Part shown: piece by piece, positions 1 to 64,000 of the stretch
Position numbering within the stretch: position 1 is the stretch's first letter
Layout of the letters: each line of letters begins with the position of its first letter
NCBI RefSeq assembly: GCF_032191835.1
Contig: NC_083237.1
Location: forward strand, 42,036,001-42,100,000
Length of the DNA: 64,000 bases
Direction: 5' to 3'
Source: Heteronotia binoei
Lineage: Eukaryota
Notes under the pieces: model-generated
What the model saw: only the letters and a program-made list of their open reading frames with translations
Databases searched by the model: none
What the model was told of the DNA's origin: nothing
Position numbers and translations under genes: made by a program

Positions 1-729
1 GCCCAATAGATAACCCGAGGTCTCATGCTGTCATTATGGGTAAGGGTCTGTTTTGTGTCACGCCAAGAGGTGTGTTTCTTATGCATCTATCTTTGCAGCC
101 ATTAAATGCAAAAGAGTATAAATATTGTTGATGTTAAAGAATTTGGGGCTGATGTGTTGATGCCCCTCAGAGCACCTCAACCTCCAGTCCAAAGGAGATC
201 TCTTTTGTCTTAGCGGGTTGTTGTTTTTCTTTTCAGTATACACTGTGCTTTAGAGTTTCTTTGTTACTTTGGTTATAGAGAAATCAAATAGAACTTAGAG
301 CAACATCTTGCCCATCAGGGCTCAGCACATGTCAGCACACATCCACCCACATACTCAATTTATCCCACAACAAAGACTTAACATAAAATAATTTTCATGT
401 TTCTAGGTAATGCTTTGGCTCAATGGTAGAACAACTGAGTTGTATACAGATTCAATCGCTGGTATCTCTAATTAAAGAATCCCAGATTTTGGTAAAAAAA
501 CCTTTTCCCTAGAGTGCCACTGATATAATAAACAGTTTGAGATTTAGAGACCAATGTGGGGATCATATGTTCAACTTCATCAGATTGACTGTTAACTAGA
601 GCTTAGTTCAGACATCATGGAAAATTACTTCTTTAACCTTTGCTTAGTTGGTGAAATAAAGATTCATCTCCAACAACACCACAATACCCAACAACACTCG
701 TTATATCCATTACCAGAAATATAACAGCG

Positions 730-990
730 GGAGGAGGAGGAGAAGAAGAAGAATTGCACTTCACTTGGAGTCTCAGAGGAGCTTACAATCTCCTTCCCTT
801 CCTCTCCCTCACAACAGACACCCTGTGAGGTAGGTGGGGCTGAGACAGCTTTGAAAACTGCTCTTGAGAGAACAACTTTGAGAGAACTGTGACTGATCCA
901 AAGTCACTCAGCTGGCTGCATGTGGAGGAGTGGAGAAACAAACCTGGTCCTCCAGATTAGAGTCCATCACTCTTAGCCACTACACCAAAA
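730..990 (-). mobile_element. tRNA-derived CORE-type SINE (Squam3/MIR-like)
   Basis: Minus strand begins TTGGTGTAGTGGCTAAG (A-box-like), contains cagccccacctacctcacagggtgtctgttgt and ends in a (ttc)n tail; homologous to copies at 35393 and 13850. Confidence 0.8.
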
Positions 991-1486
991 GAAATTCTTT
1001 GTAGTTTAGGCAAGACCTTAAATCCCAGCATGATGAATTCTATTACTGTTGTTTTTTTCCTCTGCTGTCTTCTTGACGTGTTTCATATGATTCAGTGTTG
1101 TACCCCAGATGTATACATCTGTACAGTATACATTCATTATCCAGATCTAACATGAATTAAACTACACTGATAAAGAGGGATTAATGCAAGAAAACATCAG
1201 AAAGTGTAGTTGTGTCTGTTTAATAAGATATAGATGGGGTTATCTGTTCTAAGGAAGTTGTGGATAGCCAAGGGTCTGCCTTGCCAAGAGTATGACCTCT
1301 TTTCTGTGGTTGAGCTACGGGCAATTAAAGCTCCCTCCAGGATTTTCAGTCACTGCTTTCAATATAAATGCTTTATCATAAAACTACCAACCACACTTTC
1401 ACAATGTAAATTACAAACCACAAATTTCTCCTTCCCAAATGCTACTGTTAACTCAACTGGCCTCATGGTTTCCAGCCTGTTATTCA

Positions 1487-2470
1487 CTAGCAAGTCATTG
1501 TGCACTGTTGGAGACTATGAATTCTTCTGTAGGAAAACAGTTTGTTCAATGCCTTTCTAACAACCTCTTTAAATTCTCTGTTTCTCAGTGTATATATAAA
1601 TGGATTGATCATAGGGGTCAGGATTGTGTAGAAAACAGAGAAGACTTTGTTCAGATCTTTCATTGCCTTTGGCTTGGGTAATACATATACGATGATGAGG
1701 CTTCCATAGAAAATTGAGACCACAATAAGATGAGAGGAACAAGTAGAAAAGGCTTTGCCCCTGCCACTGTTGGAAGGCATTCTCAAAATGGTAGTGATGA
1801 TGCATACATATGAGGCCAGTGTGAATAGCATTGGTGGTACTGAACATGCAGAGCCCAAGACGGTCATCAGCATTTCTGTCTGCCAAGTGTCACTGCATGA
1901 GAGCATTAACAATGGTGCATAGTCACAAAAGAAATGGTCAATTTCATTGGGGCCACAGTAGTTCAGCTGGGAAGGAAAGACTGTAGTAAACACACTAGCC
2001 ACAATGCCGATCATCCATGAGGCAAAGGATAACTGAATACACCGTTTTTTGTTCATGAGGGTGACATAATGGAGTGGTTGGCATATAGCAACATATCGGT
2101 CATAAGACATTGCAGACAAGAGATAGCTCTCAGCTGCAGCCAAAAAAGAAAAACAATAGAACTGGATGAAACATGCACTAAAGGAAATTCCATGATAGTC
2201 ACTTATAAAGCTGGCCAAAATCCTGGGAAGGATTGTTGAAGAGTAGCAGATCTCTAAAAAAGATAAGTTCCACAGAAAGAAGTACATTGGCTTGTGTAGG
2301 TGAGGATTAGCCAGAACTACTGAAGTTATAAGGATGTTTCCAGCCATTGTTACCATATAGATCATGAAAAACACACCAAAAAGGAGATACTGCTGTTCCG
2401 GAAAAGTCTTGAATCCTATTAGGACAAATTCTGTGCCTCTTGTCTGGTTGTACCAGTCTATCTTCGCCAT
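1487..2470 (-). CDS. Olfactory receptor, class II (family 11/6-like), 327 aa, intact
   Basis: Motifs PMYFFL, MSYDRYVAIC, HFFCD, KAFSTCSSHL, PMINPFIYTLRN; N-terminal NQT glycosylation site; splice acceptor (ttttgcag) about 30 nt upstream of the ATG. Confidence 0.97.
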   Translation of the reverse strand: MAKIDWYNQTRGTEFVLIGFKTFPEQQYLLFGVFFMIYMVTMAGNILITSVVLANPHLHKPMYFFLWNLSFLEICYSSTILPRILASFISDYHGISFSACFIQFYCFSFLAAAESYLLSAMSYDRYVAICQPLHYVTLMNKKRCIQLSFASWMIGIVASVFTTVFPSQLNYCGPNEIDHFFCDYAPLLMLSCSDTWQTEMLMTVLGSACSVPPMLFTLASYVCIITTILRMPSNSGRGKAFSTCSSHLIVVSIFYGSLIIVYVLPKPKAMKDLNKVFSVFYTILTPMINPFIYTLRNREFKEVVRKALNKLFSYRRIHSLQQCTMTC

Positions 2471-3689
2471 GGGTTATTAGATCCAATGACTCTACAGGTT
2501 CTGCAAAACCAATTACACTGTTAGAATCCAGTGCATTATATTTTAGCTACTTTCAAAGATACTGAAATTTCATTAGCATCCCAAATAAATGTTCATACTG
2601 ACTGAATAAATTGTATGGGATATGCAATCTTTCTAGTGTAAATGTGAAAGACCAGGCCGGAGTCCATAGGTTGTTATAGTCCATTTCATGGCTGGAGTCC
2701 ATTGGTTGTTATAGATTTTCCAGGCCATGTGGCTGTGGTCTTGGTCCCAACAATCTACAGCAACCAGATTTATATACAGTTTGTAAAGAATTGCTGGTTT
2801 TGTTGCATTGTAATCTAAAATAATGTGATTTTCTTGGCCAGTCTACAGAAAGTAGGATGGAAAAACAGCTATAAGCAACAAGTCTCAAATGGCTTTTTTC
2901 TCTTGTTACCACTCAGTATTCAAAATGTTATACTTCTGAAATATGATGAGAAGTCAGCAGGCCAGTACCCAAGGCAGCATGGAGTCCCATTAAGATTGGT
3001 AAAAAAAATATAATAATGGCCTCTTGTTAGAAGGTTCTATCAAGATCTCAGCAAACTGAAGATAAATTCTCCAAAATATATTAATGTCAAATTTCTAGAT
3101 ATCCGTCTCTCTCACACACAACAACATACAGTTTTACTTCAGGTATGCTCCCATCTATTTTTCAGTCTCTTTCCTCAACATGTTAGGAACCTTGAATGTG
3201 GATCCCATCATAGGTCTCTCACTATTACAGCAAATGTATCTGTTGATAAAAAAGATGTTCCAGCTTGTATTATGGTATAACTGCTTGCATTCTACCTCAC
3301 CTGTTTGGAAGACCATTACATTGCAATTGTGCTCTGGTGGTTATTTATCTTTCCTCTGCAAAGATGCAGTGGTTTGGTAAGGTTTATCACAGGGAATTAT
3401 AGATTCACCTGAGACTAGCATTCATAACTCTTACAGAGACAATAGAATGATTTGGGGAAAAGCTCATAAAAAAACAAATGTTACAGAAATATTCCCCCAG
3501 GACATTTATTTTCTAAAGCTTTGGAAAATCTGCATGTATGTATATATGTTATGAATTAACATAACATTTCTAAATGGTTTGTTTTGCTTTTGCTCAGAAC
3601 ACTTAAAACATGTGTGTGTGTGTCTGTAATACATCATCAATCATTATCATCGACCACAAATATGACAACATAACAACAACAATTAAAAC

Positions 3690-3990
3690 ACAGGAAAGGA
3701 AGGTGGTATCACTGAGGGAACACCAGATGAAACCAAAAGTCTTTAACAGCCAGTGGAAGATCGTAACAGAAGTGGCTGGATGAGCTTCCTTGGCAGAATT
3801 CCAAGTTTTGGTGCCATGACTGAAAAGGCCATCTCCCAGTCTTTCACCTGTCTAACCTAAGAAATCAGGGGCACCTGAATCAGGGTCTCAGAAGATAATC
3901 ATGCCAGTTCACTAAGTTTATAAGGTAACAGGTGATCCTTTAAATATGCTTGTCTCAGGGCATATGAAGCTTTAAAGATCAACACCAAAA
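3690..3990 (-). mobile_element. Old L2-like LINE 3' fragment
   Basis: Resembles the L2 3' region as I recall it (gctttaaagatcaacaccaaaaccttga on plus); strongly decayed. Confidence 0.45.
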
Positions 3991-5023
3991 CCTTGACTGA
4001 AGCAAAGATAAAGAAGAGAATTGTTTAAATAATAACTCTGGAATATGCTGCTATAAGATTTCTTATGTTACACTTCACAGGCTGCCAATGGGGGCATCCA
4101 TATTACAGCTGAGAGTTCCCAGTGATGACTCCTATGTAAAAGCATAGCATGGTCCCAATTAAGAGTGGAACCAGGTTACATAGAAAGAAGGGGCTCCTGC
4201 CTTTCCCTCACATTGTGTTTGGAAGCTAATATGGCCCAGGGGCCAGAAGGAGTATATTTAACCCAAAAAGAGGCTGTATGAGCACATAATGCTTGCAGAA
4301 TTCTTTGCTTGCAGCCTGCAGCAACGCTGCTAGGCTGCTCTGGCAATGGTTGCTCCCCTGGGGAGGAAAGGGAGGTATTCCAGCCCGTTCGGGCACACTT
4401 TGAAGGGGGCGGGGCTTGGCCACACTAACGGCCAAGCCTCCGCGCTCTTTCTCAGTCCCGGACTTTGATTGGTCTGGGAGGAAGCGTTTCACCGTGCGGC
4501 TTTTGAGGCCTTGGTTTCAGCATTCTTCTTGGTGGCGTGTGTGGGAGCTGTGTGTTTCTTGGTGATCGTGGTGGCCTTTGCCAGCGACGGGGGGACCTGG
4601 AAGAGGAAACTGTGTGTTTTTGGGGGGTCTTCAGTGGCTGCTTGGGATGAGCCACAAAAAAGGCCAGTTTATCGTTTGTGTTAATTGTTTTCTTTGGCTG
4701 GGGTGGTTAGCCCTCTCCCTCATAGTGGTGGGAAAAGGGGTGGTTAGCCGTCTAAACCTCCTTGTTGGCAATAAAAAGGCTTAGATACCCTGCAGGGGTT
4801 AGGGGGAATGTTGCTCTGGCTGGGTCAGCCATACTTGCTTCTCCCAAGAATTGTGTGGTGTGGCAGCCATCTTAGGTTCCCTTCTTCTTCTAGGGAGGGC
4901 AGCCATTTTAGAGGGTTTGTGGGGTAGGCCATTTTTGTGGTTCTGCCCTATTTGGTTTTAACCGCTCTCGGGTAGGCATTGGTTGTGCTCCTGGGGGGCT
5001 GCTGGCTTGTGGGCGCTGCTAAG

Positions 5024-6406
5024 ATGTCAGGAAGAAAGGGGTCTGGTAAATCCAATGGGAAGCAGCCTGTGCCAAAGGCCCCTAAGGCTCTGGCTAAGAG
5101 GCCCCCACCCCCTTTGTCTTCTTCCGATGAGGAGGATGACAAGGCAGTTAATGCTAGCATAATGCAAAGGCTGCTGGCACTGGAGGAGGCGACTGGTATT
5201 CCTCCTTCTGAGGGGGTAGGAGTGGACAGGGCTTCAAAAAGGGCACTCCAACCTAATGCGTTAACCAGGTTGTCTATTCTTGAGGGCAGGTCTGGTGAAT
5301 TCATCACTGGTGGTGCCATGGGTTTCTGTGGTTTGGATGGGAGATCAGTGTCATCGGCAGGAGCTACTGGAACGTGGTCAACGCTGGTGCCTGTTGGATC
5401 TGTTGGTAAGGCTGGGGACATGTCACAGGTGTGTGCTGGGCTGGCTTGGCCTTGGGGGCCTTGGGGACATGCCTTGCCGGCTGGGCAGGGCATCCCTGCT
5501 GTGAATGCAAGGTTTTCTTCTCCCACAGGCTTGGGCTTGTTGTCAAATTGGGTTTGGCCGACTGGACAGGGTGGCCCTTGTGGCACTTGGCTGGGCATTG
5601 GGCAGCAGGGTATTGCAGGCTCTTTTATGGGGGGTTGGGGCACCCCTTCTCCTTATAGGATGGTTCCTTTTACCACCTTACATTTTAAGGATGTAGCTTT
5701 GCCTTTGGGGGACCATTTGCTGCCTGCAACAAGGGACAAAATCCTAATGGAGGAATACGTGGATATTTTCTCCCTCCTCTTTCAGGAGTTGGAAAAAAAG
5801 GACAAGGAGAACCTAGATGAGAAAGAAAAAGAAAAGCTGAAGAAGCGCAAAATGGAGCAGACTTGGGCTAATTGGCTGCCTGGGTTTTTTATCTACGCTG
5901 GGGTGATTGTGCGGGCTCAGCTTTGGAGGGCTGTTGCCCTTATCCAATACATGGATATAATTTACAAGGGGTACACATCTTTCAGCGGGCCTGCCTGGAT
6001 TCAATACGATGAGGAATTCAGGATGAGAGCTGCATTGTATCCTTCTCTCCAGTGGGATTGTATTCACCAGCAGCTGTGGCTGCAGGTCATGTCTCCTGCA
6101 TGGCCAAACTTAGGTGACTGCTCTGACAGCAGTCATTTGGTGGCTAGGTCAGCTGCAACTTCCTCAGGTTCAGCAGCCTCTTCCTGCAGTGCTGCGGGGC
6201 AGGCATTTCAACCCCGCCTGCTTTGTTGGGAGTATGGTTCTCAGGGAGTGTGTAGCAGAAAGACTTGTCAGTTCAAGCACGAATGCCCCATGTACGTAAG
6301 AATCAAAAGAAGCCAGGAGGAGAGGGAGGGAGTTATCAGGCTGGAAAAGGGGCCCAGTCCAATAAAGGTGGGTCCTCTTGAACAATGGCTGTCCAGGTAC
6401 CTGTGA
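5024..6406 (+). pseudogene. YR element A ORF1 (gag-like, C3H zinc finger)
   Basis: MSGRKG...KQP basic N-terminus, conserved LGDHL..ATRDKIL..YVDIFSLL / WANWLPGF / WIQYDEEFR block, CWEY-x4-C-x4-C-x3-H finger; C-terminus runs into the RT frame after a lesion. Confidence 0.85.
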
Positions 6407-7955
6407 AGGGCTGACAGTGTTTACCTGCTAAAAGGTTTTAAGTTCGGTTTTAGCATCCCTTTTCAGGGGCCACAGGTTCCATTTATGTCTGGGAATCTTA
6501 GTTCTGTTAAGGGTTTAGAGCAGGTAATCAAAGATAAGATTGCCAAGGAGTTGGCTGGGGGCAGGGTTTTGAGCCCATTTCCCCATTCCTCTGTGCATAA
6601 CCTTAGGGTTTCCCCCTTGGGCGTGGTGCCTAAAGAAGGCACCTGGGAAATTTCACTTGATTCACCATCTTTCCTTCCCTAAAGGGAAGTTCGTTAATGA
6701 TGGGATTCTGGAGCATTTATGCTCTGTTAGGTATACCAGCTTTGATCAGGCTGTAGCTGTGGTACGACGCTGCTGGGTGGGTGCAGAGTTGACAAAATGC
6801 GATATTAAATCTGCATTTTGCCTTTTACCAGTTCATCCTGCTGATTTTGAGCTCTTGGGATTTTCCTTTGAGGGTCAATTTTACATGGACAGAGCATTGC
6901 CAATGGGCTGCTCTGTATCATGTTCAGCTTTTGAGTGTTTCAGCACATTCTTGGAATGGGCTGTTCGCGAAAAAGTGGGTTTACAGGATGTCATTCATTA
7001 TTGGGATAACTACCTTTTTGTGGGTCCTGTGGGGACTGGGCGTTGTGTACAGCTGCTGTCTGGTTTTATGGAGCTGGCTGCAGAACTTGGGGTTCCTTTG
7101 GCTCAGGAAAAGACAGAGGGTTCGGCCCAAAAACTGATCTTTTGGGGGATTGAGCTGGATACCCTGGGGCAGCTGTCTAGGATACCTTTCAAAAAACTGG
7201 TATATTTAAAGAGCAGGATTCATTCCTTTCTTCTTAGATGGAAGGTCTCCTTGATTGAGTTGCAGCAGCTGGTTGGGCATCTTAACTTTGCTTGCAAAGT
7301 GGTTGCCCCTAGGCGAGCCTTTCTTCATAGACTCTGTGACGCTATAGCAGGCTTACGCTTGCCTCAGCATAGAACATGGGTTACCAACAGCATGAGGGAA
7401 GATTTGGGGGGTTGGCAAGAATTTTTGGAGTCCTTTAATGGGATCTCCTTTTGGAGAGAAGACATGAGGCTTGAGGCTGAACTCCAGGTCATATCTGATG
7501 CTGCTGGATCTTTGGGTTTTGGAGTCTATTTCTGCGGACATTGGTGCGCTGACAGTTGGCCAGACTCCTGGATGCAGGCGGGAGTGAACTGAGATCTTAC
7601 GTTTCTTGAGTTCTTTCCCATTCTGATTGCAGTTTGGCTGTGAGGGATGGATATGGCTAATCGCAAAGTTCATTTTTGGTGCGATAATATGGTGGTAGTC
7701 CATGTCATTAATTCCCTTTCATCCAAATCCCAGTGGGTTATGAGGTTGGTGAGGGCCTTCACTCTGCGTTGTCTGCGGCTTAACATATTGTTTTTAGCCA
7801 AGTATGTTCCTGGGATGAATAATGGGGTGGCTGATGCTCTCTCTCATAAACAGATGGAGAGGTTTTGTCAGCTGGCCCCAGATGCTGATCAAAAGCTGGC
7901 GTCAATGCCCCAGGAGCTAGGGTTGATTGGAGAGCCGAGGCCTGCAGAGCGATAG
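6350..7955 (+). pseudogene. YR element A RT/RNase H (frameshifted)
   Basis: SPLGVVPK, IHHLSFPKG, CDIKSAF, LPMGCSVS, decayed YxDD (HYWDNY); RNase H motifs SDAAGS, WCDN, VADALS. Confidence 0.9.
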
Positions 7956-8130
7956 GCCTAGCTATTGTGCCTAGCACCAGGAAGTCTTACGAATGTGCTG
8001 TGCGGTAGTTTGAGGACTTTAGGGCTGAGGTAGAGTATCGCATTGTTTGGCCCCTCCTGGTGAAGCAGTTGCTTCACTACTGTGCTTCTCTACGAGGTAA
8101 GGGACTGGCCATGTGATCCATTAAGAGGCG

Positions 8131-8915
8131 TGTAATGTACTGAGTTGTGAGATGGTTCGAAGGCAATATGCTTTATTCAGTGGTACATTACAAGAGAGGG
8201 AACATGCCCCCCAGTCTGACCAGTTCAATCCCGACCAGTCAAACCTCCCGCCACAGATGTAGCTCGCTAGACACCCTGCCCATCAAGATCTGTGGCGGGA
8301 GGTTTGACTGGTCGGGATTGAACTGGTCAGACTGGTTGTCCGGCCCCTGCTACTCTTCTGGTGTCCTTACTCTTGGGGGGTCACCCCCGCCCTGGTGCGG
8401 CTCTTCCACCCGATCGGTCGGAAGGGTCGGCAGAGGCGGGGTAGCTCTCAGCGTGGGTGCAGCTGCTGGTTCCTCCTCGTTCCGTACTGCAGCCGGCTCT
8501 TCCGGCAAGGTACGGTGGCACATCTGATCTATATGCCTCCGCAGGATTTGGCCCCCCTCCGTTGAGACGTCGTAGTGGCGGGACCCAGTCAAGTGCAGCA
8601 CCTGACCCACTACCCACTCTGGGCTGCTGGCATAGTTCCTTGCATATACCGGATCCCCCGGAAAGAACCCCCTAGCCGCTTCCCTGATTTTGGGACAGCT
8701 GCGGAGATTGGTGGCCTGGTCAGGATGCAACCGGTCCAACCTTGTGATCAGCTTCCTTCCCATTAATAACTCTGCTGGGCTCACCCCCGTGACTGGGTTG
8801 GGGGTGATTCAATTGTCAAATAGGAAGGCGGCCAGGCAATGGTCCCAGTCCCCCTGTACTATGCGTCCCAGGGCCTCTTTAGTGGTGCGTACCATCCGCT
8901 CTGCTTGGCCGTTGG
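8131..8915 (-). mobile_element. Ty3/Gypsy fragment: integrase C-terminal part plus LTR remnant
   Basis: Minus translation NGQAERMVRTTKEAL...SPAELLMGRKLITRL...PGDPVYARNY; 8131-8192 is bounded by a 10-bp inverted repeat TGTAATGTAC/GTACATTACA and has AATAAA on minus; it interrupts the YR ORF at 8130/8131. Confidence 0.85.
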
Positions 8916-9209
8916 TGGGACCCTGCAGCTATCGAGAGGGCACGCTATAAGGCTAATAAGGAAATTAGGTCTGTTGAGACCCCTAGCCCTGACCAGGCCG
9001 CACTTTTGGGTGCCCTTGCCATTTCTATTATTATGTTCAATAAAGTGGCCCTTAGTTATTCCAATGCTTTGTGTCTGACTCTTCATTCTGATTTGGGGGG
9101 GGGCAAACAGCCTCCTGGTGTAGGAAATAACACCTCCCCTCATGTGTCCCAGGCTCTTTTCACTTCTGAAAAGAATCAGAAGGAGCCTCTCCTCTGTCAC
9201 ATGACAGTT

Positions 9210-9415
9210 CTGTGTCCCCTCTAAGCTGAGTTAATGTGAGGTAGCTCACAGTTTTTTAGCCTCCAGCCTACAAATTTTTGTCTTAACTCAGGAAGAATGG
9301 CCTCAGAGCATACTAATTTATGCAGTAGCCATATTGCTCATTCACAACTTTAATGCCAGTAGCCTACAAAATAGATTTTTTGCTCACAAGACTCCACAGT
9401 TTACAGGAAGCATTG
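9210..9415. mobile_element. Old hAT-like MITE (CAATGTTCCCTCTAAGCTG-type ends)
   Basis: Imperfect terminal inverted repeats ctgtgtcccctctaagctg ... cagtttacaggaagcattg; no TSD found. Confidence 0.55.
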
Positions 9416-10885
9416 GTCCTGATCTGAATTCACCAATCTCCACCTATTAGACTATTATTTGGGAACTGATACCAGGGACTCACAGCTGCAAATGACCAAC
9501 TGTACTTGTTACCAACTTGTGTAAAGCATAGCATGTAATTGTGCTTTTGCTTAAATGGCTTTAAAAGAATATGCACTGATGTTCAGAACCAAGGGAGGTC
9601 CCTTTCCAATGCTCTGGATAGCCTGATTTGGAAAACCTCCCCCAACACCATTCTTCAGTATTTCAGGGTGTTCATCCTATTCCTCATCTTAAGGAAATAA
9701 CCCATCTACACTCCCAGATATAGTCTAACTAAACTTTCAACCAGATATTTAAACAACTATGCCCCCGAGACCCAAAGGTGTGAAGCAGGCATTAAAAAGA
9801 AAAGGTCCCGATCATAGCCAAACTGAGGAGGGCATTAAATATTCCTCCTTGGCCTGCAAGTAATTGGCTGACCCTAGACTGGTCTATCCAAAGGTGGATG
9901 AGAGGCAAGTGCTGAGAGGCAAAACACTCTTAAACATGCTCTCAGCTCAGTCTCATAATTGAATAGGAAATAAAGATACTAACCATACAACCTCCTTTCC
10001 TTTCTTCTTTTCTGAGGTAAAGAGAGGAGGACAAAAATGTTTCCCACCCAATTTCACAAAAAGAACTGAAATACCCTTCCTTCCTCTTGTAATTGTGTTG
10101 GACACTAAAAAACAAACACACACACACTTTGAACTTGCCCTGAACCTTCCTTGCCAATGAAACTTCCAGTTTCACACAGTGTCTCACCAAGTAACTGGTA
10201 AAGCTGACAAACAGAGCATCTCTTGATGTTTCCTCTAAGTGCTGGTAGCTAACTTCTTCCCTCCCCTCATCATGACAATATTATTACACTCTGTTATAAA
10301 CTTATAGCCTGTCTCAGAAATACTAAGAAGAGACATTCCCTTTATTCATGTACTTTCTTCACATGTGTCTAAACCCTTATGTGTAAGTCCATCTGACAAA
10401 GTGATTTTTTTTTAACATTACATTACATTTATGAATTGCCTAATCCCTACTGTTGTAGGGTTCTTGACAATGTACCTCTTTGTCTAGCACCTATTGATTC
10501 TAAATAATCAGGATCTCACTAAGGTATTTGGGCTGTGGCAAGCCAAATACAGGTGAAAGCTCATTGGGGATAAATCATAAAGCACTTCCATTAATTGAAG
10601 TGCATCAGCAACTTAAATTACTGTGCAGTTTAATTTAGAGAGTTCTCTGAATACTGTACAAAGGCACTTCTCAAAATGTGGTTTTCCAAATACTTCTCAA
10701 AGTCCCATATTTGATGACTCCCAGGGTGTATATGAAGCAATAGATTCAGGAGTTGGAAATCCAGAAGACTGTATGCAGGTTCTATAGAGTACCTCATAAA
10801 GTGAGGTCAAGCTAAATATATATATATATTTGCTCCCATCAGTATTTGAAGAGCATGATGCAAGCATGACGCAAACATTGGAGTG

Positions 10886-10986
10886 CAAGGCATTGAGGAC
10901 ATGATGAACATTGAGGACATGATGACCCCACAGGTATTGAGGACATGATGAACCCACAAGGCATTGAGGACATGATGAACCCAAGG
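10886..10986. repeat. Minisatellite, 4 copies of core ATTGAGGACATGATGA with variable spacers
   Basis: Seen directly in the sequence. Confidence 0.95.
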
Positions 10987-11071
10987 TAATCAACAATTTT
11001 ATATTTTTAAATGAGCACTAACTATGGTATGTAATCACAGAAGAGACTCAGTTTCATTAGGGACACAGTAT

Positions 11072-11602
11072 TAGGGATGAGCATGAACCTAAAAATCCAG
11101 TGCAGCTCAGGGTTTGGAGCAGCCCCTGAATTCAGCCAAAAGCTCCTGAACTGAACCAGCCTGTTTGGGTCCCCAAAAAGTGGGGGAAATCACCCAGGAA
11201 GGATTAAATGGCTGCCCAACAGTTTTGCTTCACCCACTTCAAAGTGGAAGAAAGTGAAACTCATGGGTTTAACAGCTTGCAGCCATTTAAACCTAACAAC
11301 TGAAAGGCAAATCCACCCCACCATTAGTATGAAACAGGTGGCAGAGATTTAACTGGTCTGTTTCACTTCCCACCCCCACCCTCCACTTCAAAGTGGGAGA
11401 AGCAAAACCAACTGGTGTAATGGCTCACAGGTCAGCTACAGACCGCACCACTCAGCTGTTAGGTTTAAATAACTCAAACAGATGAAGTGGACAAAATTCT
11501 GGTAAATGTTCAGGGAAGGTGCCTTCCCCAAACATTGGTTCAGGGGCCCCAAACCAGTTCGTGCTGAATTTTGACTTGTGAGCCAATTCTTGCCCAGCTT
11601 TA
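11072..11602. mobile_element. Old hAT-type MITE (TAGGGATG... end)
   Basis: Left TIR tagggatgagcatg, decayed right TIR; flanks cacagtat / cgtagtat (6 of 8 match, candidate TSD). Confidence 0.6.
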
Positions 11603-12084
11603 CGTAGTATACCATTCTTGAAGTGAAGAATACAGTGAAGAAACAAGTCACCAAATCATTTATCAGAACCACAACCTGTTTTTCATGAGCTTTATATAAT
11701 GTAGTGGTTTACCAATGACTAAATAGGAACCATAAGACTGTGTAGATAAAGAAAAGAATTGACACACAAAAAATGACCAAGTAGAATTGATGGAGAAATC
11801 TCCACTCTGCCATGATGTTATTTGGGTGACCTTGGGTTGGTCTCTTTCACTCAGCCTAACATACCTCATAGGGTTGTTGTAAAATAAATTAGGAATAGAT
11901 TAGGAATAAATTAACAGGCAGCTTTTATTACTTTTTATTGTTTTCCCATGAAAACGCTCTCCAGAACAAATGTTCTTTCAATTTGCTAATTACACTATTT
12001 TGCCATTGGATTCTAACTTTGTATCACTTTGCATGCTTAACCACTGCCCACCAGCTATAAGTAGCTGTGCTCATTGTACCTCAT

Positions 12085-12212
12085 TCCATTATCTGAAGAA
12101 GCATGCATGCATACGAAAGCTTACATTCTGAATAAAACTTTGTCGGTCTTAAAGGTGCTACTGGATTCCTACTTTGTTGCTTCAGACCAACATGGCTGCC
12201 CACCTGGATCTA
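12085..12212 (+). mobile_element. Penelope-like terminal (pLTR) fragment with decayed minimal hammerhead
   Basis: CTGAAGA-A-GCATG-CATG-CATAC-GAAAGCTT at 12093-12122, followed by aataaaactttgtcggtcttaaaggtgctactgg. Confidence 0.7.
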
Positions 12213-12631
12213 TGATATGTGTTATACAAAATCTTTGTGTTGTTCCCCAATAAAAACAAACATGTAGTGTGTAGCTGGAGCCTGAATATCTGTTTCCTTG
12301 CCTTCTTTCATCTGATGTACAAACAAAGGAACCAACACCTAGTACAGAATACATGCGTATCTTCATTATCCAAATATATCTGATGAATTTATTTTCCCCA
12401 GTATCAAGAGGTCAGTGAAAGGAAACATCCAACAATAGAGCTGGGTTTATTATGGGATATGGTGTGGGGTCATGTAAGTAATCTAAAAACAGAACCATCT
12501 TTTCTAAGGATGCCAAGACACTGTGTTTATTTCCTGTGGGTAGACAATGGACGTTTTAATTTATTTATATATATAGGTCCACTTCCATGCAAAAAAATGG
12601 TTTAATGAAATTGAGTTTCATGAATTCTATT

Positions 12632-13573
12632 TTAAGATAGAAATTTAGTCATGGTCTTTCTAAAAGCCTCTTTAAATTCCCTGTTTCTCAGTGTATATAT
12701 AAATGGATTGATCATGGGAGTCAAGATTGTGTAGAAAACAGAAAAGACTTTGTTCAGATCCTGCAGTTTCTTAGTCTTTGGTAATATGTACACAGTGATG
12801 AGGGTTCCATAGAAAATAGAGACCACAATAAGGTGAGAGGAACAAGTAGAGAATGCCTTGCTCCTGCCACAGTTTGAAGGTATTCTCAAAATGGTGTTGA
12901 TGATGCATACATATGAGGCCAGTGTGAACAACAATGGTGGCAGTGTACATACAGAACCCAAGATGGTCATCACCATTTCTGTCTGCTGAGTGTCACTGTA
13001 TGAGAGCCTTAACAATGGTGCATAATCACAGAAGAAATGGTCAATTTCATTGGGGCCACAGTAGTTCAACTGGGAAGCAAAGAATGTTGTAAATGCACTA
13101 GCCACAATGCCAATCATCCATGAAGTAATGGACAATTGAACACACATCTTGTTATTAATGAGGGTAACATAATAGAGTGGTTTGCATATAGCTACATATC
13201 GGTCATAAGACATTACAGACAAGAGGTAGCTCTCAGCTGTAGCCAAAGTAGCAAAGAAATAGAACTGGATGAAGCATCCACTAAAAGAAATCCTATGATA
13301 GTCACTTATAAAGCTGGCCAAAATCCTAGGAAGGATTGCTGAAGTGTAGCAAGTCTCCAAAATGGATAAGTTGGTCAGAAAAAAGTACATTGGCTTCTGA
13401 AGGTGAGAATTAGTCAGAACTACTGAAGCTATAAGAATGTTCCCAGTCATTGTTACCAGGTAAACTGTGAAAAACACACCAAGGAGGAGATGCTGCTGTT
13501 CTGGAAGAGTCTTGAATCCTATGAGGACAAAGTCAGTGACACTTGTCTGATTGCACCAGTGTGTCTTTGCCAT
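12632..13573 (-). CDS. Olfactory receptor (close paralog of the 1487-2470 gene), 313 aa, intact
   Basis: PMYFFL, MSYDRYVAIC, KAFSTCSSHL, PMINPFIYTLRN; upstream acceptor atttggcag. Confidence 0.97.
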   Translation of the reverse strand: MAKTHWCNQTSVTDFVLIGFKTLPEQQHLLLGVFFTVYLVTMTGNILIASVVLTNSHLQKPMYFFLTNLSILETCYTSAILPRILASFISDYHRISFSGCFIQFYFFATLATAESYLLSVMSYDRYVAICKPLYYVTLINNKMCVQLSITSWMIGIVASAFTTFFASQLNYCGPNEIDHFFCDYAPLLRLSYSDTQQTEMVMTILGSVCTLPPLLFTLASYVCIINTILRIPSNCGRSKAFSTCSSHLIVVSIFYGTLITVYILPKTKKLQDLNKVFSVFYTILTPMINPFIYTLRNREFKEAFRKTMTKFLS

Positions 13574-13849
13574 GAGTAGTTTGATCCAGTGACCTACATA
13601 GAGGCTGCCAAATAAATTACATTGTTAGAATTCAGTGAATCATATCTTACCTAACACCAAATTAATGTCCAAACTGGTCAAGTAAATTGTGTGGAGCGTG
13701 CACTCTTTCTAGTGATCTGTAAAAGCAGATTAGAGGAAGCATTCATGCTATTTGATACCTGTATTTACAAGTCAAAAGTCAAAACAACAGCACAAAAATG
13801 ATTTGTAAAACTTTTATTACAGAATTACCAATTCTGTTTTATAGTATAA

Positions 13850-13963
13850 CCACCCACCTCACAGGGTGACTGTTGTGGGGGAAGGAGATAAAGGAGATTG
13901 TAAGCTGCTCTGAGCCTCTGATTCAGAGAGAAGGGCGGAATATAAATCTGGAATTCTTCTTCT
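13850..13963 (+). mobile_element. 3' fragment of Squam3/MIR-like SINE
   Basis: Matches the 3' part and (ttc)n tail of the copy at 35393. Confidence 0.75.
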
Positions 13964-14180
13964 TAAAAATGTTGCTTGAGTGATAAAATACATACCCATC
14001 TTACTCCAAAGGTTATAGTTCAAATGCAGGAATGAGCTGGATTGAAATAATAAGGCATGTGCATTCAATCAAGTAAAATTGTTATAAAAGGTTGATAATC
14101 TTTGGGGGTTAGAGTGTCTTGTCAAGAACAAAATGCCTACCTAGTGCACACTTCTGTGCAAACAGATCTGTGTTCCTTGG

Positions 14181-14330
14181 TGTGTAGCCATGTCAGTTTG
14201 TAGTAGCAGACCAAAATTCAAGTCCATCAGCACCTTAAATACGATAAAAGTTTCCCATGGTATAAGCTTTTGTGAGTCCAAGCTCACTCTGCAGATTTAT
14301 TCTTATTTGTATCTGACAAAATGAGCTTTG
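14181..14330. mobile_element. Penelope-like pLTR fragment with two opposed decayed hammerhead remnants, cut by a gap
   Basis: ggtataagcttttgtgagtccaagctcactctgcagat (minus-strand remnant) and gtatctgacaaaatgagctttg (plus-strand remnant) directly before the Ns. Confidence 0.6.
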
Positions 14331-14473
14331 NNNNNNNNNNNNNNNNNNNNNNNNNNNNNNNNNNNNNNNNNNNNNNNNNNNNNNNNNNNNNNNNNNNNNN
14401 NNNNNNNNNNNNNNNNNNNNNNNNNNNNNNNNNNNNNNNNNNNNNNNNNNNNNNNNNNNNNNNNNNNNNNNNN
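14331..14473. other. Assembly gap (N run)
   Basis: Run of n. Confidence 1.
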
Positions 14474-16871
14474 CTATGGTGCAATTTATATAGTGCTTCT
14501 CTACTATCTACAACTACTTCTGGAAAATTATCAGAATTAATATTCTTGGTACAGTCTCTACCCATTAATGTATTTCATAGATATTTGGTGGTATTCAGCC
14601 AGGCTTTTCACTCAATAAACTCCAATTCCCCTCCATGATGTCTCTCATTCCAAGTGACTTTTGTCCATGCATTTCCTGTGAGCGCCAGCATATTCTTTTT
14701 TGGCTGGTCTTTTCTCAACAATGAGATATGAATGGCACCTTCTGGTAGGTTAGTAGGTAGGTAGAATTTTATCACATGAGGCCAAAGGCCATAACGATAT
14801 AACAACAGCTGCCCAAGCAGTAATAAATACTACAGTAAAAATGCAACAAAGTTAAAAACCAATGTTAAGGATCAAGATATAACATAGAACACAGCACATT
14901 GAATGTCAGGATAAAAGTTTTTCCTGAATCTTCTTGGCAGCCAATCATACAGTGACATCACATAGGTGACATAATGGCATAATGAGCATCATCAGAGAAG
15001 AGGTAGACAATTGAGGTCTGCCATTGAATGAAAGGCTAGCCTGGCTAAAATGGCTGCAAGGAACTTGGCTCTGGGAACCAAGTAAAGGTCACAAAACAGG
15101 ACATAATGAGGGAGATAATCCAGTTCTGGGCGGGCTCCACACATGCATACTCAACTGGAGCATGCTAATAACAGTCAACTAACATGGTGGCTGTCATTGT
15201 TTGAAATCTGAGGACTGTGAAGGCTTCTCTGAGTTTGAGGAAGGTGATGCTGGTCAAATAGGAAGATCTGGAGTGATCCTGTTTGAGCAATTTAAACCAT
15301 GGGGGAAATCTAGAATTGATAATAATTCCCCTATCTAAGGCAGCATCTATATTGAATATCAGATTCTGAGATCTGAACCCATCCAGAGGGAAGCCCTGGA
15401 GGTCAACAAGTATTCAGTAATAGTAGAAAAGCCTGTGGTAGCTGGCAATTTTACTTGTTTCACTTATAACTGCCATGCCATGCTGGCTGGAACATCTTTA
15501 TGAAATGTCCTCATACGGAATCAAACCAATGATCTTCATTTTCTAAATAATTCCTTAAAACTTCTCCTCCTCAATACTTTTAACTACTAACATCTGAACA
15601 ACCCATTTATGTGTACTATAAAACCAACAGTATATCTACAGATTGTTATGCTAGATGTGCAATACCCATCTGATGATTTTATTATACTTTTAGAAATCTC
15701 TCTGTCATGCAGAAACCCATAAAAGCACAGAGAAAGATTCACCTTCATATATGCTCCTCCATCACTACTATGATTGCTTCCGTAGCAGGCCAGGAGTACT
15801 CAGTATGGATCCTGTGGTCAATTTCCATATATTTCTTAAAATGTGTGTCTATGGATAAAGACATATTCCAATCTGCATTATAATATTCCAGGCCATACTT
15901 TATGTGGTTTGGAAGCCCATTCAAAAAATGTACAGTTGTGTTCCTGTGGTTATCTTTCCACAGAATGCAATCTCTCTGGGCACTTTTGACACAAGGAGTT
16001 ATATATTCACCTGATATAAACAAGCTGAAACACAAGCATATGCGAAAATACTACTGGAGTGAAAATGCTGTAGTAGAATTCCCCCAGGACATTAGTTCTC
16101 CAAAGGACGTGGAATCACAGTTTTTGTAAACTCACACAATATTCCCCAAGGAATATGGGTAAAATATACTTGAAAATCAAAATACGACTGTTTGGGGCCC
16201 TTTTTTATTATATTTCAACATAGAGATCACCCAAATAAACTGACCAAGGAAAACAATTAACCTTTCTAATGGAATGTGTAATGCTAGAATTCGCTGGCAT
16301 CTCTCACATAGATGACATTTAAAAGGGTTAGACAACCACGTATGGAGGAAAGGTCTATTGACATCTAGGAGTTATGATAACTAACTGGAACTCCAGGTTG
16401 AGTGGCAGTGTACTCTGAAAACACTCCTGACACCAGAAAACCCCACCTTCCACATAAGTAAAGACTGTGCTATTAATGCATTGCAAGAAATGTCCTGTTT
16501 AACAGTAAATTAATGCATCACTGAAACATTTTGAGAAAAGAGAAGCCCCCCCCCCCCTCTGTGGTTACCAGAAAATAGAACTGCTGCTGTGTTATATGAC
16601 CCTTATCTGATGTGGCATGAAATGACAGACTAGGAGCATCATAATGTCTTAATGAGTGTGCACATTTAGATATATGTGCCTGGTGCAGCCCATCAACATC
16701 CCCCAAAGATGGGCATTTGGAGATTCTGGGAAAAGAAGGTAAACTCCTGAAGAATTGAAATTTTAGAAATTCAAGTCACACTGAGCATGAATTGAATCCC
16801 CCCAACATTAAAAATTATCCTATCTTTATTCCTTCACAGAATTTAAGGAAGGATATAGAAGGGTCCCCAGA

Positions 16872-17078
16872 ACTTTTGACAGTCTCCAGGTGGGGCCTGG
16901 AGATCTCCCACTTTTACAACTGATCTCCAGCTGGCAGTGATCAGCTCCCCTGGAGAAAACAGGCTGTTTTGATGGGCGGACTCTGTAGCATGCTGAGGCA
17001 CCTCCCTTCCCCAAACTCCTCTCTCTCCCAAATCTACCCCAAAAGTTTCCAGGTATTTGCCAACACAAGCTGGTATTA
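16872..17078. mobile_element. hAT-type MITE (TAGGGTTGCCA family), decayed ends
   Basis: ctccaggtggggcctggagatctccc...tgatctccag...cccctggagaaaa; a reverse-orientation relative lies at 35017. Confidence 0.7.
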
Positions 17079-18217
17079 TGGACTTTTAAATCACACCAAA
17101 ATACAGTGATCCTCAACATGGTGTCCATAGGTACTGTAACCCTTCCAATTAGTTCCTTCTTCATCAAAGCACAGAACAAATTCTCACTTTCTTACTCCTC
17201 ATTGAAGGAGGAAGTGCTTCACAAGAGACCAGGAAGGCATAACTATTATGTCTGCAGTGAGCACCTATTTAGAGGCAGTTACCATCATCATAGGAGGATG
17301 TCAGCCTAGAACTTTCCAATATTTGGCTTTGGCTCACATGGCAGGCATTTTTGGTGTTGTCTGCTCAATATTCTCAAAATTCCAGAAGCGCCACAGGAAT
17401 AACAAGGTTGGGGACTCTGTGCTGGGACATAGCAAATAGGGATGGTTCAAAGGTATTATTTATTTAAAACCTGGATTTTATTTAAACTCAATCAAGGTAG
17501 AAATGTAAACCACCAGGTTGGTAAGAAAAGAAAAGGAAGGAAGGAAATTGTAGTTTATATAACCATAATCCGGCCGCTTCCCGCCCATGCCGACGCATGG
17601 CGGCTTTAGGGCGGGGGGCCGCTTTTGCCTCCCTGGATGGAGCCGAGGCAAGCGGACCTCCTCTATCCGAGGATGAGCGGGCGCGGTCTGGGGGCTTTAT
17701 AAGCCCGACCACGCCCGGACTTACACACTTTTGCAGGCTGTTTTGGAGCAAGGGAGCGTGTGTCTCCCGGCTCCACGTAGCGGCCTGTGAAGCGCCGTGC
17801 GACGGGCCTTGCGGCGGCGATGCCTGTCGGAGCGGCGCATCTTCGGAGTGGCTTAGCCCATCGGGTCCTATGGCAGTGACTGCCGACGGCGCGGCGCATT
17901 TGGAGCGGCTTAGCCTCTCGGGACCATCGGGTCCTGGGGCTGCTGGTAGCTGGGTTTTGGGGCAGCGTGGCCTTTGGGTGTGGCTCTCTTGCGGCACGGG
18001 GTGGCGTGCCCTGATGAGGGGAAGCAGGCCTTCATTTCTTTTCTAAAAGGAGCATAATCCCCCTCCCCCCTCCCATAATTCTTGTTAGTGGACCTTTGGT
18101 TCGCCGGAGGGGGTTGCCCTGGTGGTATCAAGACACCCCGGGAGGGCAGTGACCCAGTTCCCTAGGGCTCTGGTTGAGGAGGGAGTGGGCAGTTCCTTTG
18201 ATCATTGTGTGCCCACT

Positions 18218-19748
18218 ATGGCCCCCAAGAAAGGCCAAGGAAAGCCCAAGGGCAAGCAGCCTTTAAAGACTGCACCAACGAGGCCTGTTGCAGTGGATCG
18301 CCCTGGGGAAGAGGAGGAGGCCAATACCAGGCAGGCCATAGTTGATAGGCTTGCCGCCTTGGAGCGGCAACATGGGTTGGTTCCCGGGTCTTCTGGTCCG
18401 GCACGGGGGCACAAAGCCGCACGGACATCCACCAGGGCCTTTGAACAGGAGGTCCTGGCTCGTCTTTCTACTCTGCAGGACATGTCGGCCCAGCCTGGCC
18501 CTTCGGGTGGGCCCAGCCAAGAGCCACCCGATAACACCATGGATTCAGAAGCAGAAGGTAACCCCTCGGAGGGGCTTGCTCGCCCAGGTCGAGGCGGCAG
18601 CTCGGCGCCTATTGTGTGGCGGTTGGTGTGGATGATTCGGACGGTAAGCAAGGGCGGCCGGGTAACTCCGGTGTTTGGCCTTGGGGCGGTTGGGGCCCCC
18701 TTTATTCGGCCGGACCAGCCGTTCACCCGCCTGTGTTGGGCACGGGAGCAACTGGGGGGTCTTTGGGCTTTCCAGGAGCGATAGGCAGCTTCGGTCCTTT
18801 CGGGCAGGGGCAGATTCTGCCTTGGGGCCCGTCGCAGGTGTCGGCGACGGCCTCTACTTCTTCTTCATCACTGGAGGCCCCGAGTCAGCAGTCCTCCAGC
18901 GGGTCTCTGCCATGGGGACAGCAGTGGGGTAGTCAATGGTCCCCCGGATCGCCAATTGCTCAGTGGGGGGGATGGAGTTGGCCCACGACCCCCTTTGGGT
19001 CAGTACCCTTCCAATGTCGCCCTTTTGGCGACACGGCCATGCCGTTAGAGGATCACTTGACCGTGGCCACTAGGGAGAAGATTCTACGTGGGAAATATGT
19101 CGACGTTTTTAGCCTTCTTTATCGGGAGCTCGAGAAGAAGGATAAAGATGAATTAGACGAAAAAGATAAGGAAAAAATCAAACGCAGAAAGGTTGAGAGG
19201 AACTGGGCAAATTGGTTGCCCCGGTTCCTGATTTATGCTGGGGTTATAGCGCGTGCACAGCCTTTATGGGCGGCACCGCTATTCCAGTATTGTGACATCG
19301 TGTACAAGGCTTACACGGATTTCTCGGGTGCAGCGTGGCTGCAGTATGACAAGGAATTCTGAATTAGGGCTGCTCTGAACCCCGCCATCCCTTGGGACCA
19401 GATCAACCAGCAGCTATGGCTGCAGCTTATGTCCCCAGCCAAGCCCAACACTGGGGACAGGTCTGACAGTGGCCACCTTGTGAACAAACAGGCGAGCATG
19501 TCGGGTCCCCATGCAGCAGCGGGCAGTCGGTTCAACCCCAGCTTCTGTGTTGGGAGTACACATCCCAGGGGGTCTGCAACAGGAAAGCATGCAAATACAA
19601 GCACGAGTGTCTGTTACACGGAGGTTTGCATGCACTGTCAGAGTGCAACAAGTCCAAACCCCGCGTGGGGGGTAAGCGGCCAGGCGGTGGCAGGAACACC
19701 CAAGCTGTTAACAAAGGGTCCCAGACCCATCAAGGTGAGGATTCTTAG
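18218..19748 (+). pseudogene. YR element B ORF1 (gag-like), frameshifted
   Basis: MAPKKGQGKPKGKQP...DRLAALE; conserved EDHL..ATREKILRG.YVDVFSLL / WANWLPRF block; decayed finger region. Confidence 0.85.
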
Positions 19749-21323
19749 GAACCTTTTGGCCAATTATCCCAAAGTCAGGGATGGGGTATATTTGTTGGAG
19801 GGTTTTCTTTATGGTTTTCGTATTCCATTTCAGGGGCCCAGAGGCCCCTGTATGGCCAAGAATTTGCAGTCTATCAGGGGTATGGAACAGGTGGTTAAGG
19901 ATAAGATTGGGAAGGAGTGCAAGGAGGGTCGGGTATTAGGCCCTTTTGACTCACCCCCAGTCCCCAATTTGCAGATATCCCCTTTGGGGGTAGTGCCTAA
20001 AAAAGCGCCCGGGGAGTTTCGGTTGATTCACCACCTTTCCTACCCAAAAGGCGGGTTTGTGAATGATGCCATTCCAGACTCCCTTTGTACAGTCCGGTAC
20101 ACCTCCTTCGACCAGGCAGTTAGGGTCGTTCATAGGTGCGGAGTTGGGGCTGAAATGGCGAAATGCGACATCAAGTCGGCGTTTCACCTGTTGCCGGTGC
20201 ACCCCCACGATTTTGAACTCCTTGGTTTTAAGTTTGAAGGGAGGTTTTATATGGACCAGGCTTTTGCCTATGGGGTGTGCTATCTCTTGTTCAGCTTTTG
20301 AACGTTTTAGCACGTTCCTGGAATGGGCTTTGCGTGAGCGGTCTGGCTCCGCTAATACGGTTCATTATTTGGATGTTTTTTTGTTTGCGGGCCCACGGGG
20401 GTCAGGGCAATGTGCCCGATTGCTGCATTCCTTTTTGCGGTTGGCGGAGGACCTTGGTGTCCCCCTCGCCCACGAAAAGACCGAGGGCCCGACTTCAGTT
20501 TTGACTTTTTTTGGGCATCGAATTAGACTCAGTGCAGCAGGCTTCTAGGTTGCCGGCCGAAAAAATCAATGGGTTAAGGCAGAAACTGGGAGCGGTGAAA
20601 GGCAAGCGTAAGATTTTGCTTTTGGAGCTTCAGCAGATCGTGGGCCACCTCAACTTTGCCTGCAAGGTTGTGGCACCGGGGAGGGCATTCTTATGGCATC
20701 TGTGTGACGCTACGTCCGTGTTGCAGATGCCCCATCATTGGGTCAGGATTACCCAGGGAATGAGGCAGGATCTTGAGGTCTGGGACCATTTCCTGTCTGA
20801 CTTCAACGGGGTGTCTTTCTGGCGTGAGGATATGAGGATCGAGGCTGAGCTTCAGATCACATCGGACGCTGCAGGTTCGATCGGTTTTGGGGTTTATTTT
20901 CGGGGTCACTGGTGCGCTGAGGGTTGGCCCGCTGAATGGCTTGCCAGTGACCTGTGCTGTAATTTGACTTTTTTGGAATTTTTTCCAATAGTTGTAGCAG
21001 TTCAGTTATGGGGTGAGGACTTGGCCTATCACGTCGTACATTTTTGGTGCTACAACCTGGCCGTCGTTCATGTGATTAATACCCTGACTTCCAAATCGGT
21101 TCCTGTTATGCGCCTGGTTAGGGCATTTACTTTACATTGTTTACATTTGAATATTTTATTCCTTGCTAAGCACGTGCCCGGTGTGTGCAACGGAGTTGTG
21201 GATGCTCTGTCTCGTCGGCAGATGGAGCGATTTCAACTCCTGGCACCAGAGGCCGACCTCCTGCTGGCTCGGATGCCCCCAGAGATGTGGCGGCTTGGAG
21301 AGTTGAGGCCGACTGGGCAATGA
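19700..21323 (+). pseudogene. YR element B RT/RNase H, frameshifted
   Basis: SPLGVVPKK, CDIKSAF, LPMGCAIS, HYLDV (decayed YLDD), SDAAGS, FLEFFP, VDALSRR. Confidence 0.92.
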
Positions 21324-22210
21324 TGCTAGCTTTGGCGCCTTCTACCCGGAAGGCCTACGATCGCTCTGTTGAGCAGTTCCAGGCCTTTAGGGAGCAGGTA
21401 GGGTTGGCCGACCGTTGGCCCGTACCAGTGTCCCACCTTATGCAGTTCTGTGTTTTTCTGAAAGGTAAGGGGCTTGTGGTTAAGACTATTCGAGCCAAGC
21501 TGGCAGCCCTAGCGTTCACTTGTAAAATAAGAGGTTTACCTGACACTTCGGACGATTTCAGACTATGTAAGATGTTGGAGGGTTGGGCCTGCGAACAGGG
21601 GCCCCGGTCTGACACCCAACAACCCTTTTCTCTTTCAGTCTTGAGGGGTCTTAAGGCTGTATGGTCTTCAGTCTGTTTTTCAGAGTTTGAAGCTGTATTG
21701 TTCCAGGCGGCTGCGATGACTGCCTTTTTGGGGGCCCTCAGGGTTAGTGAGTTGGTGGTCAGCTCATGAAGGGATCGCTCCAGGCGTGCCCTACAGTCTG
21801 GTGACTTAAAAATTTGGGGGGACCACGTAGCCATTAAGGTACGCAAGTCCAAGACCGACCAAAGACAGAGAGGTATGTTTATCACCTTGGGATCGTGTCT
21901 TGATCGGAAAATTTGTCCAGTGGTGGCACTGAAAGACTACATTGCTGTTCAGGGAGACGAGGTGAGTCCTTTATTTTGCCATGAGGACAGGTCTCCGCTG
22001 ACCAAATTTCAATTTTGGTTCATAACCAGCCGAGCCTTGGATAAGCTAGGCCTTGGTGGCGTACGGTTCAGGACCCACTCTTTTCGTATCAGGGCAGCAT
22101 CTACAGCCGCTGCCATGGGGTATCCGGAACCTGCCATTCAGCACGTGGGGCGGTAGAAGTCTACGGCATACAAGAGTTATGTCCGGCCTATTCTTCACTG
22201 CCGGCGCTAG
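21290..22210 (+). pseudogene. YR element B tyrosine recombinase (in-frame stops)
   Basis: LALAPSTRKAY, LRVSEL, KSKTDQ, THSFR, GR*(W), AYKSY; TGA at 21767 and TAG at 22154. Confidence 0.92.
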
Positions 22211-22253
22211 CTTGTTACTTTTATTCTTGGTTACTTTGTTCTTTATTTTTCAG
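22211..22253 (+). promoter_or_regulatory. Candidate 3' splice acceptor for ORF4 (element B)
   Basis: Long T-rich tract ending ttttttcag|GTGCTGTGGC; the same junction occurs in element C. Confidence 0.65.
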
Positions 22254-22855
22254 GTGCTGTGGCGCAGGGCAAGAGAAGGAGGATTTTGATCGCCAGCCAC
22301 AGCATGATATTTTGGGCTGCCCACCAGGCTTGGCGTTCACCCATTGGATTGCAGTTGGGCGTCAGCAAGTGGGCAGTCGTTGAGTGGCAGGGGTGTCGTG
22401 GTCTCCGTTGGGATGGACTCCTGCCTCTTTTGTTTCAGGGGAGGAACGGTCCTCCGCCTCAGATTCTGGTGATTCACCTTGGGGGTAACAATCTTGGCCT
22501 GGTGAAGGGGAGGGCCCTGTCACTCCAGGCGATCAAAGACTTCAAGGTGATACAGAGCAGGTGGCCTGAGGTGCTAATTTTGTGGTCCACCATCCTTTCT
22601 CGCCGGGTGTGGAGAGCGGCTTGGGACCCTGCTGGGGTCGAGCGAGCTAGACGTAAGGCCAACAAGGCGATTAAGAAGGCGCTTTGTGGAGGCCTAGGCG
22701 TGTATCTGCCCCACCCGGCTATTAGGTCAGATAGGGCGGACCTGTATTGGCAGGATGGCATCCACCTGTCCATAGTGGGCAACAGGGCGTTTTTGCTTGA
22801 ACTACAGCTGGGGCTTCAACTGGCTTTAGGCCAGCTGGTGGGCCCAAGTGCCTAA
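22254..22855 (+). CDS. YR element B ORF4, SGNH/GDSL-hydrolase-like
   Basis: Open frame with block I-like SHS, GxRG, LVIHLGGNN and DGIH; begins at a splice acceptor; no ATG between the YR stop and block I. Confidence 0.8.
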
Positions 22856-23606
22856 GCGGAGGCTTGGCATTGTGGTGGCGGGACTTTAATTCGGTATGCT
22901 TATTTGGTATGCACCCACGGTTTTCCCGGTTTAGTAGCGGGGGCAGACGGCAGCGGGGCTGTACGGCTCTCTGCTGTCTTGCCCGCTACAGGGTTACCTC
23001 ATCTGGCAGGCCAGTCTTGGGTGGGCGGCATAGCCATTTGGGGGGATACCCGGCCTCTGCCGGCCTGGCAGCAGCCGGTTTAAATGGGCTGCTGCTGGGG
23101 GCTGGGTGGCTCACCCCATTCCGGACAGGGAAGGGTCTGGGTGTTTTCCCTTGGCCTGTCCAGTTAGTTGTTAGGTTGCCCCAAGCTGTTTGGTTCAATA
23201 AAGTTGCCCTGTTTTATACCCATATACCGTGTTGTCTTGTTCTTCTGACTGGGGGGGGGGGGGCAATTTAATTTTTGTTACATATATTACTTAGTCCATA
23301 AGGCCACCAGGGTCAACCAAAATATACAAGGGTAAAGAAAGTAATAACCAATCTCTTTTTGAAAATAGAAATGCCATAGGTGATCAGAATGCATCCATAG
23401 CACAAACTGGAATTTGTAAGATCCTTTTAAGACATAAAAATAACATTGTTATAGCATTTCTGGAGATATATTTTTGTTCATCAGCATCCATTAAAACAGA
23501 AAAAAATATTTTTAGAATTAATTTATTTAATGCATTCCAGTATTTCTCTTATATTAAGATTCATAATCTGGGCCCCATGTTACAGTTTCTAATTTTGCTT
23601 CTGTTT

Positions 23607-24542
23607 TTACTCTGTTGCCAAGAGACTGTATCTTTTGATTAACTTCTTCATGGAGCTCTTAATTTCTTTGTTCCTCATTGTGTAGATCACTGGGTTTAAC
23701 AAAGGAAAGATCACAGTATGGAAGACAGCAACCACTTTGTCCAAGGGTAAAGGTTCTGAAGGCCGTGTGTAGAGGTAGATGGCTGGGGTGAACATCACAA
23801 AGACAACAATGATATGCGTGACACAGGTGGAGGAGGCTTTACTCCTTCCATGGGATACACTAGTTCCTAACTTGATTAAAAGAATAGCATATGAGATGAG
23901 CAAAAGTATAAAGGCTGTTAATATAACCAGCCCATTGTTGATGAAAGTCAGGACCTCTACTCTGTGAGTATCAGTACAGGCCAACCTGATGACTTGATGG
24001 ACATCACAGAAGAAGTTGTCTAAGATATTGGGTCCACAGAAGGAGAGCTGGTGGGTCATAGTTACAAGGATAATAGCATGAACAAATCCTCCAGTCCATG
24101 ATGCCCCAACCAAGATGCAGCACATGGTTCTGTTTACAAGGTACATGTATTGCAGGGGTCGACATATTGCCACATACCTATCATAGGCCATGGCTATCAG
24201 TAGGAACATCTCACCTGCTCCCAAGAAATGCAAGAAAAAGAGCTGGCACATGCATCCACCATAAGAGATTATTTTGTGCTGGCTAACAAAGTCAGCCAAC
24301 ATCTTTGGTGGTATAACAGAACTGTAGCAGATGTCAAGGAAGGCCAGACTGGCTAGGAAAAAGTACATTGGGGAGTCCAGCTGGTGGTCCATCCAAATGG
24401 TAAGAATTATAAGGATGTTCCCAGGCAGGATCAGTGAGTAGAAGAGAACAAATATGAGAAATAGGATAAACTCGACTTCTTTAACTTGGGATAGTCCTAG
24501 AAGAACAAATTCAGACACACCAGAACTGTTACTCTGTTCCAT
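23607..24542 (-). CDS. Olfactory receptor, family 4-like (OR4N-like), 311 aa, intact
   Basis: PMYFFLASL, MAYDRYVAIC, FFCDV, KASSTCVTH, PLLNPVIYTMRN; start placed at MEQSNSS because an acceptor (ttttggcag) lies 16 nt upstream. Confidence 0.95.
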   Translation of the reverse strand: MEQSNSSGVSEFVLLGLSQVKEVEFILFLIFVLFYSLILPGNILIILTIWMDHQLDSPMYFFLASLAFLDICYSSVIPPKMLADFVSQHKIISYGGCMCQLFFLHFLGAGEMFLLIAMAYDRYVAICRPLQYMYLVNRTMCCILVGASWTGGFVHAIILVTMTHQLSFCGPNILDNFFCDVHQVIRLACTDTHRVEVLTFINNGLVILTAFILLLISYAILLIKLGTSVSHGRSKASSTCVTHIIVVFVMFTPAIYLYTRPSEPLPLDKVVAVFHTVIFPLLNPVIYTMRNKEIKSSMKKLIKRYSLLATE

Positions 24543-25699
24543 GTTGCTGGAGTATACACTGCCAAAACAAAAAAGAACAACAAGACAATAATCAGTACAG
24601 ATCTGCACGTATAAAAAGAAATAACCTTTAAATAGTTCAGCTCAGTTTTATTACATAGGAGCAATGGCTTTTACAAACAATAAAAACATTTAAACATAAA
24701 ATCAGATCAGAGAGTATCAGTTTAATCTGAAACGGAGTTAGAGACTATTCCCTACAACTCATTTGCGTGTATGTAAAGTGCCAGCAAGTCACAGATGACA
24801 TATGGCGACCCCATAAGGTTTTCAAGACAACTGATTTAAGCTGAAGTGGTTTTCTGTTCCCCTCTTCTTCAGAGTTTTCCTTAATGGTCTCCCATCAGTC
24901 TCCAAGAACTGACTAGATCTGGCTGTACTGGACCATTGCACATCCCTCAACCGATTGAGATGGGCTTTAATTATACTTATATAAAAAGTATATGCCTAAC
25001 ATTTCTAAATACTTCCTTAAATGTTCTGGGAAAGAAATTGTTAGTTGAATTTAATCAATAGCCTTTAATTATTAGCAATGCTTCTGATTTGGGGCTATTT
25101 CATTGTTTTTTACAGTTACTATTAGCACATAACTGCAAATTTAAGGAAAACAGCTACATCATTTTAACCAACCCAACCACTTCTTATGATAAACAACATC
25201 AATATTTTACATTTCATAGAACTTGCTCAAGAAAAATATAGATGCTATCTAGATCCAGCAAGTCAAAGAAGGAAACTCCCATAGGTAACTAAACCACACT
25301 CATATGTATGCAGCTCAATAATATTTTTTTTACAGCTTATTAAATTTCATATTTGGTTTTCATACAAGAAAACTTGACTGACTTCAAATTTGATTTTAAA
25401 TTAATTCATCTCCTATATATGGTATTTCACACACACACACACACTATTAAAGGACATGGGGGTATGCTTGATAGCTACCTTAGCAAGGTGTACTATAGTA
25501 CTGTCAGCCTTATGACCTTTGGTAACAGTTTACCTTTCAACTTTTAGCAGATGAACAATCTTAATTTAGATCATCCCTCCTTTTTTTATTATGGTCACTG
25601 TCAGATTTGGAAATCTGTGTTTATGAAACTAAGGTTGGATATCTCAGGGCACAAATAAACAAGAAAGGTGCACACAATTGACTTTAATATTCATATCTC

Positions 25700-25885
25700 A
25701 GAAACTAAGCAGAGTTGGCCCTAATTGATATTTTGAGGGGAGACCACCAAGGAATTCCAGGGTCACTAAGAAGAGGTGGGCATTCGCAAACCTCCTCTGA
25801 ACATCTCTTGCTTTGAAAATCCTACAACCATAAGTCAGCTGTAACCTGACAGCAATCAATCGATCAATCAATCAATCATTCAATG
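25700..25885 (+). mobile_element. 5S rRNA-derived SINE with (atca)n tail
   Basis: Decayed 5S-like head (cagaaactaagcagagttgg...gagaccacc); body shared with the 42528 copy. Confidence 0.7.
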
Positions 25886-26188
25886 GTGTCAGCAATGTAG
25901 GAGTTAGGAATGAGTATGCTGATATTTTTAATGGCAAAAGGAATATAATAAAGCTGGAGTGCTCTTTCAGCACTGATTGTTAAGTTTGAAGTAGTAATAT
26001 ATATGCAGCCATACTAAACATTTGAAAGTGAAGATAAAGAATGGAAAGATTATAAATTGCACTATTGGTTATAGATCCAGGATGGCGTGTGTACTGTGTG
26101 GCCCTTTATATACACATTGTCCAGACATTGGTTTTGGTATAGATTAGAGCAACATCCCCCAGACTTAGCTTGAGTGATTTCTTGTCTT

Positions 26189-26448
26189 NNNNNNNNNNNN
26201 NNNNNNNNNNNNNNNNNNNNNNNNNNNNNNNNNNNNNNNNNNNNNNNNNNNNNNNNNNNNNNNNNNNNNNNNNNNNNNNNNNNNNNNNNNNNNNNNNNNN
26301 NNNNNNNNNNNNNNNNNNNNNNNNNNNNNNNNNNNNNNNNNNNNNNNNNNNNNNNNNNNNNNNNNNNNNNNNNNNNNNNNNNNNNNNNNNNNNNNNNNNN
26401 NNNNNNNNNNNNNNNNNNNNNNNNNNNNNNNNNNNNNNNNNNNNNNNN
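26189..26448. other. Assembly gap (N run)
   Basis: Run of n. Confidence 1.
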
Positions 26449-27242
26449 ACACAATTTCAACTATTGATTGTCAATAAAATACCTTGGCAAATCCAAGTAG
26501 ATTCAAGTCCAGGAGCACTTGAGAGACCAATAAGAGTTTCCTTGGTAAATCCAGCAATTCCTAGTTGGGGTAACACTGTGCTAGCTAAGAGATCCTCAGC
26601 TATGTAGGCTGTGATGGTTGTTTTCCATCTTCACTTTGCATCGTTTTTAAAAGTGAACAATGATAAAATCTGCCTCAAAATAAGTTATATGAATGTTCTT
26701 TAACTGAAAGCTCTCCATTCTACTCACTATAATAGAGGCAGAACTGGTTTCTTTATGTCCATCTGCAAGGCAAATGATCACATAGCACACTCTACAGTAT
26801 GGATCTGTGCAGGGCTTTTATCTGTGCTAAGGTTTCATTTCATGAGAAGGGCAAGTGTTAACAATCTTACCAGATATTCAGTCTATAATATTACTAACTC
26901 CAGTAAGAGTAGTCTAATCAAGTATTTCAGAACCTCAGAATAAGTGTGGTTAACTAGATTCTTATGTGTATACTAGTATCTTCTGGGCGATCTGCCAGCC
27001 AGCCAGTCTTGCCACATACATGGATGAACCCTTTAGCAGATCAGGCACAAGCCACAGCTGAGATTAACTCCCTGAAGATACAAACCGGTTCCAGCCACAG
27101 TAGCTTAGTGTAGGCAAGTCTGTAGACCTACAGACAGGGATTCCATTAGGGCTCTTTCATGTCACCTAGACCAAACTCAGGCATCATATGTAACAAATCT
27201 GAAGAATTTTCTAGCTTGGTGGGTAGCCAAAGTGATCACAGC

Positions 27243-29375
27243 TAGGGATGTGCAAAAAAAAAAAAATTCGGAATTACACGGATTCGGAAGTACACGGGGA
27301 AAAAAAATTCGTATTCCCCATGCACTACTGAATACCGTATTCGGAATAGCCGCATATACGGTAGATGCACGGCTATTACCGAATATACGGCCCTATTATA
27401 CCCTATGGGCCATTGAAATCAATGGCAAATAGGGTATATTTGAAGCCGCCTGGAGGGGGGGGGTTGAGGGAGAGCCCCCAAATTTGCAGGGGACCTGCAG
27501 GGGACTCTCCCCTCCAACCCCCCCAAGTCTCAAAAAGATTGGGCCAGGGGATCCCATTCCAGGGGCACCCAAAGAGGGTGCCCCTATTCCATCATTATAC
27601 CCTATGGGCCATTGAAATCAATGGCAAATAGGGTATAATTGAAGCCACCTGGAGGGGAGGGGGTTTGAGGGAGAGCCCCCAAATTTGCAGGGGACCTGCA
27701 GGGGACTCTCCCCTCCAACCCCCCCAAGTCCCAAAAAGATTGGGCCAGGGGGTCCCTGTCTTTGGGCTCCCCAAAAGGCCCATTGCCAACAATGATGGGG
27801 AAAGCCCAATTAGCCACTTCCTCCACTACAATTGCTGTGTGGAAAGTGGCTCTGGCCAGAGGGGGGTTTGAGGGAGAGGCCCCAAAACTGCAGGGCAGCT
27901 TCAGGGGACTCCCCAGCATGCAACCCCCCTGGCCCCAAAAGACAGCACCCATCTGTGGGCACCCCAAAAGGAACACTGCTCCCAATGGTGAGAAAAAACC
28001 AATTAGAGCCACTTCCTCACTGCAATTGTCATAGGAAAAGTGGCTCTGGGGAGCAGGAGGTTTTGAGGAGAGCCCCCCAAACTGCTGTGCAGCTTCAGGG
28101 CACTGTCCCACACAAAACCCACAAGGCCAAAAAAAAATTGGACCAGGGGGTCCAATTCCTGGGGCACCCAAAGCCAAACCTAACTTCACACCAGAGAATC
28201 TCTGTAGGCCCCAAATGCACTACATCCCTCTATCTAATCTATGAACCCTGCAGGCCTGGCACCAATATAAACCCAGTTGCCAACATCACTGCCACACAAA
28301 ACACAATCTGCTCAAGGTCTGCTCTGCAGACCTGGCTGCAGCAAACCCAGATGCCAGCTCACACCCTCACCAACCCCCACACCAACCAGAGGCAATTTAA
28401 AAAACCAAAACAAAACCAGCAGAATCACAAAAGGCCAAGTGTTAAAAAGTGGCCTTTTCACCAACAAGAAAAGGGGGACAAAAGTGGCCTTTTAAACAAT
28501 GGAAATTAGGCCAAACAGCACCCCCCCCCCAGCACCCAAAGAAAAGAGTAACAGCAGCAGCACAACACAGCACAGCAGCAACAAATCAAACACTGAATAC
28601 TTTTAAAACAGTAAAAAATTAACTTTTAACAATACAGGAACTTTGCCACCCCCTCCCCCCCAAAAAAACCTTCACCCTAACCCCAAGAAATCCAAGCCAC
28701 CCAAATCAGGAGAAGTAAAAGGACACTGCACTTTTAAAAGTCCTCTCACTAAATTAAGATATGGGCAAATTGGCAAACCCCCCCACCCCAGGCCCCCTCC
28801 CCAAGCAGAAACCCCCAAATAAGCTACCCCACCACCACCCAAATCTGGATAAGTAAAGGGACTCTAAGTCTTTAAAAAAAGTCCTTTTACCAACAATAAA
28901 TAAAAACAAGAACCTAAAGAGTGTCTTACCTTGTCTTCTGTAGTCCAGGGAAGTCTGAGTGAGAGAGCTGCAGCTTAAGCGAAGGGCCAGCCAGCCACAC
29001 ACAGCATGGAGGAGTCAGCCAGGAAGGGAAGACTCCTTAGAAAGCCCTTCAAAGCATGCATTTGCAACGCATTTTGCAAATGCATGCTTTGGATTGGCTG
29101 CTGGGGCTCCTCTTCCCCCTCCCCCCCTCCCTGATCCCAGGGAGGTTAAGGTGAAGGCGCCAAAGCAGCTCCTTTGAAGCTCCAGAAGCTAATTGCTGCC
29201 TTTTGAATTGACAGCTGTGTGCTTACGAATAGCTATTTGTAACTACACAGCGAGCCTATTTGGCTGCCGTATAATGGGGGCTTATGGAAGTCGGCTGCAG
29301 GCTATTCCGTATGCAGCCGAATCAGCACTGACTCGGCTGTAAATACGGCTTGGCCGAACCGAATGCACATCCCTA
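27243..29375. mobile_element. Non-autonomous hAT DNA transposon, 2133 bp
   Basis: Perfect 12-bp TIR TAGGGATGTGCA/TGCACATCCCTA; perfect 8-bp TSD ATCACAGC (27235-27242, 29376-29383); no transposase ORF. Confidence 0.95.
27396..28175. repeat. Internal array with a period of about 199 bp inside the hAT element (2 close copies, 2 diverged)
   Basis: ttataccctatgggccattgaaatcaatgg starts at 27396 and 27595; diverged copies near 27860 and 28060. Confidence 0.85.
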
Positions 29376-29639
29376 ATCACAGCCACCAGAATTTTTTTCT
29401 TGCCAAGTTCCCCTGCTCTTGGCAGAAAGGTCCATCGAAGGAAGGGAAAGCTGAAGTGGTTTCAAACCCCAAATCACCCATGGCCTTTCTAGAAAGAAAT
29501 AAGAAGCCCAAGGATTCCAGTTCAAAGGATTCAAAACAGATCATTGCCTGCAGGACAGAATCATGTGCCAATCTTACTCTTTGACTTTCTCCCTCATATA
29601 GTTATCTAGAAGAGAGAACTCAGATAACATTTGTGAACA

Positions 29640-31990
29640 ACATGCAGCATAAACACTTGATTTCTTTGTTTGTTAGTCCAGTCATAAGCATGAAGAAGAC
29701 ATGACTGCTTCTCTCTGGGATGTACATTTTTTAGAGCACTGTCCAGCGGAGGGGGGCAGAAAGTCTTTTGGGAGCAGACGTACGACTGGCGCTGTCATAC
29801 GACTGGCGCCACCGCAGCACAGGGGAGTTCCATGGGCAGGGGGATGCCTGAGCCCAAGCGTGGGCAGAAGTGAGGTGGAGTGTGGCATTCAGGCAGAGGA
29901 GAGAGTGGAGTTGGGGGTGCCGCCAGTCTTAGGCGACTTGCTGAGCAGTTTGGCCTATGACATGCCCCCCCAAGAGGTGGAACTTTATGCCTGCAAAAAT
30001 GGCGGTGTGCCCCATAGGCACTTGTTGAAACCAAAAACAAAGGTCGCCTCCGCCACTGCAGAAGCTCGCAAACCCCTTGGGGAGTGGTGTGATTGCCTTG
30101 CCAACCCCCTTGCGCCTCGGGCTGATGAGCCGCCTCCCCAGTACCCATTCATGGTCTCCCCCCTCCTAGAAATACTTCCACTCTGGCCTCACACAACTCA
30201 GTTGTTAGGGAGAGGAGCATGTGGTGGGAAGTTCTGCCAGTGAGCTCCCGGCCATACAGACTTAGAGTGAGGGACAGGCAGGCACGTTGGTGATGGGTTT
30301 TGCACCTCGCGGTTGCTTTGACAGTATCTTTGACTTGCAAGGGGGAGAGAGAGCTCTCCCTGGGGCTAACTGCTCTTGTTTCCAAGTCTCCACAGGTTCC
30401 GGGCTCCCGGAGGCTCTGCATGCGAGGACTGTTGCCCTGTTGGGTAAATTCCACTATCCCCACTCCAGCCTCCCCTCGCTCTCGACCGCTCGGTGTGCGA
30501 GCATCTCTGGCACTTGGACCAGGCAGTGGGCTCCGGCAGAGGGCATTTGCTGACCCCGCTCCCCTGTGCTGCAGCCTGCTCCTTTCCCTTGGTCTGCCCT
30601 CTGCCACGTTCGCAACTCCTGGCAGGGCATGGTGTGTATGTGTGTGGCAGCTGCCCCGTTGTGAGGAGGTGGGTCAGAGACTGTCCCTTTAAGAGAGCGC
30701 CCAGCTGAAACGCAGCCTGCTCTTCCAGCCACTGCCCCTGCAGGTGCTCTTGACCTTTATCTCCGTTTTGCAGGTGGGACTCCAACACAGAGGCTTCCTC
30801 GTGCGCCGCTCTACCGCCCCCCCCACTCCCTCAGCTGTTTCTGCCTGCCGCTTGGATTGGAGCCCCGCACACAGCGAGACTGTCCAGCGCGCAACAGGGA
30901 GACTGTTGCACTCTGTTCCAGAAGAATAAAATCTGAGCTGTGCCCCCTGTTGTCTCTCCTGTTTGGCATCTGCTGCATGTTCCCTGGACAACCCCCCCAT
31001 CAGTGGCCTCTCTGAGGGAATGTCTGGGAGTGTGGGCAGACTTGATTTTGGAGGGGGGAACGGTCTATGAGCTGCCACACTGCCCCCCGTGTGGCTGGAC
31101 AGGGGAAGGGAGTGCTGCATCTCAGCCTGCCCGGGCTGACAGCCTACCCGATCTCACAGGGCTGTTGTGTGCAGGACACTAAGGCAGTGCTGAAAAAGTG
31201 GACTCAAGAGTTCTGCGGCTGATGCACTCGCACTCTGAGTTCTGCGGCCCCCAGGGGAGGTGTTCTGTGCACATGGCAGGGGGCGTCAGGGCAGCACAGG
31301 GGGTCTCTGGGTGTGGGGGGGTGTCTGCTGCTGGACTGCTCACTCCCAGACACATATTCCAGTCACTGTCTATGACAGCGAACTCCTGCAGTTGGTACTT
31401 CCTGCTTGCCTGCCTGCGATTGGCAGAGTCTCTGACAGCGGGAGAATGTAAGGGGATTGATGGCTTCTACAGGGTCCTGTATAGGCCTGTCTTTCCCCCA
31501 CCTCCACCTCGCCACCAAGGCAGGCTTCTTGTGTGCACATGCCCAGCCTCACTCCTGTTCCCTCCCTATGTTGGTGGGCTGTCTTTCCTTTGCTTGTGCT
31601 GGTCTGCCCATCATTGGCTTCGTTCTCTGTTTGGGGGGTGGATGGGGGATAGCAATCAGCCTCTCTGAGGCTGCCTCTCCCCATCCCTGACTGTCATAAA
31701 CCGCGGCACAAGCGCCAGGACTGGCCAATGGAGTGGGTGGGCTGGCCCTCCCCTCCGGCTGCCTCCGCCTCCCTTCCGTGCCTCCGCTAGCGGTGTTGCC
31801 ATGGAGACCGTCTCCCTCACGGCAAGCTACGCCTCTCTCCTCCCGATGCTCCAGCGTGCCAAAGTCCTCAGGAAGTCTACTAGCGGCACGGCAGCTACGC
31901 CGAGTTTGGTCACCCCTTATCTCTGGATTGGGCTGTTATTCCTCTGGCTTACCAGGATCTCTGTCCTTCCTGGAGTAAGGTCAGGGAAAT
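29640..31990. other. Unidentified GC-rich block (possible retrocopy, captured promoter or unknown repeat)
   Basis: Abrupt GC/CpG increase over the AT-rich background; RFX X-box-like GTTGCCATGGAGAC at 31795-31808; CCAAT at 31725; no recognised domain. Confidence 0.5.
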
Positions 31991-32112
31991 GTGACTCTAT
32001 AATGCTTTACAAAGAATTCATAGATTCCAACCAGCTTTTCAGTTCTAGAAAAAGAAAGGGAGGATCCACTTCAACCATCCTAAAGCTATGCTGCAGCTCA
32101 CAGAGCCTGCAC

Positions 32113-32567
32113 TAGGGTTGCCAGGTCTGACTCAGGACTATGGGAATTGAGAAAAGATATTTTTGGTGTGGAGCCAGGAGCAAAGGTGTGACAAGCATGA
32201 TTGAGCTCTGAAGGGAGTTCTGGCCATAACGTTTAAAGGGATCGTGTTCCTTTTAAATGCCTTCCTTTGGAAATAATGGAGGATGGGGACACCTTTTGGG
32301 ACTCATAGAATAGGACCCCCTGGTTCAATCTTTTTGAAACTTGGGGAGATGTTTGAGAAGAGGCACCAGATGCTATGCCAAAACATTGGTGCCTAAACCA
32401 TAGCCCACTCAGAGCCCCAAAAACCCAATTCTCCACTATACTGGTCCCTATAGGGTATAATGAAGTGCCCAATGAACATTCAGTCCCCTTTTCTGATATT
32501 CTTGAAGTAGGAGAAGGGCCTCCAAACCAGGGGATCACCTGCCACCAAATGGGGATTGGCAATTCTA
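32113..32567. mobile_element. hAT-type MITE (TAGGGTTGCCA TIR)
   Basis: tagggttgcca ... tggcaattcta; flanks gcctgcac / gcctacac (7 of 8 match, TSD). Confidence 0.85.
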
Positions 32568-33039
32568 GCCTACACTGACAAAAGTTGTAGGATGAGGGTT
32601 GCAGTAAGGGTAATATTGGGAAAAGATTAAGGAAAGATGGAGCTAAAAAGCTGGCTGGATTCAACCCCATATATTTTACAAAGGAGTACATCACCTAAAA
32701 TATTATTATACTAGTAATAAAGCCCATTGTGAAGAAAAAGACGGGCTCTAGAAAAAAGCTCTGGGTGAATGCCTTCCTACCATTGCTTCCTTCCCACCCG
32801 CTGAAGTGAAGACATTCACTCCCCCCCTCACATGCACCTCAAGGGGAACTGATCTCTGCCATAGCAATGTTGGTGTTTTTGTGTGGCAAACAGAAGCTGG
32901 TTTTTAGAGGTTTCTGTTTGCTGCACAAAAACACTGATGTTACTGGCAGCCCCTGGCAGATAGCGTGAAATCGGAAGAAAGCCCCACTGAGAAGAGGAAC
33001 ATGAGAGTGGCATAAGGTGAGTGGAAAATCGGCCTGAAT

Positions 33040-33170
33040 GGCAGCAGAGTCTCAAGTAGAGACCTTCCACATTGCCTGTTACCTGATATTTTAAAACTGG
33101 AGATACCAGGGATTGAACATGGGATTTCTGCATGCCAGGAAGATACTTTGGCACTGAGTCCCTTCACAAA
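33040..33170 (-). mobile_element. tRNA-derived SINE fragment
   Basis: B-box-like gttcaatccctgg on minus; a related copy lies near 63180-63300. Confidence 0.55.
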
Positions 33171-35016
33171 GGAGGGTTTCATGCCTCAGTGAATAAGCTA
33201 CATTTATAAATCTGTTTTGCATCCTGAGGCTGCTTTTATGCCTGCAGAGTTCCAGAGCTAAATCTTCTCAGTCACTGGATAAGGCAGCACAAATCCCCCC
33301 AGGATCATAGCCTGGTCAGTAAAGTGACCTTCTTACCATGTACAGAATCACTAACAGTTCACTGCAGCTTTATACTTGCATATATAAAATGCATTGTTCA
33401 AATGACCTAAATGTATCTTTATCAGGAGAGCTTGCCTGTCTTCTGTTTAAATCCTTAATATATAAAAAAAATGTGATGCACAATTACTTTTATTAGTCTA
33501 ATAGGGGAGAACAATTTACAGAGGCAGGTGTGTATATGCAGGACATCAAACCAGAATTCCAATGAGGCAAGAAAGAACATGCATGAATCTATCCATAACC
33601 AGATAGATCAGTAACCATTAACAAACACCAAGCAATGCTACCATAAGGGACACAGAGATACAAGCCTTGTAATAAGTCTCATCTCAACATGTGAGGTTTT
33701 TTTTCCCATTTAATAATGTGCTTTTTTGAAGTCTTGGAGGTGGAGATGAATATGTTGCCAATGGAGAGGAGAAATCTGCTACAGTAAATCTGGACACAGT
33801 TGTGCATGTCTAGTTGTCACCCCCCACCCCCAAATAACTAAACCCATTTGAGCTGTTCAGAGAGAAGTGAACAGTATGCTGAATATTCAAATTCAATTAT
33901 TGCATTTTGAGAGCAGGCTGTGAGCTGAACTATGATATGATTGACCATATTTTGATATGAAGGAGTCTGAGTATAGGATTTCCCCATGATTGAACCTGGT
34001 CAGGGTGAACCTAGAGGACACCTAATAATTCATTAGCTAGGTTCACTTCACTCCCTTGCCTTCATTTAACTGAGGCAGTCTCTATATTGCTACCACTTCA
34101 TATAATTTGATAGTACATAAAATGAAGTTACTGAGGCAGTAGAATTGTGGACTGTATTCCTGCTGAATGAGTGATAGTATGAATAAGCACATAAAATTGC
34201 TTGCAAATTACTTCTAAACAAGCACATCAGGGAGATTTAGCTTGTCTTTTCTTTGGTATGATAATTGATGGAACTGTGTTTTGTGTAGTGGAGAGGTTAA
34301 CCAAGTCTCCAAAACTGCTTGCAAATGCAAAAGTCTGTGGCCATTCCATTATGTTTACTTAACAAAGAATCAATAAATACATAAAGTGTCATTTCTGCAA
34401 TCAGAAAGCCTTTTTGTCATTTATAAAATAATTCTAAGCATGTCTACTCTGAATGCTACTCAAGTCTCTTAATTCCTAGGAAACTGTTCCTAGGATGTCA
34501 CTGTTGATTCCTACAAATCAAAAGAGCACATTCGTTCCATTGATTTGTATGGAACATGTGAAAGGAAATGCAGTCAGAAAAGAAAGGAGGAGGCTCTGCA
34601 CTCAGCTCCCCAGCATCTTTCCATAGCCTGCCCACATCCCCCAAAAGTGTTTAGAAGAAATTTCTGAAACTGTTCCCTATAGATCAGTAGCTCCAAAGTT
34701 ATTCACTGTTCACACAGTGATTGTATTCATTTATATACACTATTTATAGTCCCCATTTCTCAAAAGATATTACAAAACTATTTAAACCCATTAAACAGCA
34801 ATGGAATGAAATAAAAGTAGTAAATAAGAATAACATTAAACTAACAAATCACAATAACACATCTATAAAAAGATTTAAAAGAGAAAACCAATTTTTAAAA
34901 AAACCCTCCAATAATTTCTGTCTTATGCTCCAGAAGAACAGAATTATGATTCCTAACTCCCTCTGGTAAATTCCAAACTCCCTCTTGTAAATTGTTTTAC
35001 TATTAGGAGCTACATA

Positions 35017-35235
35017 TAGGGTTGCCAACTTTGGCTTGGGAAATTCCTGGGGATTTGGGGGTGGTACCTGGGGAGGATTAAGTTTGGGCAGCGGATGTAA
35101 CTATGCAAGAATGTGATACCATAAAGTTTTTCTTCCAAATATTTAATTTCCTTCAGAAGAAAAGATCTCTGTCATCTGCAGATCACTTGTAATTGCTGGA
35201 GTCTTCCAGGCCCTACCTGGAAATCGGCAACCTTA
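35017..35235. mobile_element. hAT-type MITE (TAGGGTTGCCA family)
   Basis: tagggttgccaac ... cggcaacctta; related to the 16872 copy; TSD not evident. Confidence 0.75.
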
Positions 35236-35392
35236 CGGTATAAACAAGACGTGCATGGGCTCTAACAGATTACAATTATCTACAGCAGAGGATTTTCAGG
35301 AAAGCTTCCTCGGCTGAGCGGAGTCGATGCAATTCATTATTGTCCTTTTGGTATGGCAGTAACAAATTGCCCTTGCATCCAGTGAACTCCTG

Positions 35393-35669
35393 GAGAGCCA
35401 GTTTGGTGTAGTGGTTAAGTGTGGTGACTCTTATCTGGGAGAACCAGGTTTGATTCCCCACTCCTCCACTTGCACCTGCTGGAATAGCCTTTGGTTAGCC
35501 ATAGCTATCTCAGAACTGTCTTTGAAAGGGCAGTTTCTGAAAGAGCTCTCTCAGCCCCACCCACCTCAAAGGGTGTCTGTTGTGGGGGAAGAAGATAAAG
35601 GAGATTGTAAGCCACTCTGAGGCTCTGATTCAGAGTGAAGGATGGGGTATAAATCTGCAATTCTTCTTC
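35393..35669 (+). mobile_element. Full-length Squam3/MIR-like tRNA SINE
   Basis: A box TGGTGTAGTGG, B-box-like GGTTTGATTCC, CORE-like body, (ttc)n tail. Confidence 0.85.
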
Positions 35670-35928
35670 TTCTCCTGCTTAAAGTATTAATTTTTTTTTT
35701 TTGCATTACATCAGGTAGAAAGACAAATAATATTAGAGTCTGTACAAAAAATAAACTTACATGCAGTGGGTTGGATCCCATCACACCTTGTCACTCATTC
35801 TCATCCAATTCTTCTCCTTATTGCAATCTATGTTTGTTTGTTTTTTTAAAAAAATACTTTAGATTTATATGCCTCCCATATGGCTTTCGTCTACCCAGGT
35901 CAATGACCTCCAGCATAGCCTTTTTAGT

Positions 35929-35996
35929 GGTCAAAAGGACCATTCCTCCCATTTTCACTAGCGGTCAAAAGGACCATTCCTCCCATTTTCACTAGC
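35929..35996. repeat. Perfect 34-bp tandem duplication
   Basis: ggtcaaaaggaccattcctcccattttcactagc x2. Confidence 0.97.
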
Positions 35997-36065
35997 ATTT
36001 TCACTGACTGAATCCAACCCAATGTTTCAGGAGACAGACATCTTTGTAGTCTTACTAACCATAGA

Positions 36066-37004
36066 CTAACCTAGCTGTGTCTTGTGTTTGCTCAGAGTTC
36101 TCCTCCAGGCCATCTTTACTTCTTTGTTTCTCAGGCTGTATATAAGAGGGTTAATGAGGGGTGTTAGGACTGTGTAGAAAACAGAGAATACTTTGTTCAG
36201 TTCTTTCAGCATTTCTGTTTTGGGTAGGACATAGACAATAATGATTGTCCCATAGAAAACTGAAACAACCACAAGGTGAGAAGAGCAAGTAGAGAAGGCC
36301 TTTTTCCTTCCAGTCTTTGAAGGGATTTTCAGAATGGTCATAATGATGCAAACATATGATGCTATGGTGAACATGAATGCTGGGAAAGTGCAGACAGATG
36401 CCAGAACTGTTAATGCGAGCTGTGCCTTGTATGTGTCAGTACAGGAAAGCTGTATGATTGGTGTGTAATCACAAAAGAAATGCTCTATTTCATTATGGCC
36501 ACAGAAAGTTAACTGAAACACAAAGACTATCAGTACTGTGTTTTCCACAAAGCCCCAAAACCAAGAGGCAGCCACCAGGAAGAGACAAACCTTGTTATTC
36601 ATAATAGTCATGTAATGCAGGGGTTTGCATATTGCAACATAGCGATCATAAGACATTGCTGAAAAGAGATAGCATTCTGTTGCTGCCAAAGACCCAAAGA
36701 CCCAAAATTGTGTAATGCAGGCATGAACAGGAACGGCTCTGTTCCCAGTCACGAAACTAGCCAGCATTCTTGGCCATATGGTGGAAGTGTAGCAGACCTC
36801 TAAGAAAGAAAGATTCCCCAGAAAGAAGTACATGGAGGTGTGAAGGTGTGGATCAGTCACAACAAGGAGGATTATGAGGATGTTCCCAGATATGGTCATG
36901 ACATAAATGATGAAGAACAGGAAGAAGAGCAGAATCTGCAGAAATTCCTGGAGATCTCCAAATCCCAGAAGGATGAATTCTCTTGTGATGGTTTGATTTT
37001 CCAT
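36066..37004 (-). CDS. Olfactory receptor (family 11/6-like), 312 aa, intact
   Basis: SMYFFL, MSYDRYVAIC, KAFSTCSSHL, PLINPLIYSLRN; start at MENQT with an acceptor (tttgactctag) about 26 nt upstream. Confidence 0.96.
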   Translation of the reverse strand: MENQTITREFILLGFGDLQEFLQILLFFLFFIIYVMTISGNILIILLVVTDPHLHTSMYFFLGNLSFLEVCYTSTIWPRMLASFVTGNRAVPVHACITQFWVFGSLAATECYLFSAMSYDRYVAICKPLHYMTIMNNKVCLFLVAASWFWGFVENTVLIVFVFQLTFCGHNEIEHFFCDYTPIIQLSCTDTYKAQLALTVLASVCTFPAFMFTIASYVCIIMTILKIPSKTGRKKAFSTCSSHLVVVSVFYGTIIIVYVLPKTEMLKELNKVFSVFYTVLTPLINPLIYSLRNKEVKMAWRRTLSKHKTQLG

Positions 37005-37912
37005 TGTAGTTCTTTCACATATTTTGCTTTCTAGAGTCAAAGATAATAAAAATCAGCCTTTATTTTAAGTTGATTGAAAACAAATACCATCAGAGAAAGA
37101 CGATGGAAGGAAGTCATAGGATCCAACCCATACAGCAAAGCCATATGTAACTGCAAATCACTGGTGTGTATGTGTAATGTGCTTTGAATCTTGGAATGAA
37201 GTCTTCATAATAAAACACACTGAATGAAGCTGCAGTACTTGCTTAAATATGGTCTGGGGAGGAGACCACAGAAGTGAGGCTGCATGTGTGAATGGAGGTG
37301 AGAGATATATGATACATGAAAAATGCAGGGATTTGGTGGTGGTGGTGGTGGTGTCTTCCCCATTCAAACCCAACCCTCGGAGCCCCACACTATTTCCATA
37401 GCAATTGGCATGTGATACCATTTAGATTCATGACCAGCTTTAAATACATTTTAAACCTCTGTGAAAAGGAGATAAACATGTCAGGCAAATTGGCATTTTT
37501 AATCCCATTCAGGAAAGGAGACTCTTCAATATGGAGAATGGCAAAAATGTTAATGGTAGGAAAATTATGCTCACCTGAAATTTTAAAAGCAGGGAAAGCC
37601 TAGAAGTTGTTTCCTTAATAAGAAAGTATCTATTTAACAAATCAGTTATCTTTTTTATATCATTTTGAATCCCAGTTGCGGCTGCAAGTTTTCATTGCCT
37701 CCCATTATTTAATGCCTTCTTCTTCTTCTTAATATATGCCCCAATTGGATTGCTTAAAGAAAGGAAATAAACAGTCATTTTCTAATTAACCTCATGAGAC
37801 AGTGTTTGCACTCCTGTTCCCAAAAGATCTTTCTAATTTTTTGAGACATATATTTCCCAATATAACTATTTGTTAAGAAGGATAGGCGAATTATTAATGG
37901 CAGCCAGGGTTG

Positions 37913-39388
37913 ATAAGAGAAGCCATGTTGGATCAGGCCAACGGCCCATCAAGTCCAACACTCTGTGTCACACAGTGGCAAAAAATTTTATATACACACA
38001 TACACTGTGGCTAATAGCCACTGATGGACCTGTGCTCCATATATTTATCTAAACCCTTCTTGAAGGTGGCTATACTTGTGGCCGCCACCACCTCCTGTGG
38101 CAGTGAATTCCACATGTTAATCACCCTTTGGGTGAAGAAGTACTTCCTTTTATCCGTTTTAACCTTTCTGCTCAGCAATTTCATCGAATGCCCACGAGTT
38201 CTTGTATTGTGAGAAAGGGAGAAAAGTACTTCTTTCTCTACTTTCTCCATCCCATGCATTATCTTATAAACCTCTATCATGTCACCCCACAGTCGACGTT
38301 TCTCCAAGCTAAAGAGTCCCAAGCGTTTCAACCTTTCTTCATAGGGAAAGTGCTCCAGCCCTTTAATCATTCTAGTTGCCCTTCTCTGGACTTTCTCCAA
38401 TGCTATAATATCCTTTTTGAGGTGCGACGACCAGAACTGCACACAGTACTCCAAATGAGACCGCACCATTGATTTATACAGGGGCATTATGATACTGGCT
38501 GATTTGTTTCCATTTCCCTTCCTAATAATTCCCAGCATGGCGTTGGCCTTTTTTATTGCAGACGCACACTGTCTTGACATTTTCAGTGAGTTATCTACCA
38601 CGACCCCAAGATCTCTCTCTTGGTCAGTCTCTGCCAGTTCACACCCCATCAACTTGTATTTGTAGCTGGGATTCTTGGCCCCAATGTGCATTACTTTGCA
38701 CTTGGCCACATTGAACCGCATCTGCCACGTTGACGCCCACTCACCCAGCCTCAACAGATCTCTTTGGAGTTCCTCACAATCCTCTCTGGTTCTCACCACC
38801 CTGAACAATTTAGTGTCATCCGCAAACTTGGCCACTTCACTGCTCACTCCCAACTCTAAATCATTTATGAACAAGTTAAAGAGCATGGGACCCAGTACCG
38901 AGCCCTGCGGCACCCCACTGCTTACCATCCTCCACTGCGAAGACTGCCCATTTATACTGACTCTCTGCTTCCTATTACTCAGCCAGTTTTTGATCCACAA
39001 GAGGACCTGTCCTTTTACTCCATGACTCTCAAGTTTTCTAAGGAGCCTTTGATGAGGAACTTTATCAAAAGCTTTCTGGAAGTCAAGGTAAACAACATCT
39101 ATCGGGTCGCCTTTGTCCACATGTTTGTTCACCCCCTCAAAGAAATGTAACAGGTTAGTGAGGCAAGATCTTCCCTTGCAGAACCCATGCTGAGTCTTCC
39201 TCAATAACCCGTGTTCATCAATGTGCCTACTCATTCTGTCCTTGATAATGGTTTCTACCAACTTTCCCGGTATTGAAGTCAGACTGACTGGCCTGTAATT
39301 TCCCGGATCTCCTCTGGAACCCTTTTTAAAGATGGGGGTGACATTTGCTACCTTCCAGTCCTCAGGAACGGAGGCAGATTTCAATGAA
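37913..39388 (-). mobile_element. CR1 LINE, 5'-truncated, RT frame open
   Basis: YLDFQKAFDKV, GVPQGSVLGP, FADDTKL; 3' UTR ends ...gatccaacatggcttctctta. Confidence 0.97.
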
Positions 39389-41221
39389 TGATGGCGAGGG
39401 GGGGGGGGCAAGGGATAATCCAAAATCACTTCCTTGGTAATCTAGTGAACTAGAAGGCATGCTGTTGCATCCATGCAACATAAGTGACACATCCAGGGAT
39501 GTTGGAGTTTGACCCTGGTTCCAACCTGAGCCTGATGCAAACCTATCCAAATAATCACTGTCAGAAACTAATCCTTCTCACGGCCAACTTTAGTGAACAC
39601 TATCTCCTTATACACACAAAGCTCCACAAAAGTGTGCTGTAGGATCCCTAGACTGATAGCATAAATATTCAACAGATGTAGAGAATATATTTACTGAAGA
39701 CCAGATATGTGTAAGGGTAATGTGACCACATAGCAAGAGGATTTAAATCCACTGGGAAAGGGTAGTATGACTTTTGACTTTCCAAGGTATACTATGTAAT
39801 ATTAAATTAATCCACATAGTTTGTGTAAAGAAATTCATTTTTATCTCCCTGGGAGGTTGGCACTGAGCAAAAGCCTCCACTATGTATTTTAAAAGGGTTT
39901 TTCCCCCCTTTGGGCAGAGAACAGGCATGGGGAGGCAAGTCTGTGCAAGGGCTTTCCAGAGCTCCCTCAGGTCACCTTCATATAAATGCTAATAGATCTT
40001 ACAAGAGAGATAATGAGTGGGTCCAGATTTCTCCTTTGCTCCTAGCAGGGAACAGAAGTTTGGAGGACTTTAGGCTGGCAAGGCTCCAGGTATAATCTCC
40101 TGGAAGAAGATGTAGGAAATGCTTCCTTTACCTGGCCTGGCCAGGTCATCAGGTGGTGAAACTTATATGATGTTTATAAAATCCTTTCAACAGGAAGGAG
40201 GTCTCTTTTTTTCTTGGGTGCTGTGTCCAAAAGCACACACAGACCTATTCCTCCCTCCCTTGGGGTAAGATTATGAAAAAAAAAATGTCTTCTGCATCAA
40301 GACAGCGCTTGCTATCTTCCCCAAGATAAGCAAAGGGTTAAAATGAGAAAATCTGAGTTCCTAGATAAATATTTTCCTGTGCTTCTCCCTCTCCCCTCCC
40401 CCATACTGAGAGGATGAATTAGAGAGGAAGCCACTGAGGCTTGGGGTGCACTGCTCTAAGCTCTTTGTAGAGACATAATATTAGGTAAAAATGCGAGAAA
40501 TTGAATTGGGCAAATGCATGATCACATAGAACCAGTTATCATCTTATTCATACTGACAGCAATTCATGTGATTTGTTTTATATAATGTTTGTGTCATATC
40601 TGGGTTATATGAGGGGTGTCTCTGAGGGAATCTTACATCTATGGTGATTCTTAGCTGTGCTCTCTACAGGCCCTTCCAAGATCCCATGCTTCCGAGGATA
40701 TTTTACACATGTCCAGGTATTTAAAATGAAGTTCCCAAGACTGTGCTTCAGGTGTTACAAGGTTCCAGGTTGTTAATAAAGATAGCTGGCATTGACATTT
40801 TGCAAAGGATATAACAATATGCCCCTATGTTCTCCCATGTATTCCTGCTATAAAGTTATTTGAAATATTTATTTACATAGAGCATATATATTGATTCTTA
40901 GAAAGACAAATGTAAGAGCATTTACAAAGTTATGAGTTTATATACAACAGCTCAGCACATAGATGTGATCTCAGCTGTATGGTATATTGTTTATTTAGAT
41001 TTGTATACATTGCTGAGTAGATACCCAAACCACTTCATAGCATTTTTCTCTCCTCCTCTGTTTTATCCTCACAATAACATCCATGTACAGAGAGACAGTT
41101 TTGGCCCAAAGTCACCCAGTGAGCTTCTGTGGCAGACTGGGAATATGAACCTAGGTCTCCCAGACCGAAGTCTGACACTGCTGCACAGTGGTTATTTTAC
41201 CTTTACACTGATACTTTACCT

Positions 41222-41409
41222 CATGGGGTTTTTGGGGGGGTAGCAGGAACTCCTTTACATATGAGGCCACACACCCCTGATCTAGCCAATACTACAAGAG
41301 CTTACAGGGCTTTTCTTACAGAGCCTACTGTAAGTTCTTGGATGATTAGCTACATCAGGGATGTCTGGCCTAATATGCAAAGGAGTTCCTGCTAGAAAAA
41401 AAAGCCATG
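41222..41409. mobile_element. hAT-type MITE (CAGGGCTTTTT family)
   Basis: Palindromic body (gcaggaactccttt...aaaggagttcctgc); flanks ctttacct / ctctatct (6 of 8 match). Confidence 0.8.
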
Positions 41410-41416
41410 CTCTATC

Positions 41417-41845
41417 TCATTGTAGGTTAATATTGTGTCTGCAGAAAACTCTTCTCCAGGCTTCCTTCACCTTTTTGTTCCTCAGGCTGTATATAGGAGG
41501 GTTAACGAGAGGTATCAGGACTGTGTAGAAAACAGAGAAGACTTTATTCATCTCTTTTAGCATTTCAGTGTTGGGTAGCACATAGACAATAATTATCGTT
41601 CCATAGAATACTGAGACAACCACAAGGTGAGAGAAGCAGGTGGAGAATGCCTTTTTCTGTCCACTGGTTGAAGGAATTCACAAGATGGTGTTAATGATGT
41701 AAATGTAAGAGATGATGGTCAGTACAAATGTGGGAAATGTGAAAACGGATGCCAGGATGGTTAACACAAGCTCTGCTTTATGGGTATCAGTGCAGGAAAG
41801 TTGAATTATAGGGATGAAATCACAAAAGAAATGATCAATTTCATG
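41417..41845 (-). pseudogene. OR pseudogene, 3' half only (paralog of the 36066 gene)
   Basis: EIDHFFCDF through YSLRN; in-frame TGA at 41678-41680; TM1-TM4 absent. Confidence 0.92.
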
Positions 41846-42011
41846 TATATACAACAGAATCATGATGTGAAAATTAATCTCACTTTCATCACTGCTCAAG
41901 AGTTTTTTCATGTTTGGGTGAAAAAAAAAAAGCCTTGGGAAATGAATTTCACCAGAAACAATAATGGAACAAAAGGCAGAGATGTATAGCCCTCAGGATC
42001 AAGCACTCTAG

Positions 42012-42298
42012 GGGCATTTTCGCACAGAGCTTACCCCGGAGCGACGTCCCTCTTCACAGCGCAGCGTCTGCGCGGATTTCACACCAATTGCTCTGCAGAA
42101 CCAGGAAGAGCCGCGAAGAGCCGCGGCTTTTGCGTCGCTAACGTAAACTGGTTTTCAGCGGTTTACATTTGCGACGCAAAAGGCTCAGCACTTCGCAGCT
42201 CTTCCTGGTTCTGCGGAGCAGTTGGTGCGAAATCTGCGCAGACGCTGCACGGTGAAGAGGGACGTCGCTCCGGGGGTAAGCTCTGTGCGAAAACGCCC
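42012..42298. mobile_element. Fold-back MITE, 287 bp, PIF/Harbinger-like
   Basis: Near-complete palindrome GGGCATTTTCGCACAG...CTGTGCGAAAACGCCC; 3-bp TSD TAG. Confidence 0.88.
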
Positions 42299-42527
42299 TA
42301 GAACTCCTTTCACCTCCCTGAAAAACTGGAGCCTTTGATAAAACTTGAATACTTCTATCTTGTTGTAGATAAGTGGTATTTCACTTGGAATGTGAAATTG
42401 CATCTATGTTCTAGGGTTTTCTAGGTTTTTTTTTAAAGTAGTAAAGTATTCAAAGACCCGTTCCATATATGGGAACCAACCAGCTCTTCTGCTGATAAAA
42501 TAAGGAAGAAGGGACTATGACAACCAA

Positions 42528-42725
42528 CAAGCACAGCTGATTTATGGTGACCCCATAGTGTTTTCAAGGCAAGAGAGGGGCAGAGGTTGTTTGACATTGC
42601 TTGCATCTGTGTAGCAATAGTGGACTACCTTGGTGATCTCCCATCCAAGTACCAACCAGGTCTAGGCCTCCTTGGCTTTTGAGTTCTGATGAGATCAAGC
42701 TAGCCTTGGCCATCCAGATTAGGCC
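42528..42725 (-). mobile_element. 5S rRNA-derived SINE
   Basis: Minus strand gatctcatcagaactcaaaagccaagg...cctggttggtacttggatgggagatcacc aligns with the 5S internal control region and is followed by a non-5S body. Confidence 0.8.
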
Positions 42726-42863
42726 AATGAACCACAAAGAAGTAACATATTACCAGTTCCATCCATGTGATCCTTTTCCATTTAGTGGTATTGGAAGAAG
42801 TGTGAAGAAATGTATACTGTTTGGATTCCCATACTCAGCCTAAAAAAATCCATCATTGTCAGG

Positions 42864-42936
42864 ATTTATTTCCAGTTGCAAAAATACCCTTAAATAGTAT
42901 TTATTTCCAGTTGCAAAAATACCCTTAAATAGTATT
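42864..42936. repeat. Perfect 35-bp tandem duplication
   Basis: atttatttccagttgcaaaaatacccttaaatagt x2. Confidence 0.97.
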
Positions 42937-43181
42937 CAGGTGCGAAATGAATGAGAAGTTTGGGATTCTTGTTATTGAACCTGTGATGAGAAATAATGCA
43001 AGATACAAATATAATAAAATATGAAATAAAGAAAATCAAGACAGATTAAATACAAATATTTTAGCTATTTGCAAATTTTTAAATTAATATTAAATGCAAC
43101 ATTTATTTGTTTTAACTACTTATACGCCTTTCTTATCTTAAAAATGTAACTGTTTCTTTAGCCTTCCAAATTCAATGTAAG

Positions 43182-43312
43182 CAGGGCTCTTTTTTTTGGT
43201 AGCAGGAGCTCCCTTGCATATTAGGCCACATACCCCTGATGTAGCCAATTTTCCTGGCGCTTACAGTAGGCCCTGTAAGAAGAGCCTTGTAAGCTCTTGG
43301 AAAAAAGCCCTG
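43182..43312. mobile_element. hAT-type MITE (CAGGGCTTTTT family), internally deleted
   Basis: TIRs cagggctcttt / aaaaaagccctg; perfect 8-bp TSD AATGTAAG. Confidence 0.92.
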
Positions 43313-43341
43313 AATGTAAGCTTCTTTTTTTAATCTTATGG

Positions 43342-44304
43342 TCAATTAACTCTTAGTCTTATGTAATTTGTACATTTTCTGGTAGTTCTCTTAAAGGCCT
43401 CCTTTACCTCTTTGTTTCTCAGGCTGTATATGAGGGGGTTGATCAGAGGAGTCAGGATAGTGTAAAAGACAGAGAAGATTTTGTTCATCTGCCTCAATTC
43501 CTTGGTGTCTGGCAACATATACACAATGATGAGGGTACCATAGAAAATGATCACCACAGTGAGGTGAGAAGAGCAAGTCGAGAATGCCTTTTGCCTGCCT
43601 GTGGTAGATGGGATTCCCAGAATGGCAGAAATGATATATACATATGATGTTATAGTTAAGACAAATGGGGGCAAGGTGCAGAGAGCGGACAGGGTAGCTG
43701 ATAAAATTTGTACCTGATGTGAGTCATTGCAGGTCAGCTTCATCATTGGAGTGAAATCACAAAAGAAATGCTCAATCACATTGTCACCACAGAATGTTAA
43801 CTGCAGTATGAATATTAATAAGATGGTATTTGCCGCAAAGCTGCTAATCCAAGATCCGGCCACAAGTTGCAGACAAACCTTGACGTTCATTAGAGCTGAA
43901 TAATGCAGGGGTCTACAAATTGCTACATAGCGATCATAAGACATAGCAGCCAAGAGGTAGCATTCTGCTGCTGCCAAGAAACCAAAAGCCCAAAACTGCA
44001 CAATGCAACCAGAAACAGGAACACTTTGATTTTCAGTTAAGAAACTTGCCAGCATCCTGGGGAGGATGGTTGAAGAGTAACAAGTCTCCAAACAGGACAG
44101 ATTGCCCAGGAAGAAGTACATGGGAGTGTGAAGGTTTTCAACAGTTACAACTAGCACAAGAATGAGAAGATTCCCAGCCATGGTCATTAGATAAATCACT
44201 AAAAACACCACAAAGAGAAGGATATGCATCTCTTGAAGTTCTCCAAATCCAAGAAGAATGAATTCTGTGAAGACAGTTTCATTTCTCTGCCCTAGTTTTT
44301 GCAT
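43342..44304 (-). CDS. Olfactory receptor (family 11/6-like), 320 aa, intact
   Basis: PMYFFL, MSYDRYVAIC, KAFSTCSSHL, PLINPLIYSLRN; start at MQKLGQRNET with an acceptor (tttccaccag) 8 nt upstream. Confidence 0.96.
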   Translation of the reverse strand: MQKLGQRNETVFTEFILLGFGELQEMHILLFVVFLVIYLMTMAGNLLILVLVVTVENLHTPMYFFLGNLSCLETCYSSTILPRMLASFLTENQSVPVSGCIVQFWAFGFLAAAECYLLAAMSYDRYVAICRPLHYSALMNVKVCLQLVAGSWISSFAANTILLIFILQLTFCGDNVIEHFFCDFTPMMKLTCNDSHQVQILSATLSALCTLPPFVLTITSYVYIISAILGIPSTTGRQKAFSTCSSHLTVVIIFYGTLIIVYMLPDTKELRQMNKIFSVFYTILTPLINPLIYSLRNKEVKEAFKRTTRKCTNYIRLRVN

Positions 44305-44439
44305 GGTTGAACCTGGTGGAAAAATCCAAAACAAGCAGTCAATATTAATATTTACATCTCGCTCCATTGGCCAATCTATAGACATTTTCCAAATTGTGCT
44401 GGTCACTGTGTATAAGCTCACTGGTACTTTGGATCCAGC

Positions 44440-44603
44440 CAGGGTTTGTTTTCTTCTGGAGCCAACAACAGCAGAGCTCTCCCTGGGCTGGCCAGGGCTC
44501 TGGCTGGCCTGACCCGCCATGTGGCAACTGGCTGCTCTCAGGCAGGTGGTGTGTCCTAATATGCAAATGAGCTCCTGCGGGCTTTTTCTACAAAAAAGCA
44601 CTG
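44440..44603. mobile_element. hAT-type MITE (CAGGGCTTTTT family variant)
   Basis: cagggtttgtttt ... aaaaaagcactg; flanks gatccagc / gatacagc (7 of 8 match). Confidence 0.8.
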
Positions 44604-46904
44604 GATACAGCCAATGTTTCCCACACTGTCTCACTTAATTCTTTTCCTTACTGCAGGCTACAGCTTGCATGGCTTTTGTCCATGCAAGCCCCACAATCTG
44701 CAGCACAGCCTTTTTGGGTGGTCAAATAAACTCCCCCTTCCAGAAGAAAAGTTGGTTGACCAAATAATTGAATTAAAGTGATTTGATCAAGCTTCATTCT
44801 GTACTGAATTATGCTCTCATCTACAACACATTCAAATTTTAACTGAATTCTGGTAAAAAAAACATAAGTAATGTTACCAAAAGAGTATACATAGTCTTCT
44901 GACCAAAGATCCCATTTTTATCTCCATGTCATTAAACAACTTAAATCTCTTGGTTCCCCCCACCCCAAAAATGTTGTGCTAAAGTGCAACCTATCTTTTC
45001 CACACAAAAAAGTATTAACGCAAATTGTGAACCTGGCCACTTGAAAAGGGCCCAAGATCAGAAAAAAGTGTTGGATCCATCTAGCTATTTTGCTCAATCT
45101 TACTCAATTCTGTTCCTTCCTTTAGCCTTCATCCCACATGGCCTTTGTCTATGAAATTTCAATAACCCCAGGATAGCCTTGTCTGGTGGTCAAAGGAGAC
45201 CTCCTCCCCACTTTTCACTGACAGAAAAAAAAATGCTTGGATCCAATTCAAAATATAATGATATAAGTAGAAACTTCTTGATGCATTCTTTAGAAATTTA
45301 GAAATCAGTACAAGCCAAGCAGCCTAAGGATAAGAAGGTTTGTTTTGGAACAATGCAAAGGATATCTGATCAAATGAAGCTACTTTGTACTGAATCAGGC
45401 CATTGCTCAATGGAGTGTACCTTAGTTGACCCAATATGCATGTGGGAGCATGGTTGATACTGAGCACATGGATGACATTATCGATGTCTGCATGGTAGAG
45501 CACTGAAAGCTTTAAATAATCTGGTTTGTACTACCCGGCAGTATTGTGTTATAAACATAAAATGGTATTATCCAAATGATGGCAATTTAGAAAGCAATGT
45601 GATATTCATAGCAACTTGGTGGCATCGTTTAGGCAGGTGAGTGACAGAATGGTGGTTCTAGATCACTCATGGTTGAGTGTGATTATTAAGATTAACAAGC
45701 ACTTTTTCCAAGAATTTCATCACTGCAGTGACTATCCCCTCTCCTTCCACGATTAATCATTTTGCATCCATAAAGGTCTAAGATCTTCAGGGTAAACTGA
45801 AAATATTTACATTCTTTCACTTCTAGCTGCTTGCAGAATCATAAGCAACTCTCTGTGCACAACTTCTGGATCTTACATAAACCTGTATGCAGTGACAGGA
45901 TATCTCAGTTCTAGCCTACAGCAGTCTTTCATTTTTATTATGACCTGGCCCAGTCAAATATGGCACTTTAAGCATAGTGTGGACACCATTTCTGATTGAG
46001 CACATATGTCTGTGTGAAATGAATTCTGCAATGGCAGGATGTGTTCTCTTTGCAGACCATCCTCCAAATCAAATTGTCTAGTTTATAAAGTTGTTGCTCT
46101 GCTTGTTATGCAAAGGCAATATTTGCAACTCATTAAAACAAAGTCTGAATCCAAATACTAGAGGCTAGGAGTTAGACTGTGCAACTCATTGAATTGGATC
46201 CTACTAGGTATTCCACTTGGTCTCACTTGGTTCCCCTCCTCACTACAGCCCCTATCGTATGTGGCTTTTGCCCATGCGGGTCCCACAATTCCTGGTACAG
46301 CATTATTTGTGGCCAGAACGGGGCTCTATCTTCTCTTTCACAACCAGAAAAACTAACAGGATCCAATCTGTGCTTTTCAGACTTTTATAAAGAAGATCCC
46401 ATTCATGAAAGAGGCATGGTAAACACTGAGCAAATGTAACAGAATAGTAAAGGAAATGTTGCTCACCTGAAATGAGAGCACAGAAAAGATGGAAGGATGC
46501 TAGCTATTTGTTTCTTTATTCAGAAGATGCATCTTTAAAATGGAGGATGTTGATTTGATTAGATTTGATAGCTGCTATTTGTAATATTTCTCACTGTGCC
46601 CTAAGAACCTTCTTTAAGAAAGAAACAAATCTTCACATTCTAATGAGCCTGCTGGGACTGTGTTTGTGCACCTATTCCTCAAAAGGTTTTTTTTTTTAAA
46701 TCTCTTTGACAAATAGGAGTTAGAAAAAGGCATATGACTTGGAAGTCAAGTCAAGGGAGTTCAAGGCAGGGACTGTAGTTATTGCCAGCTGCCCACTCCG
46801 AGTGCCAAGTCCAATGGCAGGGACCCTATGGGATAGTATAACAAGTGGGGCCATTAGATTATGACATGTGCTGGTGGGAAACACGAGAAGGTACACAGGT
46901 AGTA

Positions 46905-47180
46905 AAATGGTAAAGATAGTCCCCTGTGCAAGCACCAGTCATTTTCGACTCTAGGGTGACACAACGTTTTAATGGCAGACTTTTTATGGGGTGGTTTGCC
47001 ATTGCCTTCTCCAGTCATCTAAACTCTCCCCCCAGCAATCTGGGTACTCATTTTACCAACCTCGGAAAGGATGGAAGGCTGAGTCAACCTCGAGTCAGCT
47101 ACCTGAACCAACTTTCGCTGGGATCGTAAGGTTCTGAGCAGAGGGCTCCGACTCCAGTACTTTACCACTCTGTGCCATGG
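46905..47180 (-). mobile_element. Sauria SINE
   Basis: Minus strand gttgactcagccttccatcctttccgaggttggtaaaatgagtacccag plus an RTE/Bov-B-like ggcaatggcaaaccac tail. Confidence 0.82.
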
Positions 47181-47289
47181 TAGTACCACATCCCTAATTT
47201 CCATTTGCTCTAGAAACACCCTCACTAGAAAAAAAAATAATGTGGCCAATTATTGACCAGGACAAAATAGTTAAGAAAAAAGTTGCAGA

Positions 47290-47555
47290 GTGATTCCAGA
47301 TCTTCCTGGATAAGCCATCTCCCCTAGACTCCTTTGGTTTGAATGGAGACAGCACTGGGGACCCTAGTGGATGACTTCTGTCTAAATGAAGACAAAGGCA
47401 ATGCCTCTTGGCTACTCTTACTAGACTTATCAGCAGCCTTTGATACAGTGGACCATGCTATCCTAGTGAAATCCTTGAGGCAGAAGTAGGGTTTAAGAGA
47501 TGTGTTTTGGATTGTTTCAAATCATTCCTGAGGGGCAGGACTCAGAAGGTCGCTG
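47290..47555 (+). mobile_element. Old L2-like LINE RT fragment
   Basis: Translates to LLLLDLSAAFDTVDH. Confidence 0.8.
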
Positions 47556-49632
47556 TTCTTACAAGTTTTACACAATGAGACCTTGCTCTTATCTCCATCA
47601 TACAGACTTTGGAGCCAAGCTTAGTCTAGAGACTACTTGAGCTAGGACAGTGTTACACAACTACTAATTAAAATCTCATTTAAACAAGTGAAGAATGGCC
47701 CAAAGTACACTATCTCCTCTGCAGGTTTTTTAAACTGTCTGTCAAGTCGACAGATTCATGAATGAGTCAAAGTTGATACTAAGACTACATTTATTGATAA
47801 CCAGTACTCTGGCACAAGCCTCTAGCTTGCTAAGAATTAAACCAATACATGGATACATGGGTTTTAAGATACACTTCAAAAACATTCCTACGGGGGGGTT
47901 TACAGGAGGAAACTACTAGATACTTTCTCAGGCGATAGCTAGCAGTGTCCTTGGATTGTTATGCAAGGCTTCCTCCCACCTCAGGCCCTGAGAAGGCGCT
48001 GACTAGTTCCTTCACACCAGTTACAAATCAAAATAAGAAAGGTGGGAAGGGAATCAACTAAGCTACAACATTAGCAGCAGTGGATCCATTATGATTTTAA
48101 CCAGGCCTATTGCTTAGACCAAGATCCCCCAGTCTCAAGCCTTTATTAGTCGATCTTGACACTGTCCATCTGATCTGCTGCTATGCAAATCCCCATTCAT
48201 TGTGTGGAGTTGCCATTTAATGTTCATCCAAATGACTAGTTGAATGACTTACTTTTTTCTGCTCTTTGTTGATATTTTTTGACAATTATTTTGGTTTTCC
48301 ACTTTTTACTCTTTGTTTTGTTCATGTTGTGTATGCTTGCTACACAGTTTCTGAACCTAGTTGATATGTGTTTGCAATGTATATCATCCATACATATCCT
48401 GAGCCACCATAGTGTAGTGTTCAGTGTTGCACTAGGATCTCAGAGATCCAGGTTTTAAAAAAATATTGGATAATGTTAGGCCATTCATCCTTTCTCAGTC
48501 TAGACTACAATGCTTCACAGGGTTGCTGTGAGGATAAAAAGTCAAAGGACAAAGTACAGTGCATTGAGGAAAGGAGGAAAGGAAAGGCAAAAAATGTACT
48601 TAATATTATGCTGATTTAAGATATGTTGATTTGTCAATGCACAAATATGATTGAAAAAAAGCACTATTACACAAGATAATTTCATGTGAGGAAAACTGAA
48701 AATAAGGAATCACAGCTTTTCTTCCTACAAGGGAGAAATCAAAATGATGGGGTTTTTTTCCAGACTAAAATAGCAAGGATGAGAAATTCAGCATAATCCC
48801 TAAGAGAAACTGTGTGGCCAAGTGGATAGTGTCCTGATGCCTACCTAATGGCCAAACAATACATTATGAATTTGGCAGGTTGGGTCTGGATTTCCTGAAC
48901 ATGACTTGATTTGGCCAGAATACCTGCCTTCCCGTCTACACAGTTCCACCAACGTAAAACAGCCCTGGAGGAATAAATGGCCCCTTTTGGGAACAACACA
49001 TGCACAGAATTCTGTCATGTATCTGCAGGGAAAGTGAGTTGGGTCCAGCAAACCTGGAACTGGAACTGGCTTGCCAGTATGCATAACATGGTCCTTAGAA
49101 TAATGGTTTTGTGCTTATCTGACAATATGAAAGAACATTTATGTTTCAAAAACCACAAACTCAAGCCACCTACAACAAAGTGGTTTGGAGAAATTTTATT
49201 AAAAATAACAATGCTGTGTATGTTGAAAAGCAACAGAGAGGCTCCTGCGGCTATGGCTGATAGTTTGCTCGGGTTTGCGGGGATCAGCTGGGGGAACCAG
49301 GTGCTGCCTCCCCCCCCCTCTTTAATTTTGCTCTCAGGGCTGCAGGGCCGGGGTGGACGAGTTTTGCTGCTGTTTGCAGCGGACCCAGTGGGGGTTTTTG
49401 GAAGGTAAAGGCCAGACATATCCTGGGTTTTTGGAGAGCTGTGGGTTTTGGGAAAGGGGACACCAGCGAGGGTGGGTTCAAATTTGATTGTTCTTACACC
49501 CCCCCTCTCTCCCCTCCCTTTCACGCCCACCCCCCTGTTTTGGTTCATAAGGGGTCTGATTCTATCGCCCCCACCTCCCCCACATCAGAGTTGTGTTACT
49601 AGGGAGCTGCCTGTGAGTGGCCTGCGTGTGTT

Positions 49633-51172
49633 ATGGGCCCTAATAAGGGCAAGGCCCTTCTAAGGGCAAGCAGCCGGCCAAGGCCGCTGCAAAGCGTAGA
49701 AATGCTGCCCCCCCGGGGAGGACCTGGATAGTACCGTTATGCGTCAGGCTATATTAGATAGGGTCCGGGTGATGGAAGATGAACAGGGTGCGTCAGCATC
49801 ACAGGCGGTCTGGCCTGGGTGCCACAGCGCCAGCGGAAGGTCAGGGACTCTCACCTTTGAGAGAGAGTTGCTGTCTAGGCTTTCTGTTTTACAGGAGAAT
49901 ATGGTCACCAAGTCAAGGGCCGAGCGTAGTCAAGACGCTGATTCAGCCAGGGAAGCGGTGCTGTGTGATGAGGGCGGCGACCATGAGGATGGTGAGGACC
50001 AGCAGCAGACGGTGCAACCCGTGGCCGTCGCGGTGACACGGGCAGCGGAAGAAGATAGGGCTACGATGACTTCTCAACAAGGAAATTGGCCTTGGGGGGT
50101 TTGGGGCCCGTATGTGCTGCAACAGTCTGGGGGGTCTGGACAAGGGTCCGCGCCCTTCGAGGGCAGGCAGTGGCCGCCTCCGGCACAGCCGGGACCATCA
50201 TAGGCGACAGATAGTTTCCCAATGGGGTGAGCGCAGGGTTTGCAGGCGACTTGGGGTCAGGTGCCCGCAGTTGCGGGAGGGGCGGCGGCCGCTCAGGGGT
50301 CTGCAGCAACTGCGGCAACCGCCGGAGTTCTGCCATGGGGTGGCCAAATGCCAGTAACTCATCCATTCAGATGGCCTGCTGTGACTTGCAACCCTTGGGG
50401 CTACCCTTACCACCCATACGGGTCTGTCCCCTCGTTATCTATCCTGTTTGGAGACCCAGCGATGCCTTTGGGGGACCATCTCACTCCCGCAACAAGGGAG
50501 AAGATCTTGAGAGGGGAATATGTGGACGTTTTTAGCCTCTTGTACAGGGAGCTTGAAAAGAAGAGTAAAGAGGAATTAGATGAGAAAGAGAAGGAAAAGC
50601 TTAGGCGGTGGAAGGTAGATAGAACCTGGGCCAACTGGCTTCCAGGTTTTCTCATCTACGCGGGGGTTATTGCCAGGGCACAGCCAGGTAGGGCCGCCCC
50701 CTTGTTCCAATACTGTGACATCATCTACCGGGCCTACACCGATTTTGCGGGGCTGGTCTGGTTACAGTATGATGAGACTTTTCGCATGAGGGCGGCCATT
50801 AACCCATTGTTGCCGTGGGACCGAATCAACCAACAGTTGTGGTTACAGCTGATGGCCCCGGCTAAGCCCAACCTCGGGGACAGAGCAGATAGTGGGCATT
50901 TAGTTTATAGACAGACAAGTACCCCAACAGCCCGCTTCACGGCGGGTCAGCCGGTTCAACCCCGGCTGTTGTGTTGGGAGTATACCTCACAAGGAGTCTG
51001 TTCTAGGAAGGTATGCAAATTTAAACATGAGTGCCCGCTATGTGGTGGCTCCCATGCCTTCTCAGCATGCAGCAAGGTAAAGCTGAAAGGCAGGCCCAAG
51101 CGCCCCAGGGGCGGCAGCGGCTCACAACCTCTGGGTAAAGGGTCCCAGCCCCATTTGGCTGAGGGTTCTTGA
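49633..51172 (+). pseudogene. YR element C ORF1 (gag-like), frameshifted
   Basis: MGPNKGK..KGKQP..RQAILDRV; conserved core; CWEYTSQGVCSRKVCKFKHECPLCGGSHAFSAC finger. Confidence 0.88.
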
Positions 51173-52751
51173 GCAATTCCTCGAGAAGTATCCAAGGGTC
51201 GCCGACAGGATTTATTTGTTGGAGGGATTCACATTTGGTTTCCGGATCCCGTACATGGGGCCTAGGGTCCCCTCAGTGGCCTCCAATTTGCGTTCCATTG
51301 TTGGTATGGAGCAAGTGGTGAGGGACAAAATTGCAAAGGAATGTGCTGAAGGGCGAGTCATTGGTCCTTTTAGGGCCCCGCCAGTGCCTAATTTGAGGGT
51401 CTCCCCATTAGGCGTTGTCCCTAAAAAGGCCGCTGGGGAGTTCAGGTTGATCCATCATTTGTCTTATCCCTCCGGGGGGTCGGTGAATAATGGCATTCCC
51501 GATCACCTATGTTCTGTTCGTTATACATCGTTTGATCAGGCGGTTAGAGTTATTCGGGGTTGTGGGATGGGGCGGAAATGGCAAAATGCGACATTAAATC
51601 TGCATTTCGGCTATTGCCGGTTCACCCTGAAGACTTCGAATTGTTAGGTTTTCAGTTTGAGGGCAATTTTTATTTGAATTGAGCATTGCCGATGGGATGC
51701 TTGGTGTCTTGTGCCGCCTTTGAGCGATTCAGCTCATTTTTGGAATGGTTGTTGAGGCATAAGTCAGGCCGTAATGAGGTTGTGCACAATTTGGACAATG
51801 TCCTGTTCACAGGCGCGCCCGGTTCTGGGTGCTGCGCTTGGCTGCTGGACCTTTTTACATGGTTGGCCGGCGAGCTGGGGGTACCTCTGGCTCACGAGAA
51901 AATGGAGGGTCCAGCAACTTGCATCACATTTTTGGGCATTGAGCTGGACACTGTGCAGCAGACTTCTCGGTTGCCGGAGGAAAAGGTCCACCAGCTCAGG
52001 GCTAGGCTAGTGGTGTTAAAGGTGAAACGAAAAGTTTCACTCCTGGAGCTGCAGCAGCTCGTGGGGTATTTAAATTTCGCTTGTCGAGTTGTCGCCCCGG
52101 GCAGGGCATTTATACGGCGCCTCTGTGATGCCATGGCGAACCTCCATTTGCCTCACCATAGGGCTCATATAACGGAGAGCATGTGTAGAGACCTGGAAGT
52201 CTGGGAGGAGTTTTTAGAGGTATTCAACGGGGTGTCTTTTTGGAGAGAGGATACGAAGGTCGAAGCCAACCTCCAAATTTCCTCCGACGCTGCCGGCTCT
52301 GCTGGTTTTGGCGTCTTTTTTAGGAGACAGTGGTGTGCGGAGCTGTGGCCAAAAGATTGGCTCTGTAGTGGCATTTGTAGAAATCTGACCTTTTTGGAAT
52401 TCTTTCCGATTGTGGTGGCAGTTTTTCTATGGGGGGGAGCAGTTATCTAACCGGGTCGTACATTTTTGGTGCAACAACCTGTCGGTCGTGCACGTGGTTA
52501 ACTCATTGTCTTTTAAGTCTAAGCCAGTTATGTCATTGGTCAGGGTTTTTACTCTACGTTGCCTCCAGTTAAATATTTTGTTCTTAGCCAAGCATGTGCC
52601 GGGAGTTAATAACGGGGTGGCGGACGCCCTGTCTCGCCGGCAGATGGAGCGATTTCGCCTGTTGGCCTCGGAGGCCGATCCTCACCTGTCACGGATGCCA
52701 CCCGACCTTTGGCAGCTTGGCAGGCTGAAGCCGGTAGGGCAATCCTCCTAG
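51130..52751 (+). pseudogene. YR element C RT/RNase H, frameshifted
   Basis: SPLGVVPKK, MPMGC, HNLDN (decayed YLDD), SDAAGS, FLEFFP, WCNN, VADALSRR. Confidence 0.92.
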
Positions 52752-53627
52752 CACTGGCCCCAAGCACCCGGAGGGCTTATGACCGTGCAGCTTACCAGTT
52801 TAAGGTATTCCGCCATTGCTCGAGGCTGGGAGGCATTTGGCCCATCCTGGTTGCACACTTGATGCAGTTTTGCATCCTGCAAAAATCCAAGGGTATGAAG
52901 GTTAAATCTATCCGGGGCCAGTTGGCGGCTTTAGCATTTTTCAGTAAGGCCCAGGGTTACCCGGCCGCTGGGGATGACTTCAGAATTAAGAAGATGCTTG
53001 AGGGTTGGTCTAGGGAGCATGGGGCGAGGGCCGACACTAGGCAGCCCATATCTCTTTCCATTTTACAGGGTCTGGGCGGTGTTTGGCCTGAGGTTTGTAG
53101 CTCAGATTATGAGGTCGTCTTGTTCCATGCGGCTGCACTCACGGCCTTTTTCGAAGCCCTGCGGGTCAGCGAACTAGTGCAGTCCTCACGTAGGGACCCA
53201 TCTGTCGCTGCCTTGCGGAGCGGTGACGTTTTGTTTAAGGAGAAGCATGTTTTGCTGCATGTACATCAGTCCAAAACGGATCAACGTCAGAAGGGTACAA
53301 CAATTAAGCTTGGCCCTTGCGCAGAACCAGGGCTATGTCCGGTCCAAGCCTTGTTGGAATATGTAAAGGCCCGTGAGACCGCGCAAGGCCCCTTTTTCCG
53401 CCATAAGGATGGGTCCCCCCTCACAAAATACCAGTTTTGGGCTGTGACCGCCCATGCGCTGGGGAAACTAGGATTGGGGGGGCTTTAAGTTTGGGACCCA
53501 TTCCTTTCGGATTGGGGTGGCATTGACTGCCGCAGCCATGGGATATCCGGGACCTACCATCCAACGGGTAGGATGGTGGAGGTCCGCGGCTTATCGTGCT
53601 TATGTGCGTCCATTGCTGTTCCCCTAA
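52709..53627 (+). pseudogene. YR element C tyrosine recombinase (frameshift near 53485)
   Basis: LALAPSTRRAY, LRVSEL, QSKTDQ, THSFR, AYRAY. Confidence 0.92.
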
Positions 53628-53675
53628 TGGGGGTTTTTGTGGTTTGTTCTGTTCTGACTATGTTTTTCGTTTCAG
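53628..53675 (+). promoter_or_regulatory. Candidate 3' splice acceptor for ORF4 (element C)
   Basis: Branch-like CTGAC at 53654-53658, pyrimidine tract, tttcag|GTGCTGTGGC. Confidence 0.65.
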
Positions 53676-54276
53676 GTGCTGTGGCTCGTCATGGGAGGCT
53701 GAGGATCCTCGTATGCAGGCACAACATGGTTTTTTGGGCAGCCCACTTCGCCAAAAGATCGTCAGTCGGCTCACAATTGGGGTTGAGCGAGTGGGCTGTG
53801 GTCGACTGGCGGGGGCGACGGGGGCTCAGATGGTCTGGGCTGTTGCCATTGTTATTTGATGGAAGGGCCTGTCCCCCGCCCCACATTTTGGTGATCCACC
53901 TTGGAGGGAATGACTTGGGCCTGTTGAAGGGGAAGCCCCTGTCTTTGCAGGTGATCTCGAACCTGCGGGTCATCATGAGGAGGTGACCCGGGGTCCGGAT
54001 CATTTGGTCTGCTATCCTGCCTCGCAGAGTCTGGCGTGCCACTTGGAACCCTGCCAGGATCGAGCGGGCCAGGAGGAAGGCGAATCGGGCCCTGCGGTTG
54101 GCCTTGGATGAAGGTCTGGGCACCTTCCTTCCACACCCTGGTATTAGGGTGGATAGGTCTGAGTTATATCGGCAGGATGGCGTCCATCTGTCCGATGAGG
54201 GAAATCGGGCCTTTTTGTCAGATTTGCGGCAAGGTCTTCGGGAGGCTCTGGGCCTCCCGGGAGTCGCGAATGCCTA
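53676..54276 (+). pseudogene. YR element C ORF4, SGNH-like (in-frame TGA at 53984)
   Basis: RHN (decayed block I), GRRG, ILVIHLGGND, DGVH. Confidence 0.8.
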
Positions 54277-54689
54277 AGCAGAGGCTTGGCATTTGCGGTG
54301 GCGGAATTTGCAAGGGGGTCAGACCTTGCTGGTGAGCACCCAGGCCTAGGCACCTGTGTTATGCATCCAATCCGTAGGAAAGGCAGATGGGCTTCACGGC
54401 TCAATGTCCTGAAATACGGATTGGGTTTCATGCCTCCCTTTAGTCGCCCCCTTCTGGTGATCGGGGCGGCGGTGAGGGGAGGGCATCTTTGGTCTGCCAG
54501 CCCGGTTCTAGCCACAATTGTATGGCTGGGACTGGGGTTGGGTGCCTCGCCCTTATAGGACTTGGCGGGGTCAGGGTGACCCCAGGGCTCGTCCTATGTC
54601 AGTTTACCTTGCCAGGTTGTGTTAAATGTTAATAAAGTGGCCTGTTTTCCCAATTACCTTGTCTGTCTTTTTATTCCGTATGGGGGTGA

Positions 54690-54830
54690 AATTTAAGATT
54701 TGTCCCAATCTGACTCAGGTCTTTCAACAACCCTTCCAAAATAATTTAAGATTTGTCCCAATCTGACTCAGGTCTTTCAACACCCCTTCCAAAAATAGTG
54801 GTTCTGGAGCGGGCAATACATTTTCCACAT
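54690..54830 (-). mobile_element. Short CR1 fragment with a 53-bp tandem duplication, abutting the 3' end of element C
   Basis: tgactcaggtctttcaacaccccttccaaaaatagtggttctggagcg matches the CR1 at 61381; unit starts at 54690 and 54743. Confidence 0.85.
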
Positions 54831-54992
54831 CCTACTTTGGAAGTCAAGACAGTGGATGTTTCTTGTTTGGGCAACAGCCACACATGTCTGCTTATTTTCA
54901 GCTAGGTTGTAAAGACATGTATCCTGCAACCACATCCCTTTACCTTTTCTTCCCTGCTAAAAAACAACATCTTTTCATTCTATATTGTGATG

Positions 54993-55332
54993 CAGTGTTT
55001 GGTCACTAGGATTTGTAGAATCTTTCGGGATCAAGTGCCGTGTTCTACTGGAGAAAGTTTTCCTTCCAGACATTTCGTTCTTAGCTGCGGAGAACATCCT
55101 CAGTGGCGTTGCAGCCGGAGCAGGCGCTCAGACTTCCAGGAAGCCCCACCAAACAATGGGCACATCCACAAACCAATTGCCCTTTCATCACACCCCCTCC
55201 AGCCTAGAAATAGCAGCTCTCCAGCAGCCCTGGCCCCACTAAATGCACAGCAGCCAAGAAGGTCTGAGCGCCTACAAACCCTAATGATGTTACAAACCCT
55301 AATGATGTTACCAGCCGTGAAAACCTGAAATC
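54993..55332. mobile_element. Rearranged Penelope-like terminal region
   Basis: pLTR segment on minus (54993-55133) joined to a plus-oriented segment ending ccagccgtgaaaacctgaaatct; 11-bp inverted junction ggcgctcagac/gtctgagcgcc; 18-bp duplication tacaaaccctaatgatgt. Confidence 0.7.
55066..55106 (-). ncRNA. Minimal type I hammerhead ribozyme motif (Penelope-type)
   Basis: CCA-CTGAGGA-T-GTTCT-loop-AGAAC-GAAA-(T, expected C)-GTC-TGG. Confidence 0.65.
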
Positions 55333-56552
55333 TTTGTTTGGTCACTCTTCCCTATTCTGCCTTTTCTTTCTTTCTCTTGGCAAGTTAAACAAAAAATCTG
55401 TTTGGCTCTTTTATTGTTTTCTCTTGAATATTCCCCATGCCTTCCCAAAGGTGGTCATGAATGAAACTACTCTATTAGGCAACCAACATTCAATAGTTCT
55501 ATGAGTTACTCCAAATATTGATTAATGCAAGGAAAGTGGAATGATTCATTTGTCAAATGCTCCAGAAGCAGTCAACCTACCAATTCACCTCCACTGCTGT
55601 CTCTTGAACAGCATTACAGGAATGGGGACAAACTTAATGTTCAGATTGGAGCAGCGCCAGCTGATAGCAGAAGTTATCCATGGGGTTGCCTTGGGTGTCA
55701 CAGTTTAACCAGGAAATGTGGCAGAAGGAGGAGGAAGCATGGCTTATAGACATCATTAACTCTTGGACTAAGGTAATCTCTGTTGGCATAAACAGTACTG
55801 CTGGGGTTTAACTTCCTTCCAAAACATGGCTTCCTGCTCAGGGAGGTAATGGTGTGCATTTCCATCCCCCAGGAGGATGTTGGACTCTTGTGGATCTGCT
55901 TGGGATGGCAAAAACATCACACACACACAAACACACACTGTGGCTAATAGCCACTTATGGACCTCTGCTCCATATTTTTATCCAATCCCCTCTTGAAACT
56001 GGCTATGCTTGTAGCTGCCACCACCTCCTGTGGCAGTGAATTCCACACGCTAATCACCCTTTGGGTGAAGAAGTACTTCCTTTTATCCGTTTTAACCTGA
56101 CTGCTCAGCAATTTCATTGAATGCCCACAAGTTATTGTATTGTGAGAGAGGGAAAAAAGTACTTCTTTCTCCACTTTCTCGATCCCATGCATAATCTTGT
56201 AAACCTCTATCATGTCACCCTGCAGTCGATGTTTCTCCAAGCTAAAGAGCCCCAAGTGTTTTAACCTTTCTTCATAGGGAAAGTATTCCAACCCTTTAAT
56301 CATTCTAGTTGCCCTTTTCTGCACTTTTTCCAATGCTATAATATCCTTTTTGAGCTGTGGTGACCAGAATTGCACACAGTAGTCCAAATGAGACCGCACC
56401 ATCAATTTATACAGGGGCATTATGATACTGGCCGATTTGTTTTCAATTCCCTTCCTAATAATTTCCAGCATGGCGTTGGCCTTTTCTATTGCAATTGCAC
56501 ACTGTCTTGACATTTTCAGTGAGTTATCTACCACGACCCCAAGATCTCTCTC

Positions 56553-56904
56553 TGTCGCTTGTATATGAAAGAAGTGACAGCTTATAGCACATGTTGGAAA
56601 GTGAAACTAATGCTGGAGGCTAGATCATCTAGATGACAGCAGGTGGCTGGGTGCCAGGGATATTGCATCAGCCAGCACAGTCAGCATGACACAGCAGGTT
56701 GCTGATTGGCTGCACTATGTATAAATGTACAAAGACACTTTGGTTTGTGTGGGTTAATGAAGTTGGAGTGCAGCGGAGCATATTGTTGGAGTGGAGAGTG
56801 ATTGGTGTGTAAATAAATGTATATAGTGGTTTTACAACTACTGTGTGCAACCTTCATTCTTGCGTCACTAAGGATCACCCTCTTGGGCTCTAAGCGCATC
56901 AACA
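56553..56904 (+). repeat. Copia 5' LTR
   Basis: 352 bp; about 15 substitutions and 2 small indels versus the 3' LTR by manual alignment. Confidence 0.97.
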
Positions 56905-56905
56905 G

Positions 56906-56919
56906 GGTTATGGGCCCAG
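56906..56919 (+). promoter_or_regulatory. Primer-binding site GGTTATGGGCCCAG (half-tRNA-iMet type)
   Basis: 1 nt after the 5' LTR; matches the PBS type known for Drosophila copia. Confidence 0.85.
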
Positions 56920-57037
56920 CACGCTTCCGCTGTGCCTAGAAATCCTGAGAGAGGTGGTGAAGAAAGGACGCTGAGTTGCTCCAGAGGCTGCCTAGGAGGT
57001 GAGACCAGCAGTGGCTGAAAGAAGAAGGCTGAGCAGG

Positions 57038-59533
57038 ATGGCTACAGCAGGAGCTACCGTGCTGGTGGAGAAACTCACCACTACCAACTACAATGTCTGG
57101 TCGTTAAGGTTAGAGCATTTCCTGAAGAGAGAGGGGCTTTGGGACTGTGTGTCAGCTCCTCCCGCTGATCCCACGCCAGCAGAGGCCGTTCAGGACCAAA
57201 AGGCTCTAGCCACTATCATACTAAGCATCTCAGACGACCAGCTGGTGCATGTCCGTGGGCACCAGACAGCAAAGGAGGCTTGGGAAGCTCTCAAGGCTGT
57301 GTATGTGCAGAAGTCAGCAGGTTCGCTGATGTCCCTGTCTCAGAGGCTCTACAGGAAATGTATGCTGGCCGGGTAGTCAATGAGGGACCACCTCGAGGGT
57401 ATGTCTATTTGTTTCCAAGAGCTAGAGGCGAGAGGGAAAGCGGTGGCTGAGGAAGATAAAGTCTACATAATATTGAGCTCTCTGGACGAGAGATATGATA
57501 TGCTGGTGATAGCATTTGAAGGGCAAGATGCCGACAAGCTGACTTTGCCTTACGTGACCGGCAAACTCCTGGCAGAGGAACAAAGGCAGCTGGAAAGCAA
57601 GAGGGAGCAGACTGACCGCAAGGACAAGCAGAAGTCTGTGGAAGCTGTTTCCAGCTGGCAAGCCAAGGAGGAGGAGAGAGCCTTGCAAGTGCGGAGGAAG
57701 CGCTGCTATTTGTGTAATCAATTTGGGCATTTGCGATGGAGGTGTCCTCAACAGCAGCAGAGGAAGAGCCGACAGTAGTCTTCAAGGACACCACAGGCAA
57801 CTCTGGTGAGAACTGGCCTGGGACTACAGAGTGTGCTGTGGATTGTTGACTCTGGGGCTACACAGATCTTTTGCTGGAAGCAAGACCAACTGCAGGACAG
57901 CAAACCAGCTAATCAAAAAACCATAAGCTTAGCTGATAGCCGGGAGGCAGAAGTGCTTTGCCAAGGCATGGTCCACTTTCCTGGACTTAATCATACTTTT
58001 TGTAATGTGCTGTGTGTGCCAGAGTTAGAGACTAATTTGCTGAGTGTCTCAGTCCTGGCAACAGCTGGGTTCACAGTAATGTTTGATGATAAGGGCTGTG
58101 AAATCTTAAAAAAGGGTAAAAGGCTGGCTAAGGGTGTTTTAAAAGCAAATGTTTATGAGCTTATGCAGATAGTGGGGAAGGCACAGACGGTGTGGAATAA
58201 ACAGCCACACAGCAGGTGCATCCACCAGTTGCATAGAAGGCTCGGTCACACCAGCTACAATACCATAAATAAAACCCTGGAGATATTGCAGGGGGAAAAG
58301 GTTGATAAATGCAATGTATTTCTAGACTGTAATGTCTGTAAGGAAGCCAAGTCAAAGTCATTTCCATCGTCTAAATGGAGTGAGCGTGTGTCAGAGAGAC
58401 CGCTCCAGTTAATACATGCAGACGTGGTGGGGCCATATGCACCCAGTGTCTCTAAAAATAGATTTGGTTTGGTTCTGGTCGATGACCACAGCAGGTTTGC
58501 GTGGGTGTATGCTATTAGACATAAAAGCGATGTGTTTGCTACATTCAAGTACTGGGCTAAAAGAGTACAGAAGCAACTGAATGCCAAGATAGCCGTGATC
58601 CAAACAGATCAGGGAGGTGAATTCTTAAATAAAGACTTTGCCAGCTATCTGAGGCAAGAGGGCATAGCCCACAGGGTTGCCAACGTCTCCTCTGCATGGG
58701 AAAACGGGGTCGTTGAACGGAGAGCAGGTGTACTCCAGAATATGTGCCATGCTTTACTAGAAGATAGTGGTTTGAAGCTGGCATATTGGGGAGAAGCCTT
58801 GAAAATGTCCTGTTATATTTCTAATCGGTTGTGGACTGAGGCTCTAAATGATATACCCTACAGGGTCCTATATGGGAGAAAGCCAACCCTGGACTACCTT
58901 AGAATCTTTGGGTCTAAGGCATGGGTAAATATTCCTCTAGACAAAAGGAGGAAGGGTGGTGCTAAAGCCAGGAAACTAATCTTTGTGGGCTATCAGAACG
59001 GCATGAAGTCCTACAGATTTGTGGACGGGCAGGATGTAATAAAACTGAGCAGATCTGCCTCGTTTTGCGAGGATGATAATTGGTCTAAGATACATGCCAA
59101 TGAAATGCCCAAAGATACTGAACTGCAGCTGTCTCTGAAAAGTGAGGAGGGGCAAAAGCCAGAAAATGAGCAGGTTCCCTCACTGAAACAGGAGGAAGAA
59201 GCTGCTGGAGGTTCAGCCAGTTCAGACAGTGTAAAAGTGCAGAGCTCTGAGGCTGTAAAGAGTGAGCCAGCTGAAATCAGGGTTTCTGCAAGAGAAAATA
59301 AAGGAGTACCGCTAAAGAGGTATGGATATGATAATGAAATCCATTATCTGGGCAATGGAGGTTATCTGCCTAATGAAGAGCCCAGGTGTTATCAGAGTGC
59401 ACCGGATTCAAATGCTGATACCTCTTTCACAAAGGAGGAAGGAGGTTATGTGTATGATGATGAACCTAAGAATTATCCCAGTGTGCTAGAATTACTGTAT
59501 GGCAAGTCTCCCAAGGAAAAGGGAGAGACATAA
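57038..59533 (+). pseudogene. Copia gag-protease-integrase single frame with two in-frame TAG stops
   Basis: Same frame throughout; CX2CX4HX4C knuckle, WIVDSGAT protease, LHRRLGH..CNVC, DDE (HADVVGP, QTDQGGEF, NGVVERR); stops at 57374 and 57776. Confidence 0.93.
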
Positions 59534-59840
59534 GCAACAGCCTGGAAAGAGAGGCTTTAAACAGTAACTAAATGAAAAGGGTTCAATCTGTAAGCAAATA
59601 TATGTGCTAGAATGCAAAAAGGAATGGTGTAACATCAACACACAAGTGGCTCCAGAATGTATTAAGCTGTAACTGGAAAATGTAACTGTTAAGCTGAAAT
59701 GTAATGAAATTCCAAACTGTAACAAACCAAAATGTAAAAAACTGAAAGCTATAAAATGTGTATTGAAAAAGAATGTGCCTCTGTACTAAACTATACGGTA
59801 CCATTCTAGCTGAACGAGCCAGCAAAGATAAGGGGAGTGC

Positions 59841-59905
59841 TCAGTCTGGGAAGTGAGCTAACTGATAAGATATGGTCAGTCTGGGAAGTGAGCCAACTGA
59901 TAAGA
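59841..59905. repeat. 30-bp direct repeat (period 35) in the Copia 3' noncoding region
   Basis: tcagtctgggaagtgagc(t/c)aactgataaga x2. Confidence 0.95.
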
Positions 59906-60094
59906 ATGTGCTTGCAAGGTAATTAGCAAGCAGAGTGAAATGTGTGTGTGTTAGCACAAGAAGTTTAGGAAATGAAATACTGAACTGTGACATTTGTAAA
60001 TAAGGAAAGAAATGTAACTGGATGTATTAATGGTAATATGAACAATATGAATATGGAATATTGTGTATTATATTGTAGCATGAGCCTATAATCT

Positions 60095-60103
60095 GAGGAG
60101 GGG
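60095..60103 (+). promoter_or_regulatory. Polypurine tract
   Basis: GAGGAGGGG directly before the 3' LTR. Confidence 0.9.
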
Positions 60104-60456
60104 TGTTGCTTATATGAAAGAAGTGACAGTTTATAGCACATGCTGGAAAGTGAAACTAATGCTGGAGGCTAGATCATCTAGATGACAGCAGGTGGCTGGG
60201 TGCCAGGGATATTGCATCAGCCAGCACAGTCAGCATGACACAACAAGTTGCTGATTGGCTGCACAATGTATAAATGTACAAAGACACTTTGGTGTGTGTG
60301 GGTTAATGAAGTTGGAGTGCAGTGGAGCAGATTGTCAGAGTGGAGAGTGATTAGTGTGTAAATAAATGTATATAGTGGTTTTACAACTACTGTGTGCTGC
60401 AACCTTCATTCTTGTGTCACTAAGGATCACCCTCTTGGGCTCTAAGCGCATTGACA
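60104..60456 (+). repeat. Copia 3' LTR
   Basis: TG..CA; direct repeat of 56553-56904. Confidence 0.97.
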
Positions 60457-63451
60457 CTCTCTTGGTCAGTCTCTGCCAGTTCACAATCCATCAACTTGTA
60501 TTTGTAGCTGGGATTTTTGGCACCAATGTGCATTACTTTGCACTTGGCCACATTGAACCTCATCTGCCACGTTGACGCCCACTCACCCAGCCTCAACAGA
60601 TCCCTTTGGAGTGCCTTACAATCCTCTCTGGTTCTCACCACCCTGAACAATTTAGTGTCATCTGCAAACTTAGCCACTTCACTGCTTACTCCCAACTCCA
60701 GATCATTAATGAACAAGTTAAAGAGCATGGGACCCAGTATTGAGCCCTGCGGCACCCCACTGCTTACCGTCCTCCACTGCGAAGACTGCCCATTTATACT
60801 CACTCTCTGCTTCCTATTAATTAGCCAGTTTTGGATCCACAAGAGGACCTATCCTTTTACTTCATTACTCTTGAGCTTACTAAGGAGCTTTGATGAGGAA
60901 CTTTATCAAAAGCTTTCTGGACATCAAGGTAAACAACATCTATTGAGTCACCTTTGTACACATACTTGTTCACCCCCTCAAAGAACTGTAACAGGTTAGT
61001 GAGGCAAGATCTTCCCTTACAGAACCCATGCTGAGTTTTCCTCAATAACTTGTGTTCATCAATGTGCCTACTCATTCTGGTTTCTACCAACTTTCCTGGT
61101 ATTGAAGTCAGACTGACTGGCCTGTAATTTCCCGGATCTCCTCTGGAACCCTTTTTAAAGATGGGGGTGACATTTGCTACCTTCCAGTCCTCAGGAACGG
61201 AGGTAGATTTCTACGGAGGTAGATTTCAATGCCTCCTCATCTCAGAGAATTGTCAGGAGATCCACAAGTTCAATTTTGAGTTCTTTCAGAACTCTTGGAT
61301 GTATGCCATCTAGACCTAGTGACTTATTCGTTTTTAATTCGTCAATCAGTTGTAGAACTTCCTCTCTTGTCACCTCAATATGACTCAGGTCTTTCAACAC
61401 CCCTTCCAAAAATAGTGGTTCTGGAGCGCGCAAACACTTCTCTTCTTCCACAGTGAAGACGGAGGCAAAAAATGCATCCAGCTTCTCAGCCATTTTCCTA
61501 TCCTCTTTCAGTAATCCTTTGACCCCTTGGTCATCCATGGGGCTCACTGCCTCCCTGGCTGGTTTCCTGCTTCTAATATATTTAAAGAAATTTTTATTGT
61601 TGGTCTTTATGTTTTTTGAAATATGCTCCTCATAGTCCTTTTTTGCCTGTCTGATAACAGTCTTGCATTTGATTTGCCACAGCCTGTGTCCCCTTTTATT
61701 AATCTCACTTGGACTAGCTTTCCACCACTTAAAGGAGTCCTTCTTACCTTTTACAGCTTCCATTACTTTGTTTGTTAACCACGCAGGCCTTCTCTTATAC
61801 CTGTTTGTGTCTTTCCTAACTTGTGGTATAAATTTTATCTGAGCTTCTAGGATTGTAATTTTAAATAGCCCCCAAGCTTCCCCAAGGGTTTTGACAGTAT
61901 TTACCTTTCCTTTCAGTTTCCTCTTCACCTGCCTCCTCATCTCAGAGAATTTACCCCTTTTAAAGTTAAACGTGGTTGTGCTGGTCTTTTGGGGCAACTC
62001 TCTATTTATATAAATGGTGAAATCAATAACGTTATGGTCATTGCTCCCAAGGAGTGTGATCATTTTTACATCTCTCACCAAGTCTTGGGCATTACTTAGG
62101 ACCAAATCCAGGATCACCGCACCCCTGGTAGGTTCTGTGACCATCTGCTCAATAGCACAGTCATTGAGAGCATCTAGAAACTCAATCTCTTTCTCTCAAC
62201 CTGAACACATATTGATCCAATCAATCTGTGGGTAGTGAAAATCACCTATTACAACACAGTTTTTACATTTAGCCGCTATCTTTAATCCTTCCATCATATT
62301 ATAATCATCTTCTATCTTTTGATTAGGTGGGTGATAACAAACTCCCAGAGTTAAATTTCCTTTTGGCCCTCTATTTCGACCCAAAGCATTTCTAAAAGTG
62401 AATCTAATTCTCTGACCTCAGTCTTACTGGACCGTATATCCTCTCTGACATACAGAGCCACCCCACCTCCAACCCTTCCGTTCCTATCCTTCTGATATAA
62501 CTTATATCCAGGAATCATCATGTCCCACTGATTCTCCTCATTCCACCAAGTTTCTGAAATTCCCACAATGAGCCAGCCCTGGATTTGGACTGCCATCATT
62601 GTGAAAAGAAGAACTCAGCTGTTATTCAGTCTTTTAGAGTAAAATTGCAGGTAGAAGAAATTCATGTTTATCAAATAACTTCCTTAAGATGTATGGTCAG
62701 CTTGAGTGTGTGTTTTCAGTTTAAGAGGTTACACTTCCTTTTGCTTCCAAGGAGCAAGTAATTCAATAATTAGTATTAGTTCAATGCTTTTTCCATTCAA
62801 CTAGTGTCTTTTATGTGAGAGATAGGAATGGGGATGACCCTTCTAAGCAGCCCAAAACTATCAATGCTGCTACTTCCTTACAGATATATTGCAAACACTT
62901 AGTAACAATTAAGTGTCCAACAAAGTTAGGCTGCTCTAAGTCCATTGAAGTCAATGGAGTTAGAAAATTGTAACTTTGTTTATCATTGAAAACCTGGCTA
63001 ACTGGTTGATGAAGGGGGAAATACACCCACCCCAGATATCAACAGTCATTATTCATAAGCTGTATTCACACTTTTTTTTTTTAACTTTCCTCAGTAGAAA
63101 TGAATGGAAGTAGTTCAAGGTATTCTTCACACAAACACCATTGATCTATTGTGGCCATTTTTCTTTTTCCTAAGATTTCTCCAAGGTCTCAGGTGGAGGT
63201 CTTTCACATCACCTGCTACTTGATCCTTTGAACTGAAGATGCTATGGATGGAATTTGGGACCTTTTGCATACAAAGCTGATGTTCTATCACTGTGCCACT
63301 GCCTACTGGGAAATTTTCTTGTAGACTGTACCAATAATTTCAGTGAGATTTATCTAACTCTGCACTTGCAGTTTAAATGAATCAACATACTTTCATGGGT
63401 TCTACAGCTGTAAGAATTGGAGAATACAGTAAAACTTCAGCTCTTCTCAAT

Positions 63452-63737
63452 GGTCATTTTCACATTGACCTTAATCAGCAGCGACGACCCTCTTCACCGC
63501 GCAGGATCTGCGCGGATTTCGCACTAATTGCCGCGGAGCACCCAGAAGAGCCGGAAAGTCCCGGCGCTTTTGCGGCGCAAACGGAAACCGCCAAAACCCA
63601 GTTTCCGTTTGCGCCGCAAAAGCGCCGGGACTTTCCGGCTCTTCTGGGTGCTCCGCGGCAATTAGTGCAAAATCCGCGCAGATCCTGCGTGGTGAAGAGT
63701 GTCGTCGCTGCTGATTAAGGTGAATGCGAAAACGACC
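63452..63737. mobile_element. Fold-back MITE, 286 bp, PIF/Harbinger-like
   Basis: Near-perfect palindrome GGTCATTTTCACATT...AATGCGAAAACGACC; 3-bp TSD AAT; related to the 42012 element. Confidence 0.9.
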
Positions 63738-63883
63738 AATGTCTTTTGAAGTAGCTTTCATTGAAAGTTTGCATCCTCATACTTGTTCTGTGGCAATTTC
63801 TTTACCACTGTACAGCCAAAACCAAATTTGTCATTTTACTTCTGCTTTGTCTGTCTTTGTAAAGCTTTTGATTACAAAACAAA

Positions 63884-63951
63884 GAAGATTTGGAGACATG
63901 CTTGAGAATGCTTTGGAGACACGCTTGAGAAGATTTGGAGACATGCTTGAA
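63884..63951. repeat. Short tandem repeat, 3 copies of about 22 bp
   Basis: gaagatttggagacatgcttga and variants. Confidence 0.9.
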
Positions 63952-64000
63952 GCAGCTATCCCACATCGTTTCAGCTGTCTTGGCACTGGGTGGGGGGAAT

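What the first reader, a model, noticed from the sequence alone, without database searches (positions are those of the whole stretch)
22211..22855. YR-retrotransposon SGNH ORF4 may be expressed as a spliced Gag-N/esterase fusion
Seen: in two diverged elements (B and C) the 43-48 nt spacer between the YR stop and ORF4 is a T-rich tract ending in CAG|GTGCTGTGGC (AG at 22252-53 and 53674-75). Both junctions enter ORF4 in phase 1. B has no ATG before the block-I motif. The frame of ORF4 relative to YR differs (in frame after TAG in B, TAATG overlap in C), so the acceptor is the shared feature. Each of the three gag ORFs has a G|GTRAG donor in phase 1, 360-425 nt after its ATG (A 5405/5406 TTG|GTAAGG; B 18643/18644 ACG|GTAAGC, downstream of an apparent frameshift; C 49991/49992 ATG|GTGAGG). 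Known: animal Ngaro elements carry an SGNH ORF, and some CR1/L2 ORF1 proteins (e.g. ZfL2-1) combine a basic motif, coiled coil and SGNH esterase. Inference: splicing would build a basic KGKQP N-terminus + RLxALE coiled coil + SGNH protein, converging on that LINE ORF1p architecture. I do not recall this being described. Caveats: GGT Gly codons enrich phase-1 donors by chance. In C the spacer could instead encode a signal peptide (MGVFVVCSVLTMFFVSGAVA) translated by termination-reinitiation.
Basis: partly seen in the sequence, partly recalled or inferred. Interest (0 to 1): 0.85.

Follow-up and report, generated by a model that had tools for sequence, protein, structure and literature searches.

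The report
Ngaro retrotransposon spliced Gag-esterase fusion
These lizard "jumping genes" (Ngaro retrotransposons) most likely make their extra lipase-like enzyme from a spliced RNA that joins the first ~130 codons of Gag to the esterase exon, much as retroviruses splice to make Env; the three copies in this window are dead relics that still carry the splice signals.

Summary
The sequence features are real. Copies B and C both have a T-rich tract ending in CAG|GTGCTGTGGC just before the SGNH ORF (AG at 22252-53 and 53674-75). Copies A and B have a phase-1 G|GTAAG donor about 127-140 codons into gag.

NCBI gene models at 14 loci I dissected all join the gag N-terminal exon to ORF4 across one canonical GT-AG, phase-1 intron of about 3.4-3.6 kb. 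That intron holds gag-C, RT/RNase H and YR. The loci come from Eublepharis, Heteronotia, Anolis, Rhineura and the frog Bombina. The donors of A and B and the acceptors of B and C align exactly with these annotated sites.

One correction: the donor proposed for C (49991/2) is not homologous. C has lost the family donor near 50050.

Upstream ATGs in the ORF4 frame are absent or non-homologous, so the "signal peptide" in C is just the translated T-tract. By profile search, the closest solved structure is the ZfL2-1 LINE ORF1p esterase.

No RNA runs could be listed, so splicing is inferred, not seen. None of the three window copies can still make the protein. I found no paper describing this. This scan reached the same reading before on other DNA of this genome (s1-322583, s1-325722, s1-340676).

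The parts
5024..5405 (+). Copy A, exon-1 equivalent: gag ATG to the splice donor (127 codons plus 1 base). It holds the basic N-terminus, an acidic SSSDEED patch and two RLxALE-type helices.
   Evidence: Translation. Donor TTG|GTAAGG is in phase 1. It aligns with annotated gecko donors (A1). The N-terminus is 48% identical to the Heteronotia fusion protein P0074.
5406..8134 (+). Copy A, intron equivalent: gag-C, RT/RNase H and the start of YR. It is cut off inside YR by unrelated sequence, so copy A has no acceptor and no ORF4.
   Evidence: tblastn map; ORFs and sequence; Pfam RVT_1 hit.
18218..18643 (+). Copy B, exon-1 equivalent: gag ATG (MAPKKGQGKPKGKQP...) to the donor ACG|GTAAGC. A frameshift between the ATG and the donor breaks it.
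   Evidence: Three-frame translation; donor alignment A1.
18644..22253 (+). Copy B, intron equivalent (3610 nt): gag-C, RT/RNase H and YR, all broken by frameshifts or stops. It ends in the 43-nt T-rich tract 22211-22253 with AG at 22252-53.
   Evidence: tblastn map; ORF list; acceptor alignment A2 with invariant AG; pyrimidine tract ranks 2 of 324 AG sites.
22254..22855 (+). Copy B, exon 2: SGNH esterase ORF4, open through 200 codons. It keeps the block I Ser, the block III GGN(N) and the block V DGIHLS, and has no ATG before block I.
   Evidence: Pfam Lipase_GDSL_2, E 3.5e-5. 58-68% identity to gecko proteins. Translation and frame analysis.
49633..50056 (+). Copy C, exon-1 equivalent, broken by frameshifts. 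The family donor is lost at about 50046-50056.
   Evidence: Three-frame translation; alignment A1; sequence printout.
50057..53675 (+). Copy C, intron equivalent: gag-C with zinc finger, RT/RNase H and YR, ending in the T-rich tract 53628-53675 with AG at 53674-75.
   Evidence: ORFs; tblastn map; alignment A2.
53676..54277 (+). Copy C, exon 2: SGNH ORF4, dead. It has an in-frame stop at 53984-86, and block I reads CRHN, so the catalytic Ser is replaced.
   Evidence: Translation; sequence.

Best explanation
Copies A, B and C are decayed Ngaro-type tyrosine-recombinase retrotransposons lying between olfactory-receptor genes.

In living members of this group, the fourth ORF (an SGNH esterase) has no start codon of its own. 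It is expressed from a subgenomic, singly spliced mRNA. A 5' splice site sits inside gag, as G|GTAAG encoding Gly-Lys, about 127-140 codons from the ATG. It is joined in phase 1 to a 3' splice site (T-rich tract plus YAG) placed between the YR stop and ORF4. This removes gag-C, RT/RNase H and YR as one intron of about 3.5 kb.

The product is about 330-345 aa long. It consists of the basic Gag N-terminus, an acidic Ser/Asp/Glu patch, two short helices, a disordered linker and the esterase.

Shown here:
- the signals, their positions and their phase;
- their conservation across families and taxa;
- that public gene models use them.

Inferred:
- that the RNA is really spliced this way in vivo;
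- that the shared Gag N-terminus brings the esterase into the element's Gag/RNA particle or to membranes, as proposed for esterase-type LINE ORF1p.

In this window the feature is a fossil. A lacks the 3' half, B has a frameshifted exon 1, and C has lost its donor and has a dead ORF4.
For: 1. ORF4 of B finds RefSeq proteins of 337-347 aa whose N-terminal third is Gag-N and whose junction reads ..DG|AV... With the fusion as query, full-length matches come from eight squamate genera.
2. Exon mapping at L001-L006, L009-L013 (squamates) and L014 (Bombina) shows one GT-AG intron of 3.45-3.58 kb in the squamate loci (about 3.4 kb in Bombina), always phase 1. The intron contains gag-C, RT and YR.
3. 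L001 and L002 are young, intact elements. Their A1 and A2 repeats are 173 nt and 100% identical, and all four ORFs are open. So the design belongs to functional copies.
4. The window donors of A and B and acceptors of B and C align to those sites. GGTAAG is kept inside an otherwise poorly conserved stretch of gag.
5. There is no conserved ATG. None precedes block I in L001, L010, L011, winB and the unspliced Logan contig L016.
6. Two gecko DUSP12 isoform models use the same gag donor (GAGG|GTAAGC) and the same ORF4 acceptor of an orthologous old insertion.
7. The catalytic blocks GHS, GRRG, HLGGNDLG and DG[VI]HL are invariant or nearly so in 13 fusion proteins. The AF2 model gives a confident SGNH fold.
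Against: - No RNA-seq junction reads were examined. No sequencing run could be listed for this genome, so read laying could not be used.
- The gene models are automatic predictions, and I could not see their evidence lines. Some could propagate one another through protein-homology support.
- G|GTRAG occurs 2-6 times per element by chance.
- The acceptor's pyrimidine tract is weak in some loci. It ranks 17th in L003 and 57th in L010.
- The three window copies cannot make the product.
Confidence: 0.8

Rival explanations
1. ORF4 is translated from the unspliced genomic RNA. This would happen by termination-reinitiation after YR, or from its own ATG or signal peptide in the spacer, as the reader suggested for C.
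For: Some copies have an in-frame ATG in or before the spacer: winC, L003/L004, L006 and L009. The resulting peptides are hydrophobic.
Against: - These ATGs are at non-homologous positions. They are absent in intact young L001, in L010/L011, in winB and in L016.
- The hydrophobic peptides are what any T-rich tract encodes (Phe, Leu, Val, Ser).
- The frame of ORF4 relative to YR varies between copies, but the AG and its phase do not.
Confidence: 0.07
2. The GT and AG sites and the fusion gene models are annotation artefacts. On this view a gene predictor chained two ORFs across chance splice-like motifs, and ORF4 is not expressed this way, or at all.
For: All of the protein evidence consists of automatic models. 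G|GTRAG is frequent by chance. No RNA was seen here.
Against: - The same positions and the same phase 1 recur in families only 40-65% identical, and in a frog.
- The flanking sequence differs: CAG|GTGCTG in geckos, CAG|AACCC in Anolis, CAG|ATCGC in Rhineura.
- Many loci carry several named isoforms. To my knowledge Gnomon issues these only from transcript evidence; I did not check this here.
- ORF4 keeps its catalytic residues across families, so it is under selection and must be expressed somehow.
Confidence: 0.08
3. The ORF4 acceptor is a real, strong 3' splice site, but its usual partners are other donors. These could be a 5'-UTR donor, other gag donors or host exons. The Gag-N fusion would then be only one minor isoform without a special role.
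For: - Shorter and alternative models exist. Rhineura P0013 inserts a YR-derived exon, and Bombina P0122 has an extra intron inside gag.
- Chimeric models join host genes (DUSP12 and an SRRM2-like protein) to ORF4.
Against: The G|GTAAG gag donor is conserved at the homologous site in A, B, five gecko families and Bombina. Even the DUSP12 chimeras pass through that same gag donor.
Confidence: 0.05

Closest known systems
Ngaro YR retrotransposons with a fourth SGNH-hydrolase ORF (Goodwin & Poulter 2004; Xenopus DIRS-53_XT and DIRS-54_XT, PMC9210276)
   Same: The gene order is the same: gag, RT/RNase H, YR, SGNH ORF. There is no methyltransferase-like hit. The intact gecko relative has split direct repeats (A1 = A2, 173 nt).
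   Different: The held literature calls the hydrolase ORF of 'no proven function'. It gives no expression mechanism and never mentions splicing or introns. Here a conserved gag-to-ORF4 intron is proposed. The two key reviews were not held, so I cannot exclude an earlier mention.
Subgenomic spliced env mRNAs of retroviruses and errantiviruses. In avian leukosis virus, for example, the env mRNA carries the first few gag codons fused to env (from my own knowledge).
   Same: A 5' splice site lies at or inside gag, and a 3' splice site lies just before the last ORF. The polymerase genes are removed as an intron. The product starts at the gag ATG.
   Different: About 130 Gag residues are donated here, not about 6. 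The downstream ORF is a soluble esterase, not a membrane glycoprotein. The element is a YR retrotransposon without LTRs or integrase.
Esterase-class LINE ORF1p (ZfL2-1 ORF1p; PMC3905857; PDB 4c1b)
   Same: The layout is the same: a positively charged peptide, N-terminal helices, a poorly conserved linker and an SGNH esterase at about residues 140-330. 4c1b is the best PDB hit of the fusion profile, at E 5e-6 against 0.017 for the next hit.
   Different: The ZfL2-1 protein is encoded as one unspliced ORF of a non-LTR element. Here the N-terminal module is borrowed from Gag by splicing. By fold alone, PAF-AH Ib and bacterial GDSL enzymes rank higher than 4c1b, which ranks 41st. Dimerisation of the helices is not shown.
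PAF acetylhydrolase Ib alpha subunits (SGNH fold; UniRef names some of these proteins '1-alkyl-2-acetylglycerophosphocholine esterase')
   Same: SGNH fold with Ser, Gly, Asn and Asp-x-x-His blocks. These are among the top Foldseek hits.
   Different: Only 18-22% identity, no host-gene orthology, and the protein is carried by a transposon.

Membership tests
Ngaro-type YR retrotransposon | Gag-like ORF, then RT/RNase H, then a tyrosine recombinase, in that order | tested here: met
   tblastn maps of A, B and C. Pfam RVT_1 on A. The parts are co-linear with intact gecko elements. YR was identified by homology to the relatives' third ORF, not by a Pfam hit.
Ngaro-type YR retrotransposon | Split direct repeats (A1 ... 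B1-A2-B2) | tested here: inconclusive
   No repeats were detectable around B or C, which fits old, decayed copies. The intact relative L001 has A1 and A2 of 173 nt at 100% identity. B1 and B2 were not looked for.
Ngaro-type YR retrotransposon | Additional SGNH hydrolase ORF after YR (vertebrate subgroup) | tested here: met
   Pfam Lipase_GDSL_2 on B's ORF4. C's ORF4 is 65% identical to B's.
SGNH/GDSL hydrolase | Blocks I (GxS), II (Gly), III (GxND) and V (DxxH) on an alpha/beta/alpha fold | tested here: met
   The blocks are invariant in 13 fusion proteins. The AF2 SGNH domain has pLDDT above 85, and Foldseek gives E 2e-7 to SGNH enzymes. B keeps Ser, Asn and Asp..His. C has lost the Ser and has a stop.
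Spliced subgenomic mRNA of a retroelement | Canonical GT-AG sites at conserved positions and in compatible phase, flanking the polymerase genes | tested here: met
   Found at 14 loci in 5 genera, all phase 1. Window sites align with them.
Spliced subgenomic mRNA of a retroelement | Junction observed in RNA | not testable with these tools
   No sequencing runs were listed for this genome.
Esterase-class LINE ORF1p | First ORF of a non-LTR (CR1/L2) element, upstream of an EN-RT ORF2 | tested here: not met
   The esterase is the last ORF of a YR retrotransposon. So it works like an ORF1p of this class but is not a member.
Esterase-class LINE ORF1p | N-terminal multimerising coiled coil, variable linker, esterase | tested here: inconclusive
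   The AF2 model has helices at 34-52 and 74-89 (pLDDT 57-72), a disordered stretch at 92-141 and the esterase at 146-333. Self-association was not established.

The most novel reading that the evidence does not exclude
SGNH-bearing Ngaro elements of tetrapods run a retrovirus-like two-mRNA programme. The spliced mRNA makes a Gag-N-tethered lipid esterase. That esterase is specifically related to the esterase of CR1/L2 LINE ORF1p, through domain exchange between two unrelated retroelement classes. It is delivered into the element's Gag/RNA particle or to membranes by the shared Gag N-terminus. If so, lipid or membrane chemistry would be a recurrent requirement of retrotransposition. In geckos the same exon pair has also been captured as an alternative C-terminus of DUSP12.
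Probability: 0.35. Interest if true: 0.75.

Novelty: new variant of a known kind. Interest (0 to 1): 0.6.

Why it matters
How the orphan hydrolase ORF of Ngaro elements is expressed, and why, has been left open. The held literature says only 'no proven function'.

A conserved gag-to-ORF4 intron would answer the 'how'. As far as I could find, it would also be the first regulated subgenomic splicing described for a tyrosine-recombinase retrotransposon.

The product has the same layout as esterase-class LINE ORF1p and is that protein's closest relative among solved structures. This links two unrelated retroelement classes to the same lipid or membrane step, and it makes that idea testable in lizards that carry young, intact copies.

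On the practical side, dozens of RefSeq 'uncharacterized protein LOC...' entries in squamates and frogs, and chimeric isoforms such as the DUSP12 isoform X1 models, can now be recognised as transposon products or captures.

Tried and rejected
- The look-up of sequencing runs was tried twice, on B as kind rna and on ORF4 as kind any. None was listed, so read laying could not be used and no RNA or DNA junction evidence was obtained.
- Complex prediction on Gag-N residues 28-95, two copies, gave no verdict. It is no evidence either way.
- Split direct repeats around B and C were not found with the repeat finder or blastn.
- phmmer of the single fusion protein against PDB found nothing useful. Only the profile search did.
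- Literature searches for Ngaro with SGNH, spliced, intron, hydrolase or esterase found no description of this splice. Goodwin & Poulter 2004 and Poulter & Butler 2015 are not held.
- I looked for a contig holding the spliced form contiguously. This would be a cDNA or a retro-copied intronless element.
  - Logan protein P0008 starts in the translated T-tract, so it looks unspliced.
  - The contig of P0021 (L016) is unspliced.
  - P0082 is another genomic gene model.
  - P0207 is ORF4 only.
The peptide is the translated T-tract and is not conserved.
- No MaxEntScan was available, so I used pyrimidine-tract ranks and motif counts instead.

Full report
**What is in the window.** The 64-kb window is an olfactory-receptor cluster. 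It has five intact 7tm_4 ORFs on the minus strand, and transposons lie between the genes.

Three of the transposons are Ngaro-type YR retrotransposons on the plus strand (tblastn map):
- Copy A (gag ATG at 5024) runs through gag, RT/RNase H and the start of YR. It is cut off near 8134 by unrelated sequence, so it has no ORF4.
- Copy B (gag ATG at 18218, ORF4 stop at 22855) has all four genes. Its gag, RT and YR are broken by frameshifts or stops. Its ORF4 (22254-22855) is still open and hits Pfam Lipase_GDSL_2.
- Copy C (gag ATG about 49633, ORF4 stop at 54277) is also complete in outline but broken. Its ORF4 has an in-frame stop at 53984-86, and block I has lost the catalytic Ser.

No split direct repeats are detectable around B or C. 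These are old copies.

**Checking the observation.** The acceptor description is exact.
- In B, the natural YR stop (TAG, 22208-10) is followed in frame by a 43-nt T-rich tract ending in CAG|GTGCTGTGGC.
- In C, a TAATG overlap is followed by a 48-nt T-rich tract ending in the same CAG|GTGCTGTGGC.
- Both junctions enter the esterase frame in phase 1.
- B has no ATG before the catalytic Ser.
- The donors TTG|GTAAGG (A, 5405|5406) and ACG|GTAAGC (B, 18643|18644) are present and in phase 1.
- The donor proposed for C also exists (49991|2). In alignment A1, however, it lies upstream of the conserved VAVAV motif that precedes the donor in every relative.
- At the homologous place C reads GAAGATAGGGCTA instead of GATG|GTAAGGCT.
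- G|GTRAG occurs 2-6 times per element.

**The outside test.** Searching with B's ORF4 returned RefSeq proteins of Eublepharis macularius. They are 337-347 aa long, about 140 aa longer than ORF4. Their N-termini read MPPKKG.G..KGKQPAKR, then an acidic SSSDDE patch and two RLxALE-type helices. That is Gag-N. Their junction reads ..VAVAVDxPEGDG|AVVRRGRxRILICGHS...

I fetched the loci and solved the exon structure.
- In ten loci (Eublepharis L001-L006, Anolis carolinensis L009, Rhineura floridana L010-L012) the model has two exons.
- The exons are joined across a single canonical GT-AG intron of 3451-3583 nt, always in phase 1.
- The donors are G|GTAAG[C/G/A], G|GTAAAG or G|GTGAGT. The acceptors are a pyrimidine tract plus YAG.
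- The intron contains gag-C, RT/RNase H and YR.
- Heteronotia binoei (L013) has the same design.
- So does the frog Bombina bombina (L014), with donor CACG|GTAAGC, acceptor TTACAG|GAAGAG and one extra intron inside gag.

L001 and L002 are young, intact elements. All four ORFs are open, and the A1 and A2 repeats (173 nt) are 100% identical. The architecture therefore belongs to functional copies and is not a decay product.

With the fusion as query, or as a 13-sequence profile (A3), full-length fusion models also appear in Anolis sagrei, Pogona, Elgaria and Hemicordylus. Dozens of XP accessions are involved.

**Do the window's sites correspond?** Yes. In A1 the GGTAAG of A and B aligns with the annotated gecko donors, inside an otherwise poorly conserved stretch of gag. 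This points to constraint on the nucleotides, not just on Gly-Lys. In A2 the AG of B and C is one of the few invariant columns, 7 of 7. The acceptor's pyrimidine tract ranks 2nd to 4th among about 300 AG sites in five of seven elements, which are 47-59% G+C overall.

A conserved ATG or signal peptide upstream of ORF4, with freely varying AG and GT, would have refuted the idea. The opposite is seen.
- Intact L001, L010/L011, winB and the unspliced Logan contig L016 have no ATG before block I.
- The ATGs present in L003/L004, L006, L009 and winC are at non-homologous positions.
- They open onto Phe/Leu/Val-rich peptides, which is simply what a T-rich tract encodes.
- The frame of ORF4 relative to YR varies between copies. 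The splice phase does not.

**An independent hint that the sites work.** The DUSP12 'isoform X1' models of Gekko japonicus and Heteronotia binoei end in an SGNH domain.
- The loci (L008, L007) hold an orthologous old Ngaro insertion with co-linear flanks.
- Both models run from a DUSP12 exon into a cryptic acceptor inside gag-N. They then leave through the gag donor (GAGG|GTAAGC) and enter at the ORF4 acceptor (TTTCTAG|G).
- Heteronotia has lost most of the element's interior, but both species keep the two exons open.
- dN/dS is 0.36 at dS 0.45. The catalytic His is gone in both (DGVLLS).

**What the protein looks like.** AF2 on alignment A3 gives two helices (34-52 and 74-89, moderate confidence). 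These are followed by a disordered linker (92-141) and a confident SGNH domain (146-333). All catalytic blocks are invariant or nearly so in the 13 fusion proteins.

Foldseek places the domain among generic SGNH enzymes. PAF-AH Ib and bacterial GDSL enzymes score E about 2e-7, and the ZfL2-1 ORF1 esterase 4c1b ranks 41st. By sequence profile, however, 4c1b is clearly the best PDB hit, at E 5e-6 against 0.017 for the next.

ZfL2-1 ORF1p is described as an N-terminal dimerising coiled coil, a poorly conserved linker and an esterase at residues 136-302. RNA binding is attributed to positively charged peptides, and the esterase binds negatively charged membranes (PMC3905857). The Ngaro fusion has the same layout. 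The resemblance in the esterase may reflect shared ancestry rather than pure convergence. The N-terminal module is certainly different in origin, because it is Gag.

**Mechanism proposed.**
- The full-length RNA serves as genome and as mRNA for Gag, RT and YR.
- A fraction of it is spliced from the gag donor to the ORF4 acceptor. This yields an mRNA whose first ATG is the gag ATG.
- The product is therefore Gag(1 to about 130)-esterase.
- Sharing the Gag N-terminus could target the esterase to the same particles or membranes as Gag. This last step is inference; my one complex-prediction job gave no verdict.

**Limits.**
- I saw no RNA. No sequencing run could be listed for this genome, and fetched loci cannot be given to the reads tools.
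- The gene models are automatic. Many loci carry several named isoforms, which to my knowledge requires transcript evidence. I could not read the evidence lines.
- In the held literature, the only paper that pairs Ngaro with SGNH says the hydrolase ORF has no proven function and never mentions splicing. Other searches found nothing. The two key reviews are not held.
- This scan's earlier follow-ups on other DNA of the same genome reached the same reading. I repeated the tests independently.

**Verdict.**
- The window copies themselves are dead relics.
- At family level this is a new variant of a known kind: retroelement subgenomic splicing, here in a YR retrotransposon, producing an ORF1p-like Gag-N/esterase fusion.

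Noticed in passing
window 1487-2470, 12632-13573, 23607-24608, 36066-37040, 43342-44634 (all minus strand): Five intact olfactory-receptor ORFs (Pfam 7tm_4, E 1e-44 to 1e-53). The window is an OR gene cluster with the Ngaro copies inserted between the genes.
   Followed up: partly
L008:14344-18021 (Gekko japonicus) and L007:13406-15491 (Heteronotia binoei): The DUSP12 'isoform X1' models end in Ngaro exons. A host exon joins a cryptic acceptor in gag-N, then the gag donor joins the ORF4 acceptor. The insertion is orthologous in the two gecko genera. The SGNH exon is open in both, with dN/dS 0.36, and the catalytic His is lost. This may be exaptation as a dead-enzyme domain, or slow decay.
   Followed up: partly
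P0085/P0211 (Eublepharis 'serine/arginine repetitive matrix protein 2-like', about 2060 aa); also P0069 and P0070 (2677-3112 aa): Long gene models carry the SGNH domain at their C-terminus or several times. These are probably further host-exon-to-ORF4-acceptor chimeras or read-through models. I did not examine them.
   Followed up: no
L014:3001-8290 (Bombina bombina): The frog element's model has an additional intron inside gag (3202-4179) before the conserved G|GTAAGC donor. Its Gag N-terminus is unlike the squamate KGKQP type.
   Followed up: partly
P0013 (Rhineura floridana isoform X3): This alternative model inserts a YR N-terminal exon between Gag-N and the esterase, which suggests alternative splicing within the intron.
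   Followed up: no
window 8140-9230: Copy A is truncated by unrelated sequence. This includes a minus-strand ORF (8350-8784) whose peptide looks like the C-terminal part of an LTR-element integrase. It has no Pfam hit at E 1e-3.
   Followed up: partly
window 57806-59533 (+) and 38011-39429 (-): There is a Copia-like Gag-pre-integrase/integrase ORF (rve, SH3_retrovirus, Pol_BBD) and a separate reverse-transcriptase ORF (RVT_1, E 2e-36). The first is the subject of another note of this scan (s1-338043).
   Followed up: no
window 54690-54794: A tandem pair of 52-nt units, 98% identical, lies about 400 nt downstream of C's ORF4. Its relation to the element's 3' repeats is unknown.
   Followed up: no
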